From positions 437,096 through 501,095 of the forward strand of contig CAZWPK010000001.1 of the NCBI GenBank assembly GCA_964635905.1: DNA of 64,000 nucleotides, written 5' to 3'. Below are positions 1-64,000 of the stretch, piece by piece (within the stretch, counting starts at the first letter, position 1; the number at the start of each line of letters is the position of its first letter). The notes beneath the pieces are model-generated. The model did not search any database and was not told where the DNA came from. It saw nothing but the letters and a program-made list of their open reading frames with translations. The position numbers and the translations under genes were made by a program. Source of the stretch: an uncultured Pseudomonadales bacterium. GTDB taxonomy: Bacteria; Patescibacteriota; Microgenomatia; UBA1400; UBA12028.

Positions 1-1296
1 GAAGCTCATACCCGGGTACGTGATTACCTCCTGACTGAGGACTCCCAATTTTCAGAATATGTTATTGATAGTTTTTTATATGGCTCGTACAAGAGGCATA
101 CTGCTGAAGGCAATATTAAAGATGTTGACATTGCTTTAGTAACTACCTTTGATCCAAATAGCGATGAAGATAAACCTAGTAAAGTCTTGCCAAAATTAAA
201 AAGAGCCCTAAATCGATTTTATGAAGATCCTAAAGCTACTACTCCTAACCGCAAGTCAGTTCAAGTAATAGACCCGCTGCCTGATGAACCTGATTCTGAG
301 CTAACCCTAGATATCATTCCAGTTGTTTTAACTGGAAATAGTGATCAAAAAGTTTTAGTACCTGACAGAGAAAATGATATTTGGGTTGAAAGCCATCCTA
401 AAGGTCATTTGAAGTTCACTTCAGACCTAAATAGTGATGAATTAAGTCAAGGTATGTTTGTACCTCTTGTTAAAATTATGAAACACTGGTGGAAGCAGCA
501 TTCAGGTGTTGAAGATGCTAAGCCAAAAGGGTTTTGGTTGGAAATACTTGTTGGAGAAACTTTTGATTCAACCAAGAACTCTTATGCTGAACACTTTGTC
601 CAAGTTTTGACCAATATTAAAAATAGATATATGGATTATGAAGATTCTTCTTCAGTACCAGAACTAAGAGATCCAGGCTTGCACGCTGAGACTCTTAAAA
701 CAAGTATGATACTGACTGAGTTTATCCACTTTATGGACGCAGTGAATGACACTTTATTAATAGCAACAGAAGCACTGGAGTCTACTGATGAATCTGAATC
801 TGCATATCTTTGGGGTAGTATTCTTGGTGACGAATTTCCCAAACCTGAAAGGAAAAGTTCTTTTGATTTATCAAAGCTAGTTGGTTTTGTAAATGCTTTT
901 TTTGCACCAAAAGAGCAATTCCTTCAAAGAGATTATGGATTCCCAATATTAGATCTAGGTTACTCACTAAGGATTGATGGTTGGGTAACTAAAAATAAAG
1001 GATTTAGAGATAACTATATAAGTCTATTACCTTTAGTTCAAAAAAAGGCTTCAATTCTCTTTAAAATTATAAAGTTTGATGTACCTGGTGAATTCAATGT
1101 AATGTGGAAAGTAAAAAATACAGGAAGAGAAGCAAGCCGATTAGGTACACAACGAGGAGAAATAACTTGGGATGAAGGCAATAAAGAAAAAGTAGAATCC
1201 ACACTATATACTGGTACCCATTTTGTTGAGTGCTATGTAATTGACTCAAGCAATAGATGTATCGCTTGGGATAGAATAAAAGTCAGAATAGTTTAA
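1..1296 (+). CDS. CD-NTase/SMODS-like (Pol-beta superfamily) nucleotidyltransferase, 5' end truncated by the window edge. The reading frame is open from position 1; the listed ORF start at 187 is only an internal Met.
   Basis: Translation from nt 1 gives ...SFLYGSYKRHTAEGNIKDVDIALV (a GS...DxD NTase motif). A third acidic residue appears in LTLDIIPV. The KIMKHWWKQH...KPKGFWLEILV motif is typical of CD-NTase/OAS-like enzymes. An unknown beta-rich C-terminal extension of about 140 aa follows. The gene is AT-rich (~37% GC). Confidence 0.55.
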   Translation, partial: EAHTRVRDYLLTEDSQFSEYVIDSFLYGSYKRHTAEGNIKDVDIALVTTFDPNSDEDKPSKVLPKLKRALNRFYEDPKATTPNRKSVQVIDPLPDEPDSELTLDIIPVVLTGNSDQKVLVPDRENDIWVESHPKGHLKFTSDLNSDELSQGMFVPLVKIMKHWWKQHSGVEDAKPKGFWLEILVGETFDSTKNSYAEHFVQVLTNIKNRYMDYEDSSSVPELRDPGLHAETLKTSMILTEFIHFMDAVNDTLLIATEALESTDESESAYLWGSILGDEFPKPERKSSFDLSKLVGFVNAFFAPKEQFLQRDYGFPILDLGYSLRIDGWVTKNKGFRDNYISLLPLVQKKASILFKIIKFDVPGEFNVMWKVKNTGREASRLGTQRGEITWDEGNKEKVESTLYTGTHFVECYVIDSSNRCIAWDRIKVRIV

Positions 1297-1347
1297 AGCC
1301 CTACAGTTAACTCAACTTTTCTATGTTGCTATATAATAGCTAGTAAC

Positions 1348-1665
1348 ATGAGCACAATTAAAAACCCTGTTTCTGACTTAACTAGTAGAGTAATTAATAA
1401 TCTCCCATGGTCAGAAGTAAGAGATTTACTAAGAAATAGCGATGACTTCAGAAACAAGATTGAAGAATTTGATGACACCTTATACCGCTTCGTAGCTGCA
1501 GACACTAATCAATCAGTTATCCTCAAATCAATTTTGAAACATCTCAAGGCCACTGATCCAGGCAACGCCACTCTAGAAAAAGCTACCAATATTACCAATG
1601 CTATGATGAATTTTGCTAAGTTGAGAGTCTCAGAGCTAGAAGCTCTTAGGAATAAGAAAAAGTAG
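1348..1665 (+). CDS. hypothetical protein (105 aa) immediately downstream of the NTase
   Basis: ORF on the same strand, 52 nt after the NTase stop. No recognisable motifs. Confidence 0.35.
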   Translation: MSTIKNPVSDLTSRVINNLPWSEVRDLLRNSDDFRNKIEEFDDTLYRFVAADTNQSVILKSILKHLKATDPGNATLEKATNITNAMMNFAKLRVSELEALRNKKK

Positions 1666-1719
1666 TCATGTCGAAGACACACTACAACTTAGCCTCGATT
1701 TACAGTACAGTAAACATAT

Positions 1720-1944
1720 ATGAGTAACGTCATAACCCAGGCCATCCGAGACAAAATGGCTGACAAAATCAAGCAACTGAGAGTAAAAAAGCAGATGACT
1801 CAAACCGAGACTGCTATTGAAGCTGATATTGACCCTAGTTACTACCCACGCATTGAGCGGGGAGAATCTAATATTACTCTTGAAACACTTTTTAAGTTAG
1901 TTAAAGCCCTCAAGGCAAAATCCTCAGATATCTTGCCTTTCTAA
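1720..1944 (+). CDS. XRE/Cro-C1 family helix-turn-helix transcriptional regulator (74 aa)
   Basis: The sequence QMTQTETAIEADIDPSYYPRIERGESNITLETLFKLVKAL matches the XRE HTH signature. Its 3' end overlaps the 3' end of the convergent PLD gene by 4 nt. Confidence 0.65.
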   Translation: MSNVITQAIRDKMADKIKQLRVKKQMTQTETAIEADIDPSYYPRIERGESNITLETLFKLVKALKAKSSDILPF

Positions 1945-2423
1945 ACTAGGTGTTTTTCCAAATCTAGAAAATCCATCATTTGTTGTACTGCTGCAGTTCC
2001 CTCTATCCGGCGCATAATTTCCCGACTTCTAGTTTGTGACAAGATATTGAGACTACCTTCCCAGAGAATGTTTCTGTCCAAAATTGCTAACTTGCGGTGA
2101 TCGTTGCCTTGGCAGAGGAGTGTATGGATTCCTACTTCTTCAAACTTCCTTATCATCGCCTCAGACTGCCTTCCAAGACGCGGTTCATGCTCACGAGGAT
2201 CACGAGTAAGGATGTAAATATTGACCTCCTTCTTCAGTAATGTATCAAAAACAGGTAAGTACAATCTCATTCGTCCTTGGGTAATAAACGGACTCTCAAT
2301 AATTACTTCTTCCTGACAACTTTCTAGATCAGCGACAAACTGATGATAAAAGGTTTTCTCATCAAAGAGGTGAGAATTTAGGATAGAATCAGAAGAGTGG
2401 GGTATGGAAACACTCGCTGGCAT
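1941..2423 (-). CDS. PLD-superfamily (single HKD motif) Nuc-like nuclease/phosphodiesterase, 160 aa
   Basis: HRKLAILDRNILWEGSLN fits the HxK(x4)D(x6)GSxN PLD motif. The size is comparable to Nuc-type dimeric nucleases. RBS-like GAGGAGAAATAATG sits upstream. Confidence 0.65.
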   Translation of the reverse strand: MPASVSIPHSSDSILNSHLFDEKTFYHQFVADLESCQEEVIIESPFITQGRMRLYLPVFDTLLKKEVNIYILTRDPREHEPRLGRQSEAMIRKFEEVGIHTLLCQGNDHRKLAILDRNILWEGSLNILSQTRSREIMRRIEGTAAVQQMMDFLDLEKHLV

Positions 2424-2510
2424 TATTTCTCCTCTTCTAACCCTTGGTATGAGGTCATGAACTTATGGAGATAGGCCAGTAGGTGTTCGGCGTAATTTGC
2501 ACTCCCCCCA

Positions 2511-3260
2511 GTGGTGACAGCCAGGCCAACTCCTACACCCACTGCAACGGCAACTCCGACACCTACTCCTGTACCTGTGGATGTGGCCATCACCGCGGTC
2601 TACTTATGGGACTACAATGCGATGTCCTCGATCTTAAACCCAACTGCTTCAAACACTTTATCTATTGATGAGAAGAACTGGACATCGATTCCCTCTCCGA
2701 TCTCCATGACCTTTGAACTTAAAACGATTGGAAACACTTTCCAAAAGAGTGTTCCATATAGAGTGACTGCAAATGGAACAGTGATTCAATCCGGATTGAT
2801 TGGTCTGGTAAACTCATCCGGAACAATATCGCCAACCTTTAGCTTACCTTCTGCGCCAGCATCATATACGGTCGCAATTGATATTAATCAACCGAGTGAG
2901 TATACAGAGGCAAATACAAGTAATAATTCCTATACTTTCCCCTATACGATTCGCGCGGACACGACCCCACCACAAATATCCTTTGATATCCTCAAGCGGG
3001 CAGATACCCAACAAACATGTGTGACTCCACGCTATGCAATCGATGTCTCAACAAGTGAAAATGACATCCGTTTTGAAGGAAAACTTGATGGTGAAAACTG
3101 GTATTCTTTCACGTATCGACCAGATCCGAGCAAAGAGCCACGTTACGAGCGATGCTTAACTGGACCTGCGGGTGAGTACCATACCTTCTCTGTGAAAGCT
3201 TGGGACAAACGTGGGAACCAAACGGAGGGTGTATACTCGTTTAGTCTCTATGCATTCTAA
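2511..3260 (+). CDS. hypothetical protein with an N-terminal Thr/Pro-rich low-complexity segment (GTG start in the ORF track; no signal peptide)
   Basis: ORF of 249 aa, TPTPTATATPTPTPVP followed by a beta-rich region. An in-frame stop at 2493-2495 rules out an upstream extension. The start codon is uncertain. Confidence 0.3.
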   Translation: MVTARPTPTPTATATPTPTPVPVDVAITAVYLWDYNAMSSILNPTASNTLSIDEKNWTSIPSPISMTFELKTIGNTFQKSVPYRVTANGTVIQSGLIGLVNSSGTISPTFSLPSAPASYTVAIDINQPSEYTEANTSNNSYTFPYTIRADTTPPQISFDILKRADTQQTCVTPRYAIDVSTSENDIRFEGKLDGENWYSFTYRPDPSKEPRYERCLTGPAGEYHTFSVKAWDKRGNQTEGVYSFSLYAF

Positions 3261-3345
3261 TCAACTGGCTGTGATTCCGCTTCACTTCGATAAAGCTCCG
3301 CCAAGAGTATAACTGCTTTAGCTTGTTGTACTCGTTATTTTTCGT

Positions 3346-4422
3346 ATGTATCCTATGCCACTTGCATATCTTGCGTCAGTAGACGCACTTGAAACGTATT
3401 TACAATCAAAACATCTTTCTTGGGAGAAGTGTCAGTTGCCAGACAAGGAGCAGTGCCGATCGTTGTTTACACTGCGGATTCCTCTCTCCTATGCCAATCT
3501 CATTAATTGGAAAGATCCAGAAGATCCCTTACGCATGATGGTGATGCCAAGTTTACTGGAGAAAAATATTCAGAACTACGAATTGTCTGATCCGATTGGG
3601 GATTCCAGCCATGAGCCTGTTCCTGGACTCATCCATCGGTATCCGAATCGTTGCTTGCTTCTGTGTACGACGTATTGCGGGGTCCATTGCAGATTTTGTT
3701 TTCGTCGCGATGTCATCGGGAAACCTCGGCCGATTGATATTCATGCAGGCGAAGGTTATTTACGATCACATCCAGAAATTGCAGAAGTCATTTTTTCCGG
3801 AGGTGACCCACTTACCTTCCCGATTGCCTTTTTGCGGGGAATGCTGTCAATGCTGGATTCGATTGCTTCTGTGCGAGTAATTCGTTTTCATACGCGCCTA
3901 GCAGTCATGGATCCCAGTGTCTTATCGACAGAATGGATTTCCGCACTAGCTATCCTGACAGGAAAACGAATCGTAATCGTACTGCATTGTAATCATGCCC
4001 GAGAAATTAGTCCGCAACTGCGTGCATCGGTACAGCGTTTACAAGCTGTCGGGATTGTGGTGCTCTCTCAATCGGTACTCTTACAAGGGGTCAATGATTC
4101 AACTTCTGCTCTGCAAGAGTTATTCTGGAACTTGTTCATCGATGGGATTATCCCCTATTATCTGCATCATCTTGACTATGCAAAAGGGACGCATCATTTT
4201 CGAATTTCGGTATCAAAAGGAAAAGCACTCTATGCATCGCTACGTGGTCGACTTCCAGGGTACTGTATTCCGGAGTATGTCGTAGATCTTCCCGGTGGAG
4301 ATGGAAAATTCCCAGTGATGCAGTTACAAGAGTTACGGGATGGTCATTATCTAGCCTACAGTTGGGATCAGCGCGAAGTTGAGTATGTTGATCAGGCGGT
4401 ATTAACATCCGACCAGCAGTGA
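3346..4422 (+). CDS. epmB: EF-P beta-lysylation protein EpmB (KamA-family radical SAM lysine 2,3-aminomutase)
   Basis: CGVHCRFCFRR is the radical-SAM CxxxCxxC motif in a KamA-like context. Length is 358 aa. Confidence 0.8.
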   Translation: MYPMPLAYLASVDALETYLQSKHLSWEKCQLPDKEQCRSLFTLRIPLSYANLINWKDPEDPLRMMVMPSLLEKNIQNYELSDPIGDSSHEPVPGLIHRYPNRCLLLCTTYCGVHCRFCFRRDVIGKPRPIDIHAGEGYLRSHPEIAEVIFSGGDPLTFPIAFLRGMLSMLDSIASVRVIRFHTRLAVMDPSVLSTEWISALAILTGKRIVIVLHCNHAREISPQLRASVQRLQAVGIVVLSQSVLLQGVNDSTSALQELFWNLFIDGIIPYYLHHLDYAKGTHHFRISVSKGKALYASLRGRLPGYCIPEYVVDLPGGDGKFPVMQLQELRDGHYLAYSWDQREVEYVDQAVLTSDQQ

Positions 4423-4530
4423 ACTGCTCGGAGTCTAGGACTGATACATCACTATGAGAAGCTTGGGAGAAAGATACGAATGTCTTCTAGATATCAAGAA
4501 AGAAAACAAGATAAACGCGTCACGGCAGAA

Positions 4531-4776
4531 CTAGTCTCGAGGTATTCCTTTGATAATATTTCGAGTGGTCCAGCCTAAGTTATAGAGTTCTTGAAGCTGT
4601 GCTTCCGGAATCTCAAGCGTAACAGTTCGAAGCTCTCTAAAATCCATAATCACTGAACCTGTTGGAAAATCTTTCTTCATCTCAATGCGATTTTTTGCGC
4701 CTTGAGCTGTCCGATATAGGACTGAGTCGTGACTTCCAGCCTGTAACACTCTTTCATATAATTGAACTGGGGGCAT
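4531..4776 (-). CDS. hypothetical protein (81 aa)
   Basis: ORF only. Confidence 0.25.
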   Translation of the reverse strand: MPPVQLYERVLQAGSHDSVLYRTAQGAKNRIEMKKDFPTGSVIMDFRELRTVTLEIPEAQLQELYNLGWTTRNIIKGIPRD

Positions 4777-4951
4777 AATTGTATTTATTATATACTATAA
4801 GACGAGTAATCGAGTGAGTTATAATCGTATTTTTATGATTTCAACGTGGAAGAGTTAAGAGGATCTATAAAATCAAGAAGATGTAATTGTAGTCGTTTAA
4901 ATGATGGAGGCAGTTTGGCAGTGTATTCATCCAAGGCTCAATGACTGTAGC

Positions 4952-5230
4952 TTAAGAACGTGGTTGGGAAAGAACGTTCAAGGAAATAAATCGCTGCCTG
5001 TTGAGGATCTCAACTTGTTTATCTGTGAGTTCTAACTTATCCATTTGTACTCTAACTTGAAGACACAGTTCCTTTAGACTTACGAAACTGAGGTTCAATT
5101 TGGCTGCAGCTTCTGCGTCTGCTTGATCAAGGTAGACCAGTGGATCACATTCTTCATCAACGTTGGTTTTTTGACTGTTGCGTCGATTTTGACGCTCAAG
5201 GATAATTTTATACAGGGTGACAGTTTCCAT
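4952..5230 (-). CDS. hypothetical protein (92 aa) with a possible C-terminal HTH-like segment
   Basis: ORF. LTDKQVEILNRQRF weakly resembles region-4/LuxR-type HTH. It sits inside a segment bounded by a duplicated epmA promoter/5' end. Confidence 0.3.
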   Translation of the reverse strand: METVTLYKIILERQNRRNSQKTNVDEECDPLVYLDQADAEAAAKLNLSFVSLKELCLQVRVQMDKLELTDKQVEILNRQRFISLNVLSQPRS

Positions 5231-5404
5231 GAATGGTTTTTTAATTTTCTACGATTAATTTCTTTGACCAGTCGCACGTCAAAATGCGTCAATATCGGAT
5301 TTAGCAAACTAACCAGAATGTTCCATCAATTAAATTATTCATGGCACCTTTCTGTTACAGCGGTATCACGGTATAGTTTTGGTTGAAGTATAATAGAGAT
5401 CTCT

Positions 5405-6469
5405 ATGAATTCAACCTGGAAGAGATTACGAGCCCAGCCCGACAAACTAACTTACTTGTATCAACGGGAGAAGATTGTTGATGCGATTCGACACTTTTTT
5501 AAGTCACAGGAGTTTTTAGAAGTAGACACACCTTTATTAGTTAAATCTCCTGGAACAGAGCCATATTTGGAAGTGTTTGCGACAACTCTGCTAGACTTTG
5601 AGCGTCATCCAACTCCTGCATATTTGCTCACTTCGCCAGAGTATGCATTAAAAAAATTGCTAGTTACTGGGATTCCAAAACTGTTTTCCATTTGTAAATC
5701 TTTTCGTAATGCAGAAGGTCTGTCCTTTAAACATAACCCTGAGTTTACCATCATGGAGTGGTATCGAACGCATGCAGACTACACTGACATTATGAAAGAC
5801 TGTGAACAGCTATTTGTTGCCATTGCACGAACCTTGGATACGACGCAGATTGGACCTACCACGTCCTGGACTTATCAAGGGAAAATGTATGATTTGACTC
5901 CCCCGTGGGAAAGAATTAGTGTTGCAGAGGCTTTTTTTAGCTACTGTGGGATTGATGTGGACACATTACTTGATGAGCGAAAGCTAAAGGAAGCAGGAAA
6001 AAAGCGCGGATTTTCCGTTGAATCCACTACAACTTGGGAACAGGTATACAACCAATTTTTACTCAACGATATCGAGCCGCATTTTGGAGTAGACCATCCG
6101 ACCATCATTTATGATTTCCCTGTTTCTCAAGCGTCGCTTGCTAAAAAAAAGGACTCTGATCCACGTTTTGCGGAGCGTTTCGAATTCTATGTGGCAGGAA
6201 TTGAGATGGGAAATGCGTTTTCAGAATTAACGGACGCCGAAGAGCAGCGATCCCGCTTTGAATCCGAACTTAACGAACGAGCCATCTTGGGCAAAACAGC
6301 ATATCAACTAGACGAAGATTACTTGGAAGCAATAAAAGCAGGTCTGCCACCCACCGGCGGGATAGCTGTTGGAATTGATCGTATCGTTATGTTTTTTGCG
6401 GATGCGCCGCAAATTTCAGATGTTGTTGTCTTTCCAGCGTCGGAATTATGGAACAAGCATTCTGATTAA
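5405..6469 (+). CDS. epmA: EF-P-lysine lysyltransferase EpmA (PoxA/GenX; LysRS catalytic-domain paralog)
   Basis: Class II aaRS core without an anticodon-binding domain. NPEFTIMEWY and GIAVGIDRIVMF match EpmA/LysRS motifs. A TATAAT box lies 10-11 nt before the ATG. Confidence 0.85.
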   Translation: MNSTWKRLRAQPDKLTYLYQREKIVDAIRHFFKSQEFLEVDTPLLVKSPGTEPYLEVFATTLLDFERHPTPAYLLTSPEYALKKLLVTGIPKLFSICKSFRNAEGLSFKHNPEFTIMEWYRTHADYTDIMKDCEQLFVAIARTLDTTQIGPTTSWTYQGKMYDLTPPWERISVAEAFFSYCGIDVDTLLDERKLKEAGKKRGFSVESTTTWEQVYNQFLLNDIEPHFGVDHPTIIYDFPVSQASLAKKKDSDPRFAERFEFYVAGIEMGNAFSELTDAEEQRSRFESELNERAILGKTAYQLDEDYLEAIKAGLPPTGGIAVGIDRIVMFFADAPQISDVVVFPASELWNKHSD

Positions 6470-6732
6470 CGCCGTGCAGCTTCAATGGATCCTGCACCAA
6501 GACCAAGTGGGATTGCTCCAAGCATGGAAAGCGTGGCAGCGACAATTAGGACATCGCAGCGTGGGTCGGTCAGTAGCTCCGGGCGTGACAATATTTCTTG
6601 GAAGGCTCCTGTCCGGATCAAGTTGTACAACGAAGGAAGACCGATGCCTTCTACAAATGTTCCCAATGCCATTGTGGAAACACCAACTGTGTAGCTTAAA
6701 GCCTTATCTGCATTTTTAAGATGATCTGTCAC
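6466..6732 (-). CDS. small hydrophobic protein (88 aa), possibly membrane
   Basis: ORF with Gly/Ala/Leu-rich hydrophobic segments. Overlaps the epmA stop. Confidence 0.25.
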   Translation of the reverse strand: MTDHLKNADKALSYTVGVSTMALGTFVEGIGLPSLYNLIRTGAFQEILSRPELLTDPRCDVLIVAATLSMLGAIPLGLGAGSIEAARR

Positions 6733-6821
6733 AGTTCATTATTATAGGTCTTGAATAAGTTGGAGTCAATAGCGATAGTCTTGTTCTGTGGTTTAATCGA
6801 AGAAAGCTCTATAATACAGGG

Positions 6822-7523
6822 ATGTGGAATACGCGAAGAGAGACAGTACAACCGTCAATCAGGCCTGAATGGGCAGAGTGGAAATCAAATCCACGACCTG
6901 CTGACTATTGTGATGGTATGCGCAATGCCAACACAAACCTGCTAGCTGATAGTGGATTTACACCTACATTACTGACAGTTTCATCCATGTTCTTGGAAGA
7001 CAGTCGGAACAAAGACACCTTTCTAGTCTCTCAGCTTCCGGGAATTATATGGGACGATCTTACTGTCCCGTTTTCAACTGATTTGGATATTGCGATTCAG
7101 GTTGTAGAGCAGTTTGCAGAACTTGAGCAGCGAAAATTATGCCTCTGGGATCGCCATGGAGGCAATATTTTAGTTGACCCTGAAGAGCAGAATAGAGTGT
7201 GGCAAGTTGATTTAGAAACAATCTTTGACACCTCTGTAGAGCGCTTTATGCATCAAAGTTTGCCGATGACGCACCAGGAAAGATTTCACCTACATGCCGC
7301 AAAACTAGAAACATTTGCGCTGGTTCACCCCATCAATCTTCAACTTCAAATGGTTCTGTTAACCTTGATGACAAAAAACTCGCTGGCTTACCCAGTCATG
7401 AGCAGCGAATGGAGGCGGGTGAACACGGAAATTCGGGCAGTGCTTGAACTGACGAAAGTTCTACGAGAATCAAAATTGTCATTGGTTCTAGATTCTATGC
7501 GAAATCTTCAGCAACGACTCTAA
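6822..7523 (+). CDS. protein-kinase-like-fold protein (RIO/Kdo/APH-like catalytic-loop motif)
   Basis: LWDRHGGNILVD ... VWQVDLE resembles the HxDxxxxN catalytic loop plus a downstream Asp-Leu-Glu metal-binding motif (DFG-like position) of the kinase-like fold. 233 aa. Confidence 0.4.
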   Translation: MWNTRRETVQPSIRPEWAEWKSNPRPADYCDGMRNANTNLLADSGFTPTLLTVSSMFLEDSRNKDTFLVSQLPGIIWDDLTVPFSTDLDIAIQVVEQFAELEQRKLCLWDRHGGNILVDPEEQNRVWQVDLETIFDTSVERFMHQSLPMTHQERFHLHAAKLETFALVHPINLQLQMVLLTLMTKNSLAYPVMSSEWRRVNTEIRAVLELTKVLRESKLSLVLDSMRNLQQRL

Positions 7524-7610
7524 TACCATGCGTCCATGTGACAAGGTAGCTCAAACATCGTATAATAAGGCCTTCCTCAAGGAAATTGGTAGCAGCTAGT
7601 AAGGAATTGT

Positions 7611-8174
7611 ATGGCATTAACTGGTGGAAATATTAAAAAAGGCATGTACATCATGCATAAAAATGAACCGCACTGGGTGACGTTTACCGAGTTTGTGTCC
7701 CCAGGTAAAGGGTCCGCATTCATGCGTTCGAAACTCAAGAGTGTAAAGACAGGGAACGTGGTTGAATTTACCTTCAAATCCGTAGAAACGGTCGAAGAAG
7801 CCGATGTCCAGACTACCGAAATGCAATATTTGTATCAAGATGGTCAAGACTTTATTTTCATGCATCCACGCACGTTTGAACAAGTTACAGTTCCTGGTGA
7901 TGTGATGGCAGACTATGTGCCCTATTTGATGCCGGAACAATACATGTATGTGGTTTTTTACAATGAAAAAGCCATTGGCATACGTTTCCCAGGGAAGGTC
8001 ACACTGACAGTTGACTACTCCGAGGATGCGGTTGCAGGAAATCGTGTCAACGCTCCTAAAAAGAAAGTACGATTAGAAACGGGCTATGAGATCGATGTGC
8101 CTCTCTTTATCAAAAAAGGTGATCGTATCGTTGTGGATACCACTACTGGACAATACGTGTCTCGGGGTGAATAG
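7611..8174 (+). CDS. efp: elongation factor P
   Basis: 187 aa. A conserved PGKG loop (SPGKGSAFMRSK) carries the modifiable Lys. A TATAAT-like box lies upstream at ~7560. Confidence 0.9.
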   Translation: MALTGGNIKKGMYIMHKNEPHWVTFTEFVSPGKGSAFMRSKLKSVKTGNVVEFTFKSVETVEEADVQTTEMQYLYQDGQDFIFMHPRTFEQVTVPGDVMADYVPYLMPEQYMYVVFYNEKAIGIRFPGKVTLTVDYSEDAVAGNRVNAPKKKVRLETGYEIDVPLFIKKGDRIVVDTTTGQYVSRGE

Positions 8175-8215
8175 CAGTTCCTACAGTAATTAATCGCAAC
8201 ATTTGGTACTATAAA

Positions 8216-10852
8216 GTGGTGAAATTTTTGCATCGTTTACTTCATCGTCAAAAAAAGAGACTCTCTTCTTTTTCCAGGTCTGGATTTCGAACTGCGACAC
8301 ATGGGGATTTAAAAGGGTTAAAGATTGTCCGGATTATTTCCATGCTGTTTTTAGGCGGGGTGGTTACTGGTATGATTGGTTTCCTAATTGTGGCTACGAT
8401 CCTTTCCTTTACTCTTCCTAATCCGCAAAATGTGATTCGGAATGAGGGCTTTAGTACGAAGATCTTGGATCGAGAGGGCAACCTTCTCTACGACGTGTTT
8501 GATAATGAACGCATTGTTCCCGTGGTAAAAGACGAGGTTCCCCTCTATTTAAAGCAAGCAACAGTTGCAGTAGAAGACAAGGATTTCTATAAGCATGCAG
8601 GGTTTGATCCGTTGACTCCGTTACGCATGATTCAGAACCTGATTTTCAAACATCGTTTGATTGGTGGATCTACCTTAACCCAACAATTGACTAAAAACAG
8701 ATTGCTGGATAGTAGTCGCACTCCAACGCGTAAGTTTAAGGAGCTTTTACTCTCGATGCAGATTGAGCAAGCTTTCTCCAAAGATGACATTTTACTCCTC
8801 TATCTCAATGAAACGCCGTACGGTGGAAACTCCCGCGGAGTGGGTGCTGCCGCAGAACAATACTTTGGCAAGAAAGTCTCGGATCTCACCTTAGTGGAAT
8901 CCGCGATCCTAGCTGGTTTGCCACAACGACCGTCCGTCTATTCGCCACTGTTTGGACAGAAAGATGAAAATGGAGTGGGATACTGGGTTGGACGTACCTA
9001 TGCAGTCCTTCGTCGCATGCGGGAGGATGGATATATTACTGAGGATCAAGAGAAATTTGCGCTTGATGAATTAAAACTAAAGACATTTGATCGACCAGCG
9101 GTGGAGATTAAGGCCCCGCACTTTGTCTTTTATGTTCGTGATTTGTTAGAGGAAGAGTACGGGAATCAAGTGCTAGAAACTGGTGGATTGAAAGTAACGA
9201 CCACACTTGATCTGCGTCTGCAACAGGAGGCTCAAAAAATTGTCCGTGAAGAGATCGCAAAAGTGGAGAAACTGCATATTACCAACGGATCTGCGATGGT
9301 CATGGATCCAAAGTCTGGAGAAATCCTCTCGATGGTGGGGAGTAAAGACTTTTTCTCCAAAGATATTGATGGTCAATTCAATGTTGCGGTGAACGGGCTT
9401 CGGCAACCCGGATCCTCCATCAAGCCAGTAACCTATCTGTTAGCGCTCCGACGTGGGTATACACCAGCATCGCTGATCGCCGATGTTCCTACAACTTTCC
9501 CTGGAGGAACCGGACAGAAAGATTACGAACCTAAAAACTATAATGGGAAATACCCTGGTCCGATTCAACTGCGATTTGCGTTAGGAAATTCACAAAACAT
9601 TTCTGCGGTCAAACTTCTTGCAAAAGTCGGAGTTATGGATATGTTGGGTCTTGCTTATGAAATGGGATTTAAGACCTTGGAGCCCACCGCTGCAAATCAA
9701 CGACGATTTGGACTAGCCATTACTTTAGGAGGTGGAGAAGTACATTTGATCGATTCGGTATCTTCCTACTCGTCGTTTGCCAATGGCGGGAAAAAGATTG
9801 ACCCTGTTGCGATTCTCAAGATTGAAGATCGCAGTGGCAAGGTTTTATATGAGCATAAGCCAACGAACGGCAAGCATGTCATGTCTCCTGAGGAATCCTT
9901 TTTAATTAGTCACATCCTTTCCGACAATAATGCGCGTTCTGGAGCATTTGGAGCGAATTCACAACTTAATTTTGGTGAACGTGCAATTGCGGTCAAAACC
10001 GGTACCACGAACAACTTAGTCGATAACTGGACAATTGGTTGGTCGCGCAATGCAATCGTGGGAGTCTGGGTGGGAAACAACGATAACACGTCCATGAAGT
10101 CTGTGGCATCTGGACTCACTGGTGCTTCGCCAATCTGGCGACGCATCATGTTGGATGCCATTTCCAAAGGATACAAGGATCAAGCTTGGGAAATCCCTTC
10201 TGGGGTAGAAGCAGTCCAGGTCGATGCCGTGTCCGGATATCCAGAACACGATGGATTCCAAGCGCGTACCGAGTATGTCCTGAAAGGGACATTGCCTGCA
10301 CTCCCCGATCCCATCCACACCAAACTCAAACTCTGTAGAGGACAAAACAAACTGGCATCCGAAGCGGATCTTGCCGGTGGAAACTATGATGAGAAAGAGT
10401 TCATCGTTTTGCGCGAAGATGATCCCGTAAGTACTGATGGGAAGAATCGTTGGCAAGATGGAATCAATGCCTGGATCGGTGCCCAGGGAGATACGCGCTA
10501 CATGGTGCCAACGGAAAACTGTGATAGTACCAACGCTGTCTGGGTAGCGTTTGAACCTAACCTAGACAAGAAAAACATTACGGGTAATGAGGTGGAAATG
10601 AAACTAAAAACCGCCAGCGATGGCGAGATGGATCGAGTGGAAATCTATATCAATGATGCCCTAAAAACAACGTTACGTGATCGCCCGTATGAAACAAAGC
10701 TCGTCTTGGATCCTGGGAAATATAAAGTCTACGCAAAAGCCTATCGCAAAGATGGGAAAACCGGAACCACCACCGATCAATTCATCGGAGTTGGCGGAGT
10801 AGCTTGGGATCAGTCGCCGTCTCCCACTCCAAGTCCGAGTGCAACTCCATAA
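8216..10852 (+). CDS. class A penicillin-binding protein (bifunctional GT51 transglycosylase / transpeptidase, PBP1A-like)
   Basis: N-terminal TM helix. GT51 motif VAVEDKDFYKHAGFDP. Transpeptidase motifs SSIKP (SxxK), SQN and KTGTT. Ser/Pro/Thr-rich C-terminal tail. Confidence 0.9.
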   Translation: MVKFLHRLLHRQKKRLSSFSRSGFRTATHGDLKGLKIVRIISMLFLGGVVTGMIGFLIVATILSFTLPNPQNVIRNEGFSTKILDREGNLLYDVFDNERIVPVVKDEVPLYLKQATVAVEDKDFYKHAGFDPLTPLRMIQNLIFKHRLIGGSTLTQQLTKNRLLDSSRTPTRKFKELLLSMQIEQAFSKDDILLLYLNETPYGGNSRGVGAAAEQYFGKKVSDLTLVESAILAGLPQRPSVYSPLFGQKDENGVGYWVGRTYAVLRRMREDGYITEDQEKFALDELKLKTFDRPAVEIKAPHFVFYVRDLLEEEYGNQVLETGGLKVTTTLDLRLQQEAQKIVREEIAKVEKLHITNGSAMVMDPKSGEILSMVGSKDFFSKDIDGQFNVAVNGLRQPGSSIKPVTYLLALRRGYTPASLIADVPTTFPGGTGQKDYEPKNYNGKYPGPIQLRFALGNSQNISAVKLLAKVGVMDMLGLAYEMGFKTLEPTAANQRRFGLAITLGGGEVHLIDSVSSYSSFANGGKKIDPVAILKIEDRSGKVLYEHKPTNGKHVMSPEESFLISHILSDNNARSGAFGANSQLNFGERAIAVKTGTTNNLVDNWTIGWSRNAIVGVWVGNNDNTSMKSVASGLTGASPIWRRIMLDAISKGYKDQAWEIPSGVEAVQVDAVSGYPEHDGFQARTEYVLKGTLPALPDPIHTKLKLCRGQNKLASEADLAGGNYDEKEFIVLREDDPVSTDGKNRWQDGINAWIGAQGDTRYMVPTENCDSTNAVWVAFEPNLDKKNITGNEVEMKLKTASDGEMDRVEIYINDALKTTLRDRPYETKLVLDPGKYKVYAKAYRKDGKTGTTTDQFIGVGGVAWDQSPSPTPSPSATP

Positions 10853-10855
10853 AAG

Positions 10856-11156
10856 TATGTCAACTCTTGAACAACAGTATACTCAATTATTATCAACCCC
10901 GACTCGGATCGATGAGGGATCTGTTGGTTTGATATTACTTCCAACTGGTGAATGGCATTATATTGAGACAAGGTTGTCAATTGGGTTTGAGCTCTCAGAT
11001 TTGTCAGAAGTCTTATACTACTTTGCTTTGATGACAGATTCCCAAGCAGCTGCACTAGAAAAAAATGATGACGATGATTCTGATGGACTAGAAAATTATG
11101 TTAAAGAAAACTGGGACAGACTGCTTCAAAACTTAATTTCGCGAATGCGTGCGTAA
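10856..11156 (+). CDS. hypothetical acidic protein (~100 aa)
   Basis: ORF with an Asp-rich C-terminus and a weak RBS. Confidence 0.2.
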
Positions 11157-11187
11157 TTTGACTCTATAACAGTCGATAGCAGTATCG

Positions 11188-11664
11188 CTATACTCCATTG
11201 CGTTGATCAATGAGGCCGCCAATGAAGTTTGCGGGATAGACAAGTTTGTCATTGTCGAAGATACTCTCAGATCCTTGGTATCGTTCTACACTACCGATCC
11301 ACTGGTTGGTGTAGCGGAGTGAATCAAGGATTAACTCTTTGGGTCCTCGAAACGGAGCGTCAGCTGGCATCTTTTGAAGCGCCTGACGAAGGATCGCATA
11401 GACGGCATCGGTGTTTGCCTGGGGTTCTACCCAGCCATAGTAGACCATAATCCAAACGGGCTTCCCTTCCAAGGAGACTACTAAACGCCCTCCGTATGGT
11501 TCGCCACCAAAGAAATTATCATGACTGGAGAACGCACCTTTTGAATAAGGGATTGTCGTGGAACCATCTTTCTCTTTGATCCACTGCTTTTCTTCTCCCG
11601 TAGCATAGCCGGCTTGATTAGAATCTAATAAGAATCTTTGTAGCTGATTGACTGACAATTTCAT
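11188..11664 (-). CDS. conserved hypothetical protein (158 aa); close paralog of the ORF at 59734-60204
   Basis: Shares ~65% identity with the 156-aa ORF in the downstream island (LLDSNxAGYAxGEEKxWIKExDGSTTIPYxKG...FFGGEPYGGRLV...VWxMVYYGWV). Confidence 0.5.
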   Translation of the reverse strand: MKLSVNQLQRFLLDSNQAGYATGEEKQWIKEKDGSTTIPYSKGAFSSHDNFFGGEPYGGRLVVSLEGKPVWIMVYYGWVEPQANTDAVYAILRQALQKMPADAPFRGPKELILDSLRYTNQWIGSVERYQGSESIFDNDKLVYPANFIGGLIDQRNGV

Positions 11665-11666
11665 AG

Positions 11667-11996
11667 CTAGCTGCGCTTTCGCTGTTCAAGAAGGCTATTG
11701 AATGCGACAACAATTTGTGCCGTTGTGGGATTTTCCGGTAATTCAAGCTGAAGTCTATTTTCAGTTGCAGCCTGATTGAGAGCTGCAATCACAAGTGTCC
11801 TGAACTTTTCGATATTTGGAAGACTTCGTTGTTCTTCATCCATGACAGTTTTCGTTTTGATCAGAAACGCGTCACCCATTTTCTCAAGTACAGTTGGATT
11901 TGAGGCGGTGGGTAAGACGTTAATGAAATGATGTCTCAGGGCTAACGAAATTCCTTGGCGGAGCTTTCGGTGTTCTTCTTGTTCAACTTTTGGCAT
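11667..11996 (-). CDS. hypothetical protein (109 aa) downstream of pheT
   Basis: ORF, tightly spaced between pheT and the 158-aa gene. Confidence 0.35.
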   Translation of the reverse strand: MPKVEQEEHRKLRQGISLALRHHFINVLPTASNPTVLEKMGDAFLIKTKTVMDEEQRSLPNIEKFRTLVIAALNQAATENRLQLELPENPTTAQIVVAFNSLLEQRKRS

Positions 11997-12001
11997 AGGT
12001 G

Positions 12002-14023
12002 TTATTGCAGTGTACCGACTAAGGTAAGCCCCGCGGATGTGCTAAGTGCGTCGATAATGGTTTTTCGAATTTGGGTTGCATCTTCTGCTGTCAGTTGTTT
12101 GTCGCCAGCATAAGTTAGAGAGAAAGTTGCATTATGTTTGTAGATATCCACAAACTCTACATTCGTCACCAATGGGATTTGACGTATGGTATCAAGAATC
12201 ACTTGCATGGTGGCTGTGGGTGGTACGGTGAATGTTAGATCCTCCGTAATTGGAGTGAATTTGGAGGCAGCCACAACAGTCGGATAGGCTCGTGCCTTCG
12301 ACAATACCGTTCTCCAGTCCAAATCAATAATGCAAATATTCGTATAGTCTGAGTGTGGCAAGGTTAGGAAGGTTCCTATGGATAGTCCATCATCATGAAT
12401 GATCGTTTTGAAAGGACTATCGGTTTTTTGATAGCTTGGAGCGCTCAGATAGAGGTGGGATAGGACTGCAGACACCATACCTTTGGCAAATCTAGCGTTC
12501 CCTTTAAAGCTGAGCGTCAGGTGTAACTCTTCTGTTGGAAGAACAGTGTTGGAGGCAGTCGTTGCGGTGGAGGGAATGTAGACATTAGCGAATTCAAAGA
12601 CCCCAAGTTCTTTTCGAGTCGACGATTTCAAGAGTACAGAAAGGTGGGAAACCCACAGTGTTCGGCGTAAAAACACCATGTCATCGGTGAGAGGGTTTTT
12701 GATTTTTACGTGGGTTTTTTGTATGTCGGCTGTCGTTGCAACAAAGGCAGACTCCACAAAACGAGATTCTAGAGTTGCCATCTCTTCACTAATCATTGAA
12801 TAAGTGTAGAGTTCGGTGGCTCCTAGGGTTGCCAGCAATTGTTTGACCGCATGTTCGGTATCGAAACGATCATTCGTTGGAACATAGGGAATCTCACCCG
12901 GCATGAGGACCGATGGCAGATGATGGTATCCGTAGATACGGGCGACTTCTTCAATGATATCTTCGGGGATTTCTAAGTCCGGTCGAAAGCTCGGAGGTGT
13001 TACGCGATACGCATCCGCAGTGATTTCCACCTGGCACCCTAAGTTTTCCAGGATGGACTGCACCGTTGTTGCGGGTAACAAGACACCCAAATAGGCCTCA
13101 ATGCGCTTGGTGGGTGTAGACACTAAACGCGGAGCACGACTACCAGGGAAGTCGTCGTAGCGCTCACTAGACAGTGATCCACCAGCGAGGCTTGCGAAAT
13201 ACGCTACTCCTTTGTCAAACACATCAGAGGCGAGGGTGGGATCAACATTTTTTTCAGACAGCTGCGCGGCCACGGTTCGAATCGCATGGGTCATGGAGGC
13301 AAAACGAACTTTGGCAGGATCCAGAGTTTCCATCCAAAATAAGACGTTTTTGGTATCATCTTGGATTGCGGTGTTCTTTGTTCCCTTGATAGCGGGGAGA
13401 TCAATAATGTCCCCTGCTTCATTTTCAAACACCACCTCCCCGCCCACGGTGGTAAAGGTTTCACCATCAATGATTTGAAAGGTTTTTCCGGCTTGTGCTT
13501 CTTTTATCAGGATTACTCCTCCAGTCTGCATCACCTTGTCATAGTCAAAAGCATGACACGGATGGCCAAGGTCATGGGTGATGTAATTCGTGATGTCGAT
13601 GACGGCGTCATGCACATTAATGCCAACTAAGCGGAGGCGTTGTTGCATCCAGTCGGGTGCAGGGGTTTTTGAAACTCCCGCAACCACCTGACAGAGGATG
13701 CGTTTACACAACTTGGGGTCATTAACGATTCTAGGAAGTGGAAGGGTTGACGTGAACGCAGGGATAGTAGTTTGTAGCGGTTTTAGGCTTGAGGGAATAC
13801 CAGCCTGGGATAAGATGACTGCCATTTCGCGGGCTACTCCTCGAACGGACATACTATCCACGCGGTTGGTGGTGACTTCAATATCGTAAACGGGTTCATC
13901 CTCAATCGTGTGGATGCGTTCAATCGAAGGACCGGAAAGAGAGACTAGTCGCTGAATTTCTTGTGGAGTGGCAGTGGTTTCTAGATGATCAAGTAACCAA
14001 GAATGCGGAATGAGAATATTCAT
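12002..14023 (-). CDS. pheT: phenylalanine--tRNA ligase beta subunit (short form lacking the N-terminal tRNA-binding domain)
   Basis: 673 aa. B3/B4 and catalytic-like domains. Follows pheS with a 3-nt gap. Confidence 0.8.
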   Translation of the reverse strand: MNILIPHSWLLDHLETTATPQEIQRLVSLSGPSIERIHTIEDEPVYDIEVTTNRVDSMSVRGVAREMAVILSQAGIPSSLKPLQTTIPAFTSTLPLPRIVNDPKLCKRILCQVVAGVSKTPAPDWMQQRLRLVGINVHDAVIDITNYITHDLGHPCHAFDYDKVMQTGGVILIKEAQAGKTFQIIDGETFTTVGGEVVFENEAGDIIDLPAIKGTKNTAIQDDTKNVLFWMETLDPAKVRFASMTHAIRTVAAQLSEKNVDPTLASDVFDKGVAYFASLAGGSLSSERYDDFPGSRAPRLVSTPTKRIEAYLGVLLPATTVQSILENLGCQVEITADAYRVTPPSFRPDLEIPEDIIEEVARIYGYHHLPSVLMPGEIPYVPTNDRFDTEHAVKQLLATLGATELYTYSMISEEMATLESRFVESAFVATTADIQKTHVKIKNPLTDDMVFLRRTLWVSHLSVLLKSSTRKELGVFEFANVYIPSTATTASNTVLPTEELHLTLSFKGNARFAKGMVSAVLSHLYLSAPSYQKTDSPFKTIIHDDGLSIGTFLTLPHSDYTNICIIDLDWRTVLSKARAYPTVVAASKFTPITEDLTFTVPPTATMQVILDTIRQIPLVTNVEFVDIYKHNATFSLTYAGDKQLTAEDATQIRKTIIDALSTSAGLTLVGTLQ

Positions 14024-14026
14024 AAC

Positions 14027-15121
14027 CTAAAATTGTTCCAGTAATTGCAGGTCTCCGTTGTACAACATGCGAATATCATCGATATGTAAGCCCGGACGTA
14101 ACGTATACGTTCGCTCGATTCCCCAGCCGAATGCAAAGCCAGTATAGATCTCTGGATCTAGTCCTCCAGCTCGTAGGACATTGGGATGGACCATGCCTGC
14201 GCCACCCACCTCATGCCAACCCGATTTACAAAATCGACACTTTTCCCCGCTGGATAATGTGCCAGTTCCATCGCAAATCGTGCAGGAAAAATCGACTTCA
14301 AAGGAGGGTTCCGTGAACTGGAAATGAAAGGGACGAATGCGGGATTTGGCATTCGGTCCATAAAAGGAGCGCGCAAAATGATCAATCGTTCCTTTGAGGT
14401 GTTGAATGTTGATTCCCTTGTCCACCACTAACCCCTCAAACTGATGAAACATGGGGGTGTGGGTTACATCGGACTGTCGACGGTAGCAGCGGGCGATATT
14501 AATCATGCGAATAGGAGGATTTTTGAGTCGCTCCATTTCCCGAACTTGTCCGTTGGAGGTGTGCGGGGTGAGAACGACCTTGCCTCCCGCTATATCCGGA
14601 TGACGACAGCGTGGATTGATGGGATCATAGGGAATATCTTTTGTGGTTTCGGGAAGATCGATAAAGAATGTTTCCCATTCATCGCGGGCTGGATGATTGG
14701 GAGCCATGTTGAGAGACTCAAAGGCATACCAGTCCCAGTCAATTTCAGGGTACCGTACCCGCGTAAAGCCGATCTTTTCAAAAATTTGTGTGACTTCATG
14801 AATCGCTTGGGAAACGGGATGCACATGCCCAAGATTCAATTCTATCCCAGGTAGAGTGGGATCCTGCAATGTAGACGTAGCTGTAGACTCTGTGGTTTCC
14901 CCGAGTTCTTGGTTGAGCCATGTTTTTAAATCGTTGAGTGCAATCCCAGCTTCCTTGCGATCTTTGGGAGGTAATTCTTTGAGTACGTTGGTGAGTTCCT
15001 TAAACTTCCCATTCGCTCCCAGATAGGTGGAACGTTTTTGCACAGAATCCGTGGTATCGTTTGCAAAATTTCCCTTTAGCGTGGATATGGATTGGAAAAG
15101 TGTGTCAAGTGAAGTACTCAT
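14027..15121 (-). CDS. pheS: phenylalanine--tRNA ligase alpha subunit
   Basis: Class II motifs (FQFTEPSFEVD, GFAFGWGIERT). GGGAG RBS 8 nt upstream. Contains a CxxC...CxxC insertion (FSCTICDGTGTLSSGEKCRFC). Confidence 0.9.
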   Translation of the reverse strand: MSTSLDTLFQSISTLKGNFANDTTDSVQKRSTYLGANGKFKELTNVLKELPPKDRKEAGIALNDLKTWLNQELGETTESTATSTLQDPTLPGIELNLGHVHPVSQAIHEVTQIFEKIGFTRVRYPEIDWDWYAFESLNMAPNHPARDEWETFFIDLPETTKDIPYDPINPRCRHPDIAGGKVVLTPHTSNGQVREMERLKNPPIRMINIARCYRRQSDVTHTPMFHQFEGLVVDKGINIQHLKGTIDHFARSFYGPNAKSRIRPFHFQFTEPSFEVDFSCTICDGTGTLSSGEKCRFCKSGWHEVGGAGMVHPNVLRAGGLDPEIYTGFAFGWGIERTYTLRPGLHIDDIRMLYNGDLQLLEQF

Positions 15122-15360
15122 AGTCTGCTCCCGAGGCTTATGGACATCACCTGAGAAAATAAATGGGTATTTATTTCAGATAACGTTACAAATCCCTCAT
15201 ACAGAATCTTTGCATCATCGCGATTTAGTGATTCGAGTTCTGCTTTATACGATGCTGGAGTCTTATGTCTAACTTTCCAAGAAATGAAACTTAACCGCAT
15301 ATCTTCATGATCAGAAGTTGACTTCCAGTCTCTCGCGAGTGATTCCAATGTACTTGCCAT
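15118..15360 (-). CDS. hypothetical protein (80 aa) translationally coupled (ATGA overlap) to pheS
   Basis: ORF whose stop overlaps the pheS ATG. No SD upstream. Confidence 0.3.
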   Translation of the reverse strand: MASTLESLARDWKSTSDHEDMRLSFISWKVRHKTPASYKAELESLNRDDAKILYEGFVTLSEINTHLFSQVMSISLGSRL

Positions 15361-15383
15361 AGTTTCATTTTATCAGCTAATTG

Positions 15384-15410
15384 TATAAAAAAACCTCCAT
15401 CGTGTGGAGG
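15384..15410 (-). terminator. attenuator terminator hairpin (CCUCCACACGAUGGAGG + U7) of the pheST leader
   Basis: Read on the minus strand, a GC hairpin is followed by UUUUUUU. Its 5' arm can alternatively pair with an upstream UGGAGG at 15434-15439. Confidence 0.5.
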
Positions 15411-15441
15411 TCATTTGTTGTAGCACACCTTACCCTCCACA

Positions 15442-15492
15442 TTAGCGGTGGTTGGTAAAGAAAAAGCAGCTTGCTTTGTGTGCTGTATGCAT
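15442..15492 (-). CDS. pheST leader peptide (16 aa, MHTAHKASCFFFTNHR) with three consecutive Phe codons
   Basis: Short ORF atg cat aca gca cac aaa gca agc tgc ttt ttc ttt acc aac cac cgc taa lies immediately upstream of the alternative antiterminator/terminator hairpins. Analogous to E. coli pheM. Confidence 0.45.
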   Translation of the reverse strand: MHTAHKASCFFFTNHR

Positions 15493-15554
15493 ACAACCAT
15501 TATCCTATCAAAGGAACGTTCTTTTGCAAGATGAAGAATCGTGAAGGCATTAAA

Positions 15555-15585
15555 AAGGATGTGCCGATTAAACACATCCTTTCAT
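15555..15585 (-). terminator. rho-independent terminator downstream of rplT
   Basis: On the minus strand: AGGAUGUG-UUUAAUCGG-CACAUCCU followed by UUUUU. Confidence 0.55.
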
Positions 15586-15600
15586 TGTTTTCGTTGTGAT

Positions 15601-15954
15601 TTAGCCACGAACTTGGCTCACGATCTTCCCGAAGGATTTTTCGTCTTTAAGAGCAATATCTGCCAAGACCTTGCGATCAAGCAAAATATTTTTCTTTTTT
15701 AATTGATTGATAAATTCACTATAGCGAATTTTCTCATCAATGGCTTTTAAGGCTGCATTCAGACGAACGATCCACAGTTTTCGAAAATCACGCTTGCGAA
15801 GTCGTCGACCTGCGAACGCATACTGACCTGCATGCAAATCAGCTTCGATTGCAACTTTAATCAATCGGTTTTTAGTCATCCGGTACCCTTTGGTACGGGC
15901 TAAGATTTTTTTGTGGGATCGCCGTCGGGCGAATCCTGTTTTAACACGTGACAT
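15601..15954 (-). CDS. rplT: 50S ribosomal protein L20
   Basis: MSRVKTGFARRRSHKKIL... is canonical L20. Confidence 0.95.
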   Translation of the reverse strand: MSRVKTGFARRRSHKKILARTKGYRMTKNRLIKVAIEADLHAGQYAFAGRRLRKRDFRKLWIVRLNAALKAIDEKIRYSEFINQLKKKNILLDRKVLADIALKDEKSFGKIVSQVRG

Positions 15955-16001
15955 AGATGTCCTTATGTACTTTGGTTATTAAGATCTATTAATTGTTTCT
16001 G

Positions 16002-16199
16002 TTAGGCTAATCCAAGCATTTGCTTGATCTTTTTGGCGAATTTCCCTTTGACTTCGACGGGTACTCTGTAGCGTCGAATTGCCTTCTTACTCTTGTTCAT
16101 TCGAAGGTGTCGTGAGTTTTGGCGTCGTCGCATCACTTTACCGGTCGCGGTAATTTTGAAACGCTTCGCAACAATTTTACGTACTTTCTGTTTTGGCAT
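16002..16199 (-). CDS. rpmI: 50S ribosomal protein L35
   Basis: MPKQKVRKIVAKRFKITATGKV... is canonical L35. Confidence 0.95.
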   Translation of the reverse strand: MPKQKVRKIVAKRFKITATGKVMRRRQNSRHLRMNKSKKAIRRYRVPVEVKGKFAKKIKQMLGLA

Positions 16200-16207
16200 A
16201 AAGCTCC

Positions 16208-16762
16208 TTATTCTTGTGATTCTTCATTCTCTTCCGTTGTTTTGCGCTTTTTTACAGGGGCTAACTGCATAAAAGCATTTTTCCCGACTAACCGTGCGGG
16301 TGATTCCACTTTTGAGACATCATCGAGCAACTCCGTTGCTTTGGCAAAGATCGCATCGCCAAAATCCTTACGGGTGATTTCTCGACCCTTGTATTTTACT
16401 ACAAGCTTTACTTTGTCCCCACCTTCGAGATACTCTCGTGCTTTTTTGATTCGAACGTCAAAATCACCTTTGGCAATAAAGGGGGTAAACCAGATTTCTT
16501 TAAGCTCAATATTTTTACTTCTCTTTTTGTCGTCTTGCTGTTTTTGCTGTAACTGATACTTAAACTTGGCAAAATTGATCAGCTTTGCAACCGGTGGTTT
16601 TGCACTCGGAGCAACTTCCACCACATCGACATCCAGTTCCGCAGCTTTTGCCAGGGCTTCACTTTTCGTCATCACGCCCAACTGTTTTCCAAACTCATCC
16701 AGAACACGCATTTCTGATGCCTGGATAAATTGATTTACCTTAAAAAATACTTTTTTTGACAT
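16208..16762 (-). CDS. infC: translation initiation factor IF-3
   Basis: IF3 N- and C-domain motifs (VRVIDEFGKQLG..., ELKEIWF..., FAKFKYQ). Conserved thrS-infC-rpmI-rplT order. Confidence 0.9.
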   Translation of the reverse strand: MSKKVFFKVNQFIQASEMRVLDEFGKQLGVMTKSEALAKAAELDVDVVEVAPSAKPPVAKLINFAKFKYQLQQKQQDDKKRSKNIELKEIWFTPFIAKGDFDVRIKKAREYLEGGDKVKLVVKYKGREITRKDFGDAIFAKATELLDDVSKVESPARLVGKNAFMQLAPVKKRKTTEENEESQE

Positions 16763-16774
16763 GCAATCCTATCC

Positions 16775-17107
16775 TCAACGGCCAAGCCGCTTTCTTGAAG
16801 GACTTATTGTACCAAAACTCTCGACAAAAATACAGGAGAAGAGATACGTTAACAGAATATAGGCTAAAAAGAGGGTGGTGGAGTCTACCGGAGAGAGTGA
16901 TCCGGTAAAAGAATATCCCCCATCCCCTGCTCCTAAGGGTTTACTGGCCGAGGATATTTGGGTGTAGAAGAAGCGATACCAGGATGTGGGAAGGATGCCC
17001 ATGTACGCAAGTGAGCTGATCAGATAGAAAAGCAAAAAGGCAAACCAAATAGCGATCTTGGGGAGAGTCGGTTGAAGATAACGCTTGAATCGAGTGGTCA
17101 TGCGCAT
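16775..17107 (-). CDS. small membrane protein (110 aa, 2 predicted TM) inserted between thrS and infC
   Basis: ORF with two hydrophobic helices. Confidence 0.35.
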   Translation of the reverse strand: MRMTTRFKRYLQPTLPKIAIWFAFLLFYLISSLAYMGILPTSWYRFFYTQISSASKPLGAGDGGYSFTGSLSPVDSTTLFLAYILLTYLFSCIFVESFGTISPSRKRLGR

Positions 17108-17188
17108 ACAAAAACGGGTAGGAGTGCTTACGTTCCTACCCGTCTATCTTACACTTTTTCTGACTGATTTCGCAGGGGTGATCACCAA

Positions 17189-18943
17189 TTAGACTGCCAA
17201 GTCTCGATTGGCATTCTTTTCGATAAGTTGCTGTATGAATTTCTCCACTTCCCAGACCCCGCGATTGACATTTCCTCGAGCACGGACAGAAACTGTTTCT
17301 GCCTGTGCCTCTTTGTTCCCGACGACCAGCATGTACGGTATTTTTTGGTGTTCTGCCTTTCGAATACGATTTTGCATACTTTCAGCTTCATTCCAGTTTT
17401 CGACACGAATTCCAGCTGCTTGCAATTTTTCAAGTAATCCTTGGGCATATGGCTGCTGATCTTGAGAGATTGGGATGATCACGGCTTGAATGGGAGACAA
17501 CCACAGTGGGTAAGCACCGGCAAAATGCTCAATCATGAAGGCAAGGAAGCGCTCATGGACTGATAATGGAGCACGATGGATGACAAAGACTTCAGTAGAC
17601 TGCGCTCCTGATTCATCGACATACTCGAGTCCAAAACGCTTTTTTGCAGCAAAATCGAGTTGAATGGTCGACATTGTCTCTTCCCTCCCAATGGCAGATT
17701 TAAACTGCACATCCACTTTTGGACCGTAAAAAGCTGCTTCATCATCGGCTTCCACAAATTTCACATCAAGCTCTTGGAGGACTTCGCGCAGCACATTTTG
17801 ACTTAATTCCCAGTTCTCGGGCTCATCGATGTACTTTTCTGTGTTTGCGCTATCCCATTTGGATAAGCGGAACCAATAGTCCTTGAGACCAAAGATCTTA
17901 AAGTACTCCATGGTGAGCCTGAGCACGTTAGCGAATTCTTCTTTGATTTGGTCCTTTCGGGCATAAATGTGGGCATCGTTCATACTCATGCCGCGGACAC
18001 GCAAGAGCCCTGCCAGGGCCCCAGACAACTCATTGCGGTAGCAGGTGCCATATTCTGCAATGCGCATGGGAAGCTCTTTGTAGCTTCGAGGCGTATGCTG
18101 GAAGATCCGATGATGATGCGGACAGTTCATAGCTTTGAGATAATAGGTTCCATCATCCATGACCATGGGTGGATACATACTATCTTTGTAGTATGGCAAG
18201 TGACCGGACGTTAGAAAGAGCTCTTCTTTGGCAATATGGGGGGTCGCCACGCGCACATACCCGGCCTTTGCTTCTTGCTCCTTGGCGAGTTTTTCCACTT
18301 GATCGCGTAGGATTGTGCCGTTGGGAAGCCACATAATGAGACCCTTGCCCACCATCTCATCGATGAAGAAGAGCTCTTGGTCTTTTCCGATTTTTCGGTG
18401 ATCGCGCTTCTTGGCTTCTTCTAGCATTGTTAGATGGGCGTCTAATTCTTTTTGCGACGAGAAACAGGTTCCATAGATACGTGTAAGCATGGCGTTCTTC
18501 TCACTACCGCGCCAATAGGCACCAGCAACGGAAAGCAGCTTGAAATAGCGGAGCTCTTCATCAGGATGTTCTACATGTCCTCCTCGACACAAGTCAGAAT
18601 AGTCTCCCGACGTGTACATGGATAAGACCTCACCTTTAGTGGCAAATTCTTCGATCAATTCCTGTTTATACGGGTTATCCTGGTATTCGTTCTTGGCTTC
18701 ATCTACCGAGACTTCCTGACGGGAGAAATCCTTCCAGGTTTTGGCGATGGCATGCATCCGTTCTTCAATAGCTGGAAAATCACTTTCCGAGATCGGTTTC
18801 TCAAATTCAAAGTCAAAATAGAATCCTGAATCGATGGCTGGACCAATCGTACGCTTGGTTGTTGGCCAGAGATCCATGACTGCTGCTGCAAGTAAATGTG
18901 CGCAGGAGTGGCGTAGATATTCGAGATATAGTTCTTTTTTCAT
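17189..18943 (-). CDS. thrS: threonine--tRNA ligase (compact form lacking the N-terminal TGS domain)
   Basis: HSCAHLLA second-domain motif. Class II catalytic core and anticodon-binding domain. AAAGGA RBS. Confidence 0.9.
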   Translation of the reverse strand: MKKELYLEYLRHSCAHLLAAAVMDLWPTTKRTIGPAIDSGFYFDFEFEKPISESDFPAIEERMHAIAKTWKDFSRQEVSVDEAKNEYQDNPYKQELIEEFATKGEVLSMYTSGDYSDLCRGGHVEHPDEELRYFKLLSVAGAYWRGSEKNAMLTRIYGTCFSSQKELDAHLTMLEEAKKRDHRKIGKDQELFFIDEMVGKGLIMWLPNGTILRDQVEKLAKEQEAKAGYVRVATPHIAKEELFLTSGHLPYYKDSMYPPMVMDDGTYYLKAMNCPHHHRIFQHTPRSYKELPMRIAEYGTCYRNELSGALAGLLRVRGMSMNDAHIYARKDQIKEEFANVLRLTMEYFKIFGLKDYWFRLSKWDSANTEKYIDEPENWELSQNVLREVLQELDVKFVEADDEAAFYGPKVDVQFKSAIGREETMSTIQLDFAAKKRFGLEYVDESGAQSTEVFVIHRAPLSVHERFLAFMIEHFAGAYPLWLSPIQAVIIPISQDQQPYAQGLLEKLQAAGIRVENWNEAESMQNRIRKAEHQKIPYMLVVGNKEAQAETVSVRARGNVNRGVWEVEKFIQQLIEKNANRDLAV

Positions 18944-18969
18944 AGTGTCCTTTATAGACTATTCCTCAA

Positions 18970-19290
18970 TTACTGTTGGCTTGGAGAAGTACGGGCCTGA
19001 GGAAAGAATCCCGCCTGCTCCAATGTAGTTCGGGTTACAGTCAAAATCGTTGAGAGTCGCGGTGCAATCAACTGTGCGATGAGGACGGAAAGTAAAAAAC
19101 CCATCAAGAGTGTTGCCATCACACCGCCAAGCCCTGCCATGAATCCTGCAAAGAAGTGACGTTTCGCAATTTCCTTATATGAGACAACAAAAATGCTGGG
19201 TTGCTCTCTATATTGTGCTGGTTGTTCGACTTTTTTTGTCGTTTTCATACAAAAAAACCACGCTGTCTTTTGTTCCAAATGTTCCAACAA
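18970..19290 (-). CDS. small single-TM membrane protein (106 aa); paralog of the ORF at 19867-20202
   Basis: Shared motif RxxFxAGxMxGLGG followed by a TM helix, present in both ORFs. Confidence 0.4.
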   Translation of the reverse strand: MLEHLEQKTAWFFCMKTTKKVEQPAQYREQPSIFVVSYKEIAKRHFFAGFMAGLGGVMATLLMGFLLSVLIAQLIAPRLSTILTVTRTTLEQAGFFPQARTSPSQQ

Positions 19291-19428
19291 AAGATCCGGT
19301 GGTCTTACTTCACTCCCGTTCGCAGGGAGTCAGCGTCTTATGCCCTGGGTGGTGAGTCCAGAAAGAGATGAATCTAAGAGCAAGTATACAATATTTGGGA
19401 GTGATTGGATAGATTCTATCGATCCTTT

Positions 19429-19860
19429 TTAGAAACGAAATTGCTTACGAAGTGTTGACATCAGATTACGAGCATTAAAGTCCTTGTCTGTAGCTTCATT
19501 AACAGTAGCGATGATTCGTTCCAAAAATACTCCGGTTCGTGTGGATTCTCCTGGATCAAGAGGAAACATTAAATATGACACGCTGGTCTCTGTGGGTGTT
19601 TCGGGATTAATAGGAAACATTATGAATGACACACCTTTACGAAGGAGAGCATCGAGGGACTGAATAACAGAGTCAATACTAGTGGGATTTTGCTCCAACA
19701 AAAGAAGTCCAGTAAGCGCGTTTTTAGCTTCTAGTAAACGATCATCATACACAACTGTACCATCAACTTTTTGAAAACTAGTCTGACGAACAAAATCAAC
19801 AACCTCTTCTAGAGCAATCACTGGTTTTTCCATAGACTTATAGTATACACCTTGAGGCAA
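19429..19860 (-). CDS. hypothetical protein (143 aa) with an internal repeat (SFIMFPINPE / SYLMFPLDPG)
   Basis: ORF flanked by the two paralogous membrane ORFs. Confidence 0.4.
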   Translation of the reverse strand: MPQGVYYKSMEKPVIALEEVVDFVRQTSFQKVDGTVVYDDRLLEAKNALTGLLLLEQNPTSIDSVIQSLDALLRKGVSFIMFPINPETPTETSVSYLMFPLDPGESTRTGVFLERIIATVNEATDKDFNARNLMSTLRKQFRF

Positions 19861-19866
19861 GTATGG

Positions 19867-20202
19867 TTATTCTTGAGGCTGGCTTTGCTGGAATTGACGG
19901 ATTAAGTTCTCCGGGACAATGATTTGTCGAGATCCACCGGAGGAAGGTTCAGTCAGCGTATCCATCTGAGATTGGGTTTTATTGAGAGACTCTACCATCT
20001 TCATTAGGCTCTCTGCTTGTTTTAAGGTTCCAGAAATCTGCGGAAGTATGAAATTGGTAAAGAGAAAATACAGCAGAATCCAGGATAGAACAGTCACAAT
20101 TAGCCCACCTAGTCCATGCATCATTCCTGCTACGAAATTTTTTCGGGCAATTTCTCCAGTTGTTGCATCGTAGAGTGACTTTGAAGAGTGTGATGTGTCC
20201 AT
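19867..20202 (-). CDS. small single-TM membrane protein (111 aa); paralog of 18970-19290
   Basis: FVAGMMHGLGGLIVTVLSWILLYF aligns with FFAGFMAGLGGVMATLLMGFLLSV in the paralog. Confidence 0.4.
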   Translation of the reverse strand: MDTSHSSKSLYDATTGEIARKNFVAGMMHGLGGLIVTVLSWILLYFLFTNFILPQISGTLKQAESLMKMVESLNKTQSQMDTLTEPSSGGSRQIIVPENLIRQFQQSQPQE

Positions 20203-20239
20203 GATTGTACTGTGCAGGAGGATGATTGAATTGTCAATT

Positions 20240-20545
20240 CTATATGCGGTTTCGAGTAGTCATTTTTAGATATGGAAAAGTGAGCTGAATGGACTGATCG
20301 ATGGATAATAGTCCAACATGAACTCGGGGAAATGGATCAGCTATTCGACAAGAATCTAAATACAGAAGATAGGCTTTAATGGATTCCGTTTGAGGCTTCA
20401 CTGCTGATAACTGATCGTAAACCGCGTCAATATATGGAGGTATTGCTGCGTATTTTGTGAAATCTGGTTTTTCTCCAGCATTGATTCTACGTACAAAATC
20501 TATTAGTTGTGTACTACTAATACGGGGGGAGAGTTTTTCTTTCAT
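20240..20545 (-). CDS. hypothetical protein (101 aa)
   Basis: ORF only. Confidence 0.25.
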   Translation of the reverse strand: MKEKLSPRISSTQLIDFVRRINAGEKPDFTKYAAIPPYIDAVYDQLSAVKPQTESIKAYLLYLDSCRIADPFPRVHVGLLSIDQSIQLTFPYLKMTTRNRI

Positions 20546-20611
20546 ATGCGGGAAATGAAATTCTGATTCACCTGTGAAATGAATGGTAGAGCCTGAGATT
20601 TAATAACTAAT

Positions 20612-21373
20612 TTATTGTCGGTTCGTGAGCACTCTAGAAATTCTATCTTTCAACTCGTTAGCCCATTTTTCAACTTTATCTACAGCATTTGGAGCGACCT
20701 TCTTGCGAAGTTCGCTAACATAGTCATCGGGTAGTTTTGCTGTTACAGCAACTTGAAGTGCTACCCATTCAAGACCGCTCCTAAGTGCAGCCTCTACATT
20801 AGCTTTAGCGACCTCTTGAGCAAGAGGACTAACGTATGTGCCGTCATACCCATCTTGTCTAAACCTATATGCATCGAAAAGTAAGCGAATTCGCCAGTCA
20901 TCACTTTTTATAAACCCTTCATTGTAGGCATCCAATATTTGACGAACATATAACCCAAAGGCTTTTTCTTCCTTACCTCTCCATGACTCTATTCCTTTGT
21001 CATTTGCATCTACACCTGCTGTTTGTGTTTTAACGGCTATCCTACCTTTTCGAAGCATAGTCCCAGCCATCATATGTGCAGCATTATAATCACCCTCTTC
21101 AATTGCTTTATCATACTGCTCAAAAACAAATTGCTCTCCAAACTCAGGCAAATCTAATTTCGCAGCTTCTGAATACTCGAGCATTTGCACTGCTGCTGCA
21201 CGGAATCCTTGAGAGAGATCTCTTTGTACAGCAACCTTAACCAAATCTGCTTTGAGCTTCTGGCTCGAAACGTGGATAATGGCCGAGGTGATTGCATATT
21301 CAGAGCTAAGGCCACCGCTTGTATCTAAGTATCCAAGGCTCTCGGGTTCTTGTTCACTGATAAGTCTTCGCAT
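20612..21373 (-). CDS. hypothetical protein (253 aa)
   Basis: ORF with no recognisable motifs. Confidence 0.35.
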   Translation of the reverse strand: MRRLISEQEPESLGYLDTSGGLSSEYAITSAIIHVSSQKLKADLVKVAVQRDLSQGFRAAAVQMLEYSEAAKLDLPEFGEQFVFEQYDKAIEEGDYNAAHMMAGTMLRKGRIAVKTQTAGVDANDKGIESWRGKEEKAFGLYVRQILDAYNEGFIKSDDWRIRLLFDAYRFRQDGYDGTYVSPLAQEVAKANVEAALRSGLEWVALQVAVTAKLPDDYVSELRKKVAPNAVDKVEKWANELKDRISRVLTNRQ

Positions 21374-21693
21374 TTCGACTAGAGCCTCACCCCGAATGTT
21401 TCCGGCGTTTTCCGGAGCTCATCGTAACATACCAAAAGTTGTGCCATCGGGAGCTTCCACCGTTCCCATTGCACTAACCATTCTGCCTGAAGCTTCTTGT
21501 GTCATATCTCGCTTTCTTTTTATTGCTGAGTAGCATTATCCTCGAATTGAAATTATAGCATTTCTTACACATTCTGATAAATTTTATTTTGATGAAATGT
21601 ACTGCCTAAAGAAGAATCTAACAATCTCAGTGAAGTTTCGGCTTTGCCGGCTTGGTATCGTCCATGTCCAAATTGGTAAGGAGAAAAATAAAA

Positions 21694-21769
21694 GGTGGGC
21701 GGTAGAGGAGTCGGACCTCTGACCTTTACAATGTCAATGTAACGCTCTAACCAACTGAGCTAACCGCCC
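21694..21769 (-). tRNA. tRNA-Val (anticodon GAC), with an atypical T-loop (UCCGACU, C at position 55)
   Basis: Reverse complement GGGCGGTTAGCTCAGTTGGTTAGAGCGTTACATTGACATTGTAAAGGTCAGAGGTCCGACTCCTCTACCGCCCA folds as a cloverleaf: 7-bp acceptor, D-loop AGTTGGTTA, anticodon loop TTGACAT. CC but no full CCA is encoded. Confidence 0.7.
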
Positions 21770-21843
21770 AACAGAACCACGATTATAACAGATATTCTGT
21801 TCCAAAATAATGTCTTACCTGCACTAGGAGATAGAACTAATGC

Positions 21844-22251
21844 TTATTCTCTAGCGCTAAAATGCTTCTCGAAGTTCATGACGAGGGCAGTAATGACTGT
21901 CTCAGCTGTAAACCCACGACTGATTTCCACTGCTCCGGCGCTAGAAAGCTCAGTATACAATGCAACTGTTTCTTGACCCCCCCTGAGTAGCGTTGGGATA
22001 TAGATGATGGGAAAATCGTTTCGAATCGCTGCAAGAATGGTATTTCTATCAGAGACTCTAATATGGTGTAACACTGCAAAATCGAGTTTTTTTGAGGTTA
22101 AGTAGCGAGTTAGCATGGGAGGAACTTTATCTTCAAATTGACTTTGACCATCAAGAAGTGAAGATAAATATAGTGCTAATGGGTATGCCTCTACAGTGGA
22201 ATTTACGATTAGCCCACTCTTTCCTTCTAAGAACTTTGGAATATCAACCAT
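21844..22251 (-). CDS. hypothetical protein (135 aa)
   Basis: ORF only. Confidence 0.35.
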   Translation of the reverse strand: MVDIPKFLEGKSGLIVNSTVEAYPLALYLSSLLDGQSQFEDKVPPMLTRYLTSKKLDFAVLHHIRVSDRNTILAAIRNDFPIIYIPTLLRGGQETVALYTELSSAGAVEISRGFTAETVITALVMNFEKHFSARE

Positions 22252-22290
22252 ACGAAGTAGTTAACTGTACTTGCATCTATCTATAGCGAT

Positions 22291-22704
22291 TTACATTCTG
22301 CGAATGTTCATGACACGACCATTGTCCTCTGGATTGATTAAAACCTCTTTTCTGGCTGTCAAAATGACTTCGGCTAGTCTGGTTGCGGACGATGATTCCT
22401 TCATCGTTCGAATGGTATTCAGGAATTCCGTTAATTGAGGTTGAGTGGCATCAGTGTCAAGGTAGAGCCTAACCTTTGAGCTCTGCAATGCAGATTGAAG
22501 ACCATAAGCGTCGATCGTACCATCTTCTCGTACAAAGGAAGATACTGAAAGAATTGTTATTTCCCCATACTTGTCGAAAAGAGCATCTGAAACTGTATCC
22601 GCAAAGAGATCGGGGTTCATGTTCGAAAGAACGATGGCAGGGACCATCGGTACAAAGGTCCATACTTCGTCACTTAACCATCTGCGTAGTTCTGGATTTT
22701 GCAT
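22291..22704 (-). CDS. hypothetical protein (137 aa)
   Basis: ORF only. Confidence 0.35.
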   Translation of the reverse strand: MQNPELRRWLSDEVWTFVPMVPAIVLSNMNPDLFADTVSDALFDKYGEITILSVSSFVREDGTIDAYGLQSALQSSKVRLYLDTDATQPQLTEFLNTIRTMKESSSATRLAEVILTARKEVLINPEDNGRVMNIRRM

Positions 22705-22708
22705 AGCC

Positions 22709-23458
22709 TTACCCTACATTGCGAGCCACTTGGTGTTCCTGGCTCATTAAATAGGCGGTACCACCCTTTTGACTGTAGACTTGGTTCCAGAACGCACCCT
22801 GCTTTTTGCTTCGGGAATTAAAGTTCTCAATCCAGGTATTAGCCTCGTGGACACGTTTTCGCAGTAACACAACAAAGTTTAGGAGCTGCTGGAAGAAATG
22901 GACATGGTACGTGCCAGGATCGCTGACATCTTGATGAATGGCGGTCTTGACACTGCCATCTAAGGTTTTGATTTCTTTGGCCAGGGCTTTAAGTTGCTCT
23001 TGGAGCTGCTTGATGACTTCTTTGTCCTTTTGCTCCCGCATGTTAAAGACTTCCGTCATTTGGAATTCTTTGTGACGAACAGCGCGCTGTTTCTCAAGAT
23101 CCATCTCCTGTCGCTGCTTGTCAATTTCAGCTTGTTGCTCGAGTGCTTTTGCAAAGGGATTTTCTGACTGAGAGTCATTGTTCTCGGAAGGCTGCGAGGT
23201 TCCCGTGCCAAAGATAGAACTCATGGCATCATTGACGATTTGACCCGGAATGGCGGATGCCTGTTTCACGGTGGTTCCACCAATTTCCTGGATTGCCCGT
23301 GCGAACGGGTTTCCAGTAAATGAAGGAGCTGGTCGTGATGATTTTCCAGGCGTGTTCATATTCACAAAACCCACCATACGAGAACTTCCGTCGTAGGTGG
23401 ACTTAAGACTACACCAGATTATACGCACCTGTCTTGAGTAAATCAAGCGCGAAACCAT
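22709..23458 (-). CDS. hypothetical coiled-coil protein (249 aa; the true start is probably internal)
   Basis: ORF with a central Gln/Glu/Lys-rich coiled-coil segment. Confidence 0.35.
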   Translation of the reverse strand: MVSRLIYSRQVRIIWCSLKSTYDGSSRMVGFVNMNTPGKSSRPAPSFTGNPFARAIQEIGGTTVKQASAIPGQIVNDAMSSIFGTGTSQPSENNDSQSENPFAKALEQQAEIDKQRQEMDLEKQRAVRHKEFQMTEVFNMREQKDKEVIKQLQEQLKALAKEIKTLDGSVKTAIHQDVSDPGTYHVHFFQQLLNFVVLLRKRVHEANTWIENFNSRSKKQGAFWNQVYSQKGGTAYLMSQEHQVARNVG

Positions 23459-23479
23459 CTTATAGTAAATGAATTGGCC

Positions 23480-24355
23480 TTAGGCTGTGATACCAGCTTC
23501 GTGCTTGATCGCTTCGACCGTCTTTTTACGGGCAACAATAGCTGTTGCCTCTTCTCGCATTTGGTCTTGGAACTTTTTGTCCATTTTGGAAAGTGATTCT
23601 CCTGCGAAAGCCTCAATTTCTTCCTTGGTGGGAGTAATGGCGAGTTCTTTGGTCAGTTGTAGTAAGACAAACTCGAGTTGGAGTGTGGCCAAGGCATTGG
23701 CCATGTACTCTTGCTGCAGGGCATTAATGTCTTTGCCAATCTGCTTTAGGTATGTATCCAGTTCAATTCGATGGGAGGCCAAGTGCCGCGCAAAATCTTC
23801 CAGTTGCTTGCGTGTCTCATTCTCGAGCAATAAGGGGGCAATTTTTGGATTAATCGACTGAATTAGGGCTCCAAAGATGTAACTTAACTGTTTGTTGGCC
23901 AAATCCTCATCTTTTTCTTCTGGAGTGTCTTTTTTGGGAAGATTTTTAGCAGCCTCTTTGAGTATCTTTTTCCAGTCTCCTAAGATCACGACTGGAGCAA
24001 CTGCGGTACTGGCTTCAATAACCCAATCTTGACCAGGCTCGATGCTTTTAGCTTGAACTTGGGGAGAGACTAGAGGGATGAGCTTGAGTTCTTTGATTTT
24101 GGCGGAATACAGATCTGGAACGAGACGTTCGAGAACATATTCAATCAGTTTGAGACTTCCTACATTCTCTTCAGCAAGTTTTTTTGGGGCTTTGCCTTTA
24201 CGGAAACCTGGAAGTGTGACGGAGGAAGCGTACGAGGCTAAGACCTTTTGGTATTCACGCTCGTGAGCCTCTTTTTTGAGGGTGAGCGTGACAACAGTAT
24301 TCTCTCCGATGGGAGATGCAACGGTTTCTGGTTTTTTCTCATCTGATTTTGCCAT
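23480..24355 (-). CDS. tig: trigger factor, short form (N-terminal ribosome-binding and C-terminal domains; no PPIase domain)
   Basis: GFRKGKAP ribosome-binding signature at the expected position. 291 aa. Confidence 0.75.
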   Translation of the reverse strand: MAKSDEKKPETVASPIGENTVVTLTLKKEAHEREYQKVLASYASSVTLPGFRKGKAPKKLAEENVGSLKLIEYVLERLVPDLYSAKIKELKLIPLVSPQVQAKSIEPGQDWVIEASTAVAPVVILGDWKKILKEAAKNLPKKDTPEEKDEDLANKQLSYIFGALIQSINPKIAPLLLENETRKQLEDFARHLASHRIELDTYLKQIGKDINALQQEYMANALATLQLEFVLLQLTKELAITPTKEEIEAFAGESLSKMDKKFQDQMREEATAIVARKKTVEAIKHEAGITA

Positions 24356-24640
24356 AAAAACCCTTTCTAGGGGCGCTATGTAGGATAGCGTTCACAACAT
24401 TACTGCATGGAAGAAAACGGCGTCGCCAGAGGTACAGAGCTTCGAATCACCGAGGTATACACTCCCCAGGCAAAGACGCCAATGGTAGGAAGTAAACCAA
24501 TCAAAACTATGACCAAATAGAGTGAAAGACTCCGTGTTTTCATGGAAGGTAGTATAGCACGAGCCAGATGAAAGTTCGGCATGACTGGACAAAGGTACAC
24601 GGGATCTGTATTGTCAGTACTGTAGAAAAAAGGAGCTTGT

Positions 24641-25258
24641 ATGAGTGATGCAACCGATGTATTTCCCACAACGACCGAATCCGACTCTCCAACCGATATC
24701 GGAGAGAAAATCGATGTCTTAGAGCCCGGTGAGATTGTTACCACGCTCGATGCCGGTGATGATGCACCAGAATTAACCGCCGGCGATGATGATGTTCTCC
24801 CTGCAGGTGACTCTACTGATCCAGCCGATACTCCAGCAGGTGATCAAAAGCCACAGGCTACCTTTGATCCCAATACGCTGATCGCTCTGCAAGGCATCAT
24901 TAATCGCCAATCAGCCAAGCTTGATGAGTTAAAAGATGACGCTAAAAAGCTGTCCGAGAGTGTAAAATCCATCGTTGAAAACGACCAGGAGCTGTCGCAA
25001 ATCGAGGAACAAGCTAAAGAAATTGTAAAACTTCAGAAGGAACGTAAGCAGAGCTTAGCCAACTCACCGGAAAGTACTCAACTGAAACTAAAAATAAAGG
25101 ATATCAAAGAAAGTATTAAGGATTTGGAAGAAAGCTTAAATAACCACCTGCTAAACTTTTATCAAATGACCGGAGTCAAAGTCTTTGACACGGATGATGG
25201 ATCTACCCGTGAATTTGAAGTTCGAGCAAAATTGCGCTCCAAGAAGAAAGCAGCCTAA
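24641..25258 (+). CDS. acidic coiled-coil protein (205 aa)
   Basis: Strong AAGGAG RBS 6 nt upstream. Asp/Glu-rich N-terminus and coiled-coil C-terminus. Followed by a terminator. Confidence 0.5.
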   Translation: MSDATDVFPTTTESDSPTDIGEKIDVLEPGEIVTTLDAGDDAPELTAGDDDVLPAGDSTDPADTPAGDQKPQATFDPNTLIALQGIINRQSAKLDELKDDAKKLSESVKSIVENDQELSQIEEQAKEIVKLQKERKQSLANSPESTQLKLKIKDIKESIKDLEESLNNHLLNFYQMTGVKVFDTDDGSTREFEVRAKLRSKKKAA

Positions 25259-25282
25259 GATTTCAAGAAATGTTTTCGCACT

Positions 25283-25315
25283 AAAAAACCCCGCCGGATG
25301 ACGGGGTTTTTGTTT
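25283..25315. terminator. bidirectional rho-independent terminator between the convergent 24641 gene and pyk
   Basis: AAAAAACCCCGCCGGATGACGGGGTTTTTGTTTT, a GC hairpin flanked by A- and T-runs. Confidence 0.7.
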
Positions 25316-25335
25316 TCACGATCGTTTTCACCTGA

Positions 25336-26376
25336 CTAAATGCGTACTTGCCATTCGGTCGTTGAGACTGCGGGGACAACCCCTTCCGTGTACTCTAGAA
25401 TCTTTGCCATCGTTTGGACGACAATCAGTGGATGTGCTCCTCCGGCAGTTTCCTCCGACAGCATCGTTGCATCGGTTCCATCATAGACAGCATTGGCGAC
25501 ATCACAGATCTCAGCTCGAGTAGGACGAACATTCTTGACCATGGAGTGCAACATTTGGGTTGCAGTGATCACAGGTTTTTTCTTCGTATTACTCAGTTTG
25601 ATCATGCGTTTTTGTTCAAAAGCTAGCCGTTCGAATGGAATCTCTACGGCCAAATCTCCACGTGCGACCATAATGAGATCGGCTTGATCAATGATTTCTT
25701 CCAAATGATCCAGCGCGGTCTGATTTTCGATCTTTGCACAGATGCGAGATTTCACGCCTCTTTTATCCAACTCTTCACGCAAGTGGACGACGTCGGTTTT
25801 TGTTCGTGTGAAGGATAATGCCACATAGTCCACATCAGCCATGTTGCGCATCTCAATTTTCAAGTAGTCATCTTCCGTCATAGACGGTAGCTCAATGTCG
25901 GCTCCAGGGAAGTTGACACTCTTACGGTGCTTAATAATACAGGCCTGTTTGCTTTTGGCGACAAATTGGTCTGGTTTCACGGATTCAACTGTAAATTCCA
26001 TGACTCCATCGTCGATAAGGACTGCTTGACCTGCCTTGACGGCAGCAAAGACTTCTGGTGTTGGGATTCGGATATGTTTACCTTCGATGTGCTCCAAGGA
26101 GAAGACCACGTCCTCGTTAAGGTCGTACCCAACTTCCAGCTTTTCGATTGTTTCAAGACGAACTTCAGGGCCTTGGAGGTCAATTAGGATCCCGACGTCG
26201 ATACCTTTGTCTTTACAGACCGATCGTACACGGTCAATGCGCTCTTCATGCCATGCGCGATCCGCATGTTTCATGTTAAAACGGAAAATATTGACTCCTG
26301 CGTTGATTAACGCCTCGATTTGTTCGGGACTGTCACTGACGGGGCCGATTGTGGCCACAATTTTAGTTTTTTTCAT
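25336..26376 (-). CDS. pyk: pyruvate kinase (barrel + A domain only; lacks the C-terminal regulatory domain)
   Basis: [20 protein letters not shown] and ATQMLHSM motifs. 346 aa. Confidence 0.85.
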
Positions 26377-26624
26377 ACGAGTTTAGGGAATGTTCCCTCC
26401 TTACTACAATACTTAAGACCAAAAATGATTGAAAGCGCTGACAGTTTGTCGTCCTACCTATTAGGCATGTCTTCGTAGTACATTCTTCTTTCGTAATTAA
26501 TGAATAGATTGATGTATCCGTCCAATCTAGCCAATGTTTCGGGTAGCAGTCATATTCGACGACTGCTAATAACGATAGATCTAGTCTGATGTCTATCGAT
26601 ACACTACCTTCGGAGTGGATGTTG

Positions 26625-28418
26625 CTACATCGCAGTGGGGATTTGGATCCCTAGAATTGCACACCCCTTCTCTATCACGCCTGCAGTAGCTTGCGTTAAG
26701 GTGATTCGTTTACTTTCTTCCTCACCGGAGCCAAGAATCTTATAGGTATTATAGAATGAATTATACAACTGTGCCAAACTATATAAATAGGTAGTCAGAA
26801 TGTGGGGTGCATGCTCGTAAGCAGCCTGTTCTACCACGGTCACAAACCGCGTCAGCTGGTAGGCTAAGTGCCGTTCGAGGGGATTCATGGTCCAGTTAGC
26901 CTTGTCCCCCTCTGGAAGCTCGCCAGCTTTACTCAAGACGCTCTTGGCACGTACAACGGTGTACTGCATATAGGGTCCAGAGTTGCCATGCATCGAGAGC
27001 AACTCGTCCCAATCAAAGACGACTTCCATCTGTGGCGAACGCTTCAAGTCGTTCCACTTGATGGCGCCGGTGGCAATTTGAGTGGTGGTCTGCTTACTTT
27101 GTGAAATGGATGTTGCCGTCTGTGAATCACCTACTATAGGCCTTGTTCGGGCTGCGTCGTCCGAGTGGAATTCGGATTCTACAGCCAATTTTTTCGCGCG
27201 TGTGAGCGCCTCTGTAAGAACATCCTCCAACCAAATCACATTGCCTGATCGGGTCGACATCTTCTGATCTTTAAGGCGAAAGAGACCGTGTTTCACGTGA
27301 ATACGCTGCCCTTTGGGGTACCAACCCAAGAGTTCTTCGATACGAAAGAGCTGTGAAAAGTAGAGAGACTGTTCGGCCCCGACTTCGTTGATGATCCGGA
27401 TTTCCTTCCCATAGTGGTTCAGTCGAAAGAAATCGGTGGCAAGATCCCGGGTCGAATAGAGAGTGGAGCCATCTTTCTTTAAAATCATTAAGGGTGGGTA
27501 TTCGTCATTGGGAAAGAAGAAGAGTTTGGCTCCCTGTTCCCCAACTTGGAGAAACCCAGATTTTTCTAGGATTGCCACAACGTCGGCCATCTTATCTTCA
27601 AAGAAGGACTCTCCATACCCTTTTCCTTCATTTTCTGTAAAGGTGATGCCTAATTGACCATAAATCTGATGGAATTCCTTTAAGGAGAGATCGATGCAGC
27701 GTTGCCAGATTTCTCGTGCAGTTGCATCCCCATGTTCCAACTTGGTAAACCACTCTCGGGCTTGATCTTCCAGTGTGGGGTCTATCTTGGCTTCTGCATG
27801 AAACTTCACATACAGCTCGACTAATTGTTTTACTGGTCGCTCTTCTGCTTCAATGGTATCCAGATTCCCCCATTTGGTAATGGCAACAATCAGCTTGCCA
27901 AATTGGGTTCCCCAGTCTCCGACATGGTTGTCCTTGTAGACCGTCCAACCTAATGTTGCATAGAGGTTGGCAACGGCATTGCCAATAATCGTGGAACGAA
28001 GGTGTCCAACGGTAAAGGGCTTAGCAATATTGGGAGATGAAAACTCTACGACCACCTTTTTTTCTTCAAAAAGTGGCGGAAAACTGATCTCTTTGGAAAG
28101 AGTGTGCACGTTTTCTTGAATGAGTGCATCACGTAGGACGAAATTGATAAATCCCGGTCCGGCTACAGAGACGGATTGAATTTGAGAGGGCACATTTGCC
28201 TGCATCTTGGAAACGATCTCGAGAGCAAAGGCATGGGGAGACGAGAAGGTTGCGGCTGGCAAACTTGGGAATACCTGCATGGCCAGATTACAACTGATAT
28301 CTCCATGCGTAGGATCGCTGGGAACCGCAAACCGAATCTGCGAATCAAAGGGAATGTTTAGTGCCTCTAGAGCTTCGATTAGCGCGGTCGTAAGAGTCTG
28401 TTCAATCTGTTTCATAAT
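26625..28418 (-). CDS. argS: arginine--tRNA ligase
   Basis: Class I ArgRS. The N-terminal MKQIEQTL...AVPSDPTHGDISCN is preceded by an AGAGGAAC RBS, so the true start is the internal Met of the listed ORF. KMST-like region MSTRSG. Confidence 0.9.
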   Translation of the reverse strand: MMKQIEQTLTTALIEALEALNIPFDSQIRFAVPSDPTHGDISCNLAMQVFPSLPAATFSSPHAFALEIVSKMQANVPSQIQSVSVAGPGFINFVLRDALIQENVHTLSKEISFPPLFEEKKVVVEFSSPNIAKPFTVGHLRSTIIGNAVANLYATLGWTVYKDNHVGDWGTQFGKLIVAITKWGNLDTIEAEERPVKQLVELYVKFHAEAKIDPTLEDQAREWFTKLEHGDATAREIWQRCIDLSLKEFHQIYGQLGITFTENEGKGYGESFFEDKMADVVAILEKSGFLQVGEQGAKLFFFPNDEYPPLMILKKDGSTLYSTRDLATDFFRLNHYGKEIRIINEVGAEQSLYFSQLFRIEELLGWYPKGQRIHVKHGLFRLKDQKMSTRSGNVIWLEDVLTEALTRAKKLAVESEFHSDDAARTRPIVGDSQTATSISQSKQTTTQIATGAIKWNDLKRSPQMEVVFDWDELLSMHGNSGPYMQYTVVRAKSVLSKAGELPEGDKANWTMNPLERHLAYQLTRFVTVVEQAAYEHAPHILTTYLYSLAQLYNSFYNTYKILGSGEEESKRITLTQATAGVIEKGCAILGIQIPTAM

Positions 28419-28439
28419 GGTTCCTCTTTCTTCTATTGT

Positions 28440-28680
28440 GACATAAAAAAACCCTCGAATAATCAGGATCTGATCACTCAAGGGGCACATTGTAGGTGCG
28501 GTACCACCCTTTTTTATACTTTTAATGAAGCTATATTGGGCTCACCCACCTGCATTTCCTCAGGATCCGTAGGCGATTTTCCTTCAAGAGGCGCGACTTC
28601 TTGTGGGACGGAACTGTAAGTATAGCACGACAACCTACCTACTGTCGCTCCCTTGAGCAATTGATTGAAAAGCGTCATAC
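28440..28680 (-). promoter_or_regulatory. T-box riboswitch-like leader of argS (T-box motif at 28495-28510; terminator at 28444-28487). The 5' boundary is uncertain.
   Basis: On the minus strand, AAGGGTGGTACCGCACC matches the conserved T-box sequence AGGGUGGNACCGCG. It is followed immediately by a 15-bp hairpin and UUUUUUU, about 30 nt before the argS start. Confidence 0.55.
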
Positions 28681-28684
28681 TAGA

Positions 28685-29806
28685 ATGATGTTCCCCACAG
28701 AACTTGAAGCGTCCGTACCGCCACCAACAGCGTCAGGTTTAGCAGATCCCTACCGATGGAAACGCTGGGTCATCCTGATTTTGGCTGTCATAGCTATGGT
28801 CATGATGGTTCTGTACTTTGTACGACCAGTTCTGTTTCCGGCAGCCAGACAAACTGCGGAGCTTGAGCGCTTGCTTTCCGCGTCTCCTACTCCGTTACCC
28901 GCGACCGGCACATTTGTGGATTCTTTGTACGGGACGATTCTTTTTAGATCTACTGGCGATGTCAAAGAACTGGAGCTTCCATCAAGACTCGTTAATGTAG
29001 TTCTGGCGACGACCGATTCCAAATCGGCCCAAGCCGTAGTCGTACCTAGCTCGATTCCTACTTGGTCAACTGATGGAGAATTACTCTTTCTCCATACGGG
29101 AACACGGACAATTTCCGGGGTTACATTTGAAACGGGTGCGTATGTAGCCACCTATCTGCTACGCAATGATCAAGTTGATGGGGCAACACCACTACTTTCT
29201 CCATCGCCGGGTAACGAGGTACTGGCGGTCAGTTCCCCGCAATCGGCGCATGGAAGTGATTATATCGAGTTTTTTGATATTGCCACGGGAAATGCATTAG
29301 GGTTTTATGACAACTGCGCGACGAGGGGTATTTGGGTGGAGGGGATGGGATATGTGGCCAAATGTAAGTTGGGAGAACGATATTCCGTAGTGCTCATCCA
29401 ATTTTCGTCCACGTCATCGCAAATGATTCCACTCACGACGCAGAACACCTCTGTCGATTATCTCTTATTGGAACCGTATGACGAGACTCAAGTCGTGGTG
29501 CAACGTAACCAAGGATTGGTCAAAACCATCGGTAAGCTCTCGTTTACCGGGAAATTTACTCCATTAACAACAGCAGAAAGACAGGCTCTATCGGATCCAG
29601 AGGTATTGCTAGATCCTGTCGATGCCCTCACAAAGCGGGTTGCAGCACAGACGAAGCTACCTAATATTTCTAGCGTTCAGGTCTCCAGTGATAACTTATG
29701 GGTAGCTTTCTTATCCAATCAGACCATCTATGTCTCGAAATTAGACTTTACAGAACAACCATTCGCTCTGGGTGAAGCGGAGTGGATGTTGCTGCGACCG
29801 CGATAA
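28685..29806 (+). CDS. membrane-anchored hypothetical protein with a beta-rich extracytoplasmic domain
   Basis: Probable start at ATGATG (28685). TM helix WVILILAVIAMVMMVLYFV. Beta-strand-rich remainder. Confidence 0.45.
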   Translation: MMFPTELEASVPPPTASGLADPYRWKRWVILILAVIAMVMMVLYFVRPVLFPAARQTAELERLLSASPTPLPATGTFVDSLYGTILFRSTGDVKELELPSRLVNVVLATTDSKSAQAVVVPSSIPTWSTDGELLFLHTGTRTISGVTFETGAYVATYLLRNDQVDGATPLLSPSPGNEVLAVSSPQSAHGSDYIEFFDIATGNALGFYDNCATRGIWVEGMGYVAKCKLGERYSVVLIQFSSTSSQMIPLTTQNTSVDYLLLEPYDETQVVVQRNQGLVKTIGKLSFTGKFTPLTTAERQALSDPEVLLDPVDALTKRVAAQTKLPNISSVQVSSDNLWVAFLSNQTIYVSKLDFTEQPFALGEAEWMLLRPR

Positions 29807-29835
29807 TGCAGGACATAAACGAGTTTGGATCTTCA

Positions 29836-31032
29836 CTAGAGCGGAAGTTGACCTGGCTCTTCCGATTCTAGCAGTGATAGACCGGTTAATTCTGGTACAG
29901 CGGAACTTCCCGCCAGTCCTTGAATGTTTCCATAGATATTCCCGAGGGAAAGCATTAGTCGCTGCGCTTGGCCTTCTCGCATTTTCCAAATCTTCTCCAT
30001 TGCGGCGCGTTCTTTGCCAATCTGGGCATGAGCTTCAGAATACAGTTCTACGAGGGCTTCCATTTGCTGGCGGAAAGCATTGGAGGTGACATAGCCATAG
30101 ATCAGATCCGCCTTCTCACCTTTGTTTTGGGCCATTGCCTTCTCTCTGCCTACTTCCAGCAACTGCTTTCGTAAGGAAATTGCCAACGGCATAAAGAGGC
30201 TGAAGTTGCAGACCCAGACACCATCATGCAGTGTCAGCCCACACCAGTTGCTCTCGGTGTAAGCAGTCGTCACAATGACTGGGATATTGGCATGCTCGGC
30301 TCGAAGGTCTGATTTTAATTTACTCACCCAGCCTTCGGACCAGGATTTCGTTTGTTTGGATTCCCAGAGAATAATTCCGCAGATCGTTCCTTTAGACGAT
30401 CGTACGATTTGCCGGATGTCCGCACCGGTGACTCCCTTACCGACAGGTTCGATGATATCGTCACGGAATGTTTCTGTGAGCAATCGTTCCATTTCAAGCT
30501 CTTGTACCTCACCTTGCGTTTGTTGCGATCCTTGATTGGCTTTTCGCTGGGCATCTTCCAACGCTTTACGAAGATCCCCGATCATTTTGTCTTTTTGCAG
30601 ATCTTTGAGTCGTTGTTGCTCAATGAGTTGATACTCTGTCTTTTCACGAATAGACTTTCGTTCTTCTTCCAGTTTCCGTTCCATATCAAGCGTCATACTA
30701 CGCGATGCCTCTTCGAGAGCCAGTTCACGCTTGCGAAGTTCAAGTTCTTTCTCCTCCGCAGATTTTCGCTTTTTTTGCTCCTCATCCAAGCGTTCTTGAA
30801 GAAAGAATAACTCTCGCTTTGAGTCTTCTTCGAGTCGCGAACGCAACCGACGTTCGGTGGTTTCACGTTCTTCACGGAGTTTCTGTTCGAATTCTGTTTG
30901 CATTTTCTCTTGTGCAGCCACCGTTTCCTTTTTCCATTCTTGCTGCAGCGTGGATTTCATTTGTGAGGCAAAGGCATCGTCCAAGGAAATTGGGGCATGA
31001 CACGAGGGACAGGAAATTTGTGTTGATGACAT
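29836..31032 (-). CDS. coiled-coil protein with an N-terminal CxxC motif and a C-terminal PD-(D/E)xK-like domain (DUF2130-like architecture)
   Basis: N-terminus MSSTQISCPSCHAPISLDDAF. ~180 aa of Glu/Lys/Arg-rich coiled coil. C-terminal GADIRQIV...ILWESK fits a D...ExK motif. Confidence 0.55.
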   Translation of the reverse strand: MSSTQISCPSCHAPISLDDAFASQMKSTLQQEWKKETVAAQEKMQTEFEQKLREERETTERRLRSRLEEDSKRELFFLQERLDEEQKKRKSAEEKELELRKRELALEEASRSMTLDMERKLEEERKSIREKTEYQLIEQQRLKDLQKDKMIGDLRKALEDAQRKANQGSQQTQGEVQELEMERLLTETFRDDIIEPVGKGVTGADIRQIVRSSKGTICGIILWESKQTKSWSEGWVSKLKSDLRAEHANIPVIVTTAYTESNWCGLTLHDGVWVCNFSLFMPLAISLRKQLLEVGREKAMAQNKGEKADLIYGYVTSNAFRQQMEALVELYSEAHAQIGKERAAMEKIWKMREGQAQRLMLSLGNIYGNIQGLAGSSAVPELTGLSLLESEEPGQLPL

Positions 31033-31138
31033 AGTGCAAATTGTAACAAGAAAACCAGAGATTTTTGGAAGAACTTTTACAATACCAGAACATTGACAGA
31101 AAAATCAAGGAATTGTTTTTGGGTCTCAAAAGTGAGAT

Positions 31139-31183
31139 TAAGGAGATATTGGGAAAAGGAGATATTGGGAAAAGGAGATAACT
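31139..31183 (+). repeat. tandem direct repeat (AGGAGATATTGGGAAA x2 plus a partial copy) giving three Shine-Dalgarno-like GGAG copies before the ATG at 31184
   Basis: Sequence reads aggagatattgggaaa aggagatattgggaaa aggagataact ATG. Confidence 0.7.
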
Positions 31184-31534
31184 ATGAGCGAACAACCAAG
31201 ACCTAAGGTTTATGGAGGAGAGCCGAATCCTGAATTGAATGTTGCGCGGTGTACCAGGCAAATAGAGTACGTCGCAAGAATTTCAAAGATTCCGAAACGA
31301 AAGCTAGAGGCTGTTTTTGTCCAGGGTTTAGGGATGAAGAAAGGAGTAAATTGGACTACTTTTTATGATGCCTTCATGGACTACATCAATGATGACGAAA
31401 CGAAGGCTCGCTCTCTTACTGAGGCATGTCTGGCTAACAACGGTCATTTTATTTCCCCTGATGGCAATGCAAGAGCTTCAGACGGAGAAAAGACTTCACC
31501 AACAATTAGATCTAGATTTGCAACGCGATTTTGA
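31184..31534 (+). CDS. hypothetical protein (116 aa)
   Basis: ORF preceded by repeated GGAG. Weak similarity to the next ORF (NWTTFYDAF vs NWDTFFSRF). Confidence 0.4.
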   Translation: MSEQPRPKVYGGEPNPELNVARCTRQIEYVARISKIPKRKLEAVFVQGLGMKKGVNWTTFYDAFMDYINDDETKARSLTEACLANNGHFISPDGNARASDGEKTSPTIRSRFATRF

Positions 31535-31643
31535 AGGGTTTCATCGGGTGGAGAACCTCTACGTGTAGGTGAACTCTGGAGGCAACTGGAAATAGCTACC
31601 TTCAGAGTTAGTACCCAAATAGCAATTATTTTGGAGATATGAT

Positions 31644-31931
31644 ATGGCAGAAAGTGTTTCCGATGAAGATCGAGCGTTGTTCGACACAGCAATTAAGAGC
31701 TCACGCATTCCAACTGTCATGGGAAAGACACCTAAAGAAATTCTTGATGAGTATGGCTTCTCAGTTGAAGTTCAGGATATCCTGAAAAATTGGTACACTG
31801 GAACTAACTGGGACACGTTTTTTAGTCGCTTTTCTAGTTTTGCTCGATTGAATCAACTTTCCCCAGAGAATCTCAGCCCTGCACAAGCGATGCAACTATT
31901 AACTAAGATGAAGGCAAAACAACGTCTATGA
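31644..31931 (+). CDS. hypothetical protein (95 aa)
   Basis: ORF only. Confidence 0.35.
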   Translation: MAESVSDEDRALFDTAIKSSRIPTVMGKTPKEILDEYGFSVEVQDILKNWYTGTNWDTFFSRFSSFARLNQLSPENLSPAQAMQLLTKMKAKQRL

Positions 31932-31982
31932 GCAGTACATCTAGAACTTTTTTCCAACTCTCTGTAGCATGAGTACTACTCG

Positions 31983-33200
31983 ATGAAAATTTTTACTTTC
32001 AAGTTTCAACATTTCAAAATCCATTCAACTTATGTTTTTTTAGCGTTGATTGTGTGTGGATCATTTCTGACGCTCTGTGGTCTTGTCTATAGTTTCACTA
32101 AGCAACGACAATCGCTAACAGTTCAAGTCAAGGGATTGGAAGCCAATAATTTAAAGCTTTCGGAACAAGCTAAGCAATATAAAACAGAAATATTAAATCT
32201 CGAACAAGATGATCAGCGAGTCCGTAATGATCAGCTTCAAGAAGAGTTAAAAACGATGCAAGCAGCGTTTAAAAAATCACTCACTTCGTATGAATCACTG
32301 TTGGATTTAAAGGAAGGTAAAGGAAAATCATCGGTATTGGATAAGCAGTATGCCTTAATCTTGTCTACCTTGTCATCCAATAATTATGCAAGCGCGTCGG
32401 CTCTTCTGGCCTCGTTGGATACGCAGATTCAAAAAGAACAAGAAAAAATCGCCTCACAGTCAGCCGCATCAAGTGTAGTGGCTGCAGCAGTAGTTAGTAA
32501 TTCTCCGCCAGGATCAGGATTTAGCAGACAAAAAGTACAGACATCTGCTGGTGAGTTTGTCGTGGACATTATCGCTGCGGATCTTCGCAGTTCCAAAGTC
32601 ATCATTGATACTGCTTCGGATTCGACATGTACAGATAATTGTCCTGTTCTTCCACTCGCTTCCTATGTCGCACGTTCCGGAGCCTTTGCCGGGATCAATG
32701 GGACATATTTTTGTCCTGAAAGTTATCCCTCCTGTGCAGGAAAGAAAAACTCCTTTGATCTGTTAGTCATGAACAAGAGCAAAGCCTATTTTAACTCCGA
32801 TAACAATGTGTATAGTCAAAATCCAGTCGCTGTTTTCTCAGGAACCAGTGCCAGGTTTTTTTCCAAAGCTCAAGATTGGGGACGCGATACAGGAGTCGAC
32901 AGTGTTATCTCTAACTTCCCTCTTTTAGTGATTAATGGACAGAATCAATTTGGAGGCAATGGCGACCCGAAAATGAATTCTCGAGGAGTACGCGGATTCT
33001 TGGCAGCGAAAGATACTTTTGCTTATATGGGATTTGTGCGCAACGCGACAGTGGCAGAAGCTGCAACAGTGCTACAAACATTAGGAATGCAACATGCCAT
33101 CAATCTTGATAGTGGAGGTTCCAGTGCCTTATGGTTTGGGGGATACAAGCTAGGTCCAGGAAGAAGCATTCCCAATGCGGTGTTGTTTGTACGGAAATAA
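31983..33200 (+). CDS. membrane-anchored phosphodiester glycosidase family protein (DUF2233-like C-terminal domain)
   Basis: N-terminal TM, then a coiled coil. C-terminal AINLDSGGSSALW is characteristic of the phosphodiester glycosidase (NAGPA-like) family. Confidence 0.55.
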   Translation: MKIFTFKFQHFKIHSTYVFLALIVCGSFLTLCGLVYSFTKQRQSLTVQVKGLEANNLKLSEQAKQYKTEILNLEQDDQRVRNDQLQEELKTMQAAFKKSLTSYESLLDLKEGKGKSSVLDKQYALILSTLSSNNYASASALLASLDTQIQKEQEKIASQSAASSVVAAAVVSNSPPGSGFSRQKVQTSAGEFVVDIIAADLRSSKVIIDTASDSTCTDNCPVLPLASYVARSGAFAGINGTYFCPESYPSCAGKKNSFDLLVMNKSKAYFNSDNNVYSQNPVAVFSGTSARFFSKAQDWGRDTGVDSVISNFPLLVINGQNQFGGNGDPKMNSRGVRGFLAAKDTFAYMGFVRNATVAEAATVLQTLGMQHAINLDSGGSSALWFGGYKLGPGRSIPNAVLFVRK

Positions 33201-33246
33201 AGTTTCACAAGAATTGTAAGAGACTATTGTCATTTACAATTGTCAG

Positions 33247-33891
33247 TTGCATGATGAGATTATGGCAAAAGAAAACGATGATGCAAAAGATACTCCCAGG
33301 AAAATTCACGCTGAGGATCCTGCAAAAGTTACGAGTCGAATAAGTGGGACTTCAGAACTAATTAAGACGTTGAATTCTCTTGGAATCGAAGAATCTTCCA
33401 ACGAAGAAACCATTTTAGACATCAAAGTCCATAACCCATTAAAGCGCATCACTCAGCTTCTACAAGATCTAAAGAAGCATCAAACAACGACTGTTTCGTT
33501 GCGGTTTACTATCCCCATCATTGCTCTTCCCATCGTGCTTTTTGTGGCGTTTCAAATAGGACGAGCTCAGACACTCTGTGCACAGACGTTCACCACCCAG
33601 GCAGGAACAGTTCAAGTACTCCAAGTCAAAGTACCGCGTGCTGCACCTACGGCATTATCGTTAGTACTGTCCTTCTTCCCTTCTGTTCCGCAGCCAACTG
33701 CAGACTTAATAGATCAGGAGCGCGCGATCTTGCTTCTTCCCAGTAGTGAAGTGGTCCATATCATTCACCCTCGTACTGTTGAAGTATTTCCATTCGTTGG
33801 TCAATCCGTCCTTCTCACTGGAAATTACTCTGCCTGTACCCGGAGCATTACCTTAGATCATCAACAAAATCTCTCTGAAGCAGCCCCTTAA
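33247..33891 (+). CDS. hypothetical membrane protein (214 aa)
   Basis: ORF with one internal TM helix. Confidence 0.35.
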   Translation: MHDEIMAKENDDAKDTPRKIHAEDPAKVTSRISGTSELIKTLNSLGIEESSNEETILDIKVHNPLKRITQLLQDLKKHQTTTVSLRFTIPIIALPIVLFVAFQIGRAQTLCAQTFTTQAGTVQVLQVKVPRAAPTALSLVLSFFPSVPQPTADLIDQERAILLLPSSEVVHIIHPRTVEVFPFVGQSVLLTGNYSACTRSITLDHQQNLSEAAP

Positions 33892-33915
33892 TTCATATGT
33901 TATGCTCAATATACT

Positions 33916-34824
33916 ATGGCATCACACATCGGTTGGATTAAATCCAATAAACTTTCCGTTATTCTTCTTGCAGTTGTGTTGTATCTAGTGCTCTCTTCCC
34001 AATTGGGATCGACACGTACATTAAGCTCCCTCTCCACCACACGCTACGCCAATGACTCCGTTGTGGCTGGTCAGTCCATGGGACTTCCCTCCGCAGGTGT
34101 AGGCAAAGTCATGGAATCAAACATGACAGCTCCAGAGATCGCGCCAACGGATAGTGTCACGCGGATGGTGGTGACGGAATCTTCACTCTCCTTAAAGGTA
34201 AATGATGTCCCAACGGTCATTACCCAGATCGATTCGGCAGCTCAAGAAGTAGGAGGACACTTAGTAAACTCCGATGTACAACGACCGGAAGGAGCCTCCA
34301 CGGGGTCCATTACCGTGCGGATTCCTTCCCAGAAACGCGCAGAAGCACTTGCTCGGTTTAAATCATTTGGAGTGAAGACTGTCATGGAGCATGTCTCAGG
34401 TACGGATATTACGGATCAGTATGTTGATAATGCAGAACGCCTTCGTATCTTAGAAACAACCAAAGCCAAGTTTGAGGCAATTCTAAACAAAGCAGAGAAT
34501 GTAACAGAGATGCTCTCTGTACAACAGCAGTTATTGTCGGTGCAATATCAAATCGATGCAATCAAAGGACAACAGAAATTCCTAGAGGGTTCCGCAAGTC
34601 TCTCGCGTGTGACGATTTACTTGTCTACGGATGAGCTTGCACTTCCCTATGCACCGGATACCGCCTGGAGACCAGAATTAGTCTTCAAGGAAGCAGTCCG
34701 ATCCTTTATTCAGACCATTCGTGGAGTTCTCTCAACCGGTATTTGGTTACTGGTCTACTCACCAATTGTGCTGGTGTTTGGATTACTCTATGTGGTTATA
34801 AGAAAAGTGGTAAAGAAGGCTTAA
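33916..34824 (+). CDS. DUF4349-like protein (N-terminal signal anchor, coiled coil, C-terminal TM)
   Basis: Architecture and LSVQQQLLSVQYQIDAIKGQ...RVTIYLS motifs are typical of DUF4349. Confidence 0.5.
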   Translation: MASHIGWIKSNKLSVILLAVVLYLVLSSQLGSTRTLSSLSTTRYANDSVVAGQSMGLPSAGVGKVMESNMTAPEIAPTDSVTRMVVTESSLSLKVNDVPTVITQIDSAAQEVGGHLVNSDVQRPEGASTGSITVRIPSQKRAEALARFKSFGVKTVMEHVSGTDITDQYVDNAERLRILETTKAKFEAILNKAENVTEMLSVQQQLLSVQYQIDAIKGQQKFLEGSASLSRVTIYLSTDELALPYAPDTAWRPELVFKEAVRSFIQTIRGVLSTGIWLLVYSPIVLVFGLLYVVIRKVVKKA

Positions 34825-34997
34825 GACTCTGGGGCACTGCGAACACAAAACGAGGCCATTCGATCTGGTTGCATCAGTTAGCGATTCCGTACGGAATCGC
34901 TATGATACGGAGGATTCTCCAAATCGACGTTTCAAGTCATTAGTAAAATTCCTATTGGGAATGCATTAAAAGCCCAGCGGCTTACCTAGCGTTGCCG

Positions 34998-36197
34998 TTA
35001 TTCCTGGTCCAAATAGTGTTTATTCGCTATCTCATCCGGTAACAAGCTTTTGTCGGTATACATCTCATACCCTTTTCCGTAGCCGCTGTTTTTCATGAGT
35101 TTGGTTGGTGCATTACGAAGTGAGAGTGGAATTGGGAGGTTGCCATAGGCTTTGACATCGTCTAACGCCTTAAAATACGCCTCATACGCACTCCGATTTT
35201 TCTTTGCTTGCGCTAAATAGGCAGTTCCATGGGCCAGATTGATTTGAGCGTCAGGATATCCAATTTTAGTGACTGCATCAAAGACCGCATTGGCTACTAC
35301 GAGCGCAGTGGGCTGTGCAAGTCCAATATCTTCCGAAGCAAAGATCACCATGCGTCGGGCGATAAACTTTGGATCTTCCCCACTATCCACTAAGCGAGCT
35401 AAGTAGTACAAAGCTGCATCCACATTACTTGCGCGCATAGATTTGATGAAGGCACTAATGGTGTTGTAGTGTTCTTCGCCTTGTTTATCAAACCGCAAAT
35501 GCTTGGATTGAAGCGTGTTTTTGAGCGCGTCGATATCGAGTTTTTGATAGAGAGTGTAGGCGTTATCGATCATGGTAATGGCTTGTCGGGCATCTCCATT
35601 GGCCATTGCTGTCAACCACTCTCTGGCAGTTGTATCCATCGGGATGGATAGGTGTAGTTCTTTAGACAATCCATCTAGTGTTCGTTCGATCACTTTTGCC
35701 ATCTCTTCTGCACTTAGTTCTTTGAGGATAAAAACACGACAACGAGAAAGTAAGGGAGCAATCACTTCAAAGGAGGGATTCTCAGTCGTGGCGCCAATAA
35801 GTGTTAGTAAGCCGGATTCTACAAACGGAAGTAAAAAATCTTGCTGTGATTTGTTGAAGCGATGAATTTCATCTAAGAAGAGAACAGTCTTCTGACTACG
35901 ATTTTTCTCGGCTTGGTCAATAATCTTTCGCACATCTTCTTTTTTGGATGAGACCGCCGACAGTTCAAAAAAAGATGCACCGACGCTACCGGCGATGATT
36001 CGAGCCAGTGTCGTTTTCCCTACCCCAGGCGGTCCCCAAAAGATCATGGAAAAGATGGTGTGGTTCTCAATTGCGACGCGTAATGGTTTTCCTGGACCTA
36101 CTAAGTGGGATTGACCGATATAGTCTTCAAGTTCACTTGGTCGAATTCGAGTGGCCAAAGGATGGGTCGATTCTACGGTATTTGTTGGGGACGACAT
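34998..36197 (-). CDS. rarA: replication-associated recombination protein A (AAA+ ATPase RarA/MgsA)
   Basis: Walker A FWGPPGVGKTT, Walker B LFLDEIHRFNK, and a RarA-specific C-terminal domain. Confidence 0.85.
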   Translation of the reverse strand: MSSPTNTVESTHPLATRIRPSELEDYIGQSHLVGPGKPLRVAIENHTIFSMIFWGPPGVGKTTLARIIAGSVGASFFELSAVSSKKEDVRKIIDQAEKNRSQKTVLFLDEIHRFNKSQQDFLLPFVESGLLTLIGATTENPSFEVIAPLLSRCRVFILKELSAEEMAKVIERTLDGLSKELHLSIPMDTTAREWLTAMANGDARQAITMIDNAYTLYQKLDIDALKNTLQSKHLRFDKQGEEHYNTISAFIKSMRASNVDAALYYLARLVDSGEDPKFIARRMVIFASEDIGLAQPTALVVANAVFDAVTKIGYPDAQINLAHGTAYLAQAKKNRSAYEAYFKALDDVKAYGNLPIPLSLRNAPTKLMKNSGYGKGYEMYTDKSLLPDEIANKHYLDQE

Positions 36198-36257
36198 GAC
36201 TATAGACTACTCGGTATTTACTGCTGTTGTCAAACAGAACCAAAATCGGTTGAGTGT

Positions 36258-36521
36258 TTAAATCCTCTGGAGACGTGCTACTGCAATTCTTGATGAAGTG
36301 GTGGCGGCAGTTTCTACAGCATTATTGTTCCAACGAATCATCGCGGTAACGAGGACACCAAGATTACAGTCATTTGAACCAATCAAATCTAGCTGTTCTG
36401 GGTGCTTAATAAAGTAATTCTGAAATAGAGTATGTGCAACAGCGTCAGCAATTGGTGCTTTTTGTTGAAGTTTATTAATGACCGTATCACGGAGCTCTTC
36501 AGAAATGTCAGAGTATTGCAC
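36258..36521 (-). CDS. hypothetical protein (87 aa)
   Basis: ORF only. Confidence 0.25.
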   Translation of the reverse strand: MQYSDISEELRDTVINKLQQKAPIADAVAHTLFQNYFIKHPEQLDLIGSNDCNLGVLVTAMIRWNNNAVETAATTSSRIAVARLQRI

Positions 36522-36569
36522 TAATAAAGTGTACTGGAAAATACCAAATGTTTCTAGTAAAGGTAATAC

Positions 36570-39386
36570 CTATTTCCCGTGACACTTCTTAAATTTCTTG
36601 CCACTTCCACACGGGCACAGATCATTACGACCGATTTTTGCTTGCGCAATTCCTGGTGCTTCCACTTTATGCTCTTCTTTCACAGCCGAGAGAGCTGCTG
36701 CTAAATCAGAAGTGGACCCTTTGGTAGAGGTTGGTAGTGCTTTCGCTTTGGATTGCTTCTGTCCGTTGCCTGAGAAGGTATGTGTTGCCGTCGCCGTTCC
36801 TACCGATACTGCATCATGTCTGGCAATCATCTGATTACTAGGAATAGAAACGGGTTGCGGTGCAGCTCCTGAAACATGGACGCGGAAGATCTTTCGAGCG
36901 ATGTTGGCATCAATGGTGGCAATGAGTTTCTCAAACATCTGATAGGCTTCCTTTTTGTAGGCAGCTTGGGATGCTTGTTTGTCACCACGTAGCCAAATAC
37001 CTTCGCGCAGTGACTCCATTGCATCCAAATGATCCATCCAGTGTTCATCGATCGTTTGTAAGATCGTGTAACTTTCAATATCACGCATTAGTGTTTTTCC
37101 CACAACCTCTTCTCGGCGGTCATACGTTGTGTGTGCGATATTTTGCAGCACTTCAATTAAATGCGTGGTTTCTTTACTATCTTGTAGCTGAGTGCGCAGT
37201 TCGACTTGAGACGCATCATCGAATGGAATGACAGCGATGAATTCTTTGACGATGGCATCAATTTCATCGTCCGTAAAGTTCTCGGGAGCCCGTCCCACCA
37301 CAATCGATTCAATTTCTTGATCAATGATGGATAAGATCTGCAATTTGGATGGTGGCAACTCCCCTTCTTGTGAGTGTGGGAGACTTAAGAGCTCCAAAAG
37401 TTTGCGTCGACGTCGATAGATGACTTCACGCTGCTTGTTCATGACGTCATCGAGCTCAACGAGTCGTTTACGTTGATCAAAGAAAAATCCTTCCACTTTG
37501 ATTTGAGCTTGTTCAATGGCTTTTCCGACCATGCCTGCTTCAATTGGTTGGTTCTCATCCATCTTTAACGCGGTCATCAGATTGGAAATGCGATCGCCAC
37601 CAAAGATCCGCATGATTTCATCTTCAAGAGAGATATAGAATCGTGAAGATCCTGGATCACCTTGTCGACCGGCGCGTCCGCGAAGCTGATTATCAATACG
37701 ACGGGATTCGTGACGCTCCGTTCCCAATACATGGAGTCCACCGACTGCAACAACATCTTCATGACGCCTCTGCCATTCTTTGACAGCTTTTTTGTATTCC
37801 GCCGCCGTTTTGAAATCACGTAGTTCTGGTTTGGCTCCACCTAAGATAATGTCGACACCACGACCGGCGATATTGGTTGCAACCGTTACTGCTCCCGGTC
37901 GACCCGCATCGGCAATGATGAAGGCTTCCTTTTCATGATTCTTTGCGTTCAAGACTTGATGCGGAATACTTTTGTGCACTAACAAGTCTGAAATGACTTG
38001 GTTGATGTCAATGGATCGTGTTCCCAGTAGAACTGGTTGTCCACGTTTATGATAACTTTCAACTTCTGCAACAATAGCTTCGTACTTCGCTTGTGTATTC
38101 TTGTACACAATATCGGAATGATCCTGACGAACAACAGGTCGATGCGTCGGGATGGGAAAGACATCGATTTTGTAAATCTTGTTAAACTCTTCGCTTTCCG
38201 TTACCGCGGTTCCGGACATACCGGAAAGTTTTTCATAGAGTCTAAAATAGTTTTGCAGAGAAATTGTTGCAAGCGTTCGTGACTCTTGTTGAATCTTTAC
38301 GTTCTCTTTGGCCTCGATTGCTTGATGCAAGCCATCAGAGTAGCGACGACCATACATGAGTCGGCCCGTGTGTTCATCAACGATTATCACTTCACCATCA
38401 CGAACGATATATTCTTTGTCACGATGAAAGAGTGCGTGGGCTTTTAAGGCTGCTTCAATGTGATGAATCGTGTCAAAACTTTCTTCATATAAATTCTGCA
38501 CGCCTAATTTCGTTTCGACACGCTTGATTCCAAGATCCGTTAACACGACGCTGCGCATTTTCTCATCCAATTTGTAGTCACTGTCTTTGGCAAGGATCGT
38601 AATGAGTTTTGCAAAATCATAATACTTTGTCGTTGGTTCTGTATCGGGAGCAGAAATAATGAGTGGTGTACGCGCTTCATCAATCAAAATGGAGTCTGCT
38701 TCGTCAACGATTGCAAAGTGATGACCACGTTGGACCACATCACCAAGTTTTTGCGCCATGTTGTCACGCAGATAATCAAAACCGAATTCATTATTCGTTC
38801 CATAGGTAACGTCGGCTGCGTAGGCTTCTTTGCGTGGGATAATCCGGAAATGCTCTAAACGATCATCACCTTTTTCTTCTCCACGAAACGAGGGATCATA
38901 TAGAAAAGCTTTGTCATGAATGATGACAGCAACGGAGACTCCCAGAAGGTGGTAGATCGGTCCCATCCATCCTGCACCTAGCTGTGCAAGATAATCGTTG
39001 ACGGTGACAAGATGCGCACCTTTACCGGTCAAGGAATTCAAGAATAAAGGGAGGGTTGCAGAAAGAGTCTTTCCTTCTCCCGTTTTTTGCTCTGCGATTT
39101 TTCCTTCATGAAAGGCAATACCTGCCATTAACTGTACATCGTAGTGCTGCATGCCGATGGTGCGTCGGGCGGCTTCGCGCACAAGTGCAAAGCTCTCGGG
39201 AAGGACAGCATCCAATGATTCTCCTTTGCTGATGCGATCCCGAAGCTTCTGCGTTCGCTTGGCTAGGTCATCATCGTCCAATTTCTCGAGTTTCTTATCA
39301 AACGAGTGAATTTGATCAACAATGGTTTGATAGCGGTCGAGGGTTTTTCGCTGCGGATTTAAAAACGATGAAAGTATCTTAAACAT
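36570..39386 (-). CDS. secA: preprotein translocase ATPase SecA
   Basis: 938 aa with DEAD-like motor motifs. C-terminal zinc-binding CPCGSGKKFKKCHGK. Confidence 0.95.
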   Translation of the reverse strand: MFKILSSFLNPQRKTLDRYQTIVDQIHSFDKKLEKLDDDDLAKRTQKLRDRISKGESLDAVLPESFALVREAARRTIGMQHYDVQLMAGIAFHEGKIAEQKTGEGKTLSATLPLFLNSLTGKGAHLVTVNDYLAQLGAGWMGPIYHLLGVSVAVIIHDKAFLYDPSFRGEEKGDDRLEHFRIIPRKEAYAADVTYGTNNEFGFDYLRDNMAQKLGDVVQRGHHFAIVDEADSILIDEARTPLIISAPDTEPTTKYYDFAKLITILAKDSDYKLDEKMRSVVLTDLGIKRVETKLGVQNLYEESFDTIHHIEAALKAHALFHRDKEYIVRDGEVIIVDEHTGRLMYGRRYSDGLHQAIEAKENVKIQQESRTLATISLQNYFRLYEKLSGMSGTAVTESEEFNKIYKIDVFPIPTHRPVVRQDHSDIVYKNTQAKYEAIVAEVESYHKRGQPVLLGTRSIDINQVISDLLVHKSIPHQVLNAKNHEKEAFIIADAGRPGAVTVATNIAGRGVDIILGGAKPELRDFKTAAEYKKAVKEWQRRHEDVVAVGGLHVLGTERHESRRIDNQLRGRAGRQGDPGSSRFYISLEDEIMRIFGGDRISNLMTALKMDENQPIEAGMVGKAIEQAQIKVEGFFFDQRKRLVELDDVMNKQREVIYRRRRKLLELLSLPHSQEGELPPSKLQILSIIDQEIESIVVGRAPENFTDDEIDAIVKEFIAVIPFDDASQVELRTQLQDSKETTHLIEVLQNIAHTTYDRREEVVGKTLMRDIESYTILQTIDEHWMDHLDAMESLREGIWLRGDKQASQAAYKKEAYQMFEKLIATIDANIARKIFRVHVSGAAPQPVSIPSNQMIARHDAVSVGTATATHTFSGNGQKQSKAKALPTSTKGSTSDLAAALSAVKEEHKVEAPGIAQAKIGRNDLCPCGSGKKFKKCHGK

Positions 39387-39477
39387 AGATGTTCCTTCTT
39401 GTTCTCAGTAGAGCTAGATTGTAGCAAAAAAGTCGACTTTTTGTGAACGGAACAGGGTGAAGAGATGAAGACACAAA

Positions 39478-39510
39478 AAAGGCCAGACTAACGCCTGGCC
39501 CTTTGTACGT
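39478..39510 (-). terminator. rho-independent terminator after the small lysine-rich gene (GGCCAG..CTGGCC hairpin + U-run)
   Basis: On the minus strand: ACAAAGGGCCAGGCGTTAGTCTGGCC followed by TTTTTT. Confidence 0.55.
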
Positions 39511-39525
39511 ACAAAAAGCGTGAAC

Positions 39526-39675
39526 TTAACGGCGGGCGGTTGCTCGCTTCGTTGTTTTCTTTGCTGTTTTACGAGCGGTTGTCTTCTTTGCGACTTTCTT
39601 TACTACTTTCTTTGCAACCTTCTTTACTGTTTTCTTCACTGCTTTTTTGACTGTTTTTTTCTTTGCTGCTGGCAT
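39526..39675 (-). CDS. 49-aa lysine-rich histone H1-like / nucleoid-associated basic protein (MPAAKKKTVKKAVKKTVKKVAKKVVKKVAKKTTARKTAKKTTKRATARR). Not in the ORF track because it is under 60 aa.
   Basis: Strong AGGGAGGTG RBS 7 nt upstream of the ATG. Terminator downstream. KKxVKK repeats as in Hc1/H1-like tails. Confidence 0.6.
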   Translation of the reverse strand: MPAAKKKTVKKAVKKTVKKVAKKVVKKVAKKTTARKTAKKTTKRATARR

Positions 39676-39817
39676 AGGTGTTACACCTCCCTTTCAAGGG
39701 TTTGCACACGTTACTATGTGCAAAATTTTATTACTCATTTCAGTAAAAGAAATATTGACACCATTGTCAATACCCTGTTGGTGTTTACAGGCTAACTTGG
39801 TCTGTAAAAATAAATTA

Positions 39818-41080
39818 TTACAGCGAAGAAATTTTTTCTTTTCCAAGAATTGGACGTAAAACTTGTGGAACGGTGATCGATCCATCTTCTTGTTGGTAAT
39901 TTTCAATCACTGCTGCAAGCAAGCGTGGTGTTGCGGCAACGGTATTATTTAAGGTGTACACATATTTGAGTTCACCCGTTGCTGTTTTATACCGCATGTT
40001 GAGTCGTCGTGCTTGAAAATCGTTAAAGTAACTTGCGGAATGTGTTTCACGATAGGTGTTCTCACCAGGAAACCAGGTTTCGATATCATACTTTTTCCGT
40101 TGACCGGCTCCCATATCACCCGTGCACATGAGAAGTACGTGATACGACAAACCTAATCCTTGCAATAATTCTTCGGAGTATGCCACCATCTGCTCATGCA
40201 TCACCTTTGTTTGTTCTTCATCCGCAACGGTTAACACGACTTGTTCTACTTTGCTAAATTGATGGACTCTGAAAAAACCCTTCGTATCTTTGCCATATGA
40301 TCCCACTTCACGACGAAAGCATGGTGAAATTCCTACAAGTTTGATTGGAAGATCTTTTTCGGTAAGCACTTCATTTTGATGATAGGCAGTCAACGATACT
40401 TCTGCAGTGCCAATCAGCCCTTGATCGTCTTGCGTCGTGTAATGATCTTCCATACCCCAAGGAAAATATCCAGTGCCCCAGAGTGCTTCCTTATTGACCA
40501 TCCAGGGAACGGTCATAGGAGTGAATCCTTTTGCAATCATTAATTGCAAGGCATACTGATGAAGTGCCATTTCAAGCAAGACAAGATCACCTTTAAGCAT
40601 GTAGGCGCGTCGCCCACCAATGGCAACTGCTTTTTCACTCTCAAACAGATTCAAGTTGGTTGCGAGCGCATAGTGTGGCTTTGGCTTGAATGCAAACGAT
40701 GGTTTTTCTCCCACCGTACGCACGACCACATTTTCTGTTTCATCTTTTCCAATCGGAGTATCAGTGGATGCGGGATTTGGAACATAGAGTAATAAGGAAT
40801 TAAATTCTGTTTCGACTGCTTTTAGTTCTGGCTCCACGGCTGCTAGTTGTGATTTAAATTCCTTTCCCGTTACAATTTCTTCCTCTGTTGGCTTTCTTCC
40901 CTTAATGGATGCAACATGTGTATTGGCTTGCTTTCGAATTCCCTCTACTGTTGCAATCAAGCCTCGTCGTTTGGTATCTAATGCTAACACCTGATCCACA
41001 ATTGCTGGATCCATTTGCTTTTCTGCGATTGCTTGTTTTAGTGTGTCGGCATTCTGCTGAATGTATTTGATATCGACCAT
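39818..41080 (-). CDS. serS: serine--tRNA ligase
   Basis: N-terminal coiled-coil arm plus class II core. 420 aa. Confidence 0.9.
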   Translation of the reverse strand: MVDIKYIQQNADTLKQAIAEKQMDPAIVDQVLALDTKRRGLIATVEGIRKQANTHVASIKGRKPTEEEIVTGKEFKSQLAAVEPELKAVETEFNSLLLYVPNPASTDTPIGKDETENVVVRTVGEKPSFAFKPKPHYALATNLNLFESEKAVAIGGRRAYMLKGDLVLLEMALHQYALQLMIAKGFTPMTVPWMVNKEALWGTGYFPWGMEDHYTTQDDQGLIGTAEVSLTAYHQNEVLTEKDLPIKLVGISPCFRREVGSYGKDTKGFFRVHQFSKVEQVVLTVADEEQTKVMHEQMVAYSEELLQGLGLSYHVLLMCTGDMGAGQRKKYDIETWFPGENTYRETHSASYFNDFQARRLNMRYKTATGELKYVYTLNNTVAATPRLLAAVIENYQQEDGSITVPQVLRPILGKEKISSL

Positions 41081-41093
41081 AGTGTTGTTCCTT

Positions 41094-41306
41094 TTAGTGC
41101 ATTCTAGTTCCTCTAGGTGTTGTTAGCACTTCAATTTTTTTACCATTGCTTAATGCTTCTGCAAGCAGATCTTCCAGTGACATGCTTATGTAGGCGAGTC
41201 TCTTATTGGCCGGTGGCTGTATTACCTCGTTCACAAGATACAGTCGCTGACGTTGTTCATTGGGCAACTTATTAAATGATTCCAAGATTGCTTCCACTCG
41301 TGCCAT
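41094..41306 (-). CDS. hypothetical small protein (70 aa) between the T-box-like leader and serS
   Basis: ORF with an AAAGGA RBS. Confidence 0.3.
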   Translation of the reverse strand: MARVEAILESFNKLPNEQRQRLYLVNEVIQPPANKRLAYISMSLEDLLAEALSNGKKIEVLTTPRGTRMH

Positions 41307-41339
41307 AGTTGATTCCTTTCGATTAAAAAAGATTCATCT

Positions 41340-41480
41340 AGACTGTTCTACTTTAGGTTGTGGGTCAAAAAAAACCACGTCAATGACATCCGATTAGGAC
41401 GCAATTTGCGTGGTACCACCTAAAATTATACTTATTCCAGCTATAGTGGGCATACCCAGGTAGTATTTCTCTACCAGCTT
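41340..41480 (-). promoter_or_regulatory. probable T-box-like leader (motif at 41409-41423; terminator with U8 at 41366-41414) upstream of the serS operon
   Basis: On the minus strand, TTAGGTGGTACCACG is followed by a GC-clamped hairpin and UUUUUUUU. Confidence 0.4.
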
Positions 41481-41553
41481 AAAAAGCGAGTGCTAGTCGC
41501 ATGAGCTTTCAAACTAGTACTATTGTACTGCGGAAATCTTTGGATGCAAACAA

Positions 41554-42009
41554 TTACGTAGTGCTTGACTGTGTATGCAGTTGCAAAGCTTTCGTGACAA
41601 ATTCGAGTGTCCCTGGTAAGGTCTTAAGGTTGGAGATTTCGTCGAGCGTAAACCACTTCCAGTCTACTGATTCATCATCACTGATTGTTGGGACTTGGTC
41701 ATGGATGTCAATGCGATAAATAAACAAATTGACATGCGTCATACAGTTTTCATCCTCCCACAAGGAGAAATGAATTTGTGGCTCACTATCAAGAATGGTG
41801 ACATCCGTCAGTCCGAGTTCTTCTCTCAATTCTCGATGAAGAGATTCAATCAGGCTTTCACCATATTCTTGTCCTCCTCCAGGGAGCTGCCACTTTAAGT
41901 GTGCTTTGGGATTTGCAGGCTGATTTCGTTGGGATAAAAGAATGGAGAAATCAGGACGAATGGCGACTCCAAAGGCTCCATTGACGATTCGATTTTTGGA
42001 TTTATTCAT
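41554..42009 (-). CDS. NUDIX hydrolase
   Basis: Nudix box GGGQEYGESLIESLHRELREELGL. Confidence 0.75.
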   Translation of the reverse strand: MNKSKNRIVNGAFGVAIRPDFSILLSQRNQPANPKAHLKWQLPGGGQEYGESLIESLHRELREELGLTDVTILDSEPQIHFSLWEDENCMTHVNLFIYRIDIHDQVPTISDDESVDWKWFTLDEISNLKTLPGTLEFVTKALQLHTQSSTT

Positions 42010-42188
42010 TGTTTTATCCCACGGTCTGGAGGAAGGGGGAGATCGATTTTTAGTGTGCCATCATCTTTTTCTTCGCTCGTGATTGGGATCTCTGGAATAC
42101 CAAGTATTTGCCTACGTTTCTCTTCAACAGCTCGTTGTTCGGAAGGTGTACGTGGAGGTTTCCCTCCTCTTTCAGAATAATCACTCAT
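42006..42188 (-). CDS. hypothetical small protein (60 aa)
   Basis: ORF overlapping the NUDIX start by 4 nt. Confidence 0.25.
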   Translation of the reverse strand: MSDYSERGGKPPRTPSEQRAVEEKRRQILGIPEIPITSEEKDDGTLKIDLPLPPDRGIKQ

Positions 42189-42256
42189 AGTTAATCCTCA
42201 GTATTTTAAAACTGGCGTAAGTATAACGAAGCGAACTTGGAAGATCAATGCAGTCG

Positions 42257-44383
42257 CTAGAGGCCGATTTCCTGAGCATGCGCTTGCATCGCTGGAAGAA
42301 CAACTGAAATTAAGGTGTTCAAATCAATGTTCAGATGTGTTAGACCTTCCGTAATCTCCTCTCGAGTTGCCCCTTTTGCAAACGATTTCTCTTTAAATTT
42401 CTTAGCGACCCGTTCTGGGGTAACCGTGGCCAGTTTCTTCTCTGGCATGACTAAAGCACAGGCAACAATGATTCCGGTTAGGTGATCACAAGTATATAAA
42501 CACCATTCCATTAAGGACTCTGGATGTCGTTGACCTTCTAGGTGTTCATAGTTATGGGTGCGAATACTATCTGCCCAAGCGGGCTGAATTCCTAACTTTT
42601 CTAGCTCTTGAGACAAGACAAGTGTGTGTTGATCTGGAGTATCTTCAGTCTTCTCCCAGTCTGCATCATGAAGTAACCCAACCAGTTCCCAACTTTGCTG
42701 CGTTTCACTTACTTCTTGTGGTCGATTGGAAGAGAAATAGCTCCAGAGTCCCGACATTGCAGCTTCCACTGCAAACATATGAGATTTCAGATTTTGGTTG
42801 TCAATGAGTTGGTCTAGCAGCCCAACAGCTTGCTCACGAGTAAGTGTAAGAGCTGTCAAAGCACCCGGCTTTGTTGCGCTCTTCGCTTTGGGTGCATGGT
42901 GATTGAGCATCAACGCAGAAATCTTTTGCTGTTCTTCTGTGGGACGTAACGTAGGAAATGCGATGACTTCTTTAATGGACCAAGTGTTGGTCAAAAACAT
43001 CACCAGACGATCGATTCCAATTCCAATTCCACCTAGTGGAGGTAGTCCATGTTCCATGGCTGCGATGAAGTCCTCATCCAACGGTTGGGCTTCGGCATCT
43101 CCTTCGCGCATATTCTTTTGCTCATTTTCGAATCGGGCACGCTGATCGAGCGCATCGGTGATCTCACTCCAACCATCTGCCATTTCTTTAGTACCCACAT
43201 ACAGCTCGAAACGTTCTACAAATCCATCCTTACTTCGGTGCGCTTTGGCAAGGGGACTGACTTCTTTAGGATAATCAATGATCCAGGTTGGGTTTAACAA
43301 CTGCTTGGTTGTGAGGTGATCAAAAAGAGCAAAGATTGCTTTACCGCGGGTGAAACTACCGGTCAATTCAATGGTATGCGTTGCCAAGACTGCTTCCAGT
43401 TGCTCATCGGAAAGCTCGTTCACATCAATCTCATTATACTTTTTTAGTGCATCCGTCATGGTGATTCTTGGCCAGTTACCAGACAAATCAATTTGGGTTT
43501 GCCCGACATCGAGGGTAAGCGAGTTATAGAGCTTCTGAGCTAAGTGCTTAAACATTCCTTCGGCAACGTCCATCATGACGGTGTAGTCTGCGTAGGCGTG
43601 ATACCACTCAATCATCGTAAACTCTGGTTGATGAGTCTGATCAATGCCTTCATTTCTAAAGTTACGCGCAATTTCAAAGACTCTCTCGTAGCCACCGACA
43701 ATCAGACGCTTTAGATACAGCTCTGGAGCAATCCGCAAAAAGAAGTCACTATCCAACGCATTCATGTGTGTAGAGAATGGCTTGGCATTTGTTCCCCCAT
43801 ACAGAGGTTGAAGCACCGGGGTTTCCACTTCCACAAAGTTATAGACGTCTTGAAGATAGCGTCGAATTTCCTTTTCGATGAGCCAACGTGCATCCAGCAC
43901 TTTCTTGACCTGAGGATCAATGACCATGTCTAGATAACGGTTGCGAAAACGAACTTCTTTGTCTTCAATACCTTGGAATGATGCAGGCAGAGAGCGCAGT
44001 GCTTTGGAGAGCAGGGCAAGCTCACCGGCCTCGATCGTTATCTCCCCTGTTTTGGTTTGAATGACTTTCCCGGAAACACCCAAATAATCGGATGCATCGA
44101 TCAAGGTAACCAATTGCTTATAGGCAACAATTCCTACTGTCTCTTCTTTGACCATGACTTGAATGGTCCCAGATGGATCGGACAAATTGAGGAAGGTTAC
44201 CTTTCCGTGCTCGCGCTTGGACAGAATGCGTCCGGCCGTGGTTACCTCTTCACCTAGTGATTCTCGTGCAGTAGACACACCATGGGTTTTGGCAAAGCTA
44301 TACGGATGGACTACCACACCTTGGGCTTCTAGTTCTTTGCGCTTGGCAAGCTTGGCTTGAATTGTTTCATCGAGACGGGACAT
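42257..44383 (-). CDS. lysS: lysine--tRNA ligase (class II) fused to a ~200-aa C-terminal HD-domain (YqeK-like phosphohydrolase) extension
   Basis: LysRS core runs to ...IAFPTLRP at about residue 497 (E. coli LysS ends there). The extension carries H (KSHMFAVE), HD (LLHDADW), H (IRTHNYEH) and D (CDHLTG), matching the HD superfamily motif order. Confidence 0.85.
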   Translation of the reverse strand: MSRLDETIQAKLAKRKELEAQGVVVHPYSFAKTHGVSTARESLGEEVTTAGRILSKREHGKVTFLNLSDPSGTIQVMVKEETVGIVAYKQLVTLIDASDYLGVSGKVIQTKTGEITIEAGELALLSKALRSLPASFQGIEDKEVRFRNRYLDMVIDPQVKKVLDARWLIEKEIRRYLQDVYNFVEVETPVLQPLYGGTNAKPFSTHMNALDSDFFLRIAPELYLKRLIVGGYERVFEIARNFRNEGIDQTHQPEFTMIEWYHAYADYTVMMDVAEGMFKHLAQKLYNSLTLDVGQTQIDLSGNWPRITMTDALKKYNEIDVNELSDEQLEAVLATHTIELTGSFTRGKAIFALFDHLTTKQLLNPTWIIDYPKEVSPLAKAHRSKDGFVERFELYVGTKEMADGWSEITDALDQRARFENEQKNMREGDAEAQPLDEDFIAAMEHGLPPLGGIGIGIDRLVMFLTNTWSIKEVIAFPTLRPTEEQQKISALMLNHHAPKAKSATKPGALTALTLTREQAVGLLDQLIDNQNLKSHMFAVEAAMSGLWSYFSSNRPQEVSETQQSWELVGLLHDADWEKTEDTPDQHTLVLSQELEKLGIQPAWADSIRTHNYEHLEGQRHPESLMEWCLYTCDHLTGIIVACALVMPEKKLATVTPERVAKKFKEKSFAKGATREEITEGLTHLNIDLNTLISVVLPAMQAHAQEIGL

Positions 44384-44397
44384 ACAGTAACTTTCTT

Positions 44398-44763
44398 CTA
44401 TTGTCTATTTGCATTCAGATTATATAGCATTTCCCCATACATTTCTGGATCTTGAGTTCTGAGTAGTGTTTCAAACACCTGAACTAATTCAGCAGTATCT
44501 ACACTAGCTTGAGGTTGTGTCCTCATATGCTGTTCCGCTTTTGACATTATTCCCACTCCTTGACCTAAAGTCGTAGCCTCACGAAGTGTAAACCAAGCGG
44601 GAAAAATATTTTCATTACTTTGTATCGATCGACTCCAGCCTTGATTACTTGATATTTTTTCTACCAGAGTTCTAGCCGATACTGAACGGAATGAATCGAT
44701 TGCCATAATTGCTCCTATAAAGTATTTTAAATGTTTACAATCTTCTCTTTTTTGTGGATACAT
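44398..44763 (-). CDS. hypothetical protein (121 aa)
   Basis: ORF only. Confidence 0.25.
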   Translation of the reverse strand: MYPQKREDCKHLKYFIGAIMAIDSFRSVSARTLVEKISSNQGWSRSIQSNENIFPAWFTLREATTLGQGVGIMSKAEQHMRTQPQASVDTAELVQVFETLLRTQDPEMYGEMLYNLNANRQ

Positions 44764-44941
44764 GAGTGACTACTCTAGTATCACTAGTTTCTAGTGGGAA
44801 TTCGCCGAATCGATGTGTTCTTCCATTATGATGGACAGTCATACCCTGACCATCTTCTAGAGCCTCGTCGACAACATCTTCATAATCTAATTCCCTGCGA
44901 ACTCGATTAGGATCAACTGGAGTGAATCGTCGTTTTTCCAT
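44735..44941 (-). CDS. hypothetical protein (68 aa)
   Basis: ORF only. Confidence 0.2.
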   Translation of the reverse strand: MEKRRFTPVDPNRVRRELDYEDVVDEALEDGQGMTVHHNGRTHRFGEFPLETSDTRVVTHVSTKKRRL

Positions 44942-45045
44942 ACATTTCTCCTATACTAGAAGGTGGAGTGTACATTCTAGATGTCAATTTTCGAAGTTTT
45001 TGAGCATATGTTAAGATATAGGTATATTTGTAATACCTGTTACAT

Positions 45046-45699
45046 ATGCGTACGATTACTCAAGCGGTTCGAGAGATAGTTTCTTCTTCCGATGTGGCTC
45101 AAGAAGCCTTAACTTCCCAGATCCTCAACCTCTCCGCGTATGCCAAAAGAATCCAGCCAGAAGTGGAGAAATTGACGTGGAAAGAAGTGAAGCCTGGGAC
45201 CATTGCTGTGGCCTTGTTTCGATTGCAAGAAGAATTCACAACGCAACCAAAGCTTCGACCCATGGTATTGATCGAGAATTTAAGTATTCAGACGGATCTT
45301 GTGGATGTAAGTTTTGAAAAAACTGAGCAGTTGCTAGCTAAAATCCCTTCACTTCACGCTACGCTAGTTCATACGCCAAGAACGGTGTTTGTAGAGACTG
45401 TGGGAATGCATGAGGTGACGTTCATCGCCTCAAAATCACTCAAAGAAGGTATTCTTGCTCATCTTGGCCTGCCTACCAAAAGTAGCTATGAGGGGTTAGT
45501 TGGGATCAGTTTAGGATTTGATAGTCAGTATTTAAGTGTCCCAAACACGATCTACACACTGATTTCATCGGTAGCCTCAAAGCGAATCAATATTGTGGAA
45601 ATAGTGTCTACCTATACAGAGCTTATGATTGTGGTGGATCAAAAAGATCGAGAGACTTGCGTCAAAGCACTGGAGCCACACTTTAAATCTATATCTTAA
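45046..45699 (+). CDS. ACT-domain-like protein (two tandem ACT-like repeats)
   Basis: GLVGISLGFDSQYLSVPNTIYTLISSVASKRINIVEIVSTYTELMIVVD resembles an ACT fold, with a similar N-terminal repeat. Confidence 0.35.
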   Translation: MRTITQAVREIVSSSDVAQEALTSQILNLSAYAKRIQPEVEKLTWKEVKPGTIAVALFRLQEEFTTQPKLRPMVLIENLSIQTDLVDVSFEKTEQLLAKIPSLHATLVHTPRTVFVETVGMHEVTFIASKSLKEGILAHLGLPTKSSYEGLVGISLGFDSQYLSVPNTIYTLISSVASKRINIVEIVSTYTELMIVVDQKDRETCVKALEPHFKSIS

Positions 45700-46213
45700 A
45701 AAATAACATTTCTCCGACTACTTTCGTTGGTACCACATGGGGTACCCGGTGTCGAAAAGAGATGAACCATGACCCCTTTTTCATTTCATGCTTGGCTTTT
45801 TTAAATAGCTTCTCCATATGACGTTCAATAAAGAACGTGAACACGACATCGGCTTTTGAAAGATCTAGATACCAAAAGTCTTTAAATTGAAATTTGTAGC
45901 CTCGAAAGGAACTGTTGTTCAATCGGAGACGAGTAAGGAGATAGCGAATGGGATCGAGTTCCACCCCAATTACCTCTTTTGGATTACGGGTAGCCATCGT
46001 TTCCATCACTTCACCATACCCTGAGCCTAAATCAATAACGGTGTCTCCAGGATGGATATATGGCAAGATCTTTTTAATCTCGGATCTGGGTGTGGGCATA
46101 TAATTTGACCCACGTTTCATTAAATAGGACTGAATCACGAGATAACCCGTAAGCAGGAAATAAAAGAATACAATGAGAAGTTGCACCCCGATTGATCCAG
46201 GGAATATCATCAT
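45689..46213 (-). CDS. class I SAM-dependent methyltransferase with an N-terminal TM helix
   Basis: Motif I VIDLGSGYGEV. N-terminal hydrophobic helix. Confidence 0.55.
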   Translation of the reverse strand: MMIFPGSIGVQLLIVFFYFLLTGYLVIQSYLMKRGSNYMPTPRSEIKKILPYIHPGDTVIDLGSGYGEVMETMATRNPKEVIGVELDPIRYLLTRLRLNNSSFRGYKFQFKDFWYLDLSKADVVFTFFIERHMEKLFKKAKHEMKKGSWFISFRHRVPHVVPTKVVGEMLFFKI

Positions 46214-46677
46214 TGGATTGATGCTACTCTATACATGATTTTTCCGGCTGGGGCATCCACTTCAATTTCCTCGCCTTCTTTTTTTCCCAATAGCGCTCTT
46301 CCAAGTGGAGAACTTTCGGAAATCTTCTTTTCGGCTGGATTTGCTTCCCACTCGCCGACAATCTGATACGTGTGTTTGGTTTTACCAATATGTACGGTGA
46401 CCGTAGACCCAACACCGACGGAAGATCGACCCTTTTTGGCTTTGATGACCTTGGCTTTGGAAAGTAATTGTTCAAGTTCGGCAATGCGACCTTCCATGAA
46501 GGCGAGATCTTCTCGAGCAGCATGGTATTCACTATTCTCCGAGAGATCACCGAATGATCGAGCAGTTGCAACACGATCAATAGCTACCTGAAGTTTATTG
46601 TCTTTAAAATCAGTTAACTCTGCAACTATTTCGTCGTATCCTTCTTGTGTGAGTATGACGTCATCCATGGCGTTCAT
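46210..46677 (-). CDS. greA: transcription elongation factor GreA
   Basis: GreA coiled-coil N-domain plus FKBP-like C-domain. AAGGAGG RBS before MNAMDDV; the true start is internal to the listed ORF. Confidence 0.85.
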   Translation of the reverse strand: MNAMDDVILTQEGYDEIVAELTDFKDNKLQVAIDRVATARSFGDLSENSEYHAAREDLAFMEGRIAELEQLLSKAKVIKAKKGRSSVGVGSTVTVHIGKTKHTYQIVGEWEANPAEKKISESSPLGRALLGKKEGEEIEVDAPAGKIMYRVASIQ

Positions 46678-46912
46678 ACGCCTCCTTTGTATAAAAATGA
46701 GGCGCCCTATGTTGTGCGCGCCTTTATCATCACATTTCAAGAAATTGTACAGAATCTACGGGCCTTGTCTAGGACACGAATATTAATATTACAGGTTGTT
46801 AATCCATTTGATCTTCCGTGTACCACTCAACGACATGCTCCATAAATCCTAGAGCGAAGTTCGCTCTATTGGGAGCATTTAGACTCTCCAGTAGCGGCAA
46901 AATGAGATTGAT

Positions 46913-47122
46913 CTACCTCGCATATAACGAATCCCGGTCTGATACAGTTCTATATTTGCCCAGGTTACGTGCGTCGCGCTCAACCAAATCGTATACTGGC
47001 TCCATGAGTTCAAGCGAAAGTAGCCAGGCACCCTGTCGTCCGTTTTCAGCTAAAAATGTCCATACTCGTTCTACATAGGACACTTGTTCTGGTTTAAATT
47101 CCTCTTCTATTGTTTTAGGCAT
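46913..47122 (-). CDS. hypothetical protein (69 aa)
   Basis: ORF only. Confidence 0.25.
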   Translation of the reverse strand: MPKTIEEEFKPEQVSYVERVWTFLAENGRQGAWLLSLELMEPVYDLVERDARNLGKYRTVSDRDSLYAR

Positions 47123-47124
47123 AC

Positions 47125-47541
47125 TTACATCCCTGATCGTCGTTTCCGCACAACTTTAAGCTCTAGAATTGCTTTACGCAGTTCTCCTTCAGCAATCTGC
47201 ATTTCTGTCTTGGATAGCTTCTGGTTTTGCATGGATTCGTTGGCTTTTTTACGAGCTTCTTCAGCACGCGCTTCATTGATATCTTCACTGCGTACTGCAG
47301 AATCTGCTAACACAATCACTTTGTTGCCAGGTTCCACGTTCATAAAGCCCCCGGTAACTGCAAAAATATGTGCAGCACCTTTGATTTTATACGTCAGTTC
47401 TCCATCCGAGAGTTTGGTCATTAACGGAATGTGACTGGGAAGGATTGTGACTTCTCCAGTGGTCGTCATTGCAGTGACGGAATCAACTTCTTGATTAAGG
47501 AGTTCTTTTTCCTGGGTCACGATGGTGAGTTGAAGTGGCAT
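47125..47541 (-). CDS. atpC: F1 ATP synthase epsilon subunit
   Basis: MPLQLTIVTQEKELLNQEVDSVTAMTTTGEVTILPSHIPLMT is canonical epsilon. The start is internal to the listed 181-aa ORF. Confidence 0.8.
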   Translation of the reverse strand: MPLQLTIVTQEKELLNQEVDSVTAMTTTGEVTILPSHIPLMTKLSDGELTYKIKGAAHIFAVTGGFMNVEPGNKVIVLADSAVRSEDINEARAEEARKKANESMQNQKLSKTEMQIAEGELRKAILELKVVRKRRSGM

Positions 47542-47560
47542 ATCTTGTCTGTGATTATGA

Positions 47561-47869
47561 TTATAGCTTTGCGACAGGTTCAGTCGATAAGTTAATGATG
47601 AGTTGTGTGTTGTCGTCCGGGGCGACAATATTTTTAATGACGGTATGACACTCTTCACAGCGATACACAATTTGCTGCTTCCCCGACTTCATCTCCAGTC
47701 CAATCGGTTTCAAGTCCCCCCTACACAAATTGGCTCGATCTCCTGGCTCGTTATCCACGTGCAGGCCGGTCAGGCAGTACGGACAATGATCACGACTACT
47801 ACTTGGATGTGGCGCCACGGTCTTGCCACACTGCACACAGTCAAAACCGTCATTACGTTGTATGAACAC
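47561..47869 (-). CDS. RNHCP-like zinc-ribbon domain protein (102 aa) inserted between atpD and atpC
   Basis: CVQCGK...SRDHCPYC...CEECH Cys/His pattern. Confidence 0.45.
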   Translation of the reverse strand: MFIQRNDGFDCVQCGKTVAPHPSSSRDHCPYCLTGLHVDNEPGDRANLCRGDLKPIGLEMKSGKQQIVYRCEECHTVIKNIVAPDDNTQLIINLSTEPVAKL

Positions 47870-47870
47870 G

Positions 47871-49810
<1,940 letters not shown>

Positions 49811-49817
49811 GTCTGAG

Positions 49818-50693
49818 TTATCCTACGGTTAAACTTGCTGTTGTAATATCCAATAATTCCGCAGTGATTCCTGCTTGTCTACTCTTATTATACTCGAGAC
49901 GTAAACTGGCAACGATATCTTTTGCATTGTCGGAGGCATTCTTCATTGCCACCATTCGTGCTGAATGCTCTGACGCTTTTGCTTCGAGCATAATCTGAAA
50001 GAAACCGTTCTCAATATAGTATGGAAGGAGAATATCCAAGATTTCTTTTGGACTCGGTTCAAAGACATATTCTTTTGCTTCCTCAGGATGTGCCTGGGTA
50101 TTCACCTGATCTTGAACTTCATGAGAGGCAATTGGGAGTAAGTGGTTGATCTCTGGCGACTGCTTGATCGTGGATTCAAACTGCATATGCATGGAACGAA
50201 CGGAAGAAAATTCTCCCTTAATAAAACCTTCCACAAAGATTTCTGCGATTGGCAACACGTCCGAGAGTGAAATCCGATCCGGAAGCCCAGTAAACTCCGC
50301 CACTAGTGGTAATCCAATTTTTAAGGCAAATTCTTTGGCACGTTTCCCTACCGTCACGGTTTTGGGATTCTGCATTGTTTTAATTTCAGCTGCAACAGCA
50401 CGAAATAGGTTAGCATTTAAACTTCCGGCCAGACCCCGATCTGTTGCAACAATGACAATCAGTTCAGCTGCTGCTGGATTTGCTTTGGAGAGTAACGGAT
50501 GAAAGGAAGAATCGGTGTGAGAGCCGATCGTTTTGAGCATTTCTAACAGCTTATGGGTATAGGGTCGTGACGCTAACGCTTGTTCTTGCGAACGGCGCAT
50601 CTTACTGGCTGCCACCATCTCCATCGCCTTGGTAATCTTTGCGATGTTGGTTGCGGACTTGATGCGTGATTTGATGAGTCGTGCTTGAGCCAT
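49818..50693 (-). CDS. atpG: F1 ATP synthase gamma subunit
   Basis: N-terminal MAQARLIKSRIKSATNIAKITKAMEMVAASKMRR and a gamma C-terminal helix. Confidence 0.9.
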   Translation of the reverse strand: MAQARLIKSRIKSATNIAKITKAMEMVAASKMRRSQEQALASRPYTHKLLEMLKTIGSHTDSSFHPLLSKANPAAAELIVIVATDRGLAGSLNANLFRAVAAEIKTMQNPKTVTVGKRAKEFALKIGLPLVAEFTGLPDRISLSDVLPIAEIFVEGFIKGEFSSVRSMHMQFESTIKQSPEINHLLPIASHEVQDQVNTQAHPEEAKEYVFEPSPKEILDILLPYYIENGFFQIMLEAKASEHSARMVAMKNASDNAKDIVASLRLEYNKSRQAGITAELLDITTASLTVG

Positions 50694-50714
50694 GAATGCA
50701 TTCTTTCAGAGCTG

Positions 50715-51044
50715 TTATTCTCTAGGGATGTGTCTTTCAATTAATTCGTTAAGAACCTGTCTGTCCGTTTCCAATACTCTTTGAAGATACAGATAAAAAG
50801 ATTCAGGAACTAATTTGTCTTTGATGGCTTCATCGATGTCCTTCTCTAACGTTTCTGGAAGCTTCTTCTTCTCATAGCCCGGAGGATATTTTTTTCCCCT
50901 TGCATATTGTTCTTCAGCTCTGCTTATTTCCACTATCACAAACTGTAAACTACTTAAAAAAGCATTGCATGCGTTCACTTGATCTTGTGAAAGCACCCCT
51001 TCTGCAATCAATGCATGTGCTCTATCAAAGTCAATCGTTGTCAT
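50715..51044 (-). CDS. hypothetical protein (109 aa) inserted between atpA and atpG
   Basis: ORF only. Confidence 0.35.
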   Translation of the reverse strand: MTTIDFDRAHALIAEGVLSQDQVNACNAFLSSLQFVIVEISRAEEQYARGKKYPPGYEKKKLPETLEKDIDEAIKDKLVPESFYLYLQRVLETDRQVLNELIERHIPRE

Positions 51045-51047
51045 AGA

Positions 51048-52547
51048 TTATTCACTCATCACTAGATCAGAATGAACTGTATTGAACTTCTCAATCAAGC
51101 CCTTTAGATCCTGTTCGAGTGCCTCCGTTAACTTCATTTCTTTATGAACCAATTGATAAAAGGTCTTTCCTTCTACATGCATGTAATCAAGAAAAGCTTG
51201 TTCCCATTTGACCACATCTTCACGCTTGACCATATCTAAGTACCCTCGGGTTCCAGCGTAGATGACAGCAATCTGTTCGGCCACATCTAAGGGGCGATCC
51301 CATCCTTGTTTGAGGAGTTCGGTTAATCGCTGCCCTCGATCAATGGTTGCTTTGGTTTTTGCGTCCAAATCTGAAGAGAATTGCGCAAAGGCTTCTAAAT
51401 CGCGATACTGGGCTAAGTCTAATTTCATGGTTCCAGCGACTTGTTTCATTGCCTTCATCTGTGCACTTCCACCGACACGAGACACAGAGTTTCCAACGTT
51501 AATGGCTGGCTTGACACCGGCATTGAATAATCCTGTTTCCAAAAAGATCTGACCATCGGTAATGGAAATGACGTTGGTTGGAATATAGGCAGAGATATCG
51601 TTGGCTTGGGTTTCAATAATTGGCAGTGCGGTAATTGACCCTCCACCGTTTTCTTCATTTAATCGACAGGATCTTTCGAGTAAACGAGAGTGCAGATAGA
51701 AAACATCTCCGGGGTAAGCTTCACGACCTGAGGGACGACGAAGTAATAAAGAAACTTCACGATAGGCAACTGCTTGCTTGGAAAGGTCATCGTAAACGAT
51801 CAACACGTCTTTTCCTTTATTCATGAAGAATTCTGCAATAGAAGTTCCAGTGTATGGTGCCAAGAATTGGGTGGCTGCCGAATCTGATGCACTGGCAGAG
51901 ACGATAATGGTATAGTCCATCGCTCCCATACTTTCCAAATACGATGTGGTTTGGGCAAGGAAGGCATTCTTTTGGCCGATGGCAACGTAGACACAAATAA
52001 CCCCATTCCCCTTTTGGTTCATGATCGTGGTCAATGCAACCGCCGACTTGCCAGTTCCACGATCTCCGATGATGAGCTCGCGCTGTCCCCGACCGATTGG
52101 AATCATGGCATCAATTGCTTTAATCCCAGTCTGAAGAGGCACTGTCACGGATTTTCGATCAATCACACCTGGAGCAATCTTTTCAAGAGGTTGATAGGAA
52201 TCGATGGCAAAGTCGGGTTTTCCATCAATGGCAAACCCTAATCCATCGACAACACGACCAATGATTTGGTCAGAGACTCCTACGGATAAGATACGCCCAG
52301 TTGTTTTTACATCTTGTCCGGCAGCAAGACCTTCCATGTCGGAGAGAACGATGATCCCAACGGTTTTTTGTCCGAGGTTTAAGGTGAGCCCCTGTTTTCC
52401 ATTTTCAAATTCAACAACTTCTCCCATCATGACATCATCAATCCCAGTCACTTGGACAATTCCATCCCCTAAGGCAGTAATCGTACCGACGCTTTCAGCA
52501 CGAGTAGAAAATGAAATGGTGTGTAGTTTGTCGATGAGTGATGTCAT
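51048..52547 (-). CDS. atpA: F1 ATP synthase alpha subunit
   Basis: Walker [11 protein letters not shown] and alpha signature motifs. 499 aa. Confidence 0.95.
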
Positions 52548-52870
52548 AGTCTTTTATCATTTTTAGAGAGTATTTCCTTAACTCCTGCGTTAAGCGCCGT
52601 CTTAAATTCCGGTGATTTTGGATCTAGTTTTGCTGATAGCAGCTTCTGAGTGAGTAGCATCACATCGAGTACTTCGTTTTCGTCGAATACTAGTTGCCCC
52701 TCCCCGAGTTGTCTATTAAGTACATCAAGCATCGAGATCGTAAAATTGATAACATTACCTTCGTCTAATACAAAAGTCTGATTAACGTGATCGAATTGCT
52801 GAAGGGCTATTAAACCTTGTGTCAGTTCTGCAATCGTATATGCTTGAGATGCTTCCCTTTTTGAGATCAT
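52544..52870 (-). CDS. hypothetical protein (108 aa) translationally coupled (ATGA) to atpA; possibly the separated N-domain of delta (speculative)
   Basis: Its stop overlaps the atpA ATG. Helical composition. No convincing motif. Confidence 0.35.
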
Positions 52871-52880
52871 ACGAAACCAA

Positions 52881-53090
52881 TTAAGCTACGGACTGTTCAA
52901 TTGTCGACAATCGTCCTTTCAGAGAAACATCAATACGCTTACTCCCTAGGTAGACACGAAGTCCGCCTAAGATAAGGGAATCTACCGCATACTCGATGTC
53001 ACCTGCTAGTTTATGTTTGGCAAGGACCGCTTCCACGTCTTTGCGTGTTGCAGCGTCTAATTCGATCGCCGATTCAACTTTGATAGTCAT
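52881..53090 (-). CDS. atpH: ATP synthase delta (OSCP) subunit, C-terminal-domain-only form (69 aa)
   Basis: AIELDAATRKDVEAVLAKHKLAGDIEYAVDSLILGGLRVYLGSKRIDVSLKGRLSTIEQ aligns with the C-terminal ~70 residues of bacterial delta (...VIDGSVRGRLERL). Positioned right after atpF. Confidence 0.5.
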   Translation of the reverse strand: MTIKVESAIELDAATRKDVEAVLAKHKLAGDIEYAVDSLILGGLRVYLGSKRIDVSLKGRLSTIEQSVA

Positions 53091-53095
53091 AGAAT

Positions 53096-53593
53096 TTATA
53101 GTGATCCTAATGCTTTGTCTAATTCCTTGATGGATTGCGCAATGACAGCCTTGTGTGACTTAGTATCCTTAATTTCGTTTCCAATGACTTTAGAGGCCAC
53201 AGCCAAAGAAATCTTGGTTACTCTGTCTTCCATCTTGGTGAGTGAGGATTTCACTTCATTCTCAACTTTTTGAATCTCTTTTGCGCGGTATGCTGCGACT
53301 TCTTCTTTGGCTTCTTTAGTGAGTTTTGTCTTGAGGGATTTTACTTCCTCTCGAGTAGATTCCACAATTTTGGCAGCATCCTTTTCAGCTTGCGTTTTAG
53401 TTTTCTTCTTCATGCCTTCGAGTTCGTCTTTTTCTTTCATGGCATCCGCAGCAAATCGCTCTGCGTCTTCGGTTTTCTTTCGACGCTCATCGATTGCCTT
53501 GAGCATGGGTTTATAGAGTAGGAATGTTAAAGCTCCAAAGACAACACCAAAGTTGATGATCTGTGAAATGATTTGTAGTACGTTTATATCCAT
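53096..53593 (-). CDS. atpF: Fo ATP synthase b subunit
   Basis: N-terminal TM helix plus a long charged coiled coil. 165 aa. Confidence 0.8.
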   Translation of the reverse strand: MDINVLQIISQIINFGVVFGALTFLLYKPMLKAIDERRKKTEDAERFAADAMKEKDELEGMKKKTKTQAEKDAAKIVESTREEVKSLKTKLTKEAKEEVAAYRAKEIQKVENEVKSSLTKMEDRVTKISLAVASKVIGNEIKDTKSHKAVIAQSIKELDKALGSL

Positions 53594-53647
53594 AGTCTCT
53601 ATTCTTTTATTCTCCCTCCGTTCTGGAGTGAGTAAAAAGTCCTCCTC

Positions 53648-53887
53648 TTAAACGAATTTTAAGATTAAGGCGACGACCAAGGCGTAGATAGCAATTGCTT
53701 CCGCGAATGCCATACCCAAGATCATGTTCGTCTGAATTTTACTTGCAGCTTCTGGGTTACGCCCAATCGCGGACAGCCCTGATGAGGCAACCATTCCGAT
53801 AGCGATAGCAGGACCAATAGCACCCACTCCGATGGTGATTGCAATAGCAATTTGCTGTGCAGCTTCTGGACTCATAATTCCTTTCAT
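53648..53887 (-). CDS. atpE: Fo ATP synthase c subunit
   Basis: Two-helix hairpin with conserved MAFAEAIAIYALVVALIL (ion-binding Glu). Confidence 0.9.
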   Translation of the reverse strand: MKGIMSPEAAQQIAIAITIGVGAIGPAIAIGMVASSGLSAIGRNPEAASKIQTNMILGMAFAEAIAIYALVVALILKFV

Positions 53888-53926
53888 GCCCTACTGTTAG
53901 ATGGGCAGATCAACTATAGTACATGT

Positions 53927-54838
53927 CTAATGTTCTTCTTCTCCATGACCAATCGTAGCCAAGTTGAAAAAGACAAGAGAGAGCATCGCGAATACGACAC
54001 CTTGAATCATTCCTACAAACAATTCCAATCCATAAAATGGCATAGGAACGATAATAGGAACAAGGAACATCATCACCGCCAGGAGAACCTCCCCCGCAAA
54101 GATGTTTCCAAACAAACGGAATGAAAAGGACATGATCTTTGCTAGTTCGAGAATGAGTTCCAAAATCCCCACAAATGCTTTGATGGGACTACTAAAGTCG
54201 AAGTATTTTTTCAAGTAGTGTCCTCCCAAGACCTTCAAGCCAAAATATTGCGTGGACGCTACGGAAATGGCCGCCAGAGCAATGGTGGTGTTTAAGTCTG
54301 CGGTTCCCGCGCGAAACACAGGGATGACCTTTGCTGTGGCATGTTCTGACTCACTACCCTCAGAGGACTCTGGATGTTCTTCTGAACTTTCTTGAGCTAT
54401 CTCTTGGGAAGTGACGGCATCGTCCTCATGCGTATCTGAAGTACCTGCAACCGCAACATAGGTGGATGGAGCGATTACAGCTTGCTCTTCAGATTCTTTA
54501 CCTTCTTTAATGCCAATAGGACCTACTCCTGGGAGTAATCCCGCCCAATTGTTGAGTGCAATCCAGAGGAAAAAGGTCAGTACTAAAGGAAGGAACATTG
54601 TTGCTTTTGCTCGACTACCAGTCATCTCTGCCGCAAAGTTGTAGACCCCATCAACAAGCATCTCAAAGAGCGTATATAATCGTGATTTCTTCTTGGAGTT
54701 GGCTGAAGAATGTGCTATCAAGGCAAGAGCAATGATAAACAGCGATACAATCCAACTCGTTAGCATCGAGTTGGAAATGGAAAGTGGACCGACTTGGGCC
54801 AATGTTTCCGCTGAGATCGAGATGTGAAGGTTAGACAT
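53927..54838 (-). CDS. atpB: Fo ATP synthase a subunit, with a ~80-aa acidic insertion
   Basis: C-terminal a-subunit helices (RLFGNIFAGE with the conserved Arg). An acidic Ser/Glu-rich insertion is unusual. Confidence 0.8.
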   Translation of the reverse strand: MSNLHISISAETLAQVGPLSISNSMLTSWIVSLFIIALALIAHSSANSKKKSRLYTLFEMLVDGVYNFAAEMTGSRAKATMFLPLVLTFFLWIALNNWAGLLPGVGPIGIKEGKESEEQAVIAPSTYVAVAGTSDTHEDDAVTSQEIAQESSEEHPESSEGSESEHATAKVIPVFRAGTADLNTTIALAAISVASTQYFGLKVLGGHYLKKYFDFSSPIKAFVGILELILELAKIMSFSFRLFGNIFAGEVLLAVMMFLVPIIVPMPFYGLELFVGMIQGVVFAMLSLVFFNLATIGHGEEEH

Positions 54839-55022
54839 AGTCTAGTAATTCTATTGGCAATTACAAATAGCACGTACGAAACATCACTATTATACCCCAC
54901 CACTCAAGGGGAGCAAGACATTGAAGCAAGCGAATTTCTCATGTTATACTACACAACAACCCTGATCAGGGGTTGTTTTTCTTTTTGGTTATCCGCGTCA
55001 ACTCGACTAAAAGTAAAGATGC

Positions 55023-55094
55023 GGGCCCGTAGCTCAGTGGTAGAGCAGGAGCCTTTTAAGCTCTGTGTCGTGAGTTCGATCCTCACCGGGCTCA
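55023..55094 (+). tRNA. tRNA-Lys (anticodon TTT)
   Basis: GGGCCCGTAGCTCAGTGGTAGAGCAGGAGCCTTTTAAGCTCTGTGTCGTGAGTTCGATCCTCACCGGGCTCA forms a cloverleaf with anticodon loop CTTTTAA. No CCA encoded. Confidence 0.85.
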
Positions 55095-55132
55095 CAGACA
55101 TACTATGTATAGTGTGAGAGAATTTCTAGGTT

Positions 55133-55205
55133 GGCCCCATCGTCTAGAGGCCTAGGACACCTGGTTTTCATCCAGGCAACCCGAGTTCGAATCTCGGTGG
55201 GGTCA
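55133..55205 (+). tRNA. tRNA-Glu (anticodon TTC)
   Basis: GGCCCCATCGTCTAGAGGCCTAGGACACCTGGTTTTCATCCAGGCAACCCGAGTTCGAATCTCGGTGGGGTCA with anticodon loop TTTTCAT. Canonical T-loop TTCGAAT. Confidence 0.85.
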
Positions 55206-55382
55206 CAAATATCGTAAGGTTCAGCGCGACCCGTTCGCCTGCGCAAAAAAGCCCGATAAGGCTTGCTAATTTTTGACCGAATTGTTCGAAATCGAGTTTT
55301 AGATCCTGTAATAGGTGAATTTACCCCAATGGGACACTCCCTTTTAAAACCACGAGAAGAACACCTACCCCTGTAGATGTCG

Positions 55383-56735
55383 CTATTTCTGAATAACTAT
55401 CGTTTTATTTGTCAGAATAAACTTCGTTTTGATGAAAGTGAGTGCTTCTTGTCTCTCTTCGGCCGTACCAATCTGAAGGATGTGAAGTAGATAGTTTTTG
55501 GTCATCTCGTTCTTGTCAGCAGAGGTTTTGGGGATTCTTTCAAATTCACCCAAATGGCCATCAATATATTCCTGATGTAAAACTTGTGACTTTAGTCGGT
55601 GATATCTCTCGATATCTTCTTGGATTTTTCGAGATACTCCGGCGTTGTTAAATTTGATTTTGTCAATGTTGGCGATTAGTTGTTTAACCAGATCTGTTTC
55701 GGTAATGTATGGTTCATCGCATTCATAATTTAATGATCTACCACAGTGATAGTAAGTGTGTTTGGTATATCCACCATGTTTTAGTTTCCTAATTTTTTCT
55801 TCGGCTGTGACACCTCCTCCACACCCACCACAACGGAAGATGCTTTTGAATGGGAATATTTTGTTTTTGTAGCCTTTGGGAACTGTTTGTAAAATTGACT
55901 GGACTTTATCGAAGAGATCCTTGGTAATGAGTGGGGTATGTTTCCCCTGATACCAAGTACCACTTCCGACTGGGAATTCAAACTCTCCAAAGTAGAAGGG
56001 GTTATTGAGCGTGGAATACACCTTACTTAACGGCATTGGTTTGTCGTTTCTAGTTTTGAAGCCGATTCGATCTAGGCAGTGTTTTATGGCTCTACCGCTA
56101 TGACCTTGATTTGCCACTCTTTCAAACATTTGAGTGACAAATGAAGCTCGATCGGGGTCTAGGATGATTAGTTCATCCTTATGACCATCACCCGCTTGAT
56201 TTAAATATCCTACAGGAGCGATGCTTGGCCTCCATCCCATTGAGCATTTCGTCCGTAAACCTCGCTGGACATTAAGTCCTTTGTTATCGTTCTCTAGCTT
56301 TGCCTGCGAGCAAAGAATCATGAGTAGGAACTTCTCGTTTGGGCTATTTGTAAAACTTTGAGAGTAAGTTTGTATCTTTATCAACTTACCTTGATCCATG
56401 AGATCAACTACTGATCCTAAGTCACCGGCATTGCGACTCAAACGATCGGGAGCCCAAGTTAAGATTCCATTAAATTTCTTTTGACGTATTTCTTGAAGAA
56501 GTTGAGTAAATACTGGCCGAGACCCAGACATTTTTGCTGAATGACTTTCCTTTTTAACTTCTTTTATCTTGAGATTGTCACGCTTCGCCAATGTAAGCAT
56601 TTCGTCAATCTGTGAATCAATCGACATTGCTTGCCGTTCATCAGATTCGGATGACTTACGGGCATAGAGACAATATTCTATTTTTGGTGGTTCTATCGGC
56701 TGATTTTGATTGTATGTTCCCATTTCAGGGTACAA
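55383..56735 (-). CDS. large serine recombinase / serine integrase
   Basis: N-terminal resolvase catalytic region LYARKSSESDERQAMSIDSQ. Recombinase domain and zinc ribbon (CGGCGG...YYHCGR). Coiled-coil C-terminus. 450 aa. Confidence 0.85.
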   Translation of the reverse strand: MYPEMGTYNQNQPIEPPKIEYCLYARKSSESDERQAMSIDSQIDEMLTLAKRDNLKIKEVKKESHSAKMSGSRPVFTQLLQEIRQKKFNGILTWAPDRLSRNAGDLGSVVDLMDQGKLIKIQTYSQSFTNSPNEKFLLMILCSQAKLENDNKGLNVQRGLRTKCSMGWRPSIAPVGYLNQAGDGHKDELIILDPDRASFVTQMFERVANQGHSGRAIKHCLDRIGFKTRNDKPMPLSKVYSTLNNPFYFGEFEFPVGSGTWYQGKHTPLITKDLFDKVQSILQTVPKGYKNKIFPFKSIFRCGGCGGGVTAEEKIRKLKHGGYTKHTYYHCGRSLNYECDEPYITETDLVKQLIANIDKIKFNNAGVSRKIQEDIERYHRLKSQVLHQEYIDGHLGEFERIPKTSADKNEMTKNYLLHILQIGTAEERQEALTFIKTKFILTNKTIVIQK

Positions 56736-56824
56736 GGTACCGCTGGGTCTCGAGGAAGTCTAGTCGGAGAATAAATTACTGCTTTTTGTTGTTCTATCCT
56801 AGAATTTCCAATACAATTTAAGCT

Positions 56825-57607
56825 ATGATTATAGTTAAGGTATTAATTGCCTTGCTTTTGTTTATGACCAACTTTAACCAAGTACGTGCATCGGAGAGTT
56901 CAGGAAAAAGAATATTGTTTATACACCACTCTACTGGTGGAAATTTAATTAAAGAAGGCAATTTAAGAGCAGAAATTAAAAAGCTAGATCCAAATATCCA
57001 GTTTTGGGATCACAATTACAATCTTTTTCCAGTTTTTACTTCGTTACTAGCTAAATTTACTCATTTAAAAGGGTTGTCCAACGCCGAAGGTCAAATTACA
57101 GGTAAAGATTACAATATTGTTCTGAGCAACAATAGTCCAAAAGAATATGCCGAGATTTTTTCCAGAGGTCCCAATGATCCAACTCTAAAAGCCATACTGA
57201 GTTATGACGTAATCGCTTTCAAAAATTGCTACCCAACAACACGAATTACCTCAGATCAACAACTCGAAGATGACAAGAAATATTATCTGGTTATTAGGGA
57301 TAATCTTAAAAAATATCCAGAAAAACAATTTATTCTATTAACACCACCTCCAGCTAGAATAGAAACAACGAATATTGACAATGCTGACCGAGCCAAAGAG
57401 TTAGTCAAATGGCTAAATTCGGAGGAGTTTATAAAAGGAACTAAAAATATACATATTTTTGATTTTTACGATCTACTTGCCGATGAGCAGGGAATGTTGA
57501 AGAAAGATTATCAAAGACTTTTACCCTGGGATTCTCATCCCAACTTAAAAGCTAATTTGACCGCTGCCCCTATTTTCGCAGAATATTTAGTGAAGTTATC
57601 AAAATAG
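56825..57607 (+). CDS. secreted protein, possibly an SGNH/GDSL-like hydrolase (very AT-rich gene)
   Basis: Signal peptide MIIVKVLIALLLFMTNFNQVRA. Blocks LFIHHSTGGN and WDSHPN loosely resemble SGNH blocks I and V. Confidence 0.3.
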   Translation: MIIVKVLIALLLFMTNFNQVRASESSGKRILFIHHSTGGNLIKEGNLRAEIKKLDPNIQFWDHNYNLFPVFTSLLAKFTHLKGLSNAEGQITGKDYNIVLSNNSPKEYAEIFSRGPNDPTLKAILSYDVIAFKNCYPTTRITSDQQLEDDKKYYLVIRDNLKKYPEKQFILLTPPPARIETTNIDNADRAKELVKWLNSEEFIKGTKNIHIFDFYDLLADEQGMLKKDYQRLLPWDSHPNLKANLTAAPIFAEYLVKLSK

Positions 57608-57610
57608 TTA

Positions 57611-58597
57611 CTATATCCTGATTTGTTTTTCCAGCCAAGGGATATTTTCGTTTTGTCTTTTCCACCACAAATCTTCCCAGATATAGTGCACAGCAAGTTG
57701 TTTATATTCTCCAAATCTTTCAAAGTGTTTAAGAATTTTGTCTACTGGCACAGGGTTTTCTGGGTCAACATCGAAAAATACTTTGGAGTAGATTTTTTGT
57801 TCCCAAGGGGAAACGTGATTAAAGAAATCCCAATGGTGAAATACATCAAAAAGCAAATACCAGACTGTTGCTGGCCCAACACCATAAAGTTTTAGCAATT
57901 CGTTCATCTGAGTTTCCCTGTCCTTTTTTCTTAGCTCCATTTCATCCATTAAACCTTGAGTAAAATACTCATCGATTTTCTTTATAGATTTGGCTCTATA
58001 CCCAAGTTTTAATGCTCTCAATTCGTCCTCGGTTATATTTTGCAATCTACCAGGCTTGAAGAAACACCAAAGTTTTTTACCATCAAATTCTAGTTCAGTT
58101 CCATAATTTTCAAGGAGAGCCTTGAACATTTGTACACTTCTTCTGACAGTTGCATTTTGTAGGACAATTCCAATGAGTAGATATTCATATAAAGAGCTCG
58201 GGTGACCTGGTTTCATTCCTTGCCACTTTTTTATGATAGGCCCAAGGACTTTGTCATTTCCAAATTCTTTATAAAACGATGCCAAATCTAATTCTAGGTT
58301 GTATCTGTATCTGATTTCATCGATCAAACTATCAACAAATTCTTTATCAAGTTTTTCCTCTGAATAAATACCTATTTCAATACTTGGATTTAGTGTAGAT
58401 CCAGTATTTTTAAATCGAATACCTAAACACTTTTCTTTCCATGTCCAAGTTTGCCAGCGTGTTCCAACTTCCCATAGATTATCGCCAGATGTAAAGTGAT
58501 CTGGTTTATGAAAAGTAGCATCAAAATTAAATGGTGCTAGTGGCGACAATTCTTTGACAACTTTATAGCTTAGTTTCATGACTTTGAGATCTCCCAT
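57611..58597 (-). CDS. HhH-GPD superfamily DNA glycosylase (AlkA-like)
   Basis: Helix-hairpin-helix LLKLYGVGPATVWYLLFDVF followed by a conserved Asp region. 328 aa. Confidence 0.55.
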   Translation of the reverse strand: MGDLKVMKLSYKVVKELSPLAPFNFDATFHKPDHFTSGDNLWEVGTRWQTWTWKEKCLGIRFKNTGSTLNPSIEIGIYSEEKLDKEFVDSLIDEIRYRYNLELDLASFYKEFGNDKVLGPIIKKWQGMKPGHPSSLYEYLLIGIVLQNATVRRSVQMFKALLENYGTELEFDGKKLWCFFKPGRLQNITEDELRALKLGYRAKSIKKIDEYFTQGLMDEMELRKKDRETQMNELLKLYGVGPATVWYLLFDVFHHWDFFNHVSPWEQKIYSKVFFDVDPENPVPVDKILKHFERFGEYKQLAVHYIWEDLWWKRQNENIPWLEKQIRI

Positions 58598-58944
58598 ATA
58601 TTACCATCTGGGTCCTTAAAGTATGCCACAGTTTGCCCCCATTCAGTTGTTTTGGGACCTTCAAAGACTTCAACATTCTTGGCCTTTAACGCTTCACATG
58701 TTTTGTCTACATCAGAGACTTGAAATCCATATACCGCACCACCTGCCTTTCCCATATTCTTTGCTGGAAACATTGCAATTGCTGTTTTTCTACTGAATAT
58801 AGCTAAAGAAGTCCCTTCTAATTTGAAATCAGCGAATTCACCATCGGTAGAGTTTACTTCCAAACCAACGACATCCCTGTAAAAAGTTAGGGAACGCTCG
58901 AAATCAGCTACTAATAAGCAAACTGCAAATAGTTTATTGAACAT
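58576..58944 (-). CDS. VOC family protein (glyoxalase/bleomycin-resistance fold)
   Basis: VADFERSLTFYRDVVGLEV...DPDGNIWEI is typical of VOC. Confidence 0.6.
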   Translation of the reverse strand: MFNKLFAVCLLVADFERSLTFYRDVVGLEVNSTDGEFADFKLEGTSLAIFSRKTAIAMFPAKNMGKAGGAVYGFQVSDVDKTCEALKAKNVEVFEGPKTTEWGQTVAYFKDPDGNIWEISKS

Positions 58945-59053
58945 ATTAAATTCACCTCCTTTCAGTATTTACAGGAAGGTTACCAGTTAAGTCTAGTATT
59001 CTCTAGGGTAGTTAACTACACCAAGAATCAACTATAATTACGGTAGCTTTTAT

Positions 59054-59728
59054 ATGCACGAAACACAAAAAATACTACTGAAACGATTGCTTACACAGAA
59101 TGGGCAAAGATACTCCAGTCTCACAGTCGGCTACGATTTTGACGACAATGTCGTATTTCACCTTAAACAGTTAATTAATAAAGGTCTGATGAAGAAAGAG
59201 GCTGATAAATATCTAATAACTCTTGAGGGAATTAAAGTCATCACAGATTACGACTTACTAACCATCGAGGATACTGGATATAAAACGTTTTTTGTCGGAT
59301 TTTTATGTAACTTTGGAGATAAGTACTTAATAAAAGAACATCCCACTGAAACAACCAATTTTTATAATCTACCAAGCGGTAAACCAAGATTTGGAGAATC
59401 GATCGATATTGCTTTAATTCGTACCTTTGAGTCCAACACTGGTATCACTCTTAACAAAAAAGATTTTAAGTTTCGGTCGTTACACTTGAAGACTGTCAAA
59501 ACTTCATTAGGAGAAACATTATTTGATGATGCATTCACAATTTATACAGTGGAAATCAATCAAAAACAAAAAGAGAGAATGAAATTACACAAACAAATTA
59601 GTTGGAAGTCGATTGGTGAGATTCAAAAATTATCAAATCGCTGGCCAGAAATAGATATTTGTATTTTGAAAAATGACTCAAGTCCTTATCTTAGTTATGA
59701 ACTAAAGTCAGACTATATATTGAGCTAA
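59054..59728 (+). CDS. winged-helix plus Nudix-like domain protein
   Basis: N-terminal wHTH-like region. Partial Nudix box SGKPRFGESIDIALIRTFESNTGI. Confidence 0.4.
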   Translation: MHETQKILLKRLLTQNGQRYSSLTVGYDFDDNVVFHLKQLINKGLMKKEADKYLITLEGIKVITDYDLLTIEDTGYKTFFVGFLCNFGDKYLIKEHPTETTNFYNLPSGKPRFGESIDIALIRTFESNTGITLNKKDFKFRSLHLKTVKTSLGETLFDDAFTIYTVEINQKQKERMKLHKQISWKSIGEIQKLSNRWPEIDICILKNDSSPYLSYELKSDYILS

Positions 59729-59733
59729 CTGTT

Positions 59734-60204
59734 TTAAACTCCAGCTCTTTTGTCAACTAAACCACCCATATAGTTTGCTTTGTAGATTATTTTGTCGCCT
59801 TGAGTTATTTGTTCCTCTCCAGAATATCGCTCAACATCACCAGTCCAACTGTTGTGATAAGTAAATTCACCATCGACAAATTCTTTAGGTCCACGGAAAG
59901 GCGCATCTTCAGGCATCTGCTTTAGAGCACCCCTAAGAATTGCGTAAACCGGATCTGTAGCTACTCCCTCTGCGACCCAGCCATAATAAACCATCATCCA
60001 AACCGGCTTGTCCTGATAAAAAGCGACAAGTCTACCGCCATATGGTTCGCCACCGAAGAAATTATCGTGAGATTTCCATTCACCTTTAGTATAAGGAATT
60101 GTTGTTGATCCATCTGATTCTTTTATCCATTTCTTTTCTTCACCACCAGCATAACCAGCGTTGTTTGAATCGAGTAGAAAATTTACAAGAGCTTGTTTAT
60201 TCAT
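59734..60204 (-). CDS. conserved hypothetical protein (156 aa); paralog of 11188-11664
   Basis: High similarity to the core-genome copy. ATGA overlap with the upstream gene. Confidence 0.5.
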   Translation of the reverse strand: MNKQALVNFLLDSNNAGYAGGEEKKWIKESDGSTTIPYTKGEWKSHDNFFGGEPYGGRLVAFYQDKPVWMMVYYGWVAEGVATDPVYAILRGALKQMPEDAPFRGPKEFVDGEFTYHNSWTGDVERYSGEEQITQGDKIIYKANYMGGLVDKRAGV

Positions 60205-60527
60205 AGTTCATCCTCCGATAGTAATGGGTATATATCAAAAGCGACTTCTTCATAGGGATGAACTTTGCGCATTGCAGAAATTACGTCTTTTGCTTTATCT
60301 CTGTCACAGACGCACTCGACACGTTCTTCTTGCACCTCTTCAGGTTTGCCAACCTCACCAATGGTTGGATTAGCACCTTCAAGAGGAAGAAATCATCCAA
60401 TATCATCTATTGAATAACTGCAGTGACTGTAATTCCCGATCTTTCCCGCACCAGCACCACCCATCGCTTTACGAACGATGTCTGTGTGAGACTTTGGTAC
60501 GAACACAACTATTTTAACTTGCGACAT
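60201..60527 (-). pseudogene. conserved small protein (~107 aa, IGNYSHCSYS...PLEGANPTIGEVG...HPYEEVAFDIYPL family) interrupted by an in-frame TGA at 60393-60395
   Basis: Minus-strand translation reads MSQVKIVVFVPKSHTDIVRKAMGGAGAGKIGNYSHCSYSIDDIG*FLPLEGANPTIGEVGKPEEVQEERVECVCDRDKAKDVISAMRKVHPYEEVAFDIYPLLSEDEL. Both halves are in the same frame. Coupling to flanking genes is preserved. Confidence 0.5.
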
Positions 60528-60540
60528 ATTATTTTTATGA

Positions 60541-60870
60541 TTAGTTATCCCAAAGTTCCATTAGTAATAGGACTTTGAGAGTCTGATTTGGTAACGAGTG
60601 GTAGTTATAGACAGTATGGGGTGGAATTGTAAAAACATCGCCTTTGGCAACCTTGGTGACATCTTTCCCAATAACAAATTCTCCTACTCCATCCACAATA
60701 TAATAAATTCTTTCTAGATCATTTGTATGGACTTCACCGTGGTCATTTGTAATTTCGGCATAAACAACTGACTGATAACCATTCAAGTGTTTAAGCTTGT
60801 AGTTCCAGCTTTTCGTCTGATCCCAGTCTTGGCGAATTGATTGTTTTTGAGTGATTTTCATATGTTCCAA
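60541..60870 (-). CDS. cupin domain protein
   Basis: Cupin motifs HTNDLERIYYIVDGVGEF and GDVFTIPPHTVYNY. Confidence 0.55.
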   Translation of the reverse strand: MEHMKITQKQSIRQDWDQTKSWNYKLKHLNGYQSVVYAEITNDHGEVHTNDLERIYYIVDGVGEFVIGKDVTKVAKGDVFTIPPHTVYNYHSLPNQTLKVLLLMELWDN

Positions 60871-61589
60871 TTAGTCATCTTTAATTCAATGGTGTCTATT
60901 TGGATTTTCCTAGGAGCGGCAATAGCTTCGACAATATAATGAGCGACTTCAGCTGGATTCATTTCCGCGCTGTGATCGTCACCAAAATCATCCCCCGCAT
61001 TTTTATCTATATTGGTGGTAATCGGACCGGGATGAATCGAGGTGACTTTAATATCTGAGTTATTGTTATATCTAGAAGCTAAGGATTTTGTATAACCTGT
61101 GAGAGCCCATTTAGTGGCTGTATACACAGACCAATTCTCATTTTCAGGATAAGGTAGTCCAGCAATAGAATTTATAAACACGAAATGACCAGATTGTTGC
61201 TTCTCAAATTGAGGTATAAGCGATTCAGCAAAATATATTGGGCCTAAAGAGTTAGTCTCAAAAGCCTGTTTAATTCTTGAGAAATCGTTGGTAGCTATTT
61301 TGTTTGAAATCCAAACACCAGCATTGTTGACTAAAACATCAACTTTGCCAAACTTTTCTACGATCTTGTTAACGGTTTCTTTTACCTGGGTAGCATCAGA
61401 AACATCACAAGTAAAACACTCTGCTTTTCCACCATCGTTGACTATTTGTTCTTTTACTTTTTGAAGTAGATTTTCTTGACGAGCAACAAGGGCGACAGTT
61501 GCACCAACTCTAGCAATCTGGCAAGAAATTTCCCTACCAAGTCCTTGACTAGCACCTGTGACAATAATAATTTTATCTTTAAGTTGCAT
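60858..61589 (-). CDS. short-chain dehydrogenase/reductase (SDR)
   Basis: TGASQGLGREI cofactor motif. NNAG. Catalytic YxxxK (YTATK). Confidence 0.8.
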   Translation of the reverse strand: MQLKDKIIIVTGASQGLGREISCQIARVGATVALVARQENLLQKVKEQIVNDGGKAECFTCDVSDATQVKETVNKIVEKFGKVDVLVNNAGVWISNKIATNDFSRIKQAFETNSLGPIYFAESLIPQFEKQQSGHFVFINSIAGLPYPENENWSVYTATKWALTGYTKSLASRYNNNSDIKVTSIHPGPITTNIDKNAGDDFGDDHSAEMNPAEVAHYIVEAIAAPRKIQIDTIELKMTNWNI

Positions 61590-61735
61590 GTTTGTATTTT
61601 ACTTTAATTTGCCTAGAGTATAAAGGCGATACATAGCAACAGTACCTCAATCTCTAAAAAAGTCCAGCCATTCTTTTTCCCAACAAAAGATGCCTGCGGT
61701 TTAGTTCAGGCATCCTTTGTATTTAGCCGTAGTCA

Positions 61736-62338
61736 TTATCTACCCAGGTCGACTACGATGCTTTTGTTGCTCCAGAAACTGGCGTTGTACTGGAACTTTA
61801 AGCCTGTAGCTGTTTTGGGTACTTCAAATCCGACCCAATCAGTTTTCTTGGCTTTGGCTATCAGTGCGCCGTCTAATCCCAGAGACCCTGGATTTTCCAT
61901 TCTCTTGCTGGTTACCGTAGTCTGATATTGATTATTATCTTTATCAGTCACAAACATCTGGCCTAGGGTAGTAATGTACTCTTGGTTTGATCCAGTGTTT
62001 TCAACCGTCAGATTCAGCTCTATCCATTGGTTTCCAGATGATGGCTTGGTGTATTGACCACCTTGGGATGTCTCTACTTTATTAACGGTTAGGATGACAT
62101 CACCCATTTGGACTTTATCGCCGACTTTATACATCTGCTGGGTAGGCTGATTGTTAGTATTGGTCGCGGTTTGGGTAGTAGTGGAGTCGTTAGACCCAAC
62201 TTTCTTGCTTTCGCCACCTTTACTGCCAATCATTCCCAGAACAATGATGATGAGTAGGGCAATTCCGCCCCATTTTAGTAATTTTTTCATTATTTTCTCA
62301 CCTCCTTTCTTTAACTGAATAATACCGCTTTTAGCCAT
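61736..62338 (-). CDS. DUF4352-like secreted/lipoprotein (Ig-like domain)
   Basis: Signal/TM KKLLKWGGIALLIIIVLGMIGS, a Thr-rich linker, then YKVGDKVQMGDVILTVNKVE...WVGFEVPK typical of DUF4352. Confidence 0.5.
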   Translation of the reverse strand: MAKSGIIQLKKGGEKIMKKLLKWGGIALLIIIVLGMIGSKGGESKKVGSNDSTTTQTATNTNNQPTQQMYKVGDKVQMGDVILTVNKVETSQGGQYTKPSSGNQWIELNLTVENTGSNQEYITTLGQMFVTDKDNNQYQTTVTSKRMENPGSLGLDGALIAKAKKTDWVGFEVPKTATGLKFQYNASFWSNKSIVVDLGR

Positions 62339-62396
62339 GAAATGCTAGTTATCGTCTGTAGAGCTATTGACATCATTTAGTTACGCTTTATGTACT

Positions 62397-62609
62397 ATGT
62401 CAATAACTCCTACCAGAAAGCAGTTTGGCAAGAGGCTAAGAGCCTTAAGAAAGAAGGCTGGGCTGTCTCAGGAGGAATTAGGCTTTAGAGCCAACCTCCA
62501 TAGAACTTATATCGGTTCTATCGAAAGAGCTGAGCAAAACGTGTCGGTGGATAATATCCACAAACTCGCTAAAGCCTTGAAAGTCTCGGCTGACGAGTTC
62601 TTCAAATAA
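62397..62609 (+). CDS. XRE family HTH transcriptional regulator
   Basis: LRALRKKAGLSQEELGFRANLHRTYIGSIERAEQNVSVDNIHKLAKAL. Probable start at the internal Met (62397). Confidence 0.6.
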   Translation: MSITPTRKQFGKRLRALRKKAGLSQEELGFRANLHRTYIGSIERAEQNVSVDNIHKLAKALKVSADEFFK

Positions 62610-64000
62610 TTAAAATCTTTTACCCCACATCCCTGCGGTGATGGGTGCGTCTAAGTTTCGGTACTCTCCAGTGAATGGATCTATTCCCCAACGATCCCTT
62701 GGTGGCTCGGTAGGGCCATTTGATTTATAGGTTGGTCTGTCAGACTGCAAGACTTTTAAAACGATTATGGTAAATGCATCAACCAGATCGTCATGCTTTT
62801 CGATGCCAAAATTTACGATTTGACTAATGAGAGACTCTGCACCTTTTTGTGGGAACAGAACTTTACCTTGTCTGATATATGGCGTTGCCATTTCTAACCT
62901 TGTCTGTTTATTCATGCCGGATATCGCAACTGGTTCTGCTAATATTTTTTCAATAGTTAATTGTTGAACGACTGCCATTTGGTAGCTTACATTTTCAACT
63001 AAAACCGTAGGTACTCGTTTGTAGTCTTGTTCTAAAACGGCACTAACTCTTTTAATTTCTAAAATCGTATCGGGAAAGTTCATCCGTTTATTTACGATAT
63101 ACGGCAGGACGTATATTTTTAAGTCGTCCCCGTATCCAATAACAATAAAGGGAACGAGGGAGGTAAAATCTGCACTGCTTTTTTCGGAAATAGCCAAGTC
63201 AATTCCGATTCCTAAAATTCGATAATATCGTAGGTCTGGCAACTTATCATAAAACTGTGGCCAGCTCCTTTGCACGATTCTCTTATCGTCAGAAATAAAC
63301 TTGAGTAAATACTCACGATACCAAGCTGATTCATCTGCAACCTGTCGTCTTTTTGTTTCGATATGCATCATCGAGGGATATTTGCCAAGCCAAGCGATAT
63401 TGTCATTTTTATCGAGTAAGGGGTATTCTTTGTAGACTCCATCCATTTTTCCGTTATTAATATTTTCCTTTAGTCGCATCATTAGAGAGTCTTCATGCAA
63501 GAGGTTTCCGATAATAACAATCTTAGTATTAAGATCGCCGATAGGCATAACCTCTCCCGTAAACCAATTCCACACTTTGTCCCGACCCTCTCTAGTTTTA
63601 ACTGATTCCAAATCTTCAACGTCATCAATCACGATAAGGTCTGGCCGATACTGGTAGTGGCGTAACCCTCGGATACTCTCACTTTGAGAGATGGCCGAAA
63701 TGCGAGCGTTAAATTGGGGAATTACAAATGAGTTAGACCTCCACTCATCGGCAACTTCATTAAATGGTCCAAAGTCTCGGATTAATAATTCATTTGATGA
63801 CAATTCTTGTTTAATGTTAGTTAATATTTGCTTGGATAGATCCTGAGTTTGGCTAACAACTAAGGTATATTTCTTGGCAGGTCTACCCACCATTGCCCAG
63901 ATTGGGTAGGCAAGACTGGCAATGGTCGATTTTGCCGAACCTCGAAAAGCCGTTATCGCTACTTTTAATAATCCGTCATTTTGCAGCAGATTAAATATTT
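62610..64000 (-). CDS. phage terminase large subunit (the N-terminal ATPase part runs off the window end)
   Basis: The reading frame stays open to nt 64000. The upstream translation gives ...FRGSAKSTIASLAYPIWA (Walker A-like P-loop). DLIVIDDVED resembles Walker B. A C-terminal RNaseH-like nuclease region has acidic residues. Confidence 0.65.
   Translation of the reverse strand, partial: IFNLLQNDGLLKVAITAFRGSAKSTIASLAYPIWAMVGRPAKKYTLVVSQTQDLSKQILTNIKQELSSNELLIRDFGPFNEVADEWRSNSFVIPQFNARISAISQSESIRGLRHYQYRPDLIVIDDVEDLESVKTREGRDKVWNWFTGEVMPIGDLNTKIVIIGNLLHEDSLMMRLKENINNGKMDGVYKEYPLLDKNDNIAWLGKYPSMMHIETKRRQVADESAWYREYLLKFISDDKRIVQRSWPQFYDKLPDLRYYRILGIGIDLAISEKSSADFTSLVPFIVIGYGDDLKIYVLPYIVNKRMNFPDTILEIKRVSAVLEQDYKRVPTVLVENVSYQMAVVQQLTIEKILAEPVAISGMNKQTRLEMATPYIRQGKVLFPQKGAESLISQIVNFGIEKHDDLVDAFTIIVLKVLQSDRPTYKSNGPTEPPRDRWGIDPFTGEYRNLDAPITAGMWGKRF

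Follow-up and report, generated by a model that had tools for sequence, protein, structure and literature searches.

The window analysed here, a stretch of 64,000 nucleotides, opens with a gene for a CD-NTase-like nucleotidyltransferase, followed on the same strand by a small gene and a gene for an XRE-family regulator, on which the gene for a PLD-type nuclease converges. This arrangement raises the question of whether the nucleotidyltransferase and the nuclease belong to a single system. Such a pairing would have been a new CBASS architecture, and an earlier reading made from the letters alone (henceforth the sequence-only reading) regarded it as a non-standard, possibly variant signalling arrangement, with two adjacent defence genes as the fallback. 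All the sequence features it described are present, but its interpretation is borne out only in part: the window very probably holds two independent units, a CBASS cargo and an ORF105/XRE/PLD backbone, which would be neighbours because mobile cargo lands at this site.

The first open reading frame (ORF1, 1-1296, forward strand) is open from nucleotide 1, has its stop codon at 1294-1296 and represents the 3' 95% of its gene. It carries the GS and DxD motifs in YGSYKRHTAEGNIKDVDIAL, the third aspartate in LTLDIIP and the segment KHWWKQ...KPKGFWLEILVGE, and thereby displays both the Pol-beta type active site of the CD-NTases (GS...[DE]xD...D) and the C-lobe seen in CBASS cyclases. Residues G53, S54, D66, D68, D129, W188, W189 and P200-W204 are invariant in an alignment of 25 homologues (alignment A2). 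The complete gene, recovered from an overlapping contig (L001, 4262-5632; see below), encodes 456 residues, the first 25 codons lying upstream of the window; with the full-length protein the match to the Pfam SMODS profile improves from 6e-14 to 1.7e-21 and that to the PADLOC 'Cyclase' model from 3e-60 to 3.3e-68. The closest solved structure is CdnD of Bacillus cereus (BcCdnD; 9sa4, 3.9e-46), followed by the EcCdnD, AbCdnD and SeCdnD group (~1e-27). By sequence, the solved relatives are exclusively CBASS cyclases of clades C/D, and the same search of solved structures recovered no antibiotic NTase or AbiEii relatives of ORF1. These observations bear out the earlier assignment of ORF1 to the cGAS/DncV-like (SMODS) nucleotidyltransferases and show that it encodes a genuine CD-NTase, which is predicted to serve a type I CBASS as its cyclase; as judged from PDB rankings alone, its catalytic core resembles that of clade D. 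The C-terminal extension of about 140 residues, which the sequence-only reading had left unassigned, is an Ig-like AGS-C domain (913-1290, forward strand; Pfam PF18134 AGS_C, 1.6e-29); the match covers residues 305-430 of the partial ORF1 and positions 4-128 of the 129 in the profile. Such a fusion has been reported for some 40% of type I CBASS and for no other CBASS type (10.1101/2023.05.21.541620), and the domain is a hallmark of type I. As BcCdnD makes cA3 and activates Cap4 (PMC13424991), a trinucleotide, for instance cA3 or cAAG, is by analogy the most likely product of the present cyclase.

It had been proposed earlier that the contig be extended upstream, and an exact-protein look-up provided this context in L001, which matches the window without a difference over 5,936 nt, adds 4,336 nt upstream, and supplies the N-terminus of the cyclase together with an effector gene and a LexA-like gene. 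The effector gene (L001 2875-4251) ends 10 nt before the start of the cyclase gene and encodes a protein of 458 residues that matches the SAVED profile of Pfam (6.6e-10) and the SAVED5 model of PADLOC (9.3e-15), and also the PADLOC models SAVED3--SAVED_PDDEXK and 'Effector Endonuclease' (~2e-7). Its N-terminal part matches Mrr_cat of Pfam (0.0022) and the nuclease-type LmuA model of PADLOC (6e-10), and the nuclease motifs E...GxD...Q(C/S)K are kept in 14 of 15 homologues. The protein shows marginal sequence similarity to solved Cap4 (E 0.007). The protein has the SAVED sensor of Cap4, but its Pfam matches at E<=0.1 do not include DUF4297, the N-terminal nuclease domain of that effector, and we therefore call it Cap4-like and not Cap4. 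A SAVED gene lies directly 5' of the cyclase gene in 30 of 38 related loci. This protein is thus the cognate effector by its place and its sensor, a SAVED domain fused to a putative PD-(D/E)xK nuclease, the latter assigned from weak HMM matches and motifs. The adjacent effector with a cyclic-nucleotide sensor that is typical of type I CBASS is thus present just outside the window, a reminder that the edge of a window can hide the true effector. Apart from the effector gene, the 10.3 kb around the cyclase gene contain genes for a TraG-like ATPase, an M23 peptidase, the LexA-like protein, ORF105, the XRE protein and the PLD protein; Cap2/Cap3, HORMA/TRIP13 and further signature accessory genes are absent from that range. 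The upstream region accordingly consists of the SAVED effector, the LexA-like repressor and T4SS-like genes and includes no metabolic operon, which agrees with the defence-island context suspected earlier and specifies it as a slot for defence cargo.

The LexA-like gene (L001 2256-2873) abuts the effector gene and codes for a protein with LexA_DNA_bind (3.8e-10) and Peptidase_S24 (2.3e-27) domains. Its sequence is that expected of a LexA-type winged-HTH joined to an S24 domain with the Ser-Lys dyad and the (A/C)-G cleavage site: in E. coli numbering, Ser119, Lys156 and Gly85 are invariant, and the P1 residue is a cysteine in the copy belonging to the window. Of the 20 type I loci with sufficient sequence upstream, 10 have a LexA-like gene as a direct neighbour; elsewhere such a gene precedes a type III CBASS (L079), is divergent to others (L056, L070) or, at 91% DNA identity, precedes PDC-M48B (L141). 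Palindromes just upstream of lexA-like genes gave shuffle fractions of 0.011-0.04 in three lineages, and the one before the window's own lexA-like gene a fraction of 0.18, which is not significant alone. The ACACATAATGTGT region was noted as a putative binding region of the LexA-like protein.

The order lexA-like, SAVED effector, CD-NTase-AGS-C defines a three-gene AT-rich cassette that recurs as one block in unrelated contexts. Four other contigs share with L001 only the segment from 2221 to about 5625, at ~80% identity and with different flanks, and this homology stops at L001 5298-5625, corresponding to window 962-1289. A further contig, L142, presents the reverse situation: it is 91% identical to L001 over 1-2191 and 90% identical over 5717-6845, and it holds an OLD/AriA/GajA-like ATPase exactly in place of the cassette. 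As the backbone homology restarts at L001 5717 (window 1381), the junction at the right-hand end of the CBASS cargo, where the conserved backbone takes over, is delimited to window 1297-1380. Base composition follows the same division, with a GC content of 0.34-0.35 in the SAVED and cyclase genes (0.339 and 0.350) against 0.42-0.46 in the flanks. ORF105 (0.365) and the HTH and PLD genes (0.404 and 0.414) come below the 0.456-0.459 of the two genes that follow, the window mean being 0.434 (sd 0.033). What stands out in composition is the SAVED/CD-NTase pair and not the HTH/PLD pair.

Beyond the junction lie three genes that form a unit of their own. ORF105 (1348-1665, forward strand) represents a small helical family (sA) that accompanies the PLD/XRE pair and, in keeping with its earlier description as a 105-residue protein of no known family, has no match in any profile library searched. 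The XRE-family HTH regulator (1720-1944, forward strand; about 74 residues; HTH_3, 2.2e-12) has as its best PADLOC match the R-M 'Control_protein' model (7.9e-13) and also matches capH (2.4e-8). It converges on the gene for the 160-residue PLD protein (1941-2423, reverse strand; PLDc_2, 6.1e-9; HRKLAILDRNILWEGSLN), the two overlapping by 4 nt at their 3' ends (1941-1944) as had been read from the sequence. The PLD protein has a single HKD motif (HRKLAILD...GSLN), which is invariant in the family as HxK(x)4D...GSxN. Foldseek searches with its AF2 model (pLDDT 89) returned as best matches NucT (6ehi, 4.4e-9), Zucchini (4ggj, 4.8e-8) and Nuc (1byr, 1.7e-7), with TM scores of 0.62-0.67 and identities of 14-20%, whereas lipid PLDs gave partial-length matches alone and ranked below the nucleases. 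The two HKD motifs per chain of cardiolipin synthases and other phospholipid PLDs are not found. The protein thus has the Nuc-type nuclease fold that the sequence-only reading had supposed, and is not a fragment of a cardiolipin synthase. Since it has the same single-domain fold of about 150 residues and one HKD motif as Nuc, NucT and Zucchini, catalysis by a homodimer is to be expected, and by analogy it is most likely a metal-independent, dimeric nuclease under the control of the XRE protein.

Homologues of the PLD protein fall into more than 4,364 clusters, with about 60% identity among those listed and 46 residues invariant in the family; the named ones come from several groups of Patescibacteria. 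The family is absent from IMG/VR and PLSDB, and was encountered here only in metagenomic and MAG sequence. Of 76 loci, 68 have a homologous XRE gene convergent with the PLD gene, and 56 a small ORF105-like gene (sA or sB) nearby. The trio is conserved in Microgenomates/Patescibacteria genomes and usually closes a T4SS-like gene cluster that encodes a TrbC pilin, a TraC-like protein, a VirB4/TraG-like ATPase and an M23 peptidase. It occurs without any CBASS in most of the PLD loci sampled. On its other side, the region upstream of the PLD gene (2424-2509) ends in a break of homology: L001, L142 and L141 are alike up to its exact end and unrelated beyond. The motif GGCGTAATTTGCACTCCCCCC, immediately before the break, occurs once in the window and elsewhere in these three close relatives alone.

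The gap that separates the trio from the M23 gene, measured to the XRE gene, ranges from 27 to 5,275 nt, and in different genomes it contains type I CBASS, type III CBASS, R-M, an OLD/AriA-like ATPase, PDC-M48B or IetA. ORFs in this slot match several CBASS types, TRIP13, IetA and 2TM effectors. The gap is thus a hot spot for defence cargo. CBASS cassettes of several types, each with an effector of its own, were seen close to the trio in some 6 of roughly 30 T4SS-linked slots, and their proximity to the trio is therefore recurrent.

These contexts bear directly on the idea that the CD-NTase and the PLD protein form one variant signalling or abortive-infection system, in which the PLD would be an effector or co-effector, ORF105 an accessory protein and the XRE protein the regulator. 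In its favour, all four genes adjoin one another within 2.4 kb, the trio also lies 3' of a 62%-identical cyclase (L003), and PLD domains are known from defence proteins, the present one matching the PADLOC models MkoC (1.1e-10) and DrmC (1.1e-4). Yet the PLD is a bare 160-residue catalytic domain with no nucleotide-sensor domain, and the cyclase already has a SAVED-nuclease effector. Of the related cyclase loci, 26 extend at least 1.2 kb downstream, and a PLD gene is found in none of these, nor beside a 68%-identical cyclase (L005), while L142 has the trio at 90% identity beside its non-CBASS cargo; the co-occurrence in L003 exists because the T4SS backbone is syntenic there (TraG 75% and M23 63% identical). 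A single system is thus largely refuted and highly improbable; the PLD is not the CBASS effector, and the adjacent-genes fallback comes nearer the truth, in that the adjacency is one of separate units. The other end of the cassette invites a similar doubt, namely that the LexA-like gene is the housekeeping SOS repressor of the organism and a chance neighbour of the CBASS. It is a full-length canonical LexA with an intact dyad, no second lexA was found in the 64-kb window, and a related LexA lies beside housekeeping genes in L081. However, the gene forms a single homology block with the SAVED and cyclase genes and travels with them into unrelated contexts. In L142 all three have given way to other cargo, in four lineages the LexA-like gene adjoins or overlaps that of the effector, and it accompanies type III CBASS and PDC-M48B in addition to half of the type I loci; furthermore, the LexA-like proteins of the window and L003 are only 29% identical whereas the neighbouring genes are 52-75% identical. 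We consider a chance neighbourhood improbable. LexA-like proteins tied to CBASS were not found in the literature searched. With about even odds, LexA-family self-cleaving repressors may be an unreported class of portable DNA-damage-responsive switches that serve type I and type III CBASS as well as other immune operons.

With the trio read as a unit apart from the CBASS, two accounts of its function compete. It might be an autonomous, undescribed defence or anti-MGE system in which the XRE protein restrains the nuclease and the small protein acts as a modulator, so that the window would hold two defence systems. Its place in a hot spot beside CBASS, R-M, OLD-like, IetA and PDC-M48B cargo, the controller-like XRE protein, the nuclease-type fold and the presence of two copies in several genomes (with two pairs within 4 kb in L023), as in selfish or defence modules, are consistent with this. 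On the other hand, PADLOC system models match nothing more than the PLD domain, neither a methylase nor another self/non-self component is a constant neighbour, the strong conservation of the PLD is atypical of arms-race genes, the small protein is missing from about a quarter of the loci, and the absence of the family from IMG/VR and PLSDB also speaks against it; we regard this account as tentative. Alternatively, the trio may be part of the T4SS-like apparatus or element, with the PLD as a DNA-processing or salvage nuclease and the XRE protein as a terminal regulator, and may be where a mobile T4SS element ends. M23 or TraG genes lie within 6 kb of the PLD gene in 32 of 51 loci, the XRE gene directly follows the M23 gene on the same strand in eight, the homology of three contigs stops at one and the same nucleotide, just past the PLD promoter region, and the high conservation fits a housekeeping-like role. 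The best structural matches, NucT and Nuc, point the same way: in H. pylori, NucT reportedly contributes to purine salvage and to natural transformation that depends on a T4SS, and in pKM101 the nuc gene is part of the tra region. Against this stand the N-termini of the family, which by inspection of 27 aligned members show no signal peptide, TM or other hydrophobic segment, in contrast to the exported Nuc and NucT; 19 of the 51 loci have no T4SS gene in the 6-kb flank, the trio of L141 has none nearby, and no relaxase or integrase was seen in the flanks examined. This account, too, is possible but far from secured. A further proposal, that the trio is an autonomous, Patescibacteria-specific nuclease system for genuine defence or exclusion, built on a bare Nuc-like PLD dimer, ending a T4SS-type element and anchoring the defence-cargo hot spot, we put forward as speculative.

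For the CBASS cassette we infer the following course of events. The LexA-like protein would repress the operon from the palindrome before its own gene until RecA-ssDNA, arising from DNA damage or phage replication, induces its self-cleavage and thereby derepression. Infection would then activate the CD-NTase, perhaps via the AGS-C domain, and the resulting cyclic oligonucleotide, on being bound by SAVED, may switch on the fused nuclease, which would degrade DNA and abort the infection, the predicted anti-phage effect. Several implications extend beyond this locus. Complete CBASS cassettes that move as units are present in the reduced genomes of candidate phyla (Microgenomates-like), and the delimited slot between the T4SS-like cluster and the PLD/XRE module offers a practical way into the search for new defence genes of uncultured lineages. 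The module itself brings to light a very large and highly conserved PLD family with a fixed XRE partner and an uncharacterised role. For the CBASS, a false lead as to its effector was avoided.

Among known systems, the cassette shares with type I CBASS (Millman 2020; Richmond-Buccola et al., 10.1101/2023.05.21.541620) the two-gene core of a cyclase and a single effector, the AGS-C Ig-like fusion at the cyclase C-terminus and the lack of Cap2/Cap3 and HORMA/TRIP13. It differs in that the effector gene precedes the cyclase gene, a LexA-like gene heads the operon and the host belongs to the Patescibacteria (Microgenomates-like) and is not a proteobacterium. A clade-D-like core appears here with AGS-C, whereas that preprint has no clade D AGS-C fusions in its data set. 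The CdnD-Cap4 systems (E. cloacae CdnD/Cap4; B. cereus BcCdnD/Cap4, PMC13424991) have the same effector logic of a SAVED sensor joined to a DNA endonuclease, but they are type II systems with Cap2/Cap3 and without AGS-C, and their nuclease domain is DUF4297 while the one found here is rather Mrr- or LmuA-like. The DNA-damage-responsive regulators CapH/CapP, CapW (BrxR-like WYL) and CapK/CapS are likewise encoded either immediately before CBASS and other immune operons or divergently to them and, like the LexA-like protein, are portable between cargoes; they consist of an HTH protein with a metallopeptidase, a WYL protein, or a kinase with a repressor, whereas the LexA/S24 protein is one polypeptide of a self-cleaving family. 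Its occurrence on different immune operons suggests that an SOS-type self-cleavage switch exists alongside them. The XRE protein, despite its capH match, has no adjacent metallopeptidase of the CapP kind, the M23 peptidase belonging to the T4SS-like cluster. It resembles the controller (C) proteins of R-M systems in size, profile match and the adjoining nuclease gene, but C genes precede and are co-transcribed with the endonuclease gene, whereas the XRE and PLD genes converge and the module has no conserved methyltransferase. Finally, the PLD shares its single domain and HKD motif with Nuc of pKM101, NucT of H. pylori and Zucchini/PLD6, and is set apart from all three by its fixed convergent XRE partner and the small helical protein.

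The first open reading frame of the window (1-1296) runs without a stop from nt 1 until 1294-1296, and its product carries the motifs YGSYKR...KDVDIAL, LTLDIIP and KHWWKQ...KPKGFWLEILVGE. It matches the Pfam SMODS model and, at values as low as 3e-68, PADLOC 'Cyclase' models, and CBASS cyclase models rank top in NCBIfam, with scores under their trusted cut-offs. By these sequence criteria the protein is a bona fide CBASS cyclase, in line with the CD-NTase assignment of the sequence-only reading. The C-terminal extension, which that reading had left unassigned, is an AGS-C domain (Pfam, 1.6e-29, almost the whole model covered). According to a large study of type I CBASS, AGS-C is an Ig-like domain of unknown function, fused to ~40% of type I CD-NTases and to none of those in other CBASS types (10.1101/2023.05.21.541620). 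Sequence relatives of solved structure in the PDB are confined to clade C/D enzymes, the nearest being Bacillus cereus CdnD (9sa4, 3.9e-46), whose product, 3'3'3'-cA3, activates the Cap4 nuclease (PMC13424991). As this closest solved enzyme makes 3'3'3'-cA3, the best guess for the product of the window CD-NTase is likewise a cyclic trinucleotide. When the catalytic core (window 1-912) is compared with the PDB, it retrieves only BcCdnD, EcCdnD, AbCdnD, SeCdnD, PaCdnD and EcCdnC, all of clade C/D. This core, C/D-like by its PDB matches rather than by rigorous placement, is nevertheless fused to AGS-C, whereas the clade D enzymes in the data set of the type I CBASS survey are without this domain (10.1101/2023.05.21.541620).

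The exact sequences of the small ORF and the PLD protein that follow the cyclase were located on one public contig (Logan SRR8893623_448631, hereafter L001), which is identical to the window across 5,936 nt and adds 4,336 nt on its 5' side. In the added sequence, genes for a VirB4/TraG-like ATPase and an M23 peptidase come first, followed by that of a LexA-family protein with LexA_DNA_bind and Peptidase_S24 domains (L001 2256-2873). The gene of a 458-aa protein that has SAVED as its C-terminal domain starts 1 nt past the lexA-like stop codon, and the CD-NTase gene begins 10 nt past the SAVED gene. The N-terminal part of the SAVED protein is a restriction-endonuclease-like domain, with matches to Mrr_cat (0.002) and to the PADLOC LmuA nuclease-type model (6e-10), and with a conserved E...GxD...QxK signature. 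Thus, a canonical sensor-nuclease effector is already present for the cyclase directly 5' of its gene; since the DUF4297 nuclease model gives no match, we term this effector Cap4-like and not Cap4. No Cap2/3 or HORMA/TRIP13 genes were found near the CD-NTase in the L001 neighborhood, and the combination of cyclase and effector without them indicates a type I CBASS. The core object of the region is an ordinary type I CBASS, placed beside a widespread uncharacterised PLD/XRE module.

Relatives of the cyclase were sampled from 55 metagenomic loci, 38 with enough sequence to identify the 5' neighbor and 26 with at least 1.2 kb downstream. A SAVED gene lies immediately 5' of the cyclase in 30 of the 38, and no PLD or ORF105 homologue was found downstream in any of the 26. 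In four contigs (L086, L087, L088 and L131) DNA homology to L001 is confined to 2221 to ~5300-5625, a span comprising the lexA-like, SAVED and cyclase genes, and the flanking genes are unrelated. Another contig, L142, matches L001 with 91% identity over 1-2191 (the ATPase and M23 genes) and with 90% identity over 5717-6845, a stretch that starts 33 nt into ORF105 and ends shortly upstream of the PLD gene, and in place of the CBASS cassette it encodes a 617-aa OLD/AriA/GajA-like ATPase. This swap delimits the cassette to ~L001 2192-5716 (window -2145 to 1380), and places ORF105 and the XRE and PLD genes in the conserved backbone. GC content is 0.33-0.39 in window 1-1750 and climbs to ~0.45 beyond 2500; by gene, it is lowest in the SAVED and cyclase genes (0.34-0.35, the CD-NTase being 0.350), followed by ORF105 (0.365), the HTH gene (0.404), the PLD gene (0.414) and the next two genes (0.456-0.459). 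The lexA-like, SAVED and cyclase genes form one unit that is carried as cargo. The suggestion that the CD-NTase and the PLD protein constitute a single signalling or abortive-infection system is contradicted by the cyclase having its own SAVED effector upstream, by the lack of PLD genes in the 26 cyclase loci, and by the association of the same trio with other cargo in L142.

The slot between the M23 and XRE genes measures between 27 nt and over 5 kb, and houses diverse defence systems. These include a type III CBASS with cyclase, HORMA, TRIP13 and DUF6602 (L079), another type III CBASS (L056/L070), a restriction-modification system with a C-protein, a REase and two methylases (L003), PDC-M48B (L141) and, in other loci, IetA and a 2TM-effector CBASS. 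The type III operons occupy L079 7085-10842, L056 6954-11066 and L070 1125-5242, and encode a CD-NTase, a TRIP13-like AAA protein and a DUF6602 or CARF-like effector, with HORMA in L079. Each CBASS in the slot comes with its own effector. The proximity of CBASS to the PLD gene is hence a consequence of a hot spot, and the defence context proposed from the window alone is borne out both by the type I cassette and by this varied cargo.

The backbone trio consists of ORF105 (1348-1665, plus strand), an HTH_3 (XRE) protein (1720-1944, plus strand) and a 160-aa PLDc_2 protein (1941-2423, minus strand), the last two genes overlapping by 4 nt at their 3' ends; these features, like the open frame and motifs of the cyclase, are as originally described. 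ORF105 has no match in Pfam, NCBIfam or PADLOC and no recognisable fold was found for it; a match to SeqA_N at 0.051 was dismissed. The PLD family comprises more than 4,364 clusters, every named one from Patescibacteria, with ~60% identity to the query, and its alignment has 46 invariant positions, including those in HRKLAxxD and LWEGSLNI. The predicted model of the window protein (pLDDT 89) is structurally closest to NucT, Zucchini and Nuc, which supports its earlier description as a Nuc-like nuclease and rules out a cardiolipin synthase. No member of the PLD family was found in IMG/VR or PLSDB, and none of the CD-NTase family in IMG/VR.

Taking one genome per species yielded 448 PLD loci, 80 of which were examined. 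In 68 of 76 loci the PLD gene faces a convergent XRE homologue, and 56 of 76 contain a small gene from the ORF105 family (sA) or the related sB family, the two families sharing the core L..LK..DPE.AT.E.A. The usual place of the small gene is between PLD and XRE, on the strand of the PLD gene; in some loci, as in the window, it lies past the XRE gene. An M23 or TraG gene occurs within 6 kb in 32 of 51 loci. Read in the orientation of the T4SS, the canonical layout runs as follows: pilin, TraC-like, VirB4/TraG-like ATPase, M23, variable slot and XRE; the small and PLD genes are on the opposite strand and point toward XRE. Some genomes contain two PLD/XRE copies (JBAZXP010000001.1, CAWBPM010000002.1 and assembly CAVRKE01), and in L023 two pairs lie inside ~4 kb (6001-10348), which suggests that the module was duplicated or acquired independently. 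Near the 3' end of the window (62415-62603) there is another XRE-type HTH coding region, with ~30% identity to the trio HTH. Rfam gave no match in window 1-2500, and a generic inverted-repeat scan gave nothing convincing near the XRE or PLD genes; a promoter/terminator scan of L001 2100-7000 was uninformative, because promoter-like sites were rarer than in shuffled sequences.

Two readings of the trio appear to us about equally plausible. It could be an autonomous nuclease module under XRE control, serving defence or exclusion; the XRE protein best resembles restriction-modification controller proteins (PADLOC), while a C-protein/REase pair proper is ruled out, as the two genes converge and a methylase is lacking, and a CapH is ruled out by the absence of a CapP partner. 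Nor is sA an obligatory antitoxin of the PLD protein, since the small gene is missing in about a quarter of loci. Alternatively, the PLD protein could be a DNA-processing nuclease tied to the T4SS, like NucT/Nuc, a reading with which the M23 and TraG neighbors are compatible; within the literature collection searched, no paper connects PLD proteins of Patescibacteria with T4SS.

Homology among L001, L142 and L141 ends at one identical base, window 2509, after GGCGTAATTTGCACTCCCCCC (window 2489-2509 = L001 6825-6845; L142 ~8227-8247; L141 ~3571-3591), just beyond the PLD promoter region, and the sequences past it are unrelated. This position hints that the PLD gene may be the last gene of a mobile block. 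The break may mark the end of such a T4SS-to-PLD block, or else the border of another variable region. GGCGTAATTTGCACTCCCCCC was not found a second time in the window or the fetched loci; as it is restricted to this junction and close relatives, no second element end could be located. Right past the PLD gene comes an ORF for a Pro/Thr-rich CARDB-like surface protein (2511-3260), and after it genes for an EpmB-like radical-SAM aminomutase (3346-4422) and an EpmA/GenX-like class II aaRS paralogue (5405-6469), the latter two being an EF-P lysylation pair of ordinary core genes.

In the far part of the window, a large serine recombinase gene (55383-56735, minus strand) comes after genes for tRNA-Lys and tRNA-Glu (55023-55206). 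Past the recombinase gene, GC falls to 0.35-0.38 (window mean 0.434) in a stretch coding for HhH-GPD, glyoxalase/Ble-like, DUF5680 and SDR proteins. The region 55023-61500 looks like an element integrated beside tRNA genes.

The most novel lead of the analysis, the LexA-like gene, is located outside the window. It is part of the homology block that moves with the cassette, adjoins the effector gene or overlaps with it in several lineages, and, among related type I loci, is adjacent in 10 of the 20 whose upstream sequence is long enough. It also heads the type III CBASS of L079, is divergent to others in L056/L070, and in L141 a copy with 91% DNA identity to that of the window lineage lies ahead of PDC-M48B. 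In the alignment the catalytic Ser and Lys and the Gly of the cleavage site do not vary, and P1 is occupied by Ala or Cys. The gene might instead encode the housekeeping LexA, a reading disfavoured by its mobility at the cassette level. Palindromes occur within ~45 nt of the lexA-like start codon and are convincing in three lineages (shuffle fractions 0.011-0.04), whereas that of the window lineage is conserved, yet alone non-significant (0.18). The latter, ACACATAATGTGT, is a perfect 6+1+6 palindrome at L001 2242-2254 (window -2095 to -2083), 1 nt ahead of the annotated start and ~13 nt ahead of the probable start (MNSLTPKD); it is kept in L086, L087, L088 and L131 despite divergence further upstream, and is a candidate operator. 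No paper in the collection searched joins LexA/S24 proteins with CBASS, and LexA-type regulation of this type I CBASS is possibly a new regulatory variant. In its placement the LexA-like gene parallels CapH/CapP, CapW and CapK/CapS, which are known regulators ahead of diverse immune operons.

Follow-up and report, generated by a model that had tools for sequence, protein, structure and literature searches.

The region at 15384-15492 on the minus strand of the window (the whole stretch of 64 kb of DNA that was analysed) is very probably a ribosome-mediated leader-peptide transcription attenuator, which would sense charged tRNA-Phe and gate ORF80, pheS and pheT. We give this reading a probability of about 0.85. 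It is supported by the folding of the leader RNA, by the architecture shared among relatives, by a covariance model from which the window was excluded and by antiterminator strands that co-vary. That a promoter and a transcription start lie here, that the mini-ORF is translated and that the element responds to Phe are predictions from the nucleotide sequence. A Phe leader-peptide attenuator controlling pheST had been proposed for this DNA in an earlier note, and all four lines of evidence speak for that proposal.

Results

Read along the minus strand, the genes are thrS (17189-18943), an ORF without assignment, infC, rpmI, rplT (15601-15954; stop codon at 15603-15601), an intergenic region, ORF80, pheS and pheT, and the attenuator element is placed between rplT and ORF80-pheS-pheT. 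The earlier note had located the element upstream of pheS-pheT, which is right for the operon, but the first downstream ORF is ORF80 and not pheS. The features are as follows.

15551-15583, minus strand: hairpin and U-run after the rplT stop, GAAAGGAUGUG-loop-CACAUCCUUUUU, with a 13-bp stem (-15.8 kcal/mol), read from the sequence
15524-15529, minus strand: predicted -35-like hexamer TTGCAA, 16 nt upstream of TAGGAT
15502-15510, minus strand: predicted extended -10-like element TGaTAGGAT, ending 9 nt before the leader AUG
15442-15492, minus strand: leader ORF MHTAHKASCFFFTNHR with a UAA stop, read directly from the sequence
15457-15465, minus strand: putative regulatory codons UUU UUC UUU (Phe10-12), read directly from the sequence
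15448-15459, minus strand: region 1, UUUACC AA CCAC (the last Phe codon and the Thr-Asn-His codons), from the minimum free energy (MFE) structures
15429-15440, minus strand: region 2, GUGGAGGGUAAG, beginning 2 nt past the stop, with GUGGAGG at 15440-15434
15404-15412, minus strand: region 3, GACCUCCAC, containing CCUCCAC at 15410-15404
15387-15399, minus strand: region 4, UGGAGG (15399-15394), and then the U7 tail (15393-15387), from the sequence and the consensus scan
15118-15360, minus strand: ORF80 (80 codons), a putative gene and the first ORF past the attenuator, its stop overlapping the pheS start (AUGA)
14027-15121, minus strand: pheS, presumed regulated gene (Pfam PF01409, 3.3e-75, and PF02912)
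12002-14023, minus strand: pheT, 673 aa, presumed regulated gene (Pfam B3_4, B5, tRNA_synthFbeta and FDX-ACB)

The leader ORF consists of 16 codons (ATG at 15492-15490, UAA at 15444-15442) and includes only three Phe codons, which are consecutive (15465-15457), just as had been noticed before. A mechanical detector was set to require a run of three or more TTY codons, a stop in the same frame no more than 10 codons on, and then an intrinsic terminator after another 5-90 nt. On both strands of the 64-kb window it found exactly one site, namely this leader at 15492-15442. The full 121-nt leader folds with -39.5 kcal/mol (z = -3.97), and none of 200 shuffled sequences was as stable. Because of this fold and of the sole detector site in the window, the ORF-plus-terminator arrangement is more than chance. 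Another ATG at 15500 was considered as the leader start and rejected; it opens a 29-codon ORF without the Phe run, 1 nt after the -10-like box.

The hairpin at 15583-15551 was not flagged by the consensus terminator scan. It is probably the rplT terminator, which separates the leader from the upstream operon. As for ORF80, it had no match in Pfam, a search of 5.8 billion proteins returned itself alone and no other homologue, and it showed no similarity to the small ORFs that fill the same slot in relatives.

The earlier note had taken AGGAT upstream of the leader as SD-like. The AGGA, located 10 nt upstream of the leader AUG, overlaps the -10-like hexamer, and AGGAT is more likely the core of the -10 box TGaTAGGAT. 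The promoter pair itself agrees with the consensus at 8 of 12 positions, which left it under the threshold of our scan and thus uncalled. In the family of related leaders described below, 12 of 28 have a strong sigma70-like site ending 6-11 nt before the AUG, such as TTGACA-17-TACAAT-9-ATG (L070), TTGACA-17-TAAGAT-8-ATG (L035) and TGgTATAAT-7-ATG (L012). These make up 12 of the 13 strong sites found within 40 nt of a leader AUG. An SD-like 4-mer at -18 to -4 is present in only 2 of the 28. Since AGGAT coincides with a -10-like core, and since nearby promoter-like sites (12/28) rather than SD-like motifs (2/28) accompany the family leaders, translation of the mini-ORF probably begins on a transcript with little or no 5' leader rather than from an SD-dependent start. 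This assumes that initiation would be efficient on a leaderless transcript starting 1-3 nt before the AUG. SD-dependent initiation on a read-through transcript from rplT is a less likely alternative. Among the long ORFs of the window, an SD-like 4-mer precedes 13 of 46 (background, 12%), and a -10-like hexamer is found 6-9 nt ahead of the start codon in several. Other members of the family have their leader AUG either overlapping the stop codon of the preceding ORF (rplT where checked) or placed 1-3 nt beyond it, which suggests re-initiation in these members.

Folding of the leader yields the three classical structures, 1:2, 2:3 and 3:4. The terminator (3:4) is GACCUCCA-CACGA-UGGAGGUU at 15412-15392, with 8 pairs (4 G-C) and a 5-nt loop in the consensus scan, and the first two U of U7 also close its stem. 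Thus the terminator hairpin of the earlier note was confirmed by the scan, but the range given there for the hairpin's U7 (15384-15400) was loose, though it includes the correct bases, as U7 occupies 15393-15387. Region 3 is the 5' arm of the terminator and also the 3' strand of the antiterminator; region 2 is the 5' strand of the antiterminator and also the 3' strand of the 1:2 helix. UGGAGG (15439-15434) just past the stop and its complement CCUCCA (15410-15405) are both present as described earlier. In the unmasked leader, the MFE and centroid structures both contain the 1:2 helix, in which UUUACC..CCAC (15459-15448) pairs with GUGG..GGUAAG (15440-15429), together with the terminator. The two-structure model of the earlier note was therefore correct for the terminator/antiterminator switch, but omitted this 1:2 pairing.

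We also folded the leader with a ribosome mask, in which the covered RNA extended 12 nt beyond the first base of the A-site codon; the footprint geometry of the ribosome is established knowledge. When the mask was set at the first or the last Phe codon, the antiterminator UGUGGAGG:CCUCCACA was the MFE structure with zero terminator pairs (-21.0 and -16.6 kcal/mol, respectively). When it was set at the stop codon, region 2 was covered and the terminator formed. This is the behaviour that the earlier note had anticipated for stalled and terminating ribosomes. With region 2 free, the antiterminator, though short (7-8 bp with a 22-nt loop), is more stable than the best terminator-containing structure (-16.6 vs -14.1 kcal/mol). 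For the experimentally established E. coli pheM leader, the terminator remained in the MFE structure under the masks and no switch was seen, and for this reason we regard the masked-fold test as conservative: its positive result for the window leader is meaningful support, and negative results in relatives are uninformative. In several relatives, the terminator stayed in the MFE structure under every mask, so a kinetic argument is needed there.

In the mechanism that we propose, the promoter TTGCAA-16-TGaTAGGAT would direct a transcript starting a few nt before the leader AUG, and the 16-codon ORF would be translated from this leaderless or nearly leaderless RNA. When Phe-tRNA is plentiful, the ribosome would reach the UAA and its footprint would lie over GUGGAGG of region 2; CCUCCAC of region 3 would then pair with UGGAGG of region 4, and the hairpin with U7 would terminate transcription at about 105 nt. 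Under a shortage of Phe-tRNA, the ribosome would stall with one of the codons UUU UUC UUU in the A site, covering region 1 and leaving region 2 free, and the antiterminator of regions 2 and 3 would block the terminator and let RNA polymerase continue into pheST. On a leader without ribosome, regions 1 and 2 would pair and the terminator would form, giving a default-off state.

Scans with PheS against species-representative genomes and metagenomes retrieved only Patescibacteria (CPR), of the Pacebacteria/Woesebacteria/Microgenomates type. The PheS of the window has an identical counterpart on a Logan contig from SRR8893624. In the genome and metagenome collections no PheS relative exceeded 70% identity (the best had 70%), and hence the window leader is not amenable to fine-scale substitution analysis. 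For comparison, we scanned both strands of 1.03 Mb of Patescibacteria sequence from 160 PheS loci. They contain 29 ATG-initiated units of an FFF run, a stop and a terminator, all of them upstream of pheS and on the pheS strand; the opposite strand gave zero ATG-initiated units and eight weak hits without a start codon. The family leaders have 11-25 codons with 3-7 Phe, and the motif UUUUUCUUU occurs in 18 of 28. The peptides resemble each other only in the Phe run (MLVARTNQFFFTFQP, MNQYFKNYFFFFTTL, MTLTLNTFFFFTSI, MTVQLTSTSFFFFSHC, MTAIQKTYSAFFFTS, MINLASQFSFFFFSL and MKFFFFSGFFGNIS, for example), as would be expected for leader peptides. The Phe run ends 2-4 codons before the stop in most of them; some have a longer tail of up to 10 codons, and the antiterminator strand is then inside the end of the ORF.

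A G-rich segment located at the stop or just behind it can pair with the terminator arm of the same locus, and the two change together (GGAGG/CCUCC, GCGGGG/CCCCGC and GGGGAG/CUCCCC). We quantified this with a register-free duplex test on 28 distinct leaders, in which own-locus and cross-locus duplexes were compared by permutation. The energy of the 2:3 duplex was -12.25 kcal/mol in the own locus vs -8.77 across loci (p<5e-5), with -6.72+-0.45 for shuffled region 2. The 1:2 pairing gave -10.34 vs -8.25 kcal/mol (p<5e-5). Because the stems do not line up in a plain MAFFT alignment of 27 leaders, RNAalifold yielded no consensus structure from it, and it was replaced by a hand-specified terminator structure, a covariance model and the register-free duplex tests.

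The covariance model, R1, was trained on 27 relatives, excluding the window, and took the terminator as its structure. In the window it matched 15384-15492 on the minus strand over all model positions (1-112 of 112) with 46.7 bits and E=3.4e-7, which was the only significant match, the next one having E=0.21. Over the 160 loci, 57 of its matches had E<0.01, every one of them on the pheS strand, and it also detected weaker variants with fewer Phe codons (e.g. ...QKFFKRRAG and ...IIFQNFLMKENAG). It did not match E. coli pheM. On the alignment derived from the model, 83% of the cells of the terminator helix are paired, with double changes in 5 of 6 pairs, and none of 500 shuffles was as good. Column by column, the antiterminator was 63% paired in the same alignment, and its covariation score was reached by 2 of 500 shuffles; this signal is modest because the strand is out of register between lineages. 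Conservation of the mini-ORF and the hairpins, on which the earlier note had made its proposal depend, is thus borne out by the 29 units, by the 57 hits and by the 2:3 co-variation.

Rfam searches for Phe_leader, T-box and L20-leader found none of them in the whole window at the gathering score, nor in 14900-19400 and 19150-19650 at E<=10, and 16 related loci likewise had none of the three. As a positive control, the Phe_leader model RF01859 scored 75 bits on E. coli pheM (gathering score, 55 bits); it found nothing in the window at the gathering score or in 14900-19400 at E<=10. The earlier note had also stated that this organism uses T-box leaders for other aaRS genes. We did not find support for that in this DNA, where no Rfam T-box was detected in the window at the gathering score, nor at E<=10 in 14900-19400 or upstream of thrS.

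Discussion

Several other explanations of the element should be weighed. One is that the alternative hairpins are real and that the switch is set in trans, by uncharged tRNA-Phe in a T-box-like manner, by ribosomal protein L20 or by PheRS. The element adjoins rplT, the product of which autoregulates through RNA binding in other bacteria. In addition, aaRS genes are T-box regulated in many Gram-positive bacteria (see also PMC1262725). Nevertheless, we consider this explanation very unlikely: neither a T-box nor an L20-leader was matched even at E<=10 in 14900-19400, and the leader of about 105 nt lacks Stem I and a specifier-loop architecture. What is conserved is only the in-frame Phe run with its start and nearby stop, and the position of the stop beside region 2. 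The frame of the Phe run and the position of the stop are relevant only if the ORF is translated.

Another explanation is that the hairpin with U7 is a constitutive terminator or insulator, and that the FFF mini-ORF and the upstream complement are there by chance without any regulatory role. Intrinsic terminators between rplT and pheS are indeed common in the relatives, also in those without a mini-ORF, and the window ORF has only three Phe codons and a weak promoter match. This is highly improbable, however, in view of the recurrence of the ORF-plus-terminator unit upstream of pheS in dozens of divergent genomes on one strand only, of the significant match of a model built without the window (E=3.4e-7) and of the co-variation of the post-stop segment with the terminator arm. 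Moreover, a constitutive terminator directly upstream of an essential operon, with no promoter between the terminator and pheS, would silence pheST. Finally, the mini-ORF might be a gene for a functional small hydrophobic peptide with the hairpin merely as its terminator, for which one could cite its conserved position and leader peptides that act in trans, such as peTrpL (PMC7298713), but this is scarcely credible, as the peptides are 11 to 25 residues long and unconserved beyond the Phe run, and a protein-coding role leaves the RNA complementarities around the stop unexplained.

The attenuator reading can be compared with known systems, and E. coli pheM (RF01859 Phe_leader) is the closest to it. 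Both occupy the same slot in thrS-infC-rpmI-rplT-leader-pheS-pheT and regulate, or in the window would regulate, the same operon (pheST-ihfA in E. coli). They also share their logic: a short ORF carries a run of Phe codons close to its end, a G-rich segment just behind the stop is complementary to the 5' arm of the terminator (GGAGGCU and AGCCUCC in E. coli), and a U-tract follows. The pheM-type mechanism suggested in the earlier note is therefore well chosen in slot and logic, though RF01859 does not match; the element seems to work like pheM and yet is no detectable member of that family. There are other differences. The E. coli leader has five Phe codons and the window leader three, the promoter-like hexamers of E. 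coli stand some 30 nt or further upstream of its AUG whereas the -10-like box of the window ends 9 nt before it, the orphan ORF80 between attenuator and pheS is an extra in the window, and the host is a bacterium of the Patescibacteria (CPR) instead of E. coli.

T-box leaders serve the same goal, control of aaRS genes by tRNA charging, and likewise choose between terminator and antiterminator. They bind tRNA directly, whereas the window element would sense it through translation, and the window leader has no Stem I, specifier loop, T-box sequence or RF00230 match. On the other hand, the inferred leaderless start has counterparts elsewhere. For Deinococcus deserti, leaderless leader peptides have been predicted before aaRS and amino-acid genes (PMC4007540), and for Streptomyces, trpS and leuS are described as having attenuators (PMC1262725). 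These cases have, like ours, a mini-ORF at or near the 5' end of the transcript without SD, rich in the cognate residue and upstream of an aaRS gene, with predicted attenuation. Their starts are mapped transcription start sites, whereas ours is deduced from promoter-like hexamers; they come from other phyla and concern other amino acids, and no pheST example was noticed among them. In view of the report on Deinococcus deserti upstream of aaRS genes (PMC4007540), a leaderless leader peptide would be no new principle.

Thus the class of mechanism proposed here is already known from E. coli pheM and from the leaderless leader peptides of Deinococcus, and the phylum would be new for it. We found no description of leader-peptide attenuation in CPR/Patescibacteria in a literature search of incomplete coverage, which is not proof of absence. 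The genomes of CPR bacteria are tiny, and these organisms are thought to rely on partners for their amino acids. To our knowledge, little is known about gene regulation in them. A conserved Phe attenuator before pheST would mean that at least one CPR lineage monitors the charging of tRNA-Phe via translation, as enterobacteria do. The slot shared with E. coli pheM raises the question of ancient origin or convergence.

The family is large (57 of the 160 sampled loci at E<0.01), absent from Rfam and diverse enough for a proper co-variation analysis. It is thus a candidate for curation as a new cis-regulatory family, which could improve the annotation of CPR genomes. Being short and self-contained, the leaders also lend themselves to testing leaderless translation and to studying how attenuators evolved beside rplT.

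Between rplT and pheST, Microgenomates-type CPR bacteria may even have a translation-coupled gate that is lineage-wide and takes several forms, the Phe leader being one of them, though we hold this wider idea as tentative and rather doubtful. Three forms of the gate are proposed: a stand-alone, leaderless FFF mini-ORF as in the window, a mini-ORF whose AUG abuts the rplT stop, and a form with no mini-ORF, as in many relatives. In the last form, the end of rplT with its stop would be the antiterminator strand, and rplT would act as its own leader ORF. Such a gate, if real, would record a classical attenuator either born from, or decaying into, an antiterminator that overlaps a stop codon, and it would provide CPR bacteria, which have few known regulators, with a general read-out of translation speed. 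In relatives without the mini-ORF, the last codons and the stop of rplT (e.g. AAAGUGCGGGGNUAA) are complementary to the arm of the next terminator (ACCCCGCAC...), and the duplex between them is more stable within the own locus than across loci (-11.9 vs -9.7 kcal/mol, p<2e-4; shuffled, -6.7).

Complementarity between the end of rplT and the terminator upstream of pheS

Among the relatives compared, 51 distinct PheS loci without the FFF mini-ORF (the leader ORF with a run of Phe codons) carry another kind of complementarity, in which the final codons and stop of rplT can pair with the next terminator, over its 5' arm and loop. It was found in relatives only, the window being without it.

~60-130 nt ahead of pheS, from the 3' end of rplT as far as the terminator: rplT-stop/terminator complementarity (PheS loci L002, L003, L005, L010, L018, L027, L029, L043, L048, L056 and others)

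In one example, the rplT end is AAAGUGCGGGGNUAA, which encodes K-V-R-G-stop, and its terminator partner is ACCCCGCAC; the gap between rplT end and terminator is 18-37 nt in these loci. Over the 51 loci, the rplT-end duplex was -11.9 kcal/mol with the terminator arm of the same locus versus -9.7 kcal/mol with arms from other loci (p<2e-4), and -6.7 in the shuffled control. Co-varying pairs were seen in L010 (GCUGGUGGGUAA/ACCCCACCAAGC) and L038 (GGCGGGAUU/AACCCGCC). A putative antiterminator would overlap the rplT stop codon, and by way of it rplT may serve as its own 'leader ORF' in these relatives.

Variation of the Phe leader and the pheS unit

In one Woesebacteria MAG, the leader and terminator precede a prephenate dehydratase gene; next come a 69-aa ORF and pheS, in that order.

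L004:656-785: leader MTNHKTNNNFFFFFFNSSLKEVVGI and terminator
L004:799-1536: prephenate dehydratase gene (PF00800, 3.2e-25)

This arrangement is an analogue of pheA/pheL, fused into the pheS unit of a CPR genome. With regard to codon usage, none of the 28 leaders listed (window 15457-15465 and the family) has its Phe run written solely in UUU; at least one UUC interrupts the U-run in all 28, and UUUUUCUUU occurs in 18 of them. The UUC codons may prevent a long U tract, which would cause slippage or premature termination.

In several relatives the Phe leader lies immediately upstream of a fused gene for PheS of ~600 aa, in which a ~280-aa N-terminal extension, including an AlaRS-type segment (PF01411, C-terminal part), stands ahead of normal PheS.

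L026:3236-5041, L075:3230-5038, L109:1739-3541, L121:1727-3532: PheS of ~600 aa

Between attenuator and pheS, the window has an 80-codon ORF (15118-15360, minus strand) that overlaps the pheS start (AUGA). It showed no Pfam match, and its sole match among 5.8 billion proteins was itself. The same slot in relatives holds unrelated ORFs of 55-111 codons, several of which overlap or abut the pheS start. From these sequences, the position looks like a fast-evolving small-ORF site.

Region upstream of thrS and other features of the window

The region ~19255-19440 (minus strand), upstream of a 92-codon ORF (18970-19248) and thrS, contains a long hairpin preceded by a TTG-initiated mini-ORF candidate with ACC ACC (Thr-Thr).

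~19310-19255, minus strand: long hairpin ending GCGUGGU and U7

At E<=10, Rfam returned neither a T-box nor any other match in this region, whose fold z-score was only -1.05; the region may be another leader, or just a terminator.

The window PheT (12002-14023, minus strand) is short at 673 aa, with B3_4 as its first Pfam domain from residue 106, and no TGS domain was matched in ThrRS (17189-18943, minus strand; 584 aa). Both fit the picture of reduced CPR proteins.

An SD-like 4-mer at -18 to -4 was found in only 13 of the 46 long ORFs of the window (background 12%). Several have a -10-like hexamer (TATAAT, TACAAT, TAAAAT, TAGTCT) with its end 6-9 nt upstream of the start codon.

6822; 31032 (minus strand); 36197 (minus strand); 56825; 61589 (minus strand): example long-ORF starts of this survey

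This pattern suggests that leaderless mRNAs are common in this genome.

Follow-up and report, generated by a model that had tools for sequence, protein, structure and literature searches.

T-box riboswitches fall into four classes, of which III and IV "mostly regulate translation initiation" (PMC10482949). Class III, represented by the ileS leaders of Actinobacteria, has a short Stem I without an elbow platform, carries its specifier in an apical loop of 5 to 6 nt, and depends on Stem II (PMC10482949, PMC7583486); the combination of an apical-loop specifier with Stem II dependence is a known working design (PMC7583486, PMC10482949). The specifiers of T-boxes are followed by a conserved purine (PMC7583486). 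T-boxes that act on transcription generally need a distal Stem I that binds the tRNA elbow for fast tRNA capture (PMC7583486, PMC10482949). The short-Stem-I model of TBDB was applied only to Actinobacteria and to sequences detected by Rfam, and because of this limited scope, the database would miss the leaders described below. Gene regulation in Patescibacteria was called "virtually unknown" in a 2024 perspective (PMC11665869), and our full-text literature searches returned no report of a T-box or native riboswitch in Patescibacteria, CPR, or Microgenomates, nor of a T-box in Saccharibacteria, an earlier mention being possible.

Here, we analyzed a stretch of DNA of 64,000 nucleotides (the window) and found that the leader of its argS gene is very probably a tRNA-sensing T-box riboswitch, which works by transcription attenuation and uses a minimal decoding module. 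The nearest named relatives of the window ArgS come from Woesebacteria (58%), "Patescibacteria group," Levybacteria, Pacebacteria, and Roizmanbacteria, and those of the window SerS from Woesebacteria (78%), Pacebacteria, Collierbacteria, and Microgenomates. Both proteins thus place the host in the CPR/Patescibacteria, as a Microgenomates-like bacterium. The sequence-only reading of this DNA had treated the T-box as a taxonomic clue to Firmicutes, Actinobacteria, Chloroflexi, Deinococcus-Thermus, and a few others, which turned out to be misleading.

Antiterminator, terminator, and promoters of the argS leader

The gene downstream of the leader was identified as argS (TIGR00456, 411 bits). Upstream of it, the minus strand reads ...AAAAAAGGGTGGTACCGCACCTACAATGTGCCCCTTGAGTGATCAGATCCTGATTATTCGAGGGTTTTTTTATG... 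and contains AAGGGTGGTACCGCACC at 28511-28495 (-). The T-box 14-mer AGGGTGGTACCGCG matches at 28510-28497 (-) with one mismatch, in agreement with the near-exact motif that the sequence-only reading had reported upstream of argS. When up to one mismatch was allowed, the 14-mer had two matches in the window, as compared to 0.00 expected from 100 shuffles. The second match, at 22754-22767 (-), was rejected; it lies inside an ORF with a DUF5660 domain and lacks a complementary CCCU, a terminator, and any match to RF00230 or R1, our covariance model built from the window clade only. Because this copy belongs to a coding region and is devoid of the other switch parts, the motif by itself is insufficient evidence.

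The discriminator/antiterminator of the argS leader (28481-28510, -) is composed of helix A1 (AGGG/CCCU), the 7-nt bulge UGGUACC (28506-28500), helix A2 (GCAC/GUGC), and the loop CUACAAU, and was aligned by RF00230 with a posterior of about 1.0. It overlaps an intrinsic terminator (28445-28484, -), the hairpin of which (28484-28452) has 15 pairs, including 6 G-C and 3 G-U, closes on a loop of 3 nt, and runs directly into U7 (T7 in the DNA, 28451-28445). The hairpin folds at -21.4 kcal/mol (z = -6.45), confirming the 15-bp hairpin plus U7 noted previously next to the motif. Its 5' arm holds the CCCU of A1, and the two folds are mutually exclusive. Thus, the antiterminator is of textbook form, with its 3' strand serving as the 5' arm of the terminator, which supports the earlier claim of a T-box leader with antiterminator/terminator layout controlling argS. 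Two general marks of a T-box are present, namely a UGGNACC bulge between A1 and A2 and a competing terminator of higher stability. The antiterminator-bearing stretch of argS folds at about -8 kcal/mol, in another shape, against -21.4 kcal/mol for the terminator; the corresponding values in a second leader, located upstream of serS, are -7.0 and -17.8 kcal/mol. Because the terminators are far more stable than the antiterminators, termination would be the default state.

The argS start is likely the ATG at 28415, which is preceded by the Shine-Dalgarno (SD) sequence AAGAGGA at 28428-28422, with the coding region extending to the stop at 26625 (26625-28428 including the SD, -; TIGR00456); the start of the longest ORF, at 28490, is disfavored. 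The SD lies 16 nt past the U-run, outside the terminator hairpin and every helix of both conformers, and therefore the output is predicted to be transcriptional rather than translational.

A scan of the whole window at Rfam gathering scores detected three tRNAs only and no T-box, which surfaced solely in permissive local scans. In these, RF00230 matched the argS leader at 28690-28478 (-) over the full model length with 27.4 bits (E = 3.6e-4) and the serS leader with 30.6 bits (E = 4.6e-5), both below the gathering score of 93 bits. The search with RF00230 proposed by the sequence-only reading thus yielded a local match that remained under the gathering score. In the alignment of the argS leader, the discriminator half had a posterior of about 1, the IIA region was assigned with high posterior to the IIA/B element of the model, and the Stem I half was weak and contained a 43-nt insertion. 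Eight Bacillota argS leaders used for calibration (Bacillus/Paenibacillus/Clostridium, among loci L033-L065) scored 98-126 bits, as compared to 24-42 bits or no detection for the leaders of the class described here. Because these scores amount to a third of the gathering threshold, annotation and databases based on RF00230 miss the class, which a dedicated covariance model would recover.

A promoter scan of the intergenic region pointed to a -35-like hexamer GCGACA (28643-28648, -) and an extended -10 box TGcTATACT (28619-28627, -), which together make up the putative argS promoter GCGACA-18-TGcTATACT (28648-28619, -). The hexamer is invariant in 4 close relatives and is followed by a spacer of variable sequence and constant length (alignment columns 79-94), and equivalents of the -10 box occur in other leaders. 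From this promoter, transcription would start at about 28614-28611 (-). In all 10 other leaders, a TGnTAnAnT or TACAAT box is located 11-33 nt before the specifier hairpin. Because these conserved -10 boxes allow just about 4-26 nt of RNA before the hairpin, there is no room for a long Stem I.

On the opposite strand, the divergent gene has its own promoter (28653-28690 including the start codon, +), with TTGAGC at 28653-28658, a 17-nt spacer, CATACT at 28676-28681, and the likely start ATG at 28685; the window-clade alignment shows both of its hexamers unchanged and a varying spacer between them. The region upstream of about 28615, in which hexamers that do not vary alternate with spacers of fixed length but changing sequence, has the pattern of back-to-back promoters, not of a helix. 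Three relatives with ArgS 73-79% identical to that of the window are syntenic and have a leader of 89% identity. The divergent promoter (CAT...TAGTATG layout) and its start codon are also kept in the leaderless relatives L085, L116, and L117, and therefore the divergent gene starts at 28685 and does not overlap the leader. The sequence-only reading had placed the 5' part of the leader over the beginning of the divergent gene; conservation contradicts this, as it indicates 28648-28619 for the argS promoter and ATG 28685, instead of TTG 28601, for the divergent start. The distant leaders have nothing in common upstream of their -10 boxes.

A short putative decoding module and its conservation

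Comparison of leaders and the minimum free energy (MFE) fold of the argS leader both revealed a specifier hairpin, an ultrashort Stem I, at 28585-28603 (-), with the structure CAAGA-AGUCGCGCC-UCUUG. In its loop (28598-28590), the triplet at 28595-28593 is the Arg codon CGC, with a U before and a G after it. The Arg specifier anticipated by the sequence-only reading was therefore found, but within the apical loop of a short hairpin; a canonical Stem I and a specifier internal loop are absent. The canonical argS T-boxes of Bacillota use the same CGC specifier (GAA-G-CGC-A).

For the comparison, argS loci were retrieved blind to the leader, starting from ArgS proteins and from a genome scan. In the ArgS-anchored sample, all loci that possess a T-box core (7 and the window) have GUCGCG in a hairpin loop. 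The structural alignment comprised 11 leaders from about 7 lineages and was built by hand to the structure, and an aligner left its register unchanged; four of its rows (the window clade) are close relatives with little variation among them. In the alignment, 98.3% of the cells were paired, as compared to 71.1% in shuffles (0/500 reached the observed value) and 37-54% in slid registers, a percentage that is inflated because the alignment was hand-fitted to the structure. Changes on both sides were found in 21 of 28 pairs, against 10.5 in shuffles. Helices A1 and A2 were 100% paired in the 11 leaders, with covariation in 2/4 and 4/7 pairs, respectively, and a terminator overlapping the antiterminator was present in 11/11. 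The U-run behind the terminator hairpin is U7 in argS, U8 in serS, and U5-U7 in relatives, and is interrupted in L118 (UUUAUGUAUUUU).

The specifier hairpin has 4-7 bp, is 100% paired in the 11 leaders, and covaries in 6 of 7 pairs. Its GUCGCG loop is invariant across the 10 Arg leaders and is embedded in about 7-8 different stems: CAAGA-AGUCGCGNN-UCUUG in the window and L002-L004, GGAGA-AGUCGCGAC-UCUCC in L118, GUGGGAA-GUCGCGA-UUCUCAC in L086, AAGGA-GUCGCGA-UCCUU in L087, GAUUAG-UGUCGCGA-CUAAUC in L007, and, in two loci from a metagenome pattern scan, CCCAA-GUCGCGA-UUGGG (L112) and GAUCGGA-GUCGCGA-UCCGAUU (L105). The specifier matches the downstream gene, with CGC-G before argS in nine loci and before an ArgE/DapE operon in one, and AGC-A before serS. 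We considered other triplets as specifiers and rejected them. AGG-A occurs within UUGAAGGA, a sequence that does not vary inside the window clade, but L087, L112, L118, L105, and L007 do not conserve it. The remaining triplets of GUCGCGA (GUC, UCG, GCG, and CGA) are either non-Arg or, for CGA, missing from the loop of the window. Furthermore, loop positions 3-5 are the sole register that also gives Ser in the serS loop.

Two optional elements accompany the hairpin. An outer helix, P1, could form between UUCCGU (28608-28613, -) and ACGGAU (28570-28565, -), which pair in 95.8% of cells in the window clade. It covaries in L087 (AACCGU/ACGGUU) and is absent in L118, L112, L105, and L007; P1 is uncertain because its 5' strand sits very near the putative transcription start. 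An extension of P1 by GGG/CCU was discarded, being broken in L002 and L004. Comparison also identified a small hairpin, P1b (AGG-AAAAUCG-CCU, 28571-28583, -), which is better formed in L003/L004 (AGGAG/CUCCU), L118 (CUCCC/GGAGG), and L086 (CUAC/GUAG) and is absent in L112, L105, and L007.

Further downstream, covariation defines a Stem II-like hairpin, CCUG(A)-GGAAAU-(G)CAGG (28549-28564, -), with an RRAAAU loop. The stem has 4-6 bp, and 6/6 pairs covary, with compensatory changes even inside the window clade (UCUG/CAGA in L002 and U-A in L004). A loop ending in AAAU is found in 10/10 leaders having the hairpin, the variants being GGAAAU, CAAAAU, ACAAAU, and AGAAAU. No AGUA/GAA S-turn was recognized in the Stem II hairpin of these leaders. 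The next element, supported by covariation and by RF00230, spans 28528-28548 (-) and consists of Stem IIA (UGGG-UGAG-CCCA, 28548-28537), an F-box-like sequence CCCAAUA, and the IIB partner AGCUU (28532-28528). IIA is 100% paired with 3/4 pairs covarying, and the F-box-like consensus is CCC(A/G)NNA. In three close relatives, the loop nucleotide that precedes AGC and the one that follows GCU make the pairs G.U, U-A, and C-G, and the IIA and IIB elements likely form a pseudoknot. L007 may lack one of the two elements, either the Stem II hairpin or IIA.

The R1 model recovered the more distant leaders over their full length, with 82.7 bits for L118, 45.9 for L112, 35.9 for L086, 33.4 for L087, 30.4 for L105, and 17.9 for L007. 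On canonical T-boxes it matched almost only at the antiterminator, and on 479 kb of unrelated DNA it gave nothing better than E = 0.32. The L112 leader precedes an ArgS only 28% identical to that of the window, and the L105 leader precedes an N-acetyltransferase-like ORF followed by an ArgE/DapE-family deacylase. These two were the only members of the class among the 27 loci retrieved by the metagenome scan with the pattern GTCGCGA-N60-90-AAGGGTGGTACCG. Four scan loci, L093 (metG), L097 (pheS), L106 (proS), and L094, were set aside as T-boxes of the ordinary type with a long Stem I, in which GTCGCGA does not fall in a hairpin loop, and the remaining ones had no hairpin at GTCGCGA. The distribution of the leader within the CPR is patchy, as about 7/25 ArgS-anchored CPR loci carry it, and even among close relatives it is either present or cleanly missing (L087 with and L085 without). 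No genes for tRNA-Arg or tRNA-Ser(GCU) were found in the window or the retrieved CPR loci.

A second leader upstream of serS

The R1 model also matched at 41391-41512 (-) within the window (42.2 bits, E = 7e-9). The corresponding leader (41366-41550, -) precedes a 70-amino acid ORF and serS (TIGR00414, 426 bits), and the promoter scan placed a promoter, TTTGCA-17-TACAAT, at its beginning (41550-41522, -). The order of elements follows that of the argS leader. The specifier hairpin GCGA-CUAGCAC-UCGC (41500-41486, -) carries the Ser codon AGC at 41494-41492, and is followed by the Stem II hairpin GGUAG-AGAAAUA-CUACC (41475-41459, -) and by IIA, UGGG-UAUG-CCCA (41458-41447, -). The antiterminator UAGG-UGGUACC-ACGC...GCGU-CCUA (41422-41395, -) adopts the canonical shape as its MFE fold, and the terminator with U8 (41414-41374, -) folds at -17.8 kcal/mol with z = -4.45. 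The first start codon is located about 60 nt past the terminator.

A comparison of the 7-nt loops, C-U-AGC-A-C in serS and G-U-CGC-G-A in argS, showed that both have the codon at positions 3-5, U before it, and a purine after it. The serS leader is a single sequence, and scans of viral collections for comparative serS leaders returned nothing relevant. Two synthetase genes in one 64-kb window thus carry T-boxes. Because pheS/T, thrS, and lysS, which are also encoded in the window, have no T-box core upstream, T-box-type control appears to be selective here.

Proposed mechanism, alternatives, and known T-box classes

We propose that transcription would begin at the intergenic promoter, at about 28614-28611, and that the nascent RNA would fold into a short hairpin showing U-CGC-G in its apical loop, then into the Stem II hairpin with the RRAAAU loop and the IIA/B pseudoknot. 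As in the ileS T-boxes of Class III with solved structures, the anticodon loop of tRNA-Arg would be gripped by Stem I and Stem II together, and CGC would pair with the anticodon (ICG or GCG). The analogy with ileS is incomplete because Stem II is here a 4-6 bp hairpin without a recognizable AGUA/GAA S-turn. When the tRNA is uncharged, its 3' NCCA would pair with UGGU of the bulge, stabilizing the weak antiterminator and allowing read-through into argS; when the tRNA is charged or absent, the stronger terminator would form and transcription would stop at U7. In the serS leader, AGC at the same loop position would control serS. The UGGU bulge predicts a tRNA with the discriminator A73, or G73 by wobble. 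That UGGU is common to the Arg and Ser leaders counts against this explanation, as do RF00230 scores far short of the gathering score and the lack of the elbow-binding distal Stem I on which T-boxes acting on transcription generally rely.

Three other readings of the argS leader were weighed. A canonical Class I T-box would have a long Stem I whose 5' half reaches as far as about 28690, into the divergent gene, and the RF00230 alignment at 28690-28478 does pair UAGU../..CCUA, UUCAA/UUGAA, and GCGAC/GUCGC around the 43-nt insertion, with an AGGGAG that resembles an AG bay. However, when aligned to L003, L004, and the serS leader, the same model begins behind the -10 box and skips Stem I; the codons implied by its long-Stem-I alignment (AAU/AUC) are not Arg; and the GGG/CCU extension is broken in L002 and L004. 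The proposed 5' strand bears the promoter signature described above, its invariant blocks are accounted for by the divergent promoter that leaderless relatives keep, and the distant members have no common sequence 5' of their -10 boxes. We regard this as the least probable of the readings, close to negligible. Regulation of translation would follow if the leader were a Class III-type T-box like that of actinobacterial ileS, its 3' hairpin mainly sequestering the ribosome-binding site. The short-Stem-I T-boxes known so far are indeed mostly translational (PMC10482949, PMC7583486), but U7 directly behind the hairpin (U8 in serS, U5-U7 in relatives except L118) is the signature of an intrinsic terminator, AAGAGGA stays outside the helices of either conformer, and the distance from the terminator to the first start codon in the serS leader points the same way; such a mode of action is very improbable.

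A decayed relic, in which motif and terminator persist as a constitutive or otherwise controlled attenuator while tRNA decoding has been lost, would fit the low Rfam score, the missing elbow-binding Stem I platform, and the patchy occurrence among CPR argS genes, with the close relatives L085, L115, L116, and L117 wholly devoid of the leader. Yet a relic would keep neither an invariant codon loop in covarying stems, across ArgS proteins whose identity goes down to 28%, nor the Stem II loop, the IIA/B element, and the UGGUACC bulge in their conserved form. Where the leader is dispensable, it was deleted cleanly rather than decayed (L085 as compared to L087), and the serS copy has a Ser codon at the equivalent position. 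Decay is thus very unlikely as well, although it is the least remote of the three.

Whether such leaders constitute a class in its own right is an evenly balanced question. They could be an unrecognized, CPR-wide class of terminating T-boxes that decode by a 7-nt apical loop and an A-rich hexaloop hairpin. Each genome would then have several synthetase genes under such control, here argS and serS at a minimum, and the leaders would stay under all standard detection thresholds. If this is true, co-transcriptional (kinetic) T-box control can do without contact with the tRNA elbow, and feedback from tRNA charging is a native regulatory circuit in the CPR. A short Stem I joined to a terminator, as conserved here in nature, offers a direct test case for the kinetic argument that transcriptional T-boxes need the long Stem I to capture tRNA fast enough. 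The decoding domain, at roughly 90 nt, would be among the smallest tRNA-specific sensors and could suit engineering.

Among the known systems, the Class I argS T-boxes (RF00230) share with this leader the gene, the CGC specifier, the T-box sequence, the A1/bulge/A2 arrangement, the competing terminator with its U-run, and an IIA/B-like element with an F-box-like sequence. Unlike them, the leader has no long Stem I, K-turn, specifier internal loop/S-turn, AG bay, or distal loop, and its core is about 170 nt. It resembles Class II glyQS leaders in that a reduced architecture still operates by transcription termination, but glyQS has lost Stem II and kept its long Stem I together with the elbow platform, whereas the reverse applies to this leader, which has a Stem II/IIA-B region. 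With the Class III ileS leaders of Nocardia farcinica and Mycobacterium tuberculosis, as summarized in reviews (Sherwood 2015 via PMC7583486, PMC10482949), it has in common a short Stem I without the distal double T-loop platform, an apical-loop specifier followed by a purine, a Stem II-like element and a likely IIA/B pseudoknot directly downstream, and a standard UGGN discriminator. The differences from Class III lie in the apical loop, which has 7-9 nt (G-U-codon-R-A) as compared to 5-6 nt, and in Stem II, a hairpin of 4-6 bp that carries an RRAAAU hexaloop and lacks a recognizable S-turn, Stem III being usually absent. They also concern the genes, which are argS, serS, and the ArgE/DapE operon (L105) rather than ileS, and the hosts, which are CPR rather than Actinobacteria. 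Last, in contrast to the SD sequestration described for Class III in these sources, the argS and serS leaders end in a terminator and a U-run.

Minimal T-box leaders upstream of serS and of a deacylase gene

The leader of argS is not the only one of its kind in the window. The minus strand carries another T-box leader of this minimal class at 41366-41550, and its apical loop holds the serine codon AGC. It precedes a 70-aa ORF (41306-41094, minus strand), which is followed by serS (41080-39818, minus strand). Beyond the window, locus L105 (Ga0163200_1018884, about 1780-1, minus strand) carries an Arg-type minimal T-box upstream of an N-acetyltransferase-like ORF (weak match) and an ArgE/DapE-family deacylase. 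Since the gene behind this leader is not argS, control by the class may extend to arginine metabolism.

Near-exact copies of the T-box 14-mer occur twice in the window. The second copy, AGGGTGGTACCGCC (22754-22767, minus strand), falls within the C-terminal DUF5660 domain of an ORF at 22709-23458 (peptide ...QKGGTAY...). We looked there for an antiterminator partner, a terminator and a model match, and found none. Chance predicts 0.00 matches to the 14-mer at up to one mismatch in the window; the copy is a coincidence without explanation, or may instead reflect a codon-level constraint.

Synthetase genes and their surroundings

The 64 kb contain five aminoacyl-tRNA synthetase loci: pheS/T (12002-15121), thrS (17189-18943), argS (26625-28415), serS and lysS (42257-44383). 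At 708 aa, the lysS product is unusually long; about 225 additional C-terminal residues extend past the LysS match. The gene order DUF2130 protein, unknown membrane protein, argS and short pyruvate kinase is kept across Woesebacteria-like genomes (29836-31032, minus strand, and relatives); the pyruvate kinase of this block has 346 aa and lacks the C-terminal domain. Elsewhere, a large CcrB/XisF-like serine recombinase of 450 aa (55383-56735, minus strand) directly adjoins tRNA-Lys/tRNA-Glu (55023-55206), and this site could be the boundary of an integrated element.

The divergent start and the presence or absence of the argS leader

Gene callers start the divergent membrane-protein gene at the longer TTG 28601, yielding a 401-aa version that would cross the argS promoter and leader. 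The promoter/start region around the alternative ATG 28685 (28653-28690, plus strand) was also seen in L085, L116 and L117, comparison loci without the argS leader. A family search with the corresponding 373-aa product gave no match. The -10 box CATACT apparently lies just 3 nt 5' of this ATG, and thus the transcript may have little or no 5' untranslated leader.

L085 and L087, from related Microgenomates-type genomes, share the flanks tagtatgccgtc...tctacaagcgggaatttga of the argS upstream region. Between them, L087 holds a complete T-box leader of about 230 nt, whereas L085 has none. The pair is a clean presence/absence polymorphism of the predicted riboswitch.

Follow-up and report, generated by a model that had tools for sequence, protein, structure and literature searches.

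We found that the minus strand of the window (the whole 64,000-nt stretch of DNA analysed) carries, between serS and secA, a small gene for a lysine-repeat peptide of 49 aa (39526-39675(-); peptide MPAAKKKTVKKAVKKTVKKVAKKVVKKVAKKTTARKTAKKTTKRATARR). Comparison with related genomes indicates that this is a real gene, whose frame is translated and which is subject to purifying selection. Its product may be a small, abundant polycation that binds nucleic acids without specificity and sits on the nucleoid like the C-terminal tail of histone H1, a reading drawn from composition and analogy whose chances we put at about even. An earlier note on this DNA had described the ORF as unlisted. The translation of 39526-39675(-) matches the sequence quoted there exactly, and the unlisted status turned out to be an effect of a 60-aa cut-off; public gene calls include the exact product.

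The small gene and its conservation among relatives

The SecA encoded next to the small gene shares 95% identity with the SecA of a 'Candidatus Woesebacteria' MAG, and the 80 SecA-related loci retrieved all came from Patescibacteria or from mislabelled MAGs of the same kind. In the window, which has a GC content of 43%, the small ORF stands on the minus strand after lysS, two other small ORFs, a NUDIX gene, a 70-aa ORF and serS (39818-41080), in that order, and before secA (36570-39386). A longer form of the small ORF is excluded by an in-frame TGA 21 nt upstream. The Cys/Phe/Leu-rich ORF of 91 aa found on the plus strand (39520-39795) had been interpreted as an antisense shadow, and we agree, since AAR and GYN codons read in reverse cannot make stops and so keep this frame open; one of the relatives, L002, also has an open antisense frame opposite its KK-repeat ORF. 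As a separate observation, the lysyl-tRNA synthetase of this region (42257-44383(-), 708 aa) extends ~220 aa at its C-terminus past the class II core, and for this extension Pfam returned nothing and NCBIfam only a sub-threshold HDIG-domain match (E=0.009).

At least 10 metagenome contigs, which derive from several sequencing runs, have gene calls for the identical 49-aa product, and its context is always serS-ORF-secA. Divergent versions were sought at loci retrieved by their SecA, the peptide not being used for retrieval. The four closest of these loci with usable upstream sequence (L002, L004, L005 and L022; SecA 77-81% identical) all harbour a KKxx-repeat ORF of 38-45 aa upstream of secA. 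The five peptides align at 66-79% identity, with an invariant lysine register and a shared C-terminus, KRA(S/T)AR, and orthologue length ranges from 38 to 49 aa through the gain or loss of whole repeat units, with unchanged composition. In the gapless comparison of L004 with L005 we counted 10.5 synonymous versus 1.5 non-synonymous changes (pS 0.33, pN 0.015), giving a dN/dS of ~0.03, and more distant orthologue pairs showed pN values of 0.08-0.29 with pS saturated. SecA-anchored pairs were used for this calculation because the contigs L081-L086 had been chosen by exact protein identity; for the same reason, their synonymous-only variation was discarded as evidence of selection. As judged from these alignments, selection keeps the composition and the repeat period more than the exact sequence or length. 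Conservation in relatives and the low dN/dS, together with the SD, the promoter geometry and the conserved terminator described below, support the earlier claim of a real small gene.

This conservation has clear limits. In L006 (SecA 64%), serS runs directly into secA with no small ORF between them; L003 (SecA 75%) has kept the promoter and the leader hairpin, and its KK ORF is degenerate; and in ~70 loci at ~50% SecA identity no such ORF was seen within 6 kb of secA. Therefore, the small gene is dispensable and either restricted to a narrow clade or located elsewhere in other genomes, and it is no general chromatin protein of the CPR. The suggested check for conservation upstream of secA thus gave a positive result in L002, L004, L005 and L022 and a negative one beyond this clade. 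In place of the KK ORF, L003, the nearest relative that lacks the gene and one with an intact TTGACA-17-TTTACT, presents at 5795-5960 two GC-rich hairpins and a doubtful 32-aa frame with a GTG start and no SD, a stretch that may be a decayed gene or may reflect its replacement by a small structured RNA.

The annotation of these genes also deserves comment. Gene calls for the KK-repeat ORFs of L002 (5582-5797, public protein P0001, 71 aa), L022 (1353-1535) and L092 (3348-3518; a contig to which we return below) begin too far upstream, their called starts falling inside the promoter or the leader, and the SD-supported starts correspond to peptides of 38 aa, 40 aa and ~35 aa, respectively. Small lysine-repeat genes are liable to wrong annotated starts.

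Signals for transcription and translation

Upstream of the gene, a candidate promoter could be recognised by its arrangement in six genomes. Its -35 element is a TTGACA, invariant in the six, that is preceded by a conserved TA (TATTGACA, 39765-39772(-)). Exactly 17 nt after TTGACA there is a second hexamer, TTTACT (39742-39747(-)), which stands at the same position in all six genomes as TTTACT, TTAACT or AATACT (WWWACT), and the 3' half of the 17-nt spacer is similar across genomes (AATTCTC-like). An alignment anchored on TTGACA further revealed, 6-8 nt after the second hexamer, a conserved AGTAMT block (39730-39735(-)), probably the transcription start and the initial transcribed sequence. 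The order (C)TA-TTGACA, 17 nt, hexamer, AGTAMT, leader stem-loop, strong SD and ORF is common across the genomes. The second hexamer is non-canonical, without the A at position 2, and a consensus scan did not flag the promoter; the argument for its function is the fixed position across genomes. Because of this departure from the canonical A, we go no further than to infer that the gene is highly expressed and its product abundant. The TTGACA-17-WWWACT geometry is unique within the window, and the idea of a regulon sharing it was discarded, as a single occurrence of the pattern is at chance level.

The earlier note had drawn attention to a perfect inverted repeat at 39755-39770, some 80 nt upstream of the gene and overlying the TTGACA, as a plausible operator. 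The repeat does exist upstream of the gene, but its extent is greater (8+8 with a 4-nt loop, TATTGACAatggTGTCAATA, 39753-39772), and the distance from TTGACA to the ATG was measured as 95 nt. The left arm of this palindrome is the -35 box and the right arm is promoter spacer. In simulated 142-nt regions, a 6+6 repeat was present in 46% and an 8+8 repeat in ~5%. The right arm, which matches at 8/8 positions in the window, matches at 7/8 in L082, 6/8 in L083, 5/8 in L022, 4/8 in L004, L005 and L002, and 3/8 in L003. Since the right arm decays to background in relatives, leaving the TTGACA arm as the only conserved one, and since it already differs between L082, L083 and the window, which encode identical peptides and are otherwise nearly identical here, a conserved operator is unsupported.

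A strain-specific version, in which a dimeric HTH protein such as the phage-type XRE regulator encoded at 62397-62609 would bind TATTGACAatggTGTCAATA and repress the gene by occluding the -35 element, has a low probability and we consider it improbable. What keeps it alive, besides the ~5% chance expectation for a perfect 8+8 repeat, is that the 8-mer pair recurs at 62365-62405, where it covers the XRE promoter and start codon, that the whole window holds 5 copies of the 8-mer, and that substitutions among strains cluster in the repeat centre, the three strain variants retaining the outer TATTGA...TCAATA. However, these retained outer bases sit in sequence that is nearly identical between the strains anyway, (C)TATTGACA is the plain conserved -35 context of the promoter in five genomes, and the 8-mers of the second site are 25 nt apart instead of 4 nt, a spacing that does not fit one dimer.

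Several observations on inverted repeats in the window can be added. The window, L082 and L083 are virtually identical over 450 nt, and the substitutions between them are concentrated within 6 nt at the centre of the palindrome (ATGGTG, AGCGAG and ATGTGT), where there could be a mutational hot spot (e.g. through quasi-palindrome template switching) or selection on the spacer. The 431-nt stretch between serS and secA (39387-39817) contains 3 of the ~20 distinct perfect 8+8 inverted repeats of the window. The pair at 62365-62405 reads TATTGACA...TGTCAATA, and 4 of the 5 copies of the 8-mer in the window belong to this pair and the one at 39753-39772. The XRE/HTH_3 regulator itself (62397-62609(+), 70 aa; Pfam E=1e-16) abuts a phage terminase large-subunit gene (62610-63893(-); phrog_38, E=4e-60), and the window seems to run into a prophage, or what is left of one, at its right end.

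Between promoter and gene, the leader (5'-UTR) contains a predicted stem-loop of 8-9 bp, UUUUGCACA-uaguaac-GUGUGCAAA (39701-39725(-)). Equivalent stems of 7-8 bp with other sequences are found in L002, L003, L004, L005 and L022, the arms of the leader stems reading GCACA/TGTGC, TCTC/GAGA, TTGTG/CACAA and GGATTTT/AAAATCC; the stem of L022 has 8 bp with one G-U pair, and the chance of finding a leader stem was 0.004-0.06 per genome. A 5' stem-loop close to the start of an mRNA is a classic stabiliser of abundant mRNAs, and the leader stem-loop would serve the same role here. In a search of the window against Rfam 15, tRNAs alone reached the gathering score and no leader family was recovered, and a permissive scan of 39380-39830 gave just two sub-threshold chance matches over the terminator; with no Rfam family match, we discarded the possibility that the leader contains an RNA element of a known kind.

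The Shine-Dalgarno sequence AGGGAGGTG (39684-39692(-)) precedes the ATG by 8 nt (TAACACCT). Its predicted duplex with a generic anti-SD has an energy of -15.1 kcal/mol, which ranks third among 52 window genes (median -5.3) when each other gene is given its best in-frame start. Thus, of the strong SD reported 7 nt upstream, the strength stands and the spacing does not. A weak 5-bp hairpin can form between part of the SD and CACCT (39676-39680), and a strong SD (AAGGAGG or GGCGGTG) occurs at the same position in L002, L004, L005 and L022.

Downstream, an A/U-rich palindrome (CTTTTTGTACGTACAAAG, 39501-39518(-)) lies right after the stop codon; L022 has a similar element, and those of L002, L004 and L005 are weaker. 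In the window, the palindrome abuts an intrinsic terminator (AAAGGGCCAGGCGTTAGTCTGGCCTTTTTT, 39475-39504(-)) of 12 pairs followed by a T-run, which folds at -21 kcal/mol (z = -2.8). The terminator had been predicted before, and an independent scan detected it at 39504-39477(-). The four orthologous loci also have a GC-rich terminator after the gene, each with a different sequence; their z values run from -0.65 to -5.5, the weakest being that of L005.

Beyond the terminator and outside the small gene, secA has its own promoter, TTCACA-18-TGcTACAAT (39418-39447(-)), and is therefore a separate transcription unit, with a 31-nt leader and an AAGGA SD in the window. Taken as a whole, the conserved layout argues that the small gene is an autonomous monocistronic unit. 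These features weigh against the idea of a SecM-like leader peptide controlling secA in cis, or of a fortuitous ORF or non-coding element. Such an idea might be suggested by the position of the ORF, which directly precedes secA in five genomes, including those with a different gene on its other side. A SecM-type leader would be co-transcribed with secA and would combine an N-terminal signal or transmembrane segment with a C-terminal arrest motif, a combination that the small gene does not show: the strong terminator and the separate secA promoter stand between the two genes, L022 has ~470 nt extra between them, and the peptide offers no signal, transmembrane or hydrophobic segment with which to monitor secretion. 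As, in addition, the dN/dS of 0.03 and the conserved SD favour a functional protein and Rfam contains no matching RNA family, we regard this explanation as highly improbable.

Two further features of the secA upstream regions were observed. The spacer of the secA promoter in the window holds a perfect inverted repeat, AAAAAGTC|GACTTTTT (39427-39442). In L003 (~5960-6003), L004 (~5975-6003) and L005 (~2290-2313), secA has an extended -10 element (TGATACAAT, TGATAGAAT or TGTTAGAAT) located 8-9 nt before the ATG and no SD, suggesting that the secA mRNA is leaderless in these three relatives.

The peptide and known lysine-rich proteins

The peptide consists of 19 K, 9 A, 8 T, 7 V, 4 R, 1 P and 1 M, with no acidic or aromatic residues and a net charge of +23; lysine makes up 39% of it, and lysine plus arginine 47%. 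It is built of ~7 KKxx repeats (x = V, A or T) and the conserved KRA(T/S)AR tail, and its coding sequence shows a tandem DNA repeat with a 12-nt period over 39584-39661. AlphaFold2, run without an alignment, predicted a single helix (residues 3-48, pLDDT 86) and no globular domain. The KKxx periodicity resembles that of designed cationic helical peptides, and with a single predicted helix it could suggest a cationic amphipathic, membrane-active product (antimicrobial, toxin or lysis peptide). This idea was discarded on hydrophobic moment and hydrophobicity: the moment has its maximum (0.73) at 90 degrees, against no more than 0.31 at the 100 degrees of an alpha-helix, the residues average -0.47 in hydrophobicity, and Leu, Ile, Phe and Trp are absent. 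Against it also stand the lack of a signal peptide and of an antitoxin or antisense partner, the strong, constitutive, housekeeping-style signals and the purifying selection, so that a membrane-active role has a very slight probability in our view.

Homologue searches did not place the peptide in a named family. With the peptide and its orthologues, hmmscan against Pfam-A at E<=10 returned only three spurious families (SseC, NNH2 and DUF7888), and neither the Hc1 (PF07432) and HC2 (PF07382) profiles nor the Pfam linker-histone model gave a match. For the peptide itself, NCBIfam yielded 0 families and PHROGs only noise. A phmmer search of 1.84 billion representatives gave 0 matches, and a word-indexed search found none at E<=0.01 and only compositional look-alikes at E<=10. 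With a 49-aa low-complexity query, none of these negative results weighs much. Hence the suggested search for KK-repeat homologues through Pfam, NCBIfam and HMMER led to no named family for this short, low-complexity query. A metagenome scan with the orthologue alignment recovered one unrelated, AlgP-like protein of 229 aa (L091). As far as these profile searches indicate, the peptide belongs to no named H1-like family. By composition, it does fall into the class of bacterial H1-tail-like lysine-rich proteins, defined here by at least ~35-40% Lys, richness in Ala, essentially no acidic residues and tandem short repeats: it has 39% Lys, no acidic residues and tandem repeats, and its composition is conserved above its sequence.

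Comparison with members of this class and with related tails shows what is shared and what is particular. The chlamydial Hc1 and Hc2 are also bacterial, very rich in Lys and Ala, of low complexity and regarded as non-specific DNA condensers, but they are far longer proteins, Hc1 possesses a conserved N-terminal domain, and the peptide and its four orthologues match neither the Hc1 nor the HC2 model of Pfam. The Pseudomonas proteins AlgP and PhaF share tandem 4-residue Lys repeats, an H1-tail-like composition and variation in repeat number. AlgP, however, is a 352-aa protein with KPAA units (one Lys and one Pro each), predicted disorder and a 124-aa helical N-domain (PMC9239181), whereas the peptide has two Lys per KKxx unit, a single Pro, a helical prediction and no other domain; the combination of long KPAA array and N-terminal helical domain typical of the AlgP/PhaF type is absent. 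The tails of actinobacterial HupB/Hlp, Ku and TopA (PAKKA/KAAK) are likewise Lys/Ala repeats that raise non-specific DNA affinity (PMC3553676, PMC7398561), but they are appendages of folded DNA-binding domains and not the product of a free-standing gene of 38-49 codons. The C-terminal extension of Parcubacteria uS19 comes from the CPR too and has the same composition and a "similar length" of ~25 aa (PMC9297842), although it is a ribosome-contacting tail in a different CPR subgroup and not an independent gene. Finally, the eukaryotic H1 C-terminal domain is alike in having ~40% Lys, much Ala, no acidic residues and selection on composition over sequence. That domain is disordered until bound to DNA. 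Unlike H1, the peptide lacks a winged-helix globular domain and S/TPKK motifs, is proline-poor, has one-fifth of the size and shows no detectable homology; its 49 aa form one continuous predicted helix, and not the winged-helix domain with basic tails that defines a linker histone H1/H5. The peptide is thus a minimal, domain-free, proline-poor and helix-prone version of the bacterial H1-tail-like lysine-rich proteins, of which a full-text literature search found no report in Patescibacteria.

Look-alikes were encountered in other genomes. L087, a high-GC contig, has a weak compositional look-alike, an SD-preceded gene for 47 aa. On L092, another low-GC metagenome contig, a free-standing KK gene for ~35 aa (MAAKKKAVKKVAKK...KRA, ~3412-3518) lies 230 nt downstream of a gene for a SET-domain lysine methyltransferase (2527-3117); the KK gene has its own extended -10, and the KK and SET genes each have their own terminator. 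This neighbourhood recalls chlamydial Hc1, which the SET enzyme cpnSET binds and methylates (PMC3980110). As a general feature, the SET link was discarded: it was seen at this single locus, no SET homologue exists in the window or near the orthologues, and tblastn with the SET protein of L092 as query gave nothing relevant, either in the window or at any of the loci. Phage proteins and others provided further look-alikes, in the form of KK-repeat segments at their N-termini. The best match with a named context, P0005, was rejected as an orthologue, as it sits in a phage head/packaging module. In L088-L090, a phage gene at 4001-4186 belongs to a head/packaging module, in which it comes after a terminase gene and a 606-aa portal-sized gene; its product has 61 aa, starts with a KK-repeat (MPAKKKTAKKTVKKTVKQ...) and may bind DNA as an internal or packaging protein. 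This kind of KK-repeat mini-protein recurs, probably by convergence.

Nucleoid, ribosome or another polyanion

The nucleic-acid-binding reading follows from composition and analogy and can be phrased as a mechanism. The free peptide would probably be disordered through charge repulsion and, once its lysines were neutralised on a polyanion, might fold into one long alpha-helix in which the lysine pairs at i, i+1, i+4 and i+5 would contact phosphates. Binding would lack sequence specificity, chromosomal DNA being the most likely partner, and the peptide could act as a small nucleoid-associated protein that neutralises charge or compacts, like the tails of H1, Hc1/Hc2, AlgP/PhaF and HupB. In agreement with this analogy, KPAA-repeat peptides of AlgP bind DNA in vitro and have been likened to the H1 tail (PMC9239181), and the lysine-rich PAKKA repeats of mycobacterial Ku modulate DNA binding (PMC3553676). 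The analogy also draws on the stand-alone look-alike genes of the unrelated genomes L087 and L092, and on the SET gene beside the latter. Against a place on the nucleoid speak the absence of homology to any H1-like family, a composition poor in proline and rich in valine and threonine that differs from the H1, AlgP and HupB tails, the missing gene of L006 and degenerate gene of L003, the non-canonical second promoter hexamer and the confinement of SET adjacency to one locus.

RNA would be an equally natural partner, and the main rival to the nucleoid reading is a polycation associated with RNA or the ribosome, either a lineage-specific rRNA-binding accessory protein or an RNA chaperone or charge neutraliser; we hold this to be possible and clearly less probable. 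It is favoured by the tiny size, extreme basicity and strong SD of the peptide, by its translation and housekeeping neighbours (lysS, serS and secA) and by the resemblance to a ribosomal protein of the only other plausible very basic small ORF of the window (16002-16199). Ribosomal proteins are usually Arg-rich, non-repetitive and conserved in length, whereas the length of the peptide varies by repeat units; moreover, the gene is absent or degenerate in close relatives and lies outside any ribosomal-protein operon. Still on the side of RNA, CPR ribosomes are remodelled, and the Ala/Lys-rich tail described above was gained by a ribosomal protein, the Parcubacteria uS19 (PMC9297842).

A peptide with a charge of +23 binds any polyanion, and AlgP, whose KPAA repeats are H1-tail-like, is found at polyphosphate granules, which it keeps spaced (PMC9239181). 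The lysine-repeat peptide could accordingly be imagined as a tether or counter-ion for such granules or for the anionic cell envelope. However, AlgP and PhaF owe their specificity to an N-terminal domain that the 49-aa peptide does not have, and polyphosphate genes were not seen adjacent to the gene; we therefore judge this role very unlikely, and the small nucleoid-binding polycation is the reading that we retain.

The advance is incremental, because bacteria have been known to make lysine-rich, H1-tail-like proteins since around 1990, and what the present one does is inferred. Cells of the CPR/Patescibacteria are tiny and their genomes reduced, and to our knowledge the packaging of their DNA is almost wholly unexplored. 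A stand-alone polycation of 49 aa with strong expression signals would be a cheap and plausible solution, and one that is easily synthesised. The finding also exposes a blind spot: proteins of this kind escape HMMER-type searches and are hidden by length cut-offs or misplaced starts, as illustrated by one public gene call of the KK ORF that begins inside the promoter. A census based on composition and signals could show how common lysine-repeat mini-proteins are. In its boldest form, which we think unlikely, the KKxx helix of 38-49 residues would be the smallest free-standing bacterial chromatin protein seen so far, a major constituent of nucleoid or ribosome in a Woesebacteria-like CPR lineage and a member of a recurrent class that is largely missed by homology searches and gene callers and may sometimes be paired with SET enzymes. 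If this were true, the SET pairing in some genomes would represent a minimal bacterial 'histone tail plus writer' system.
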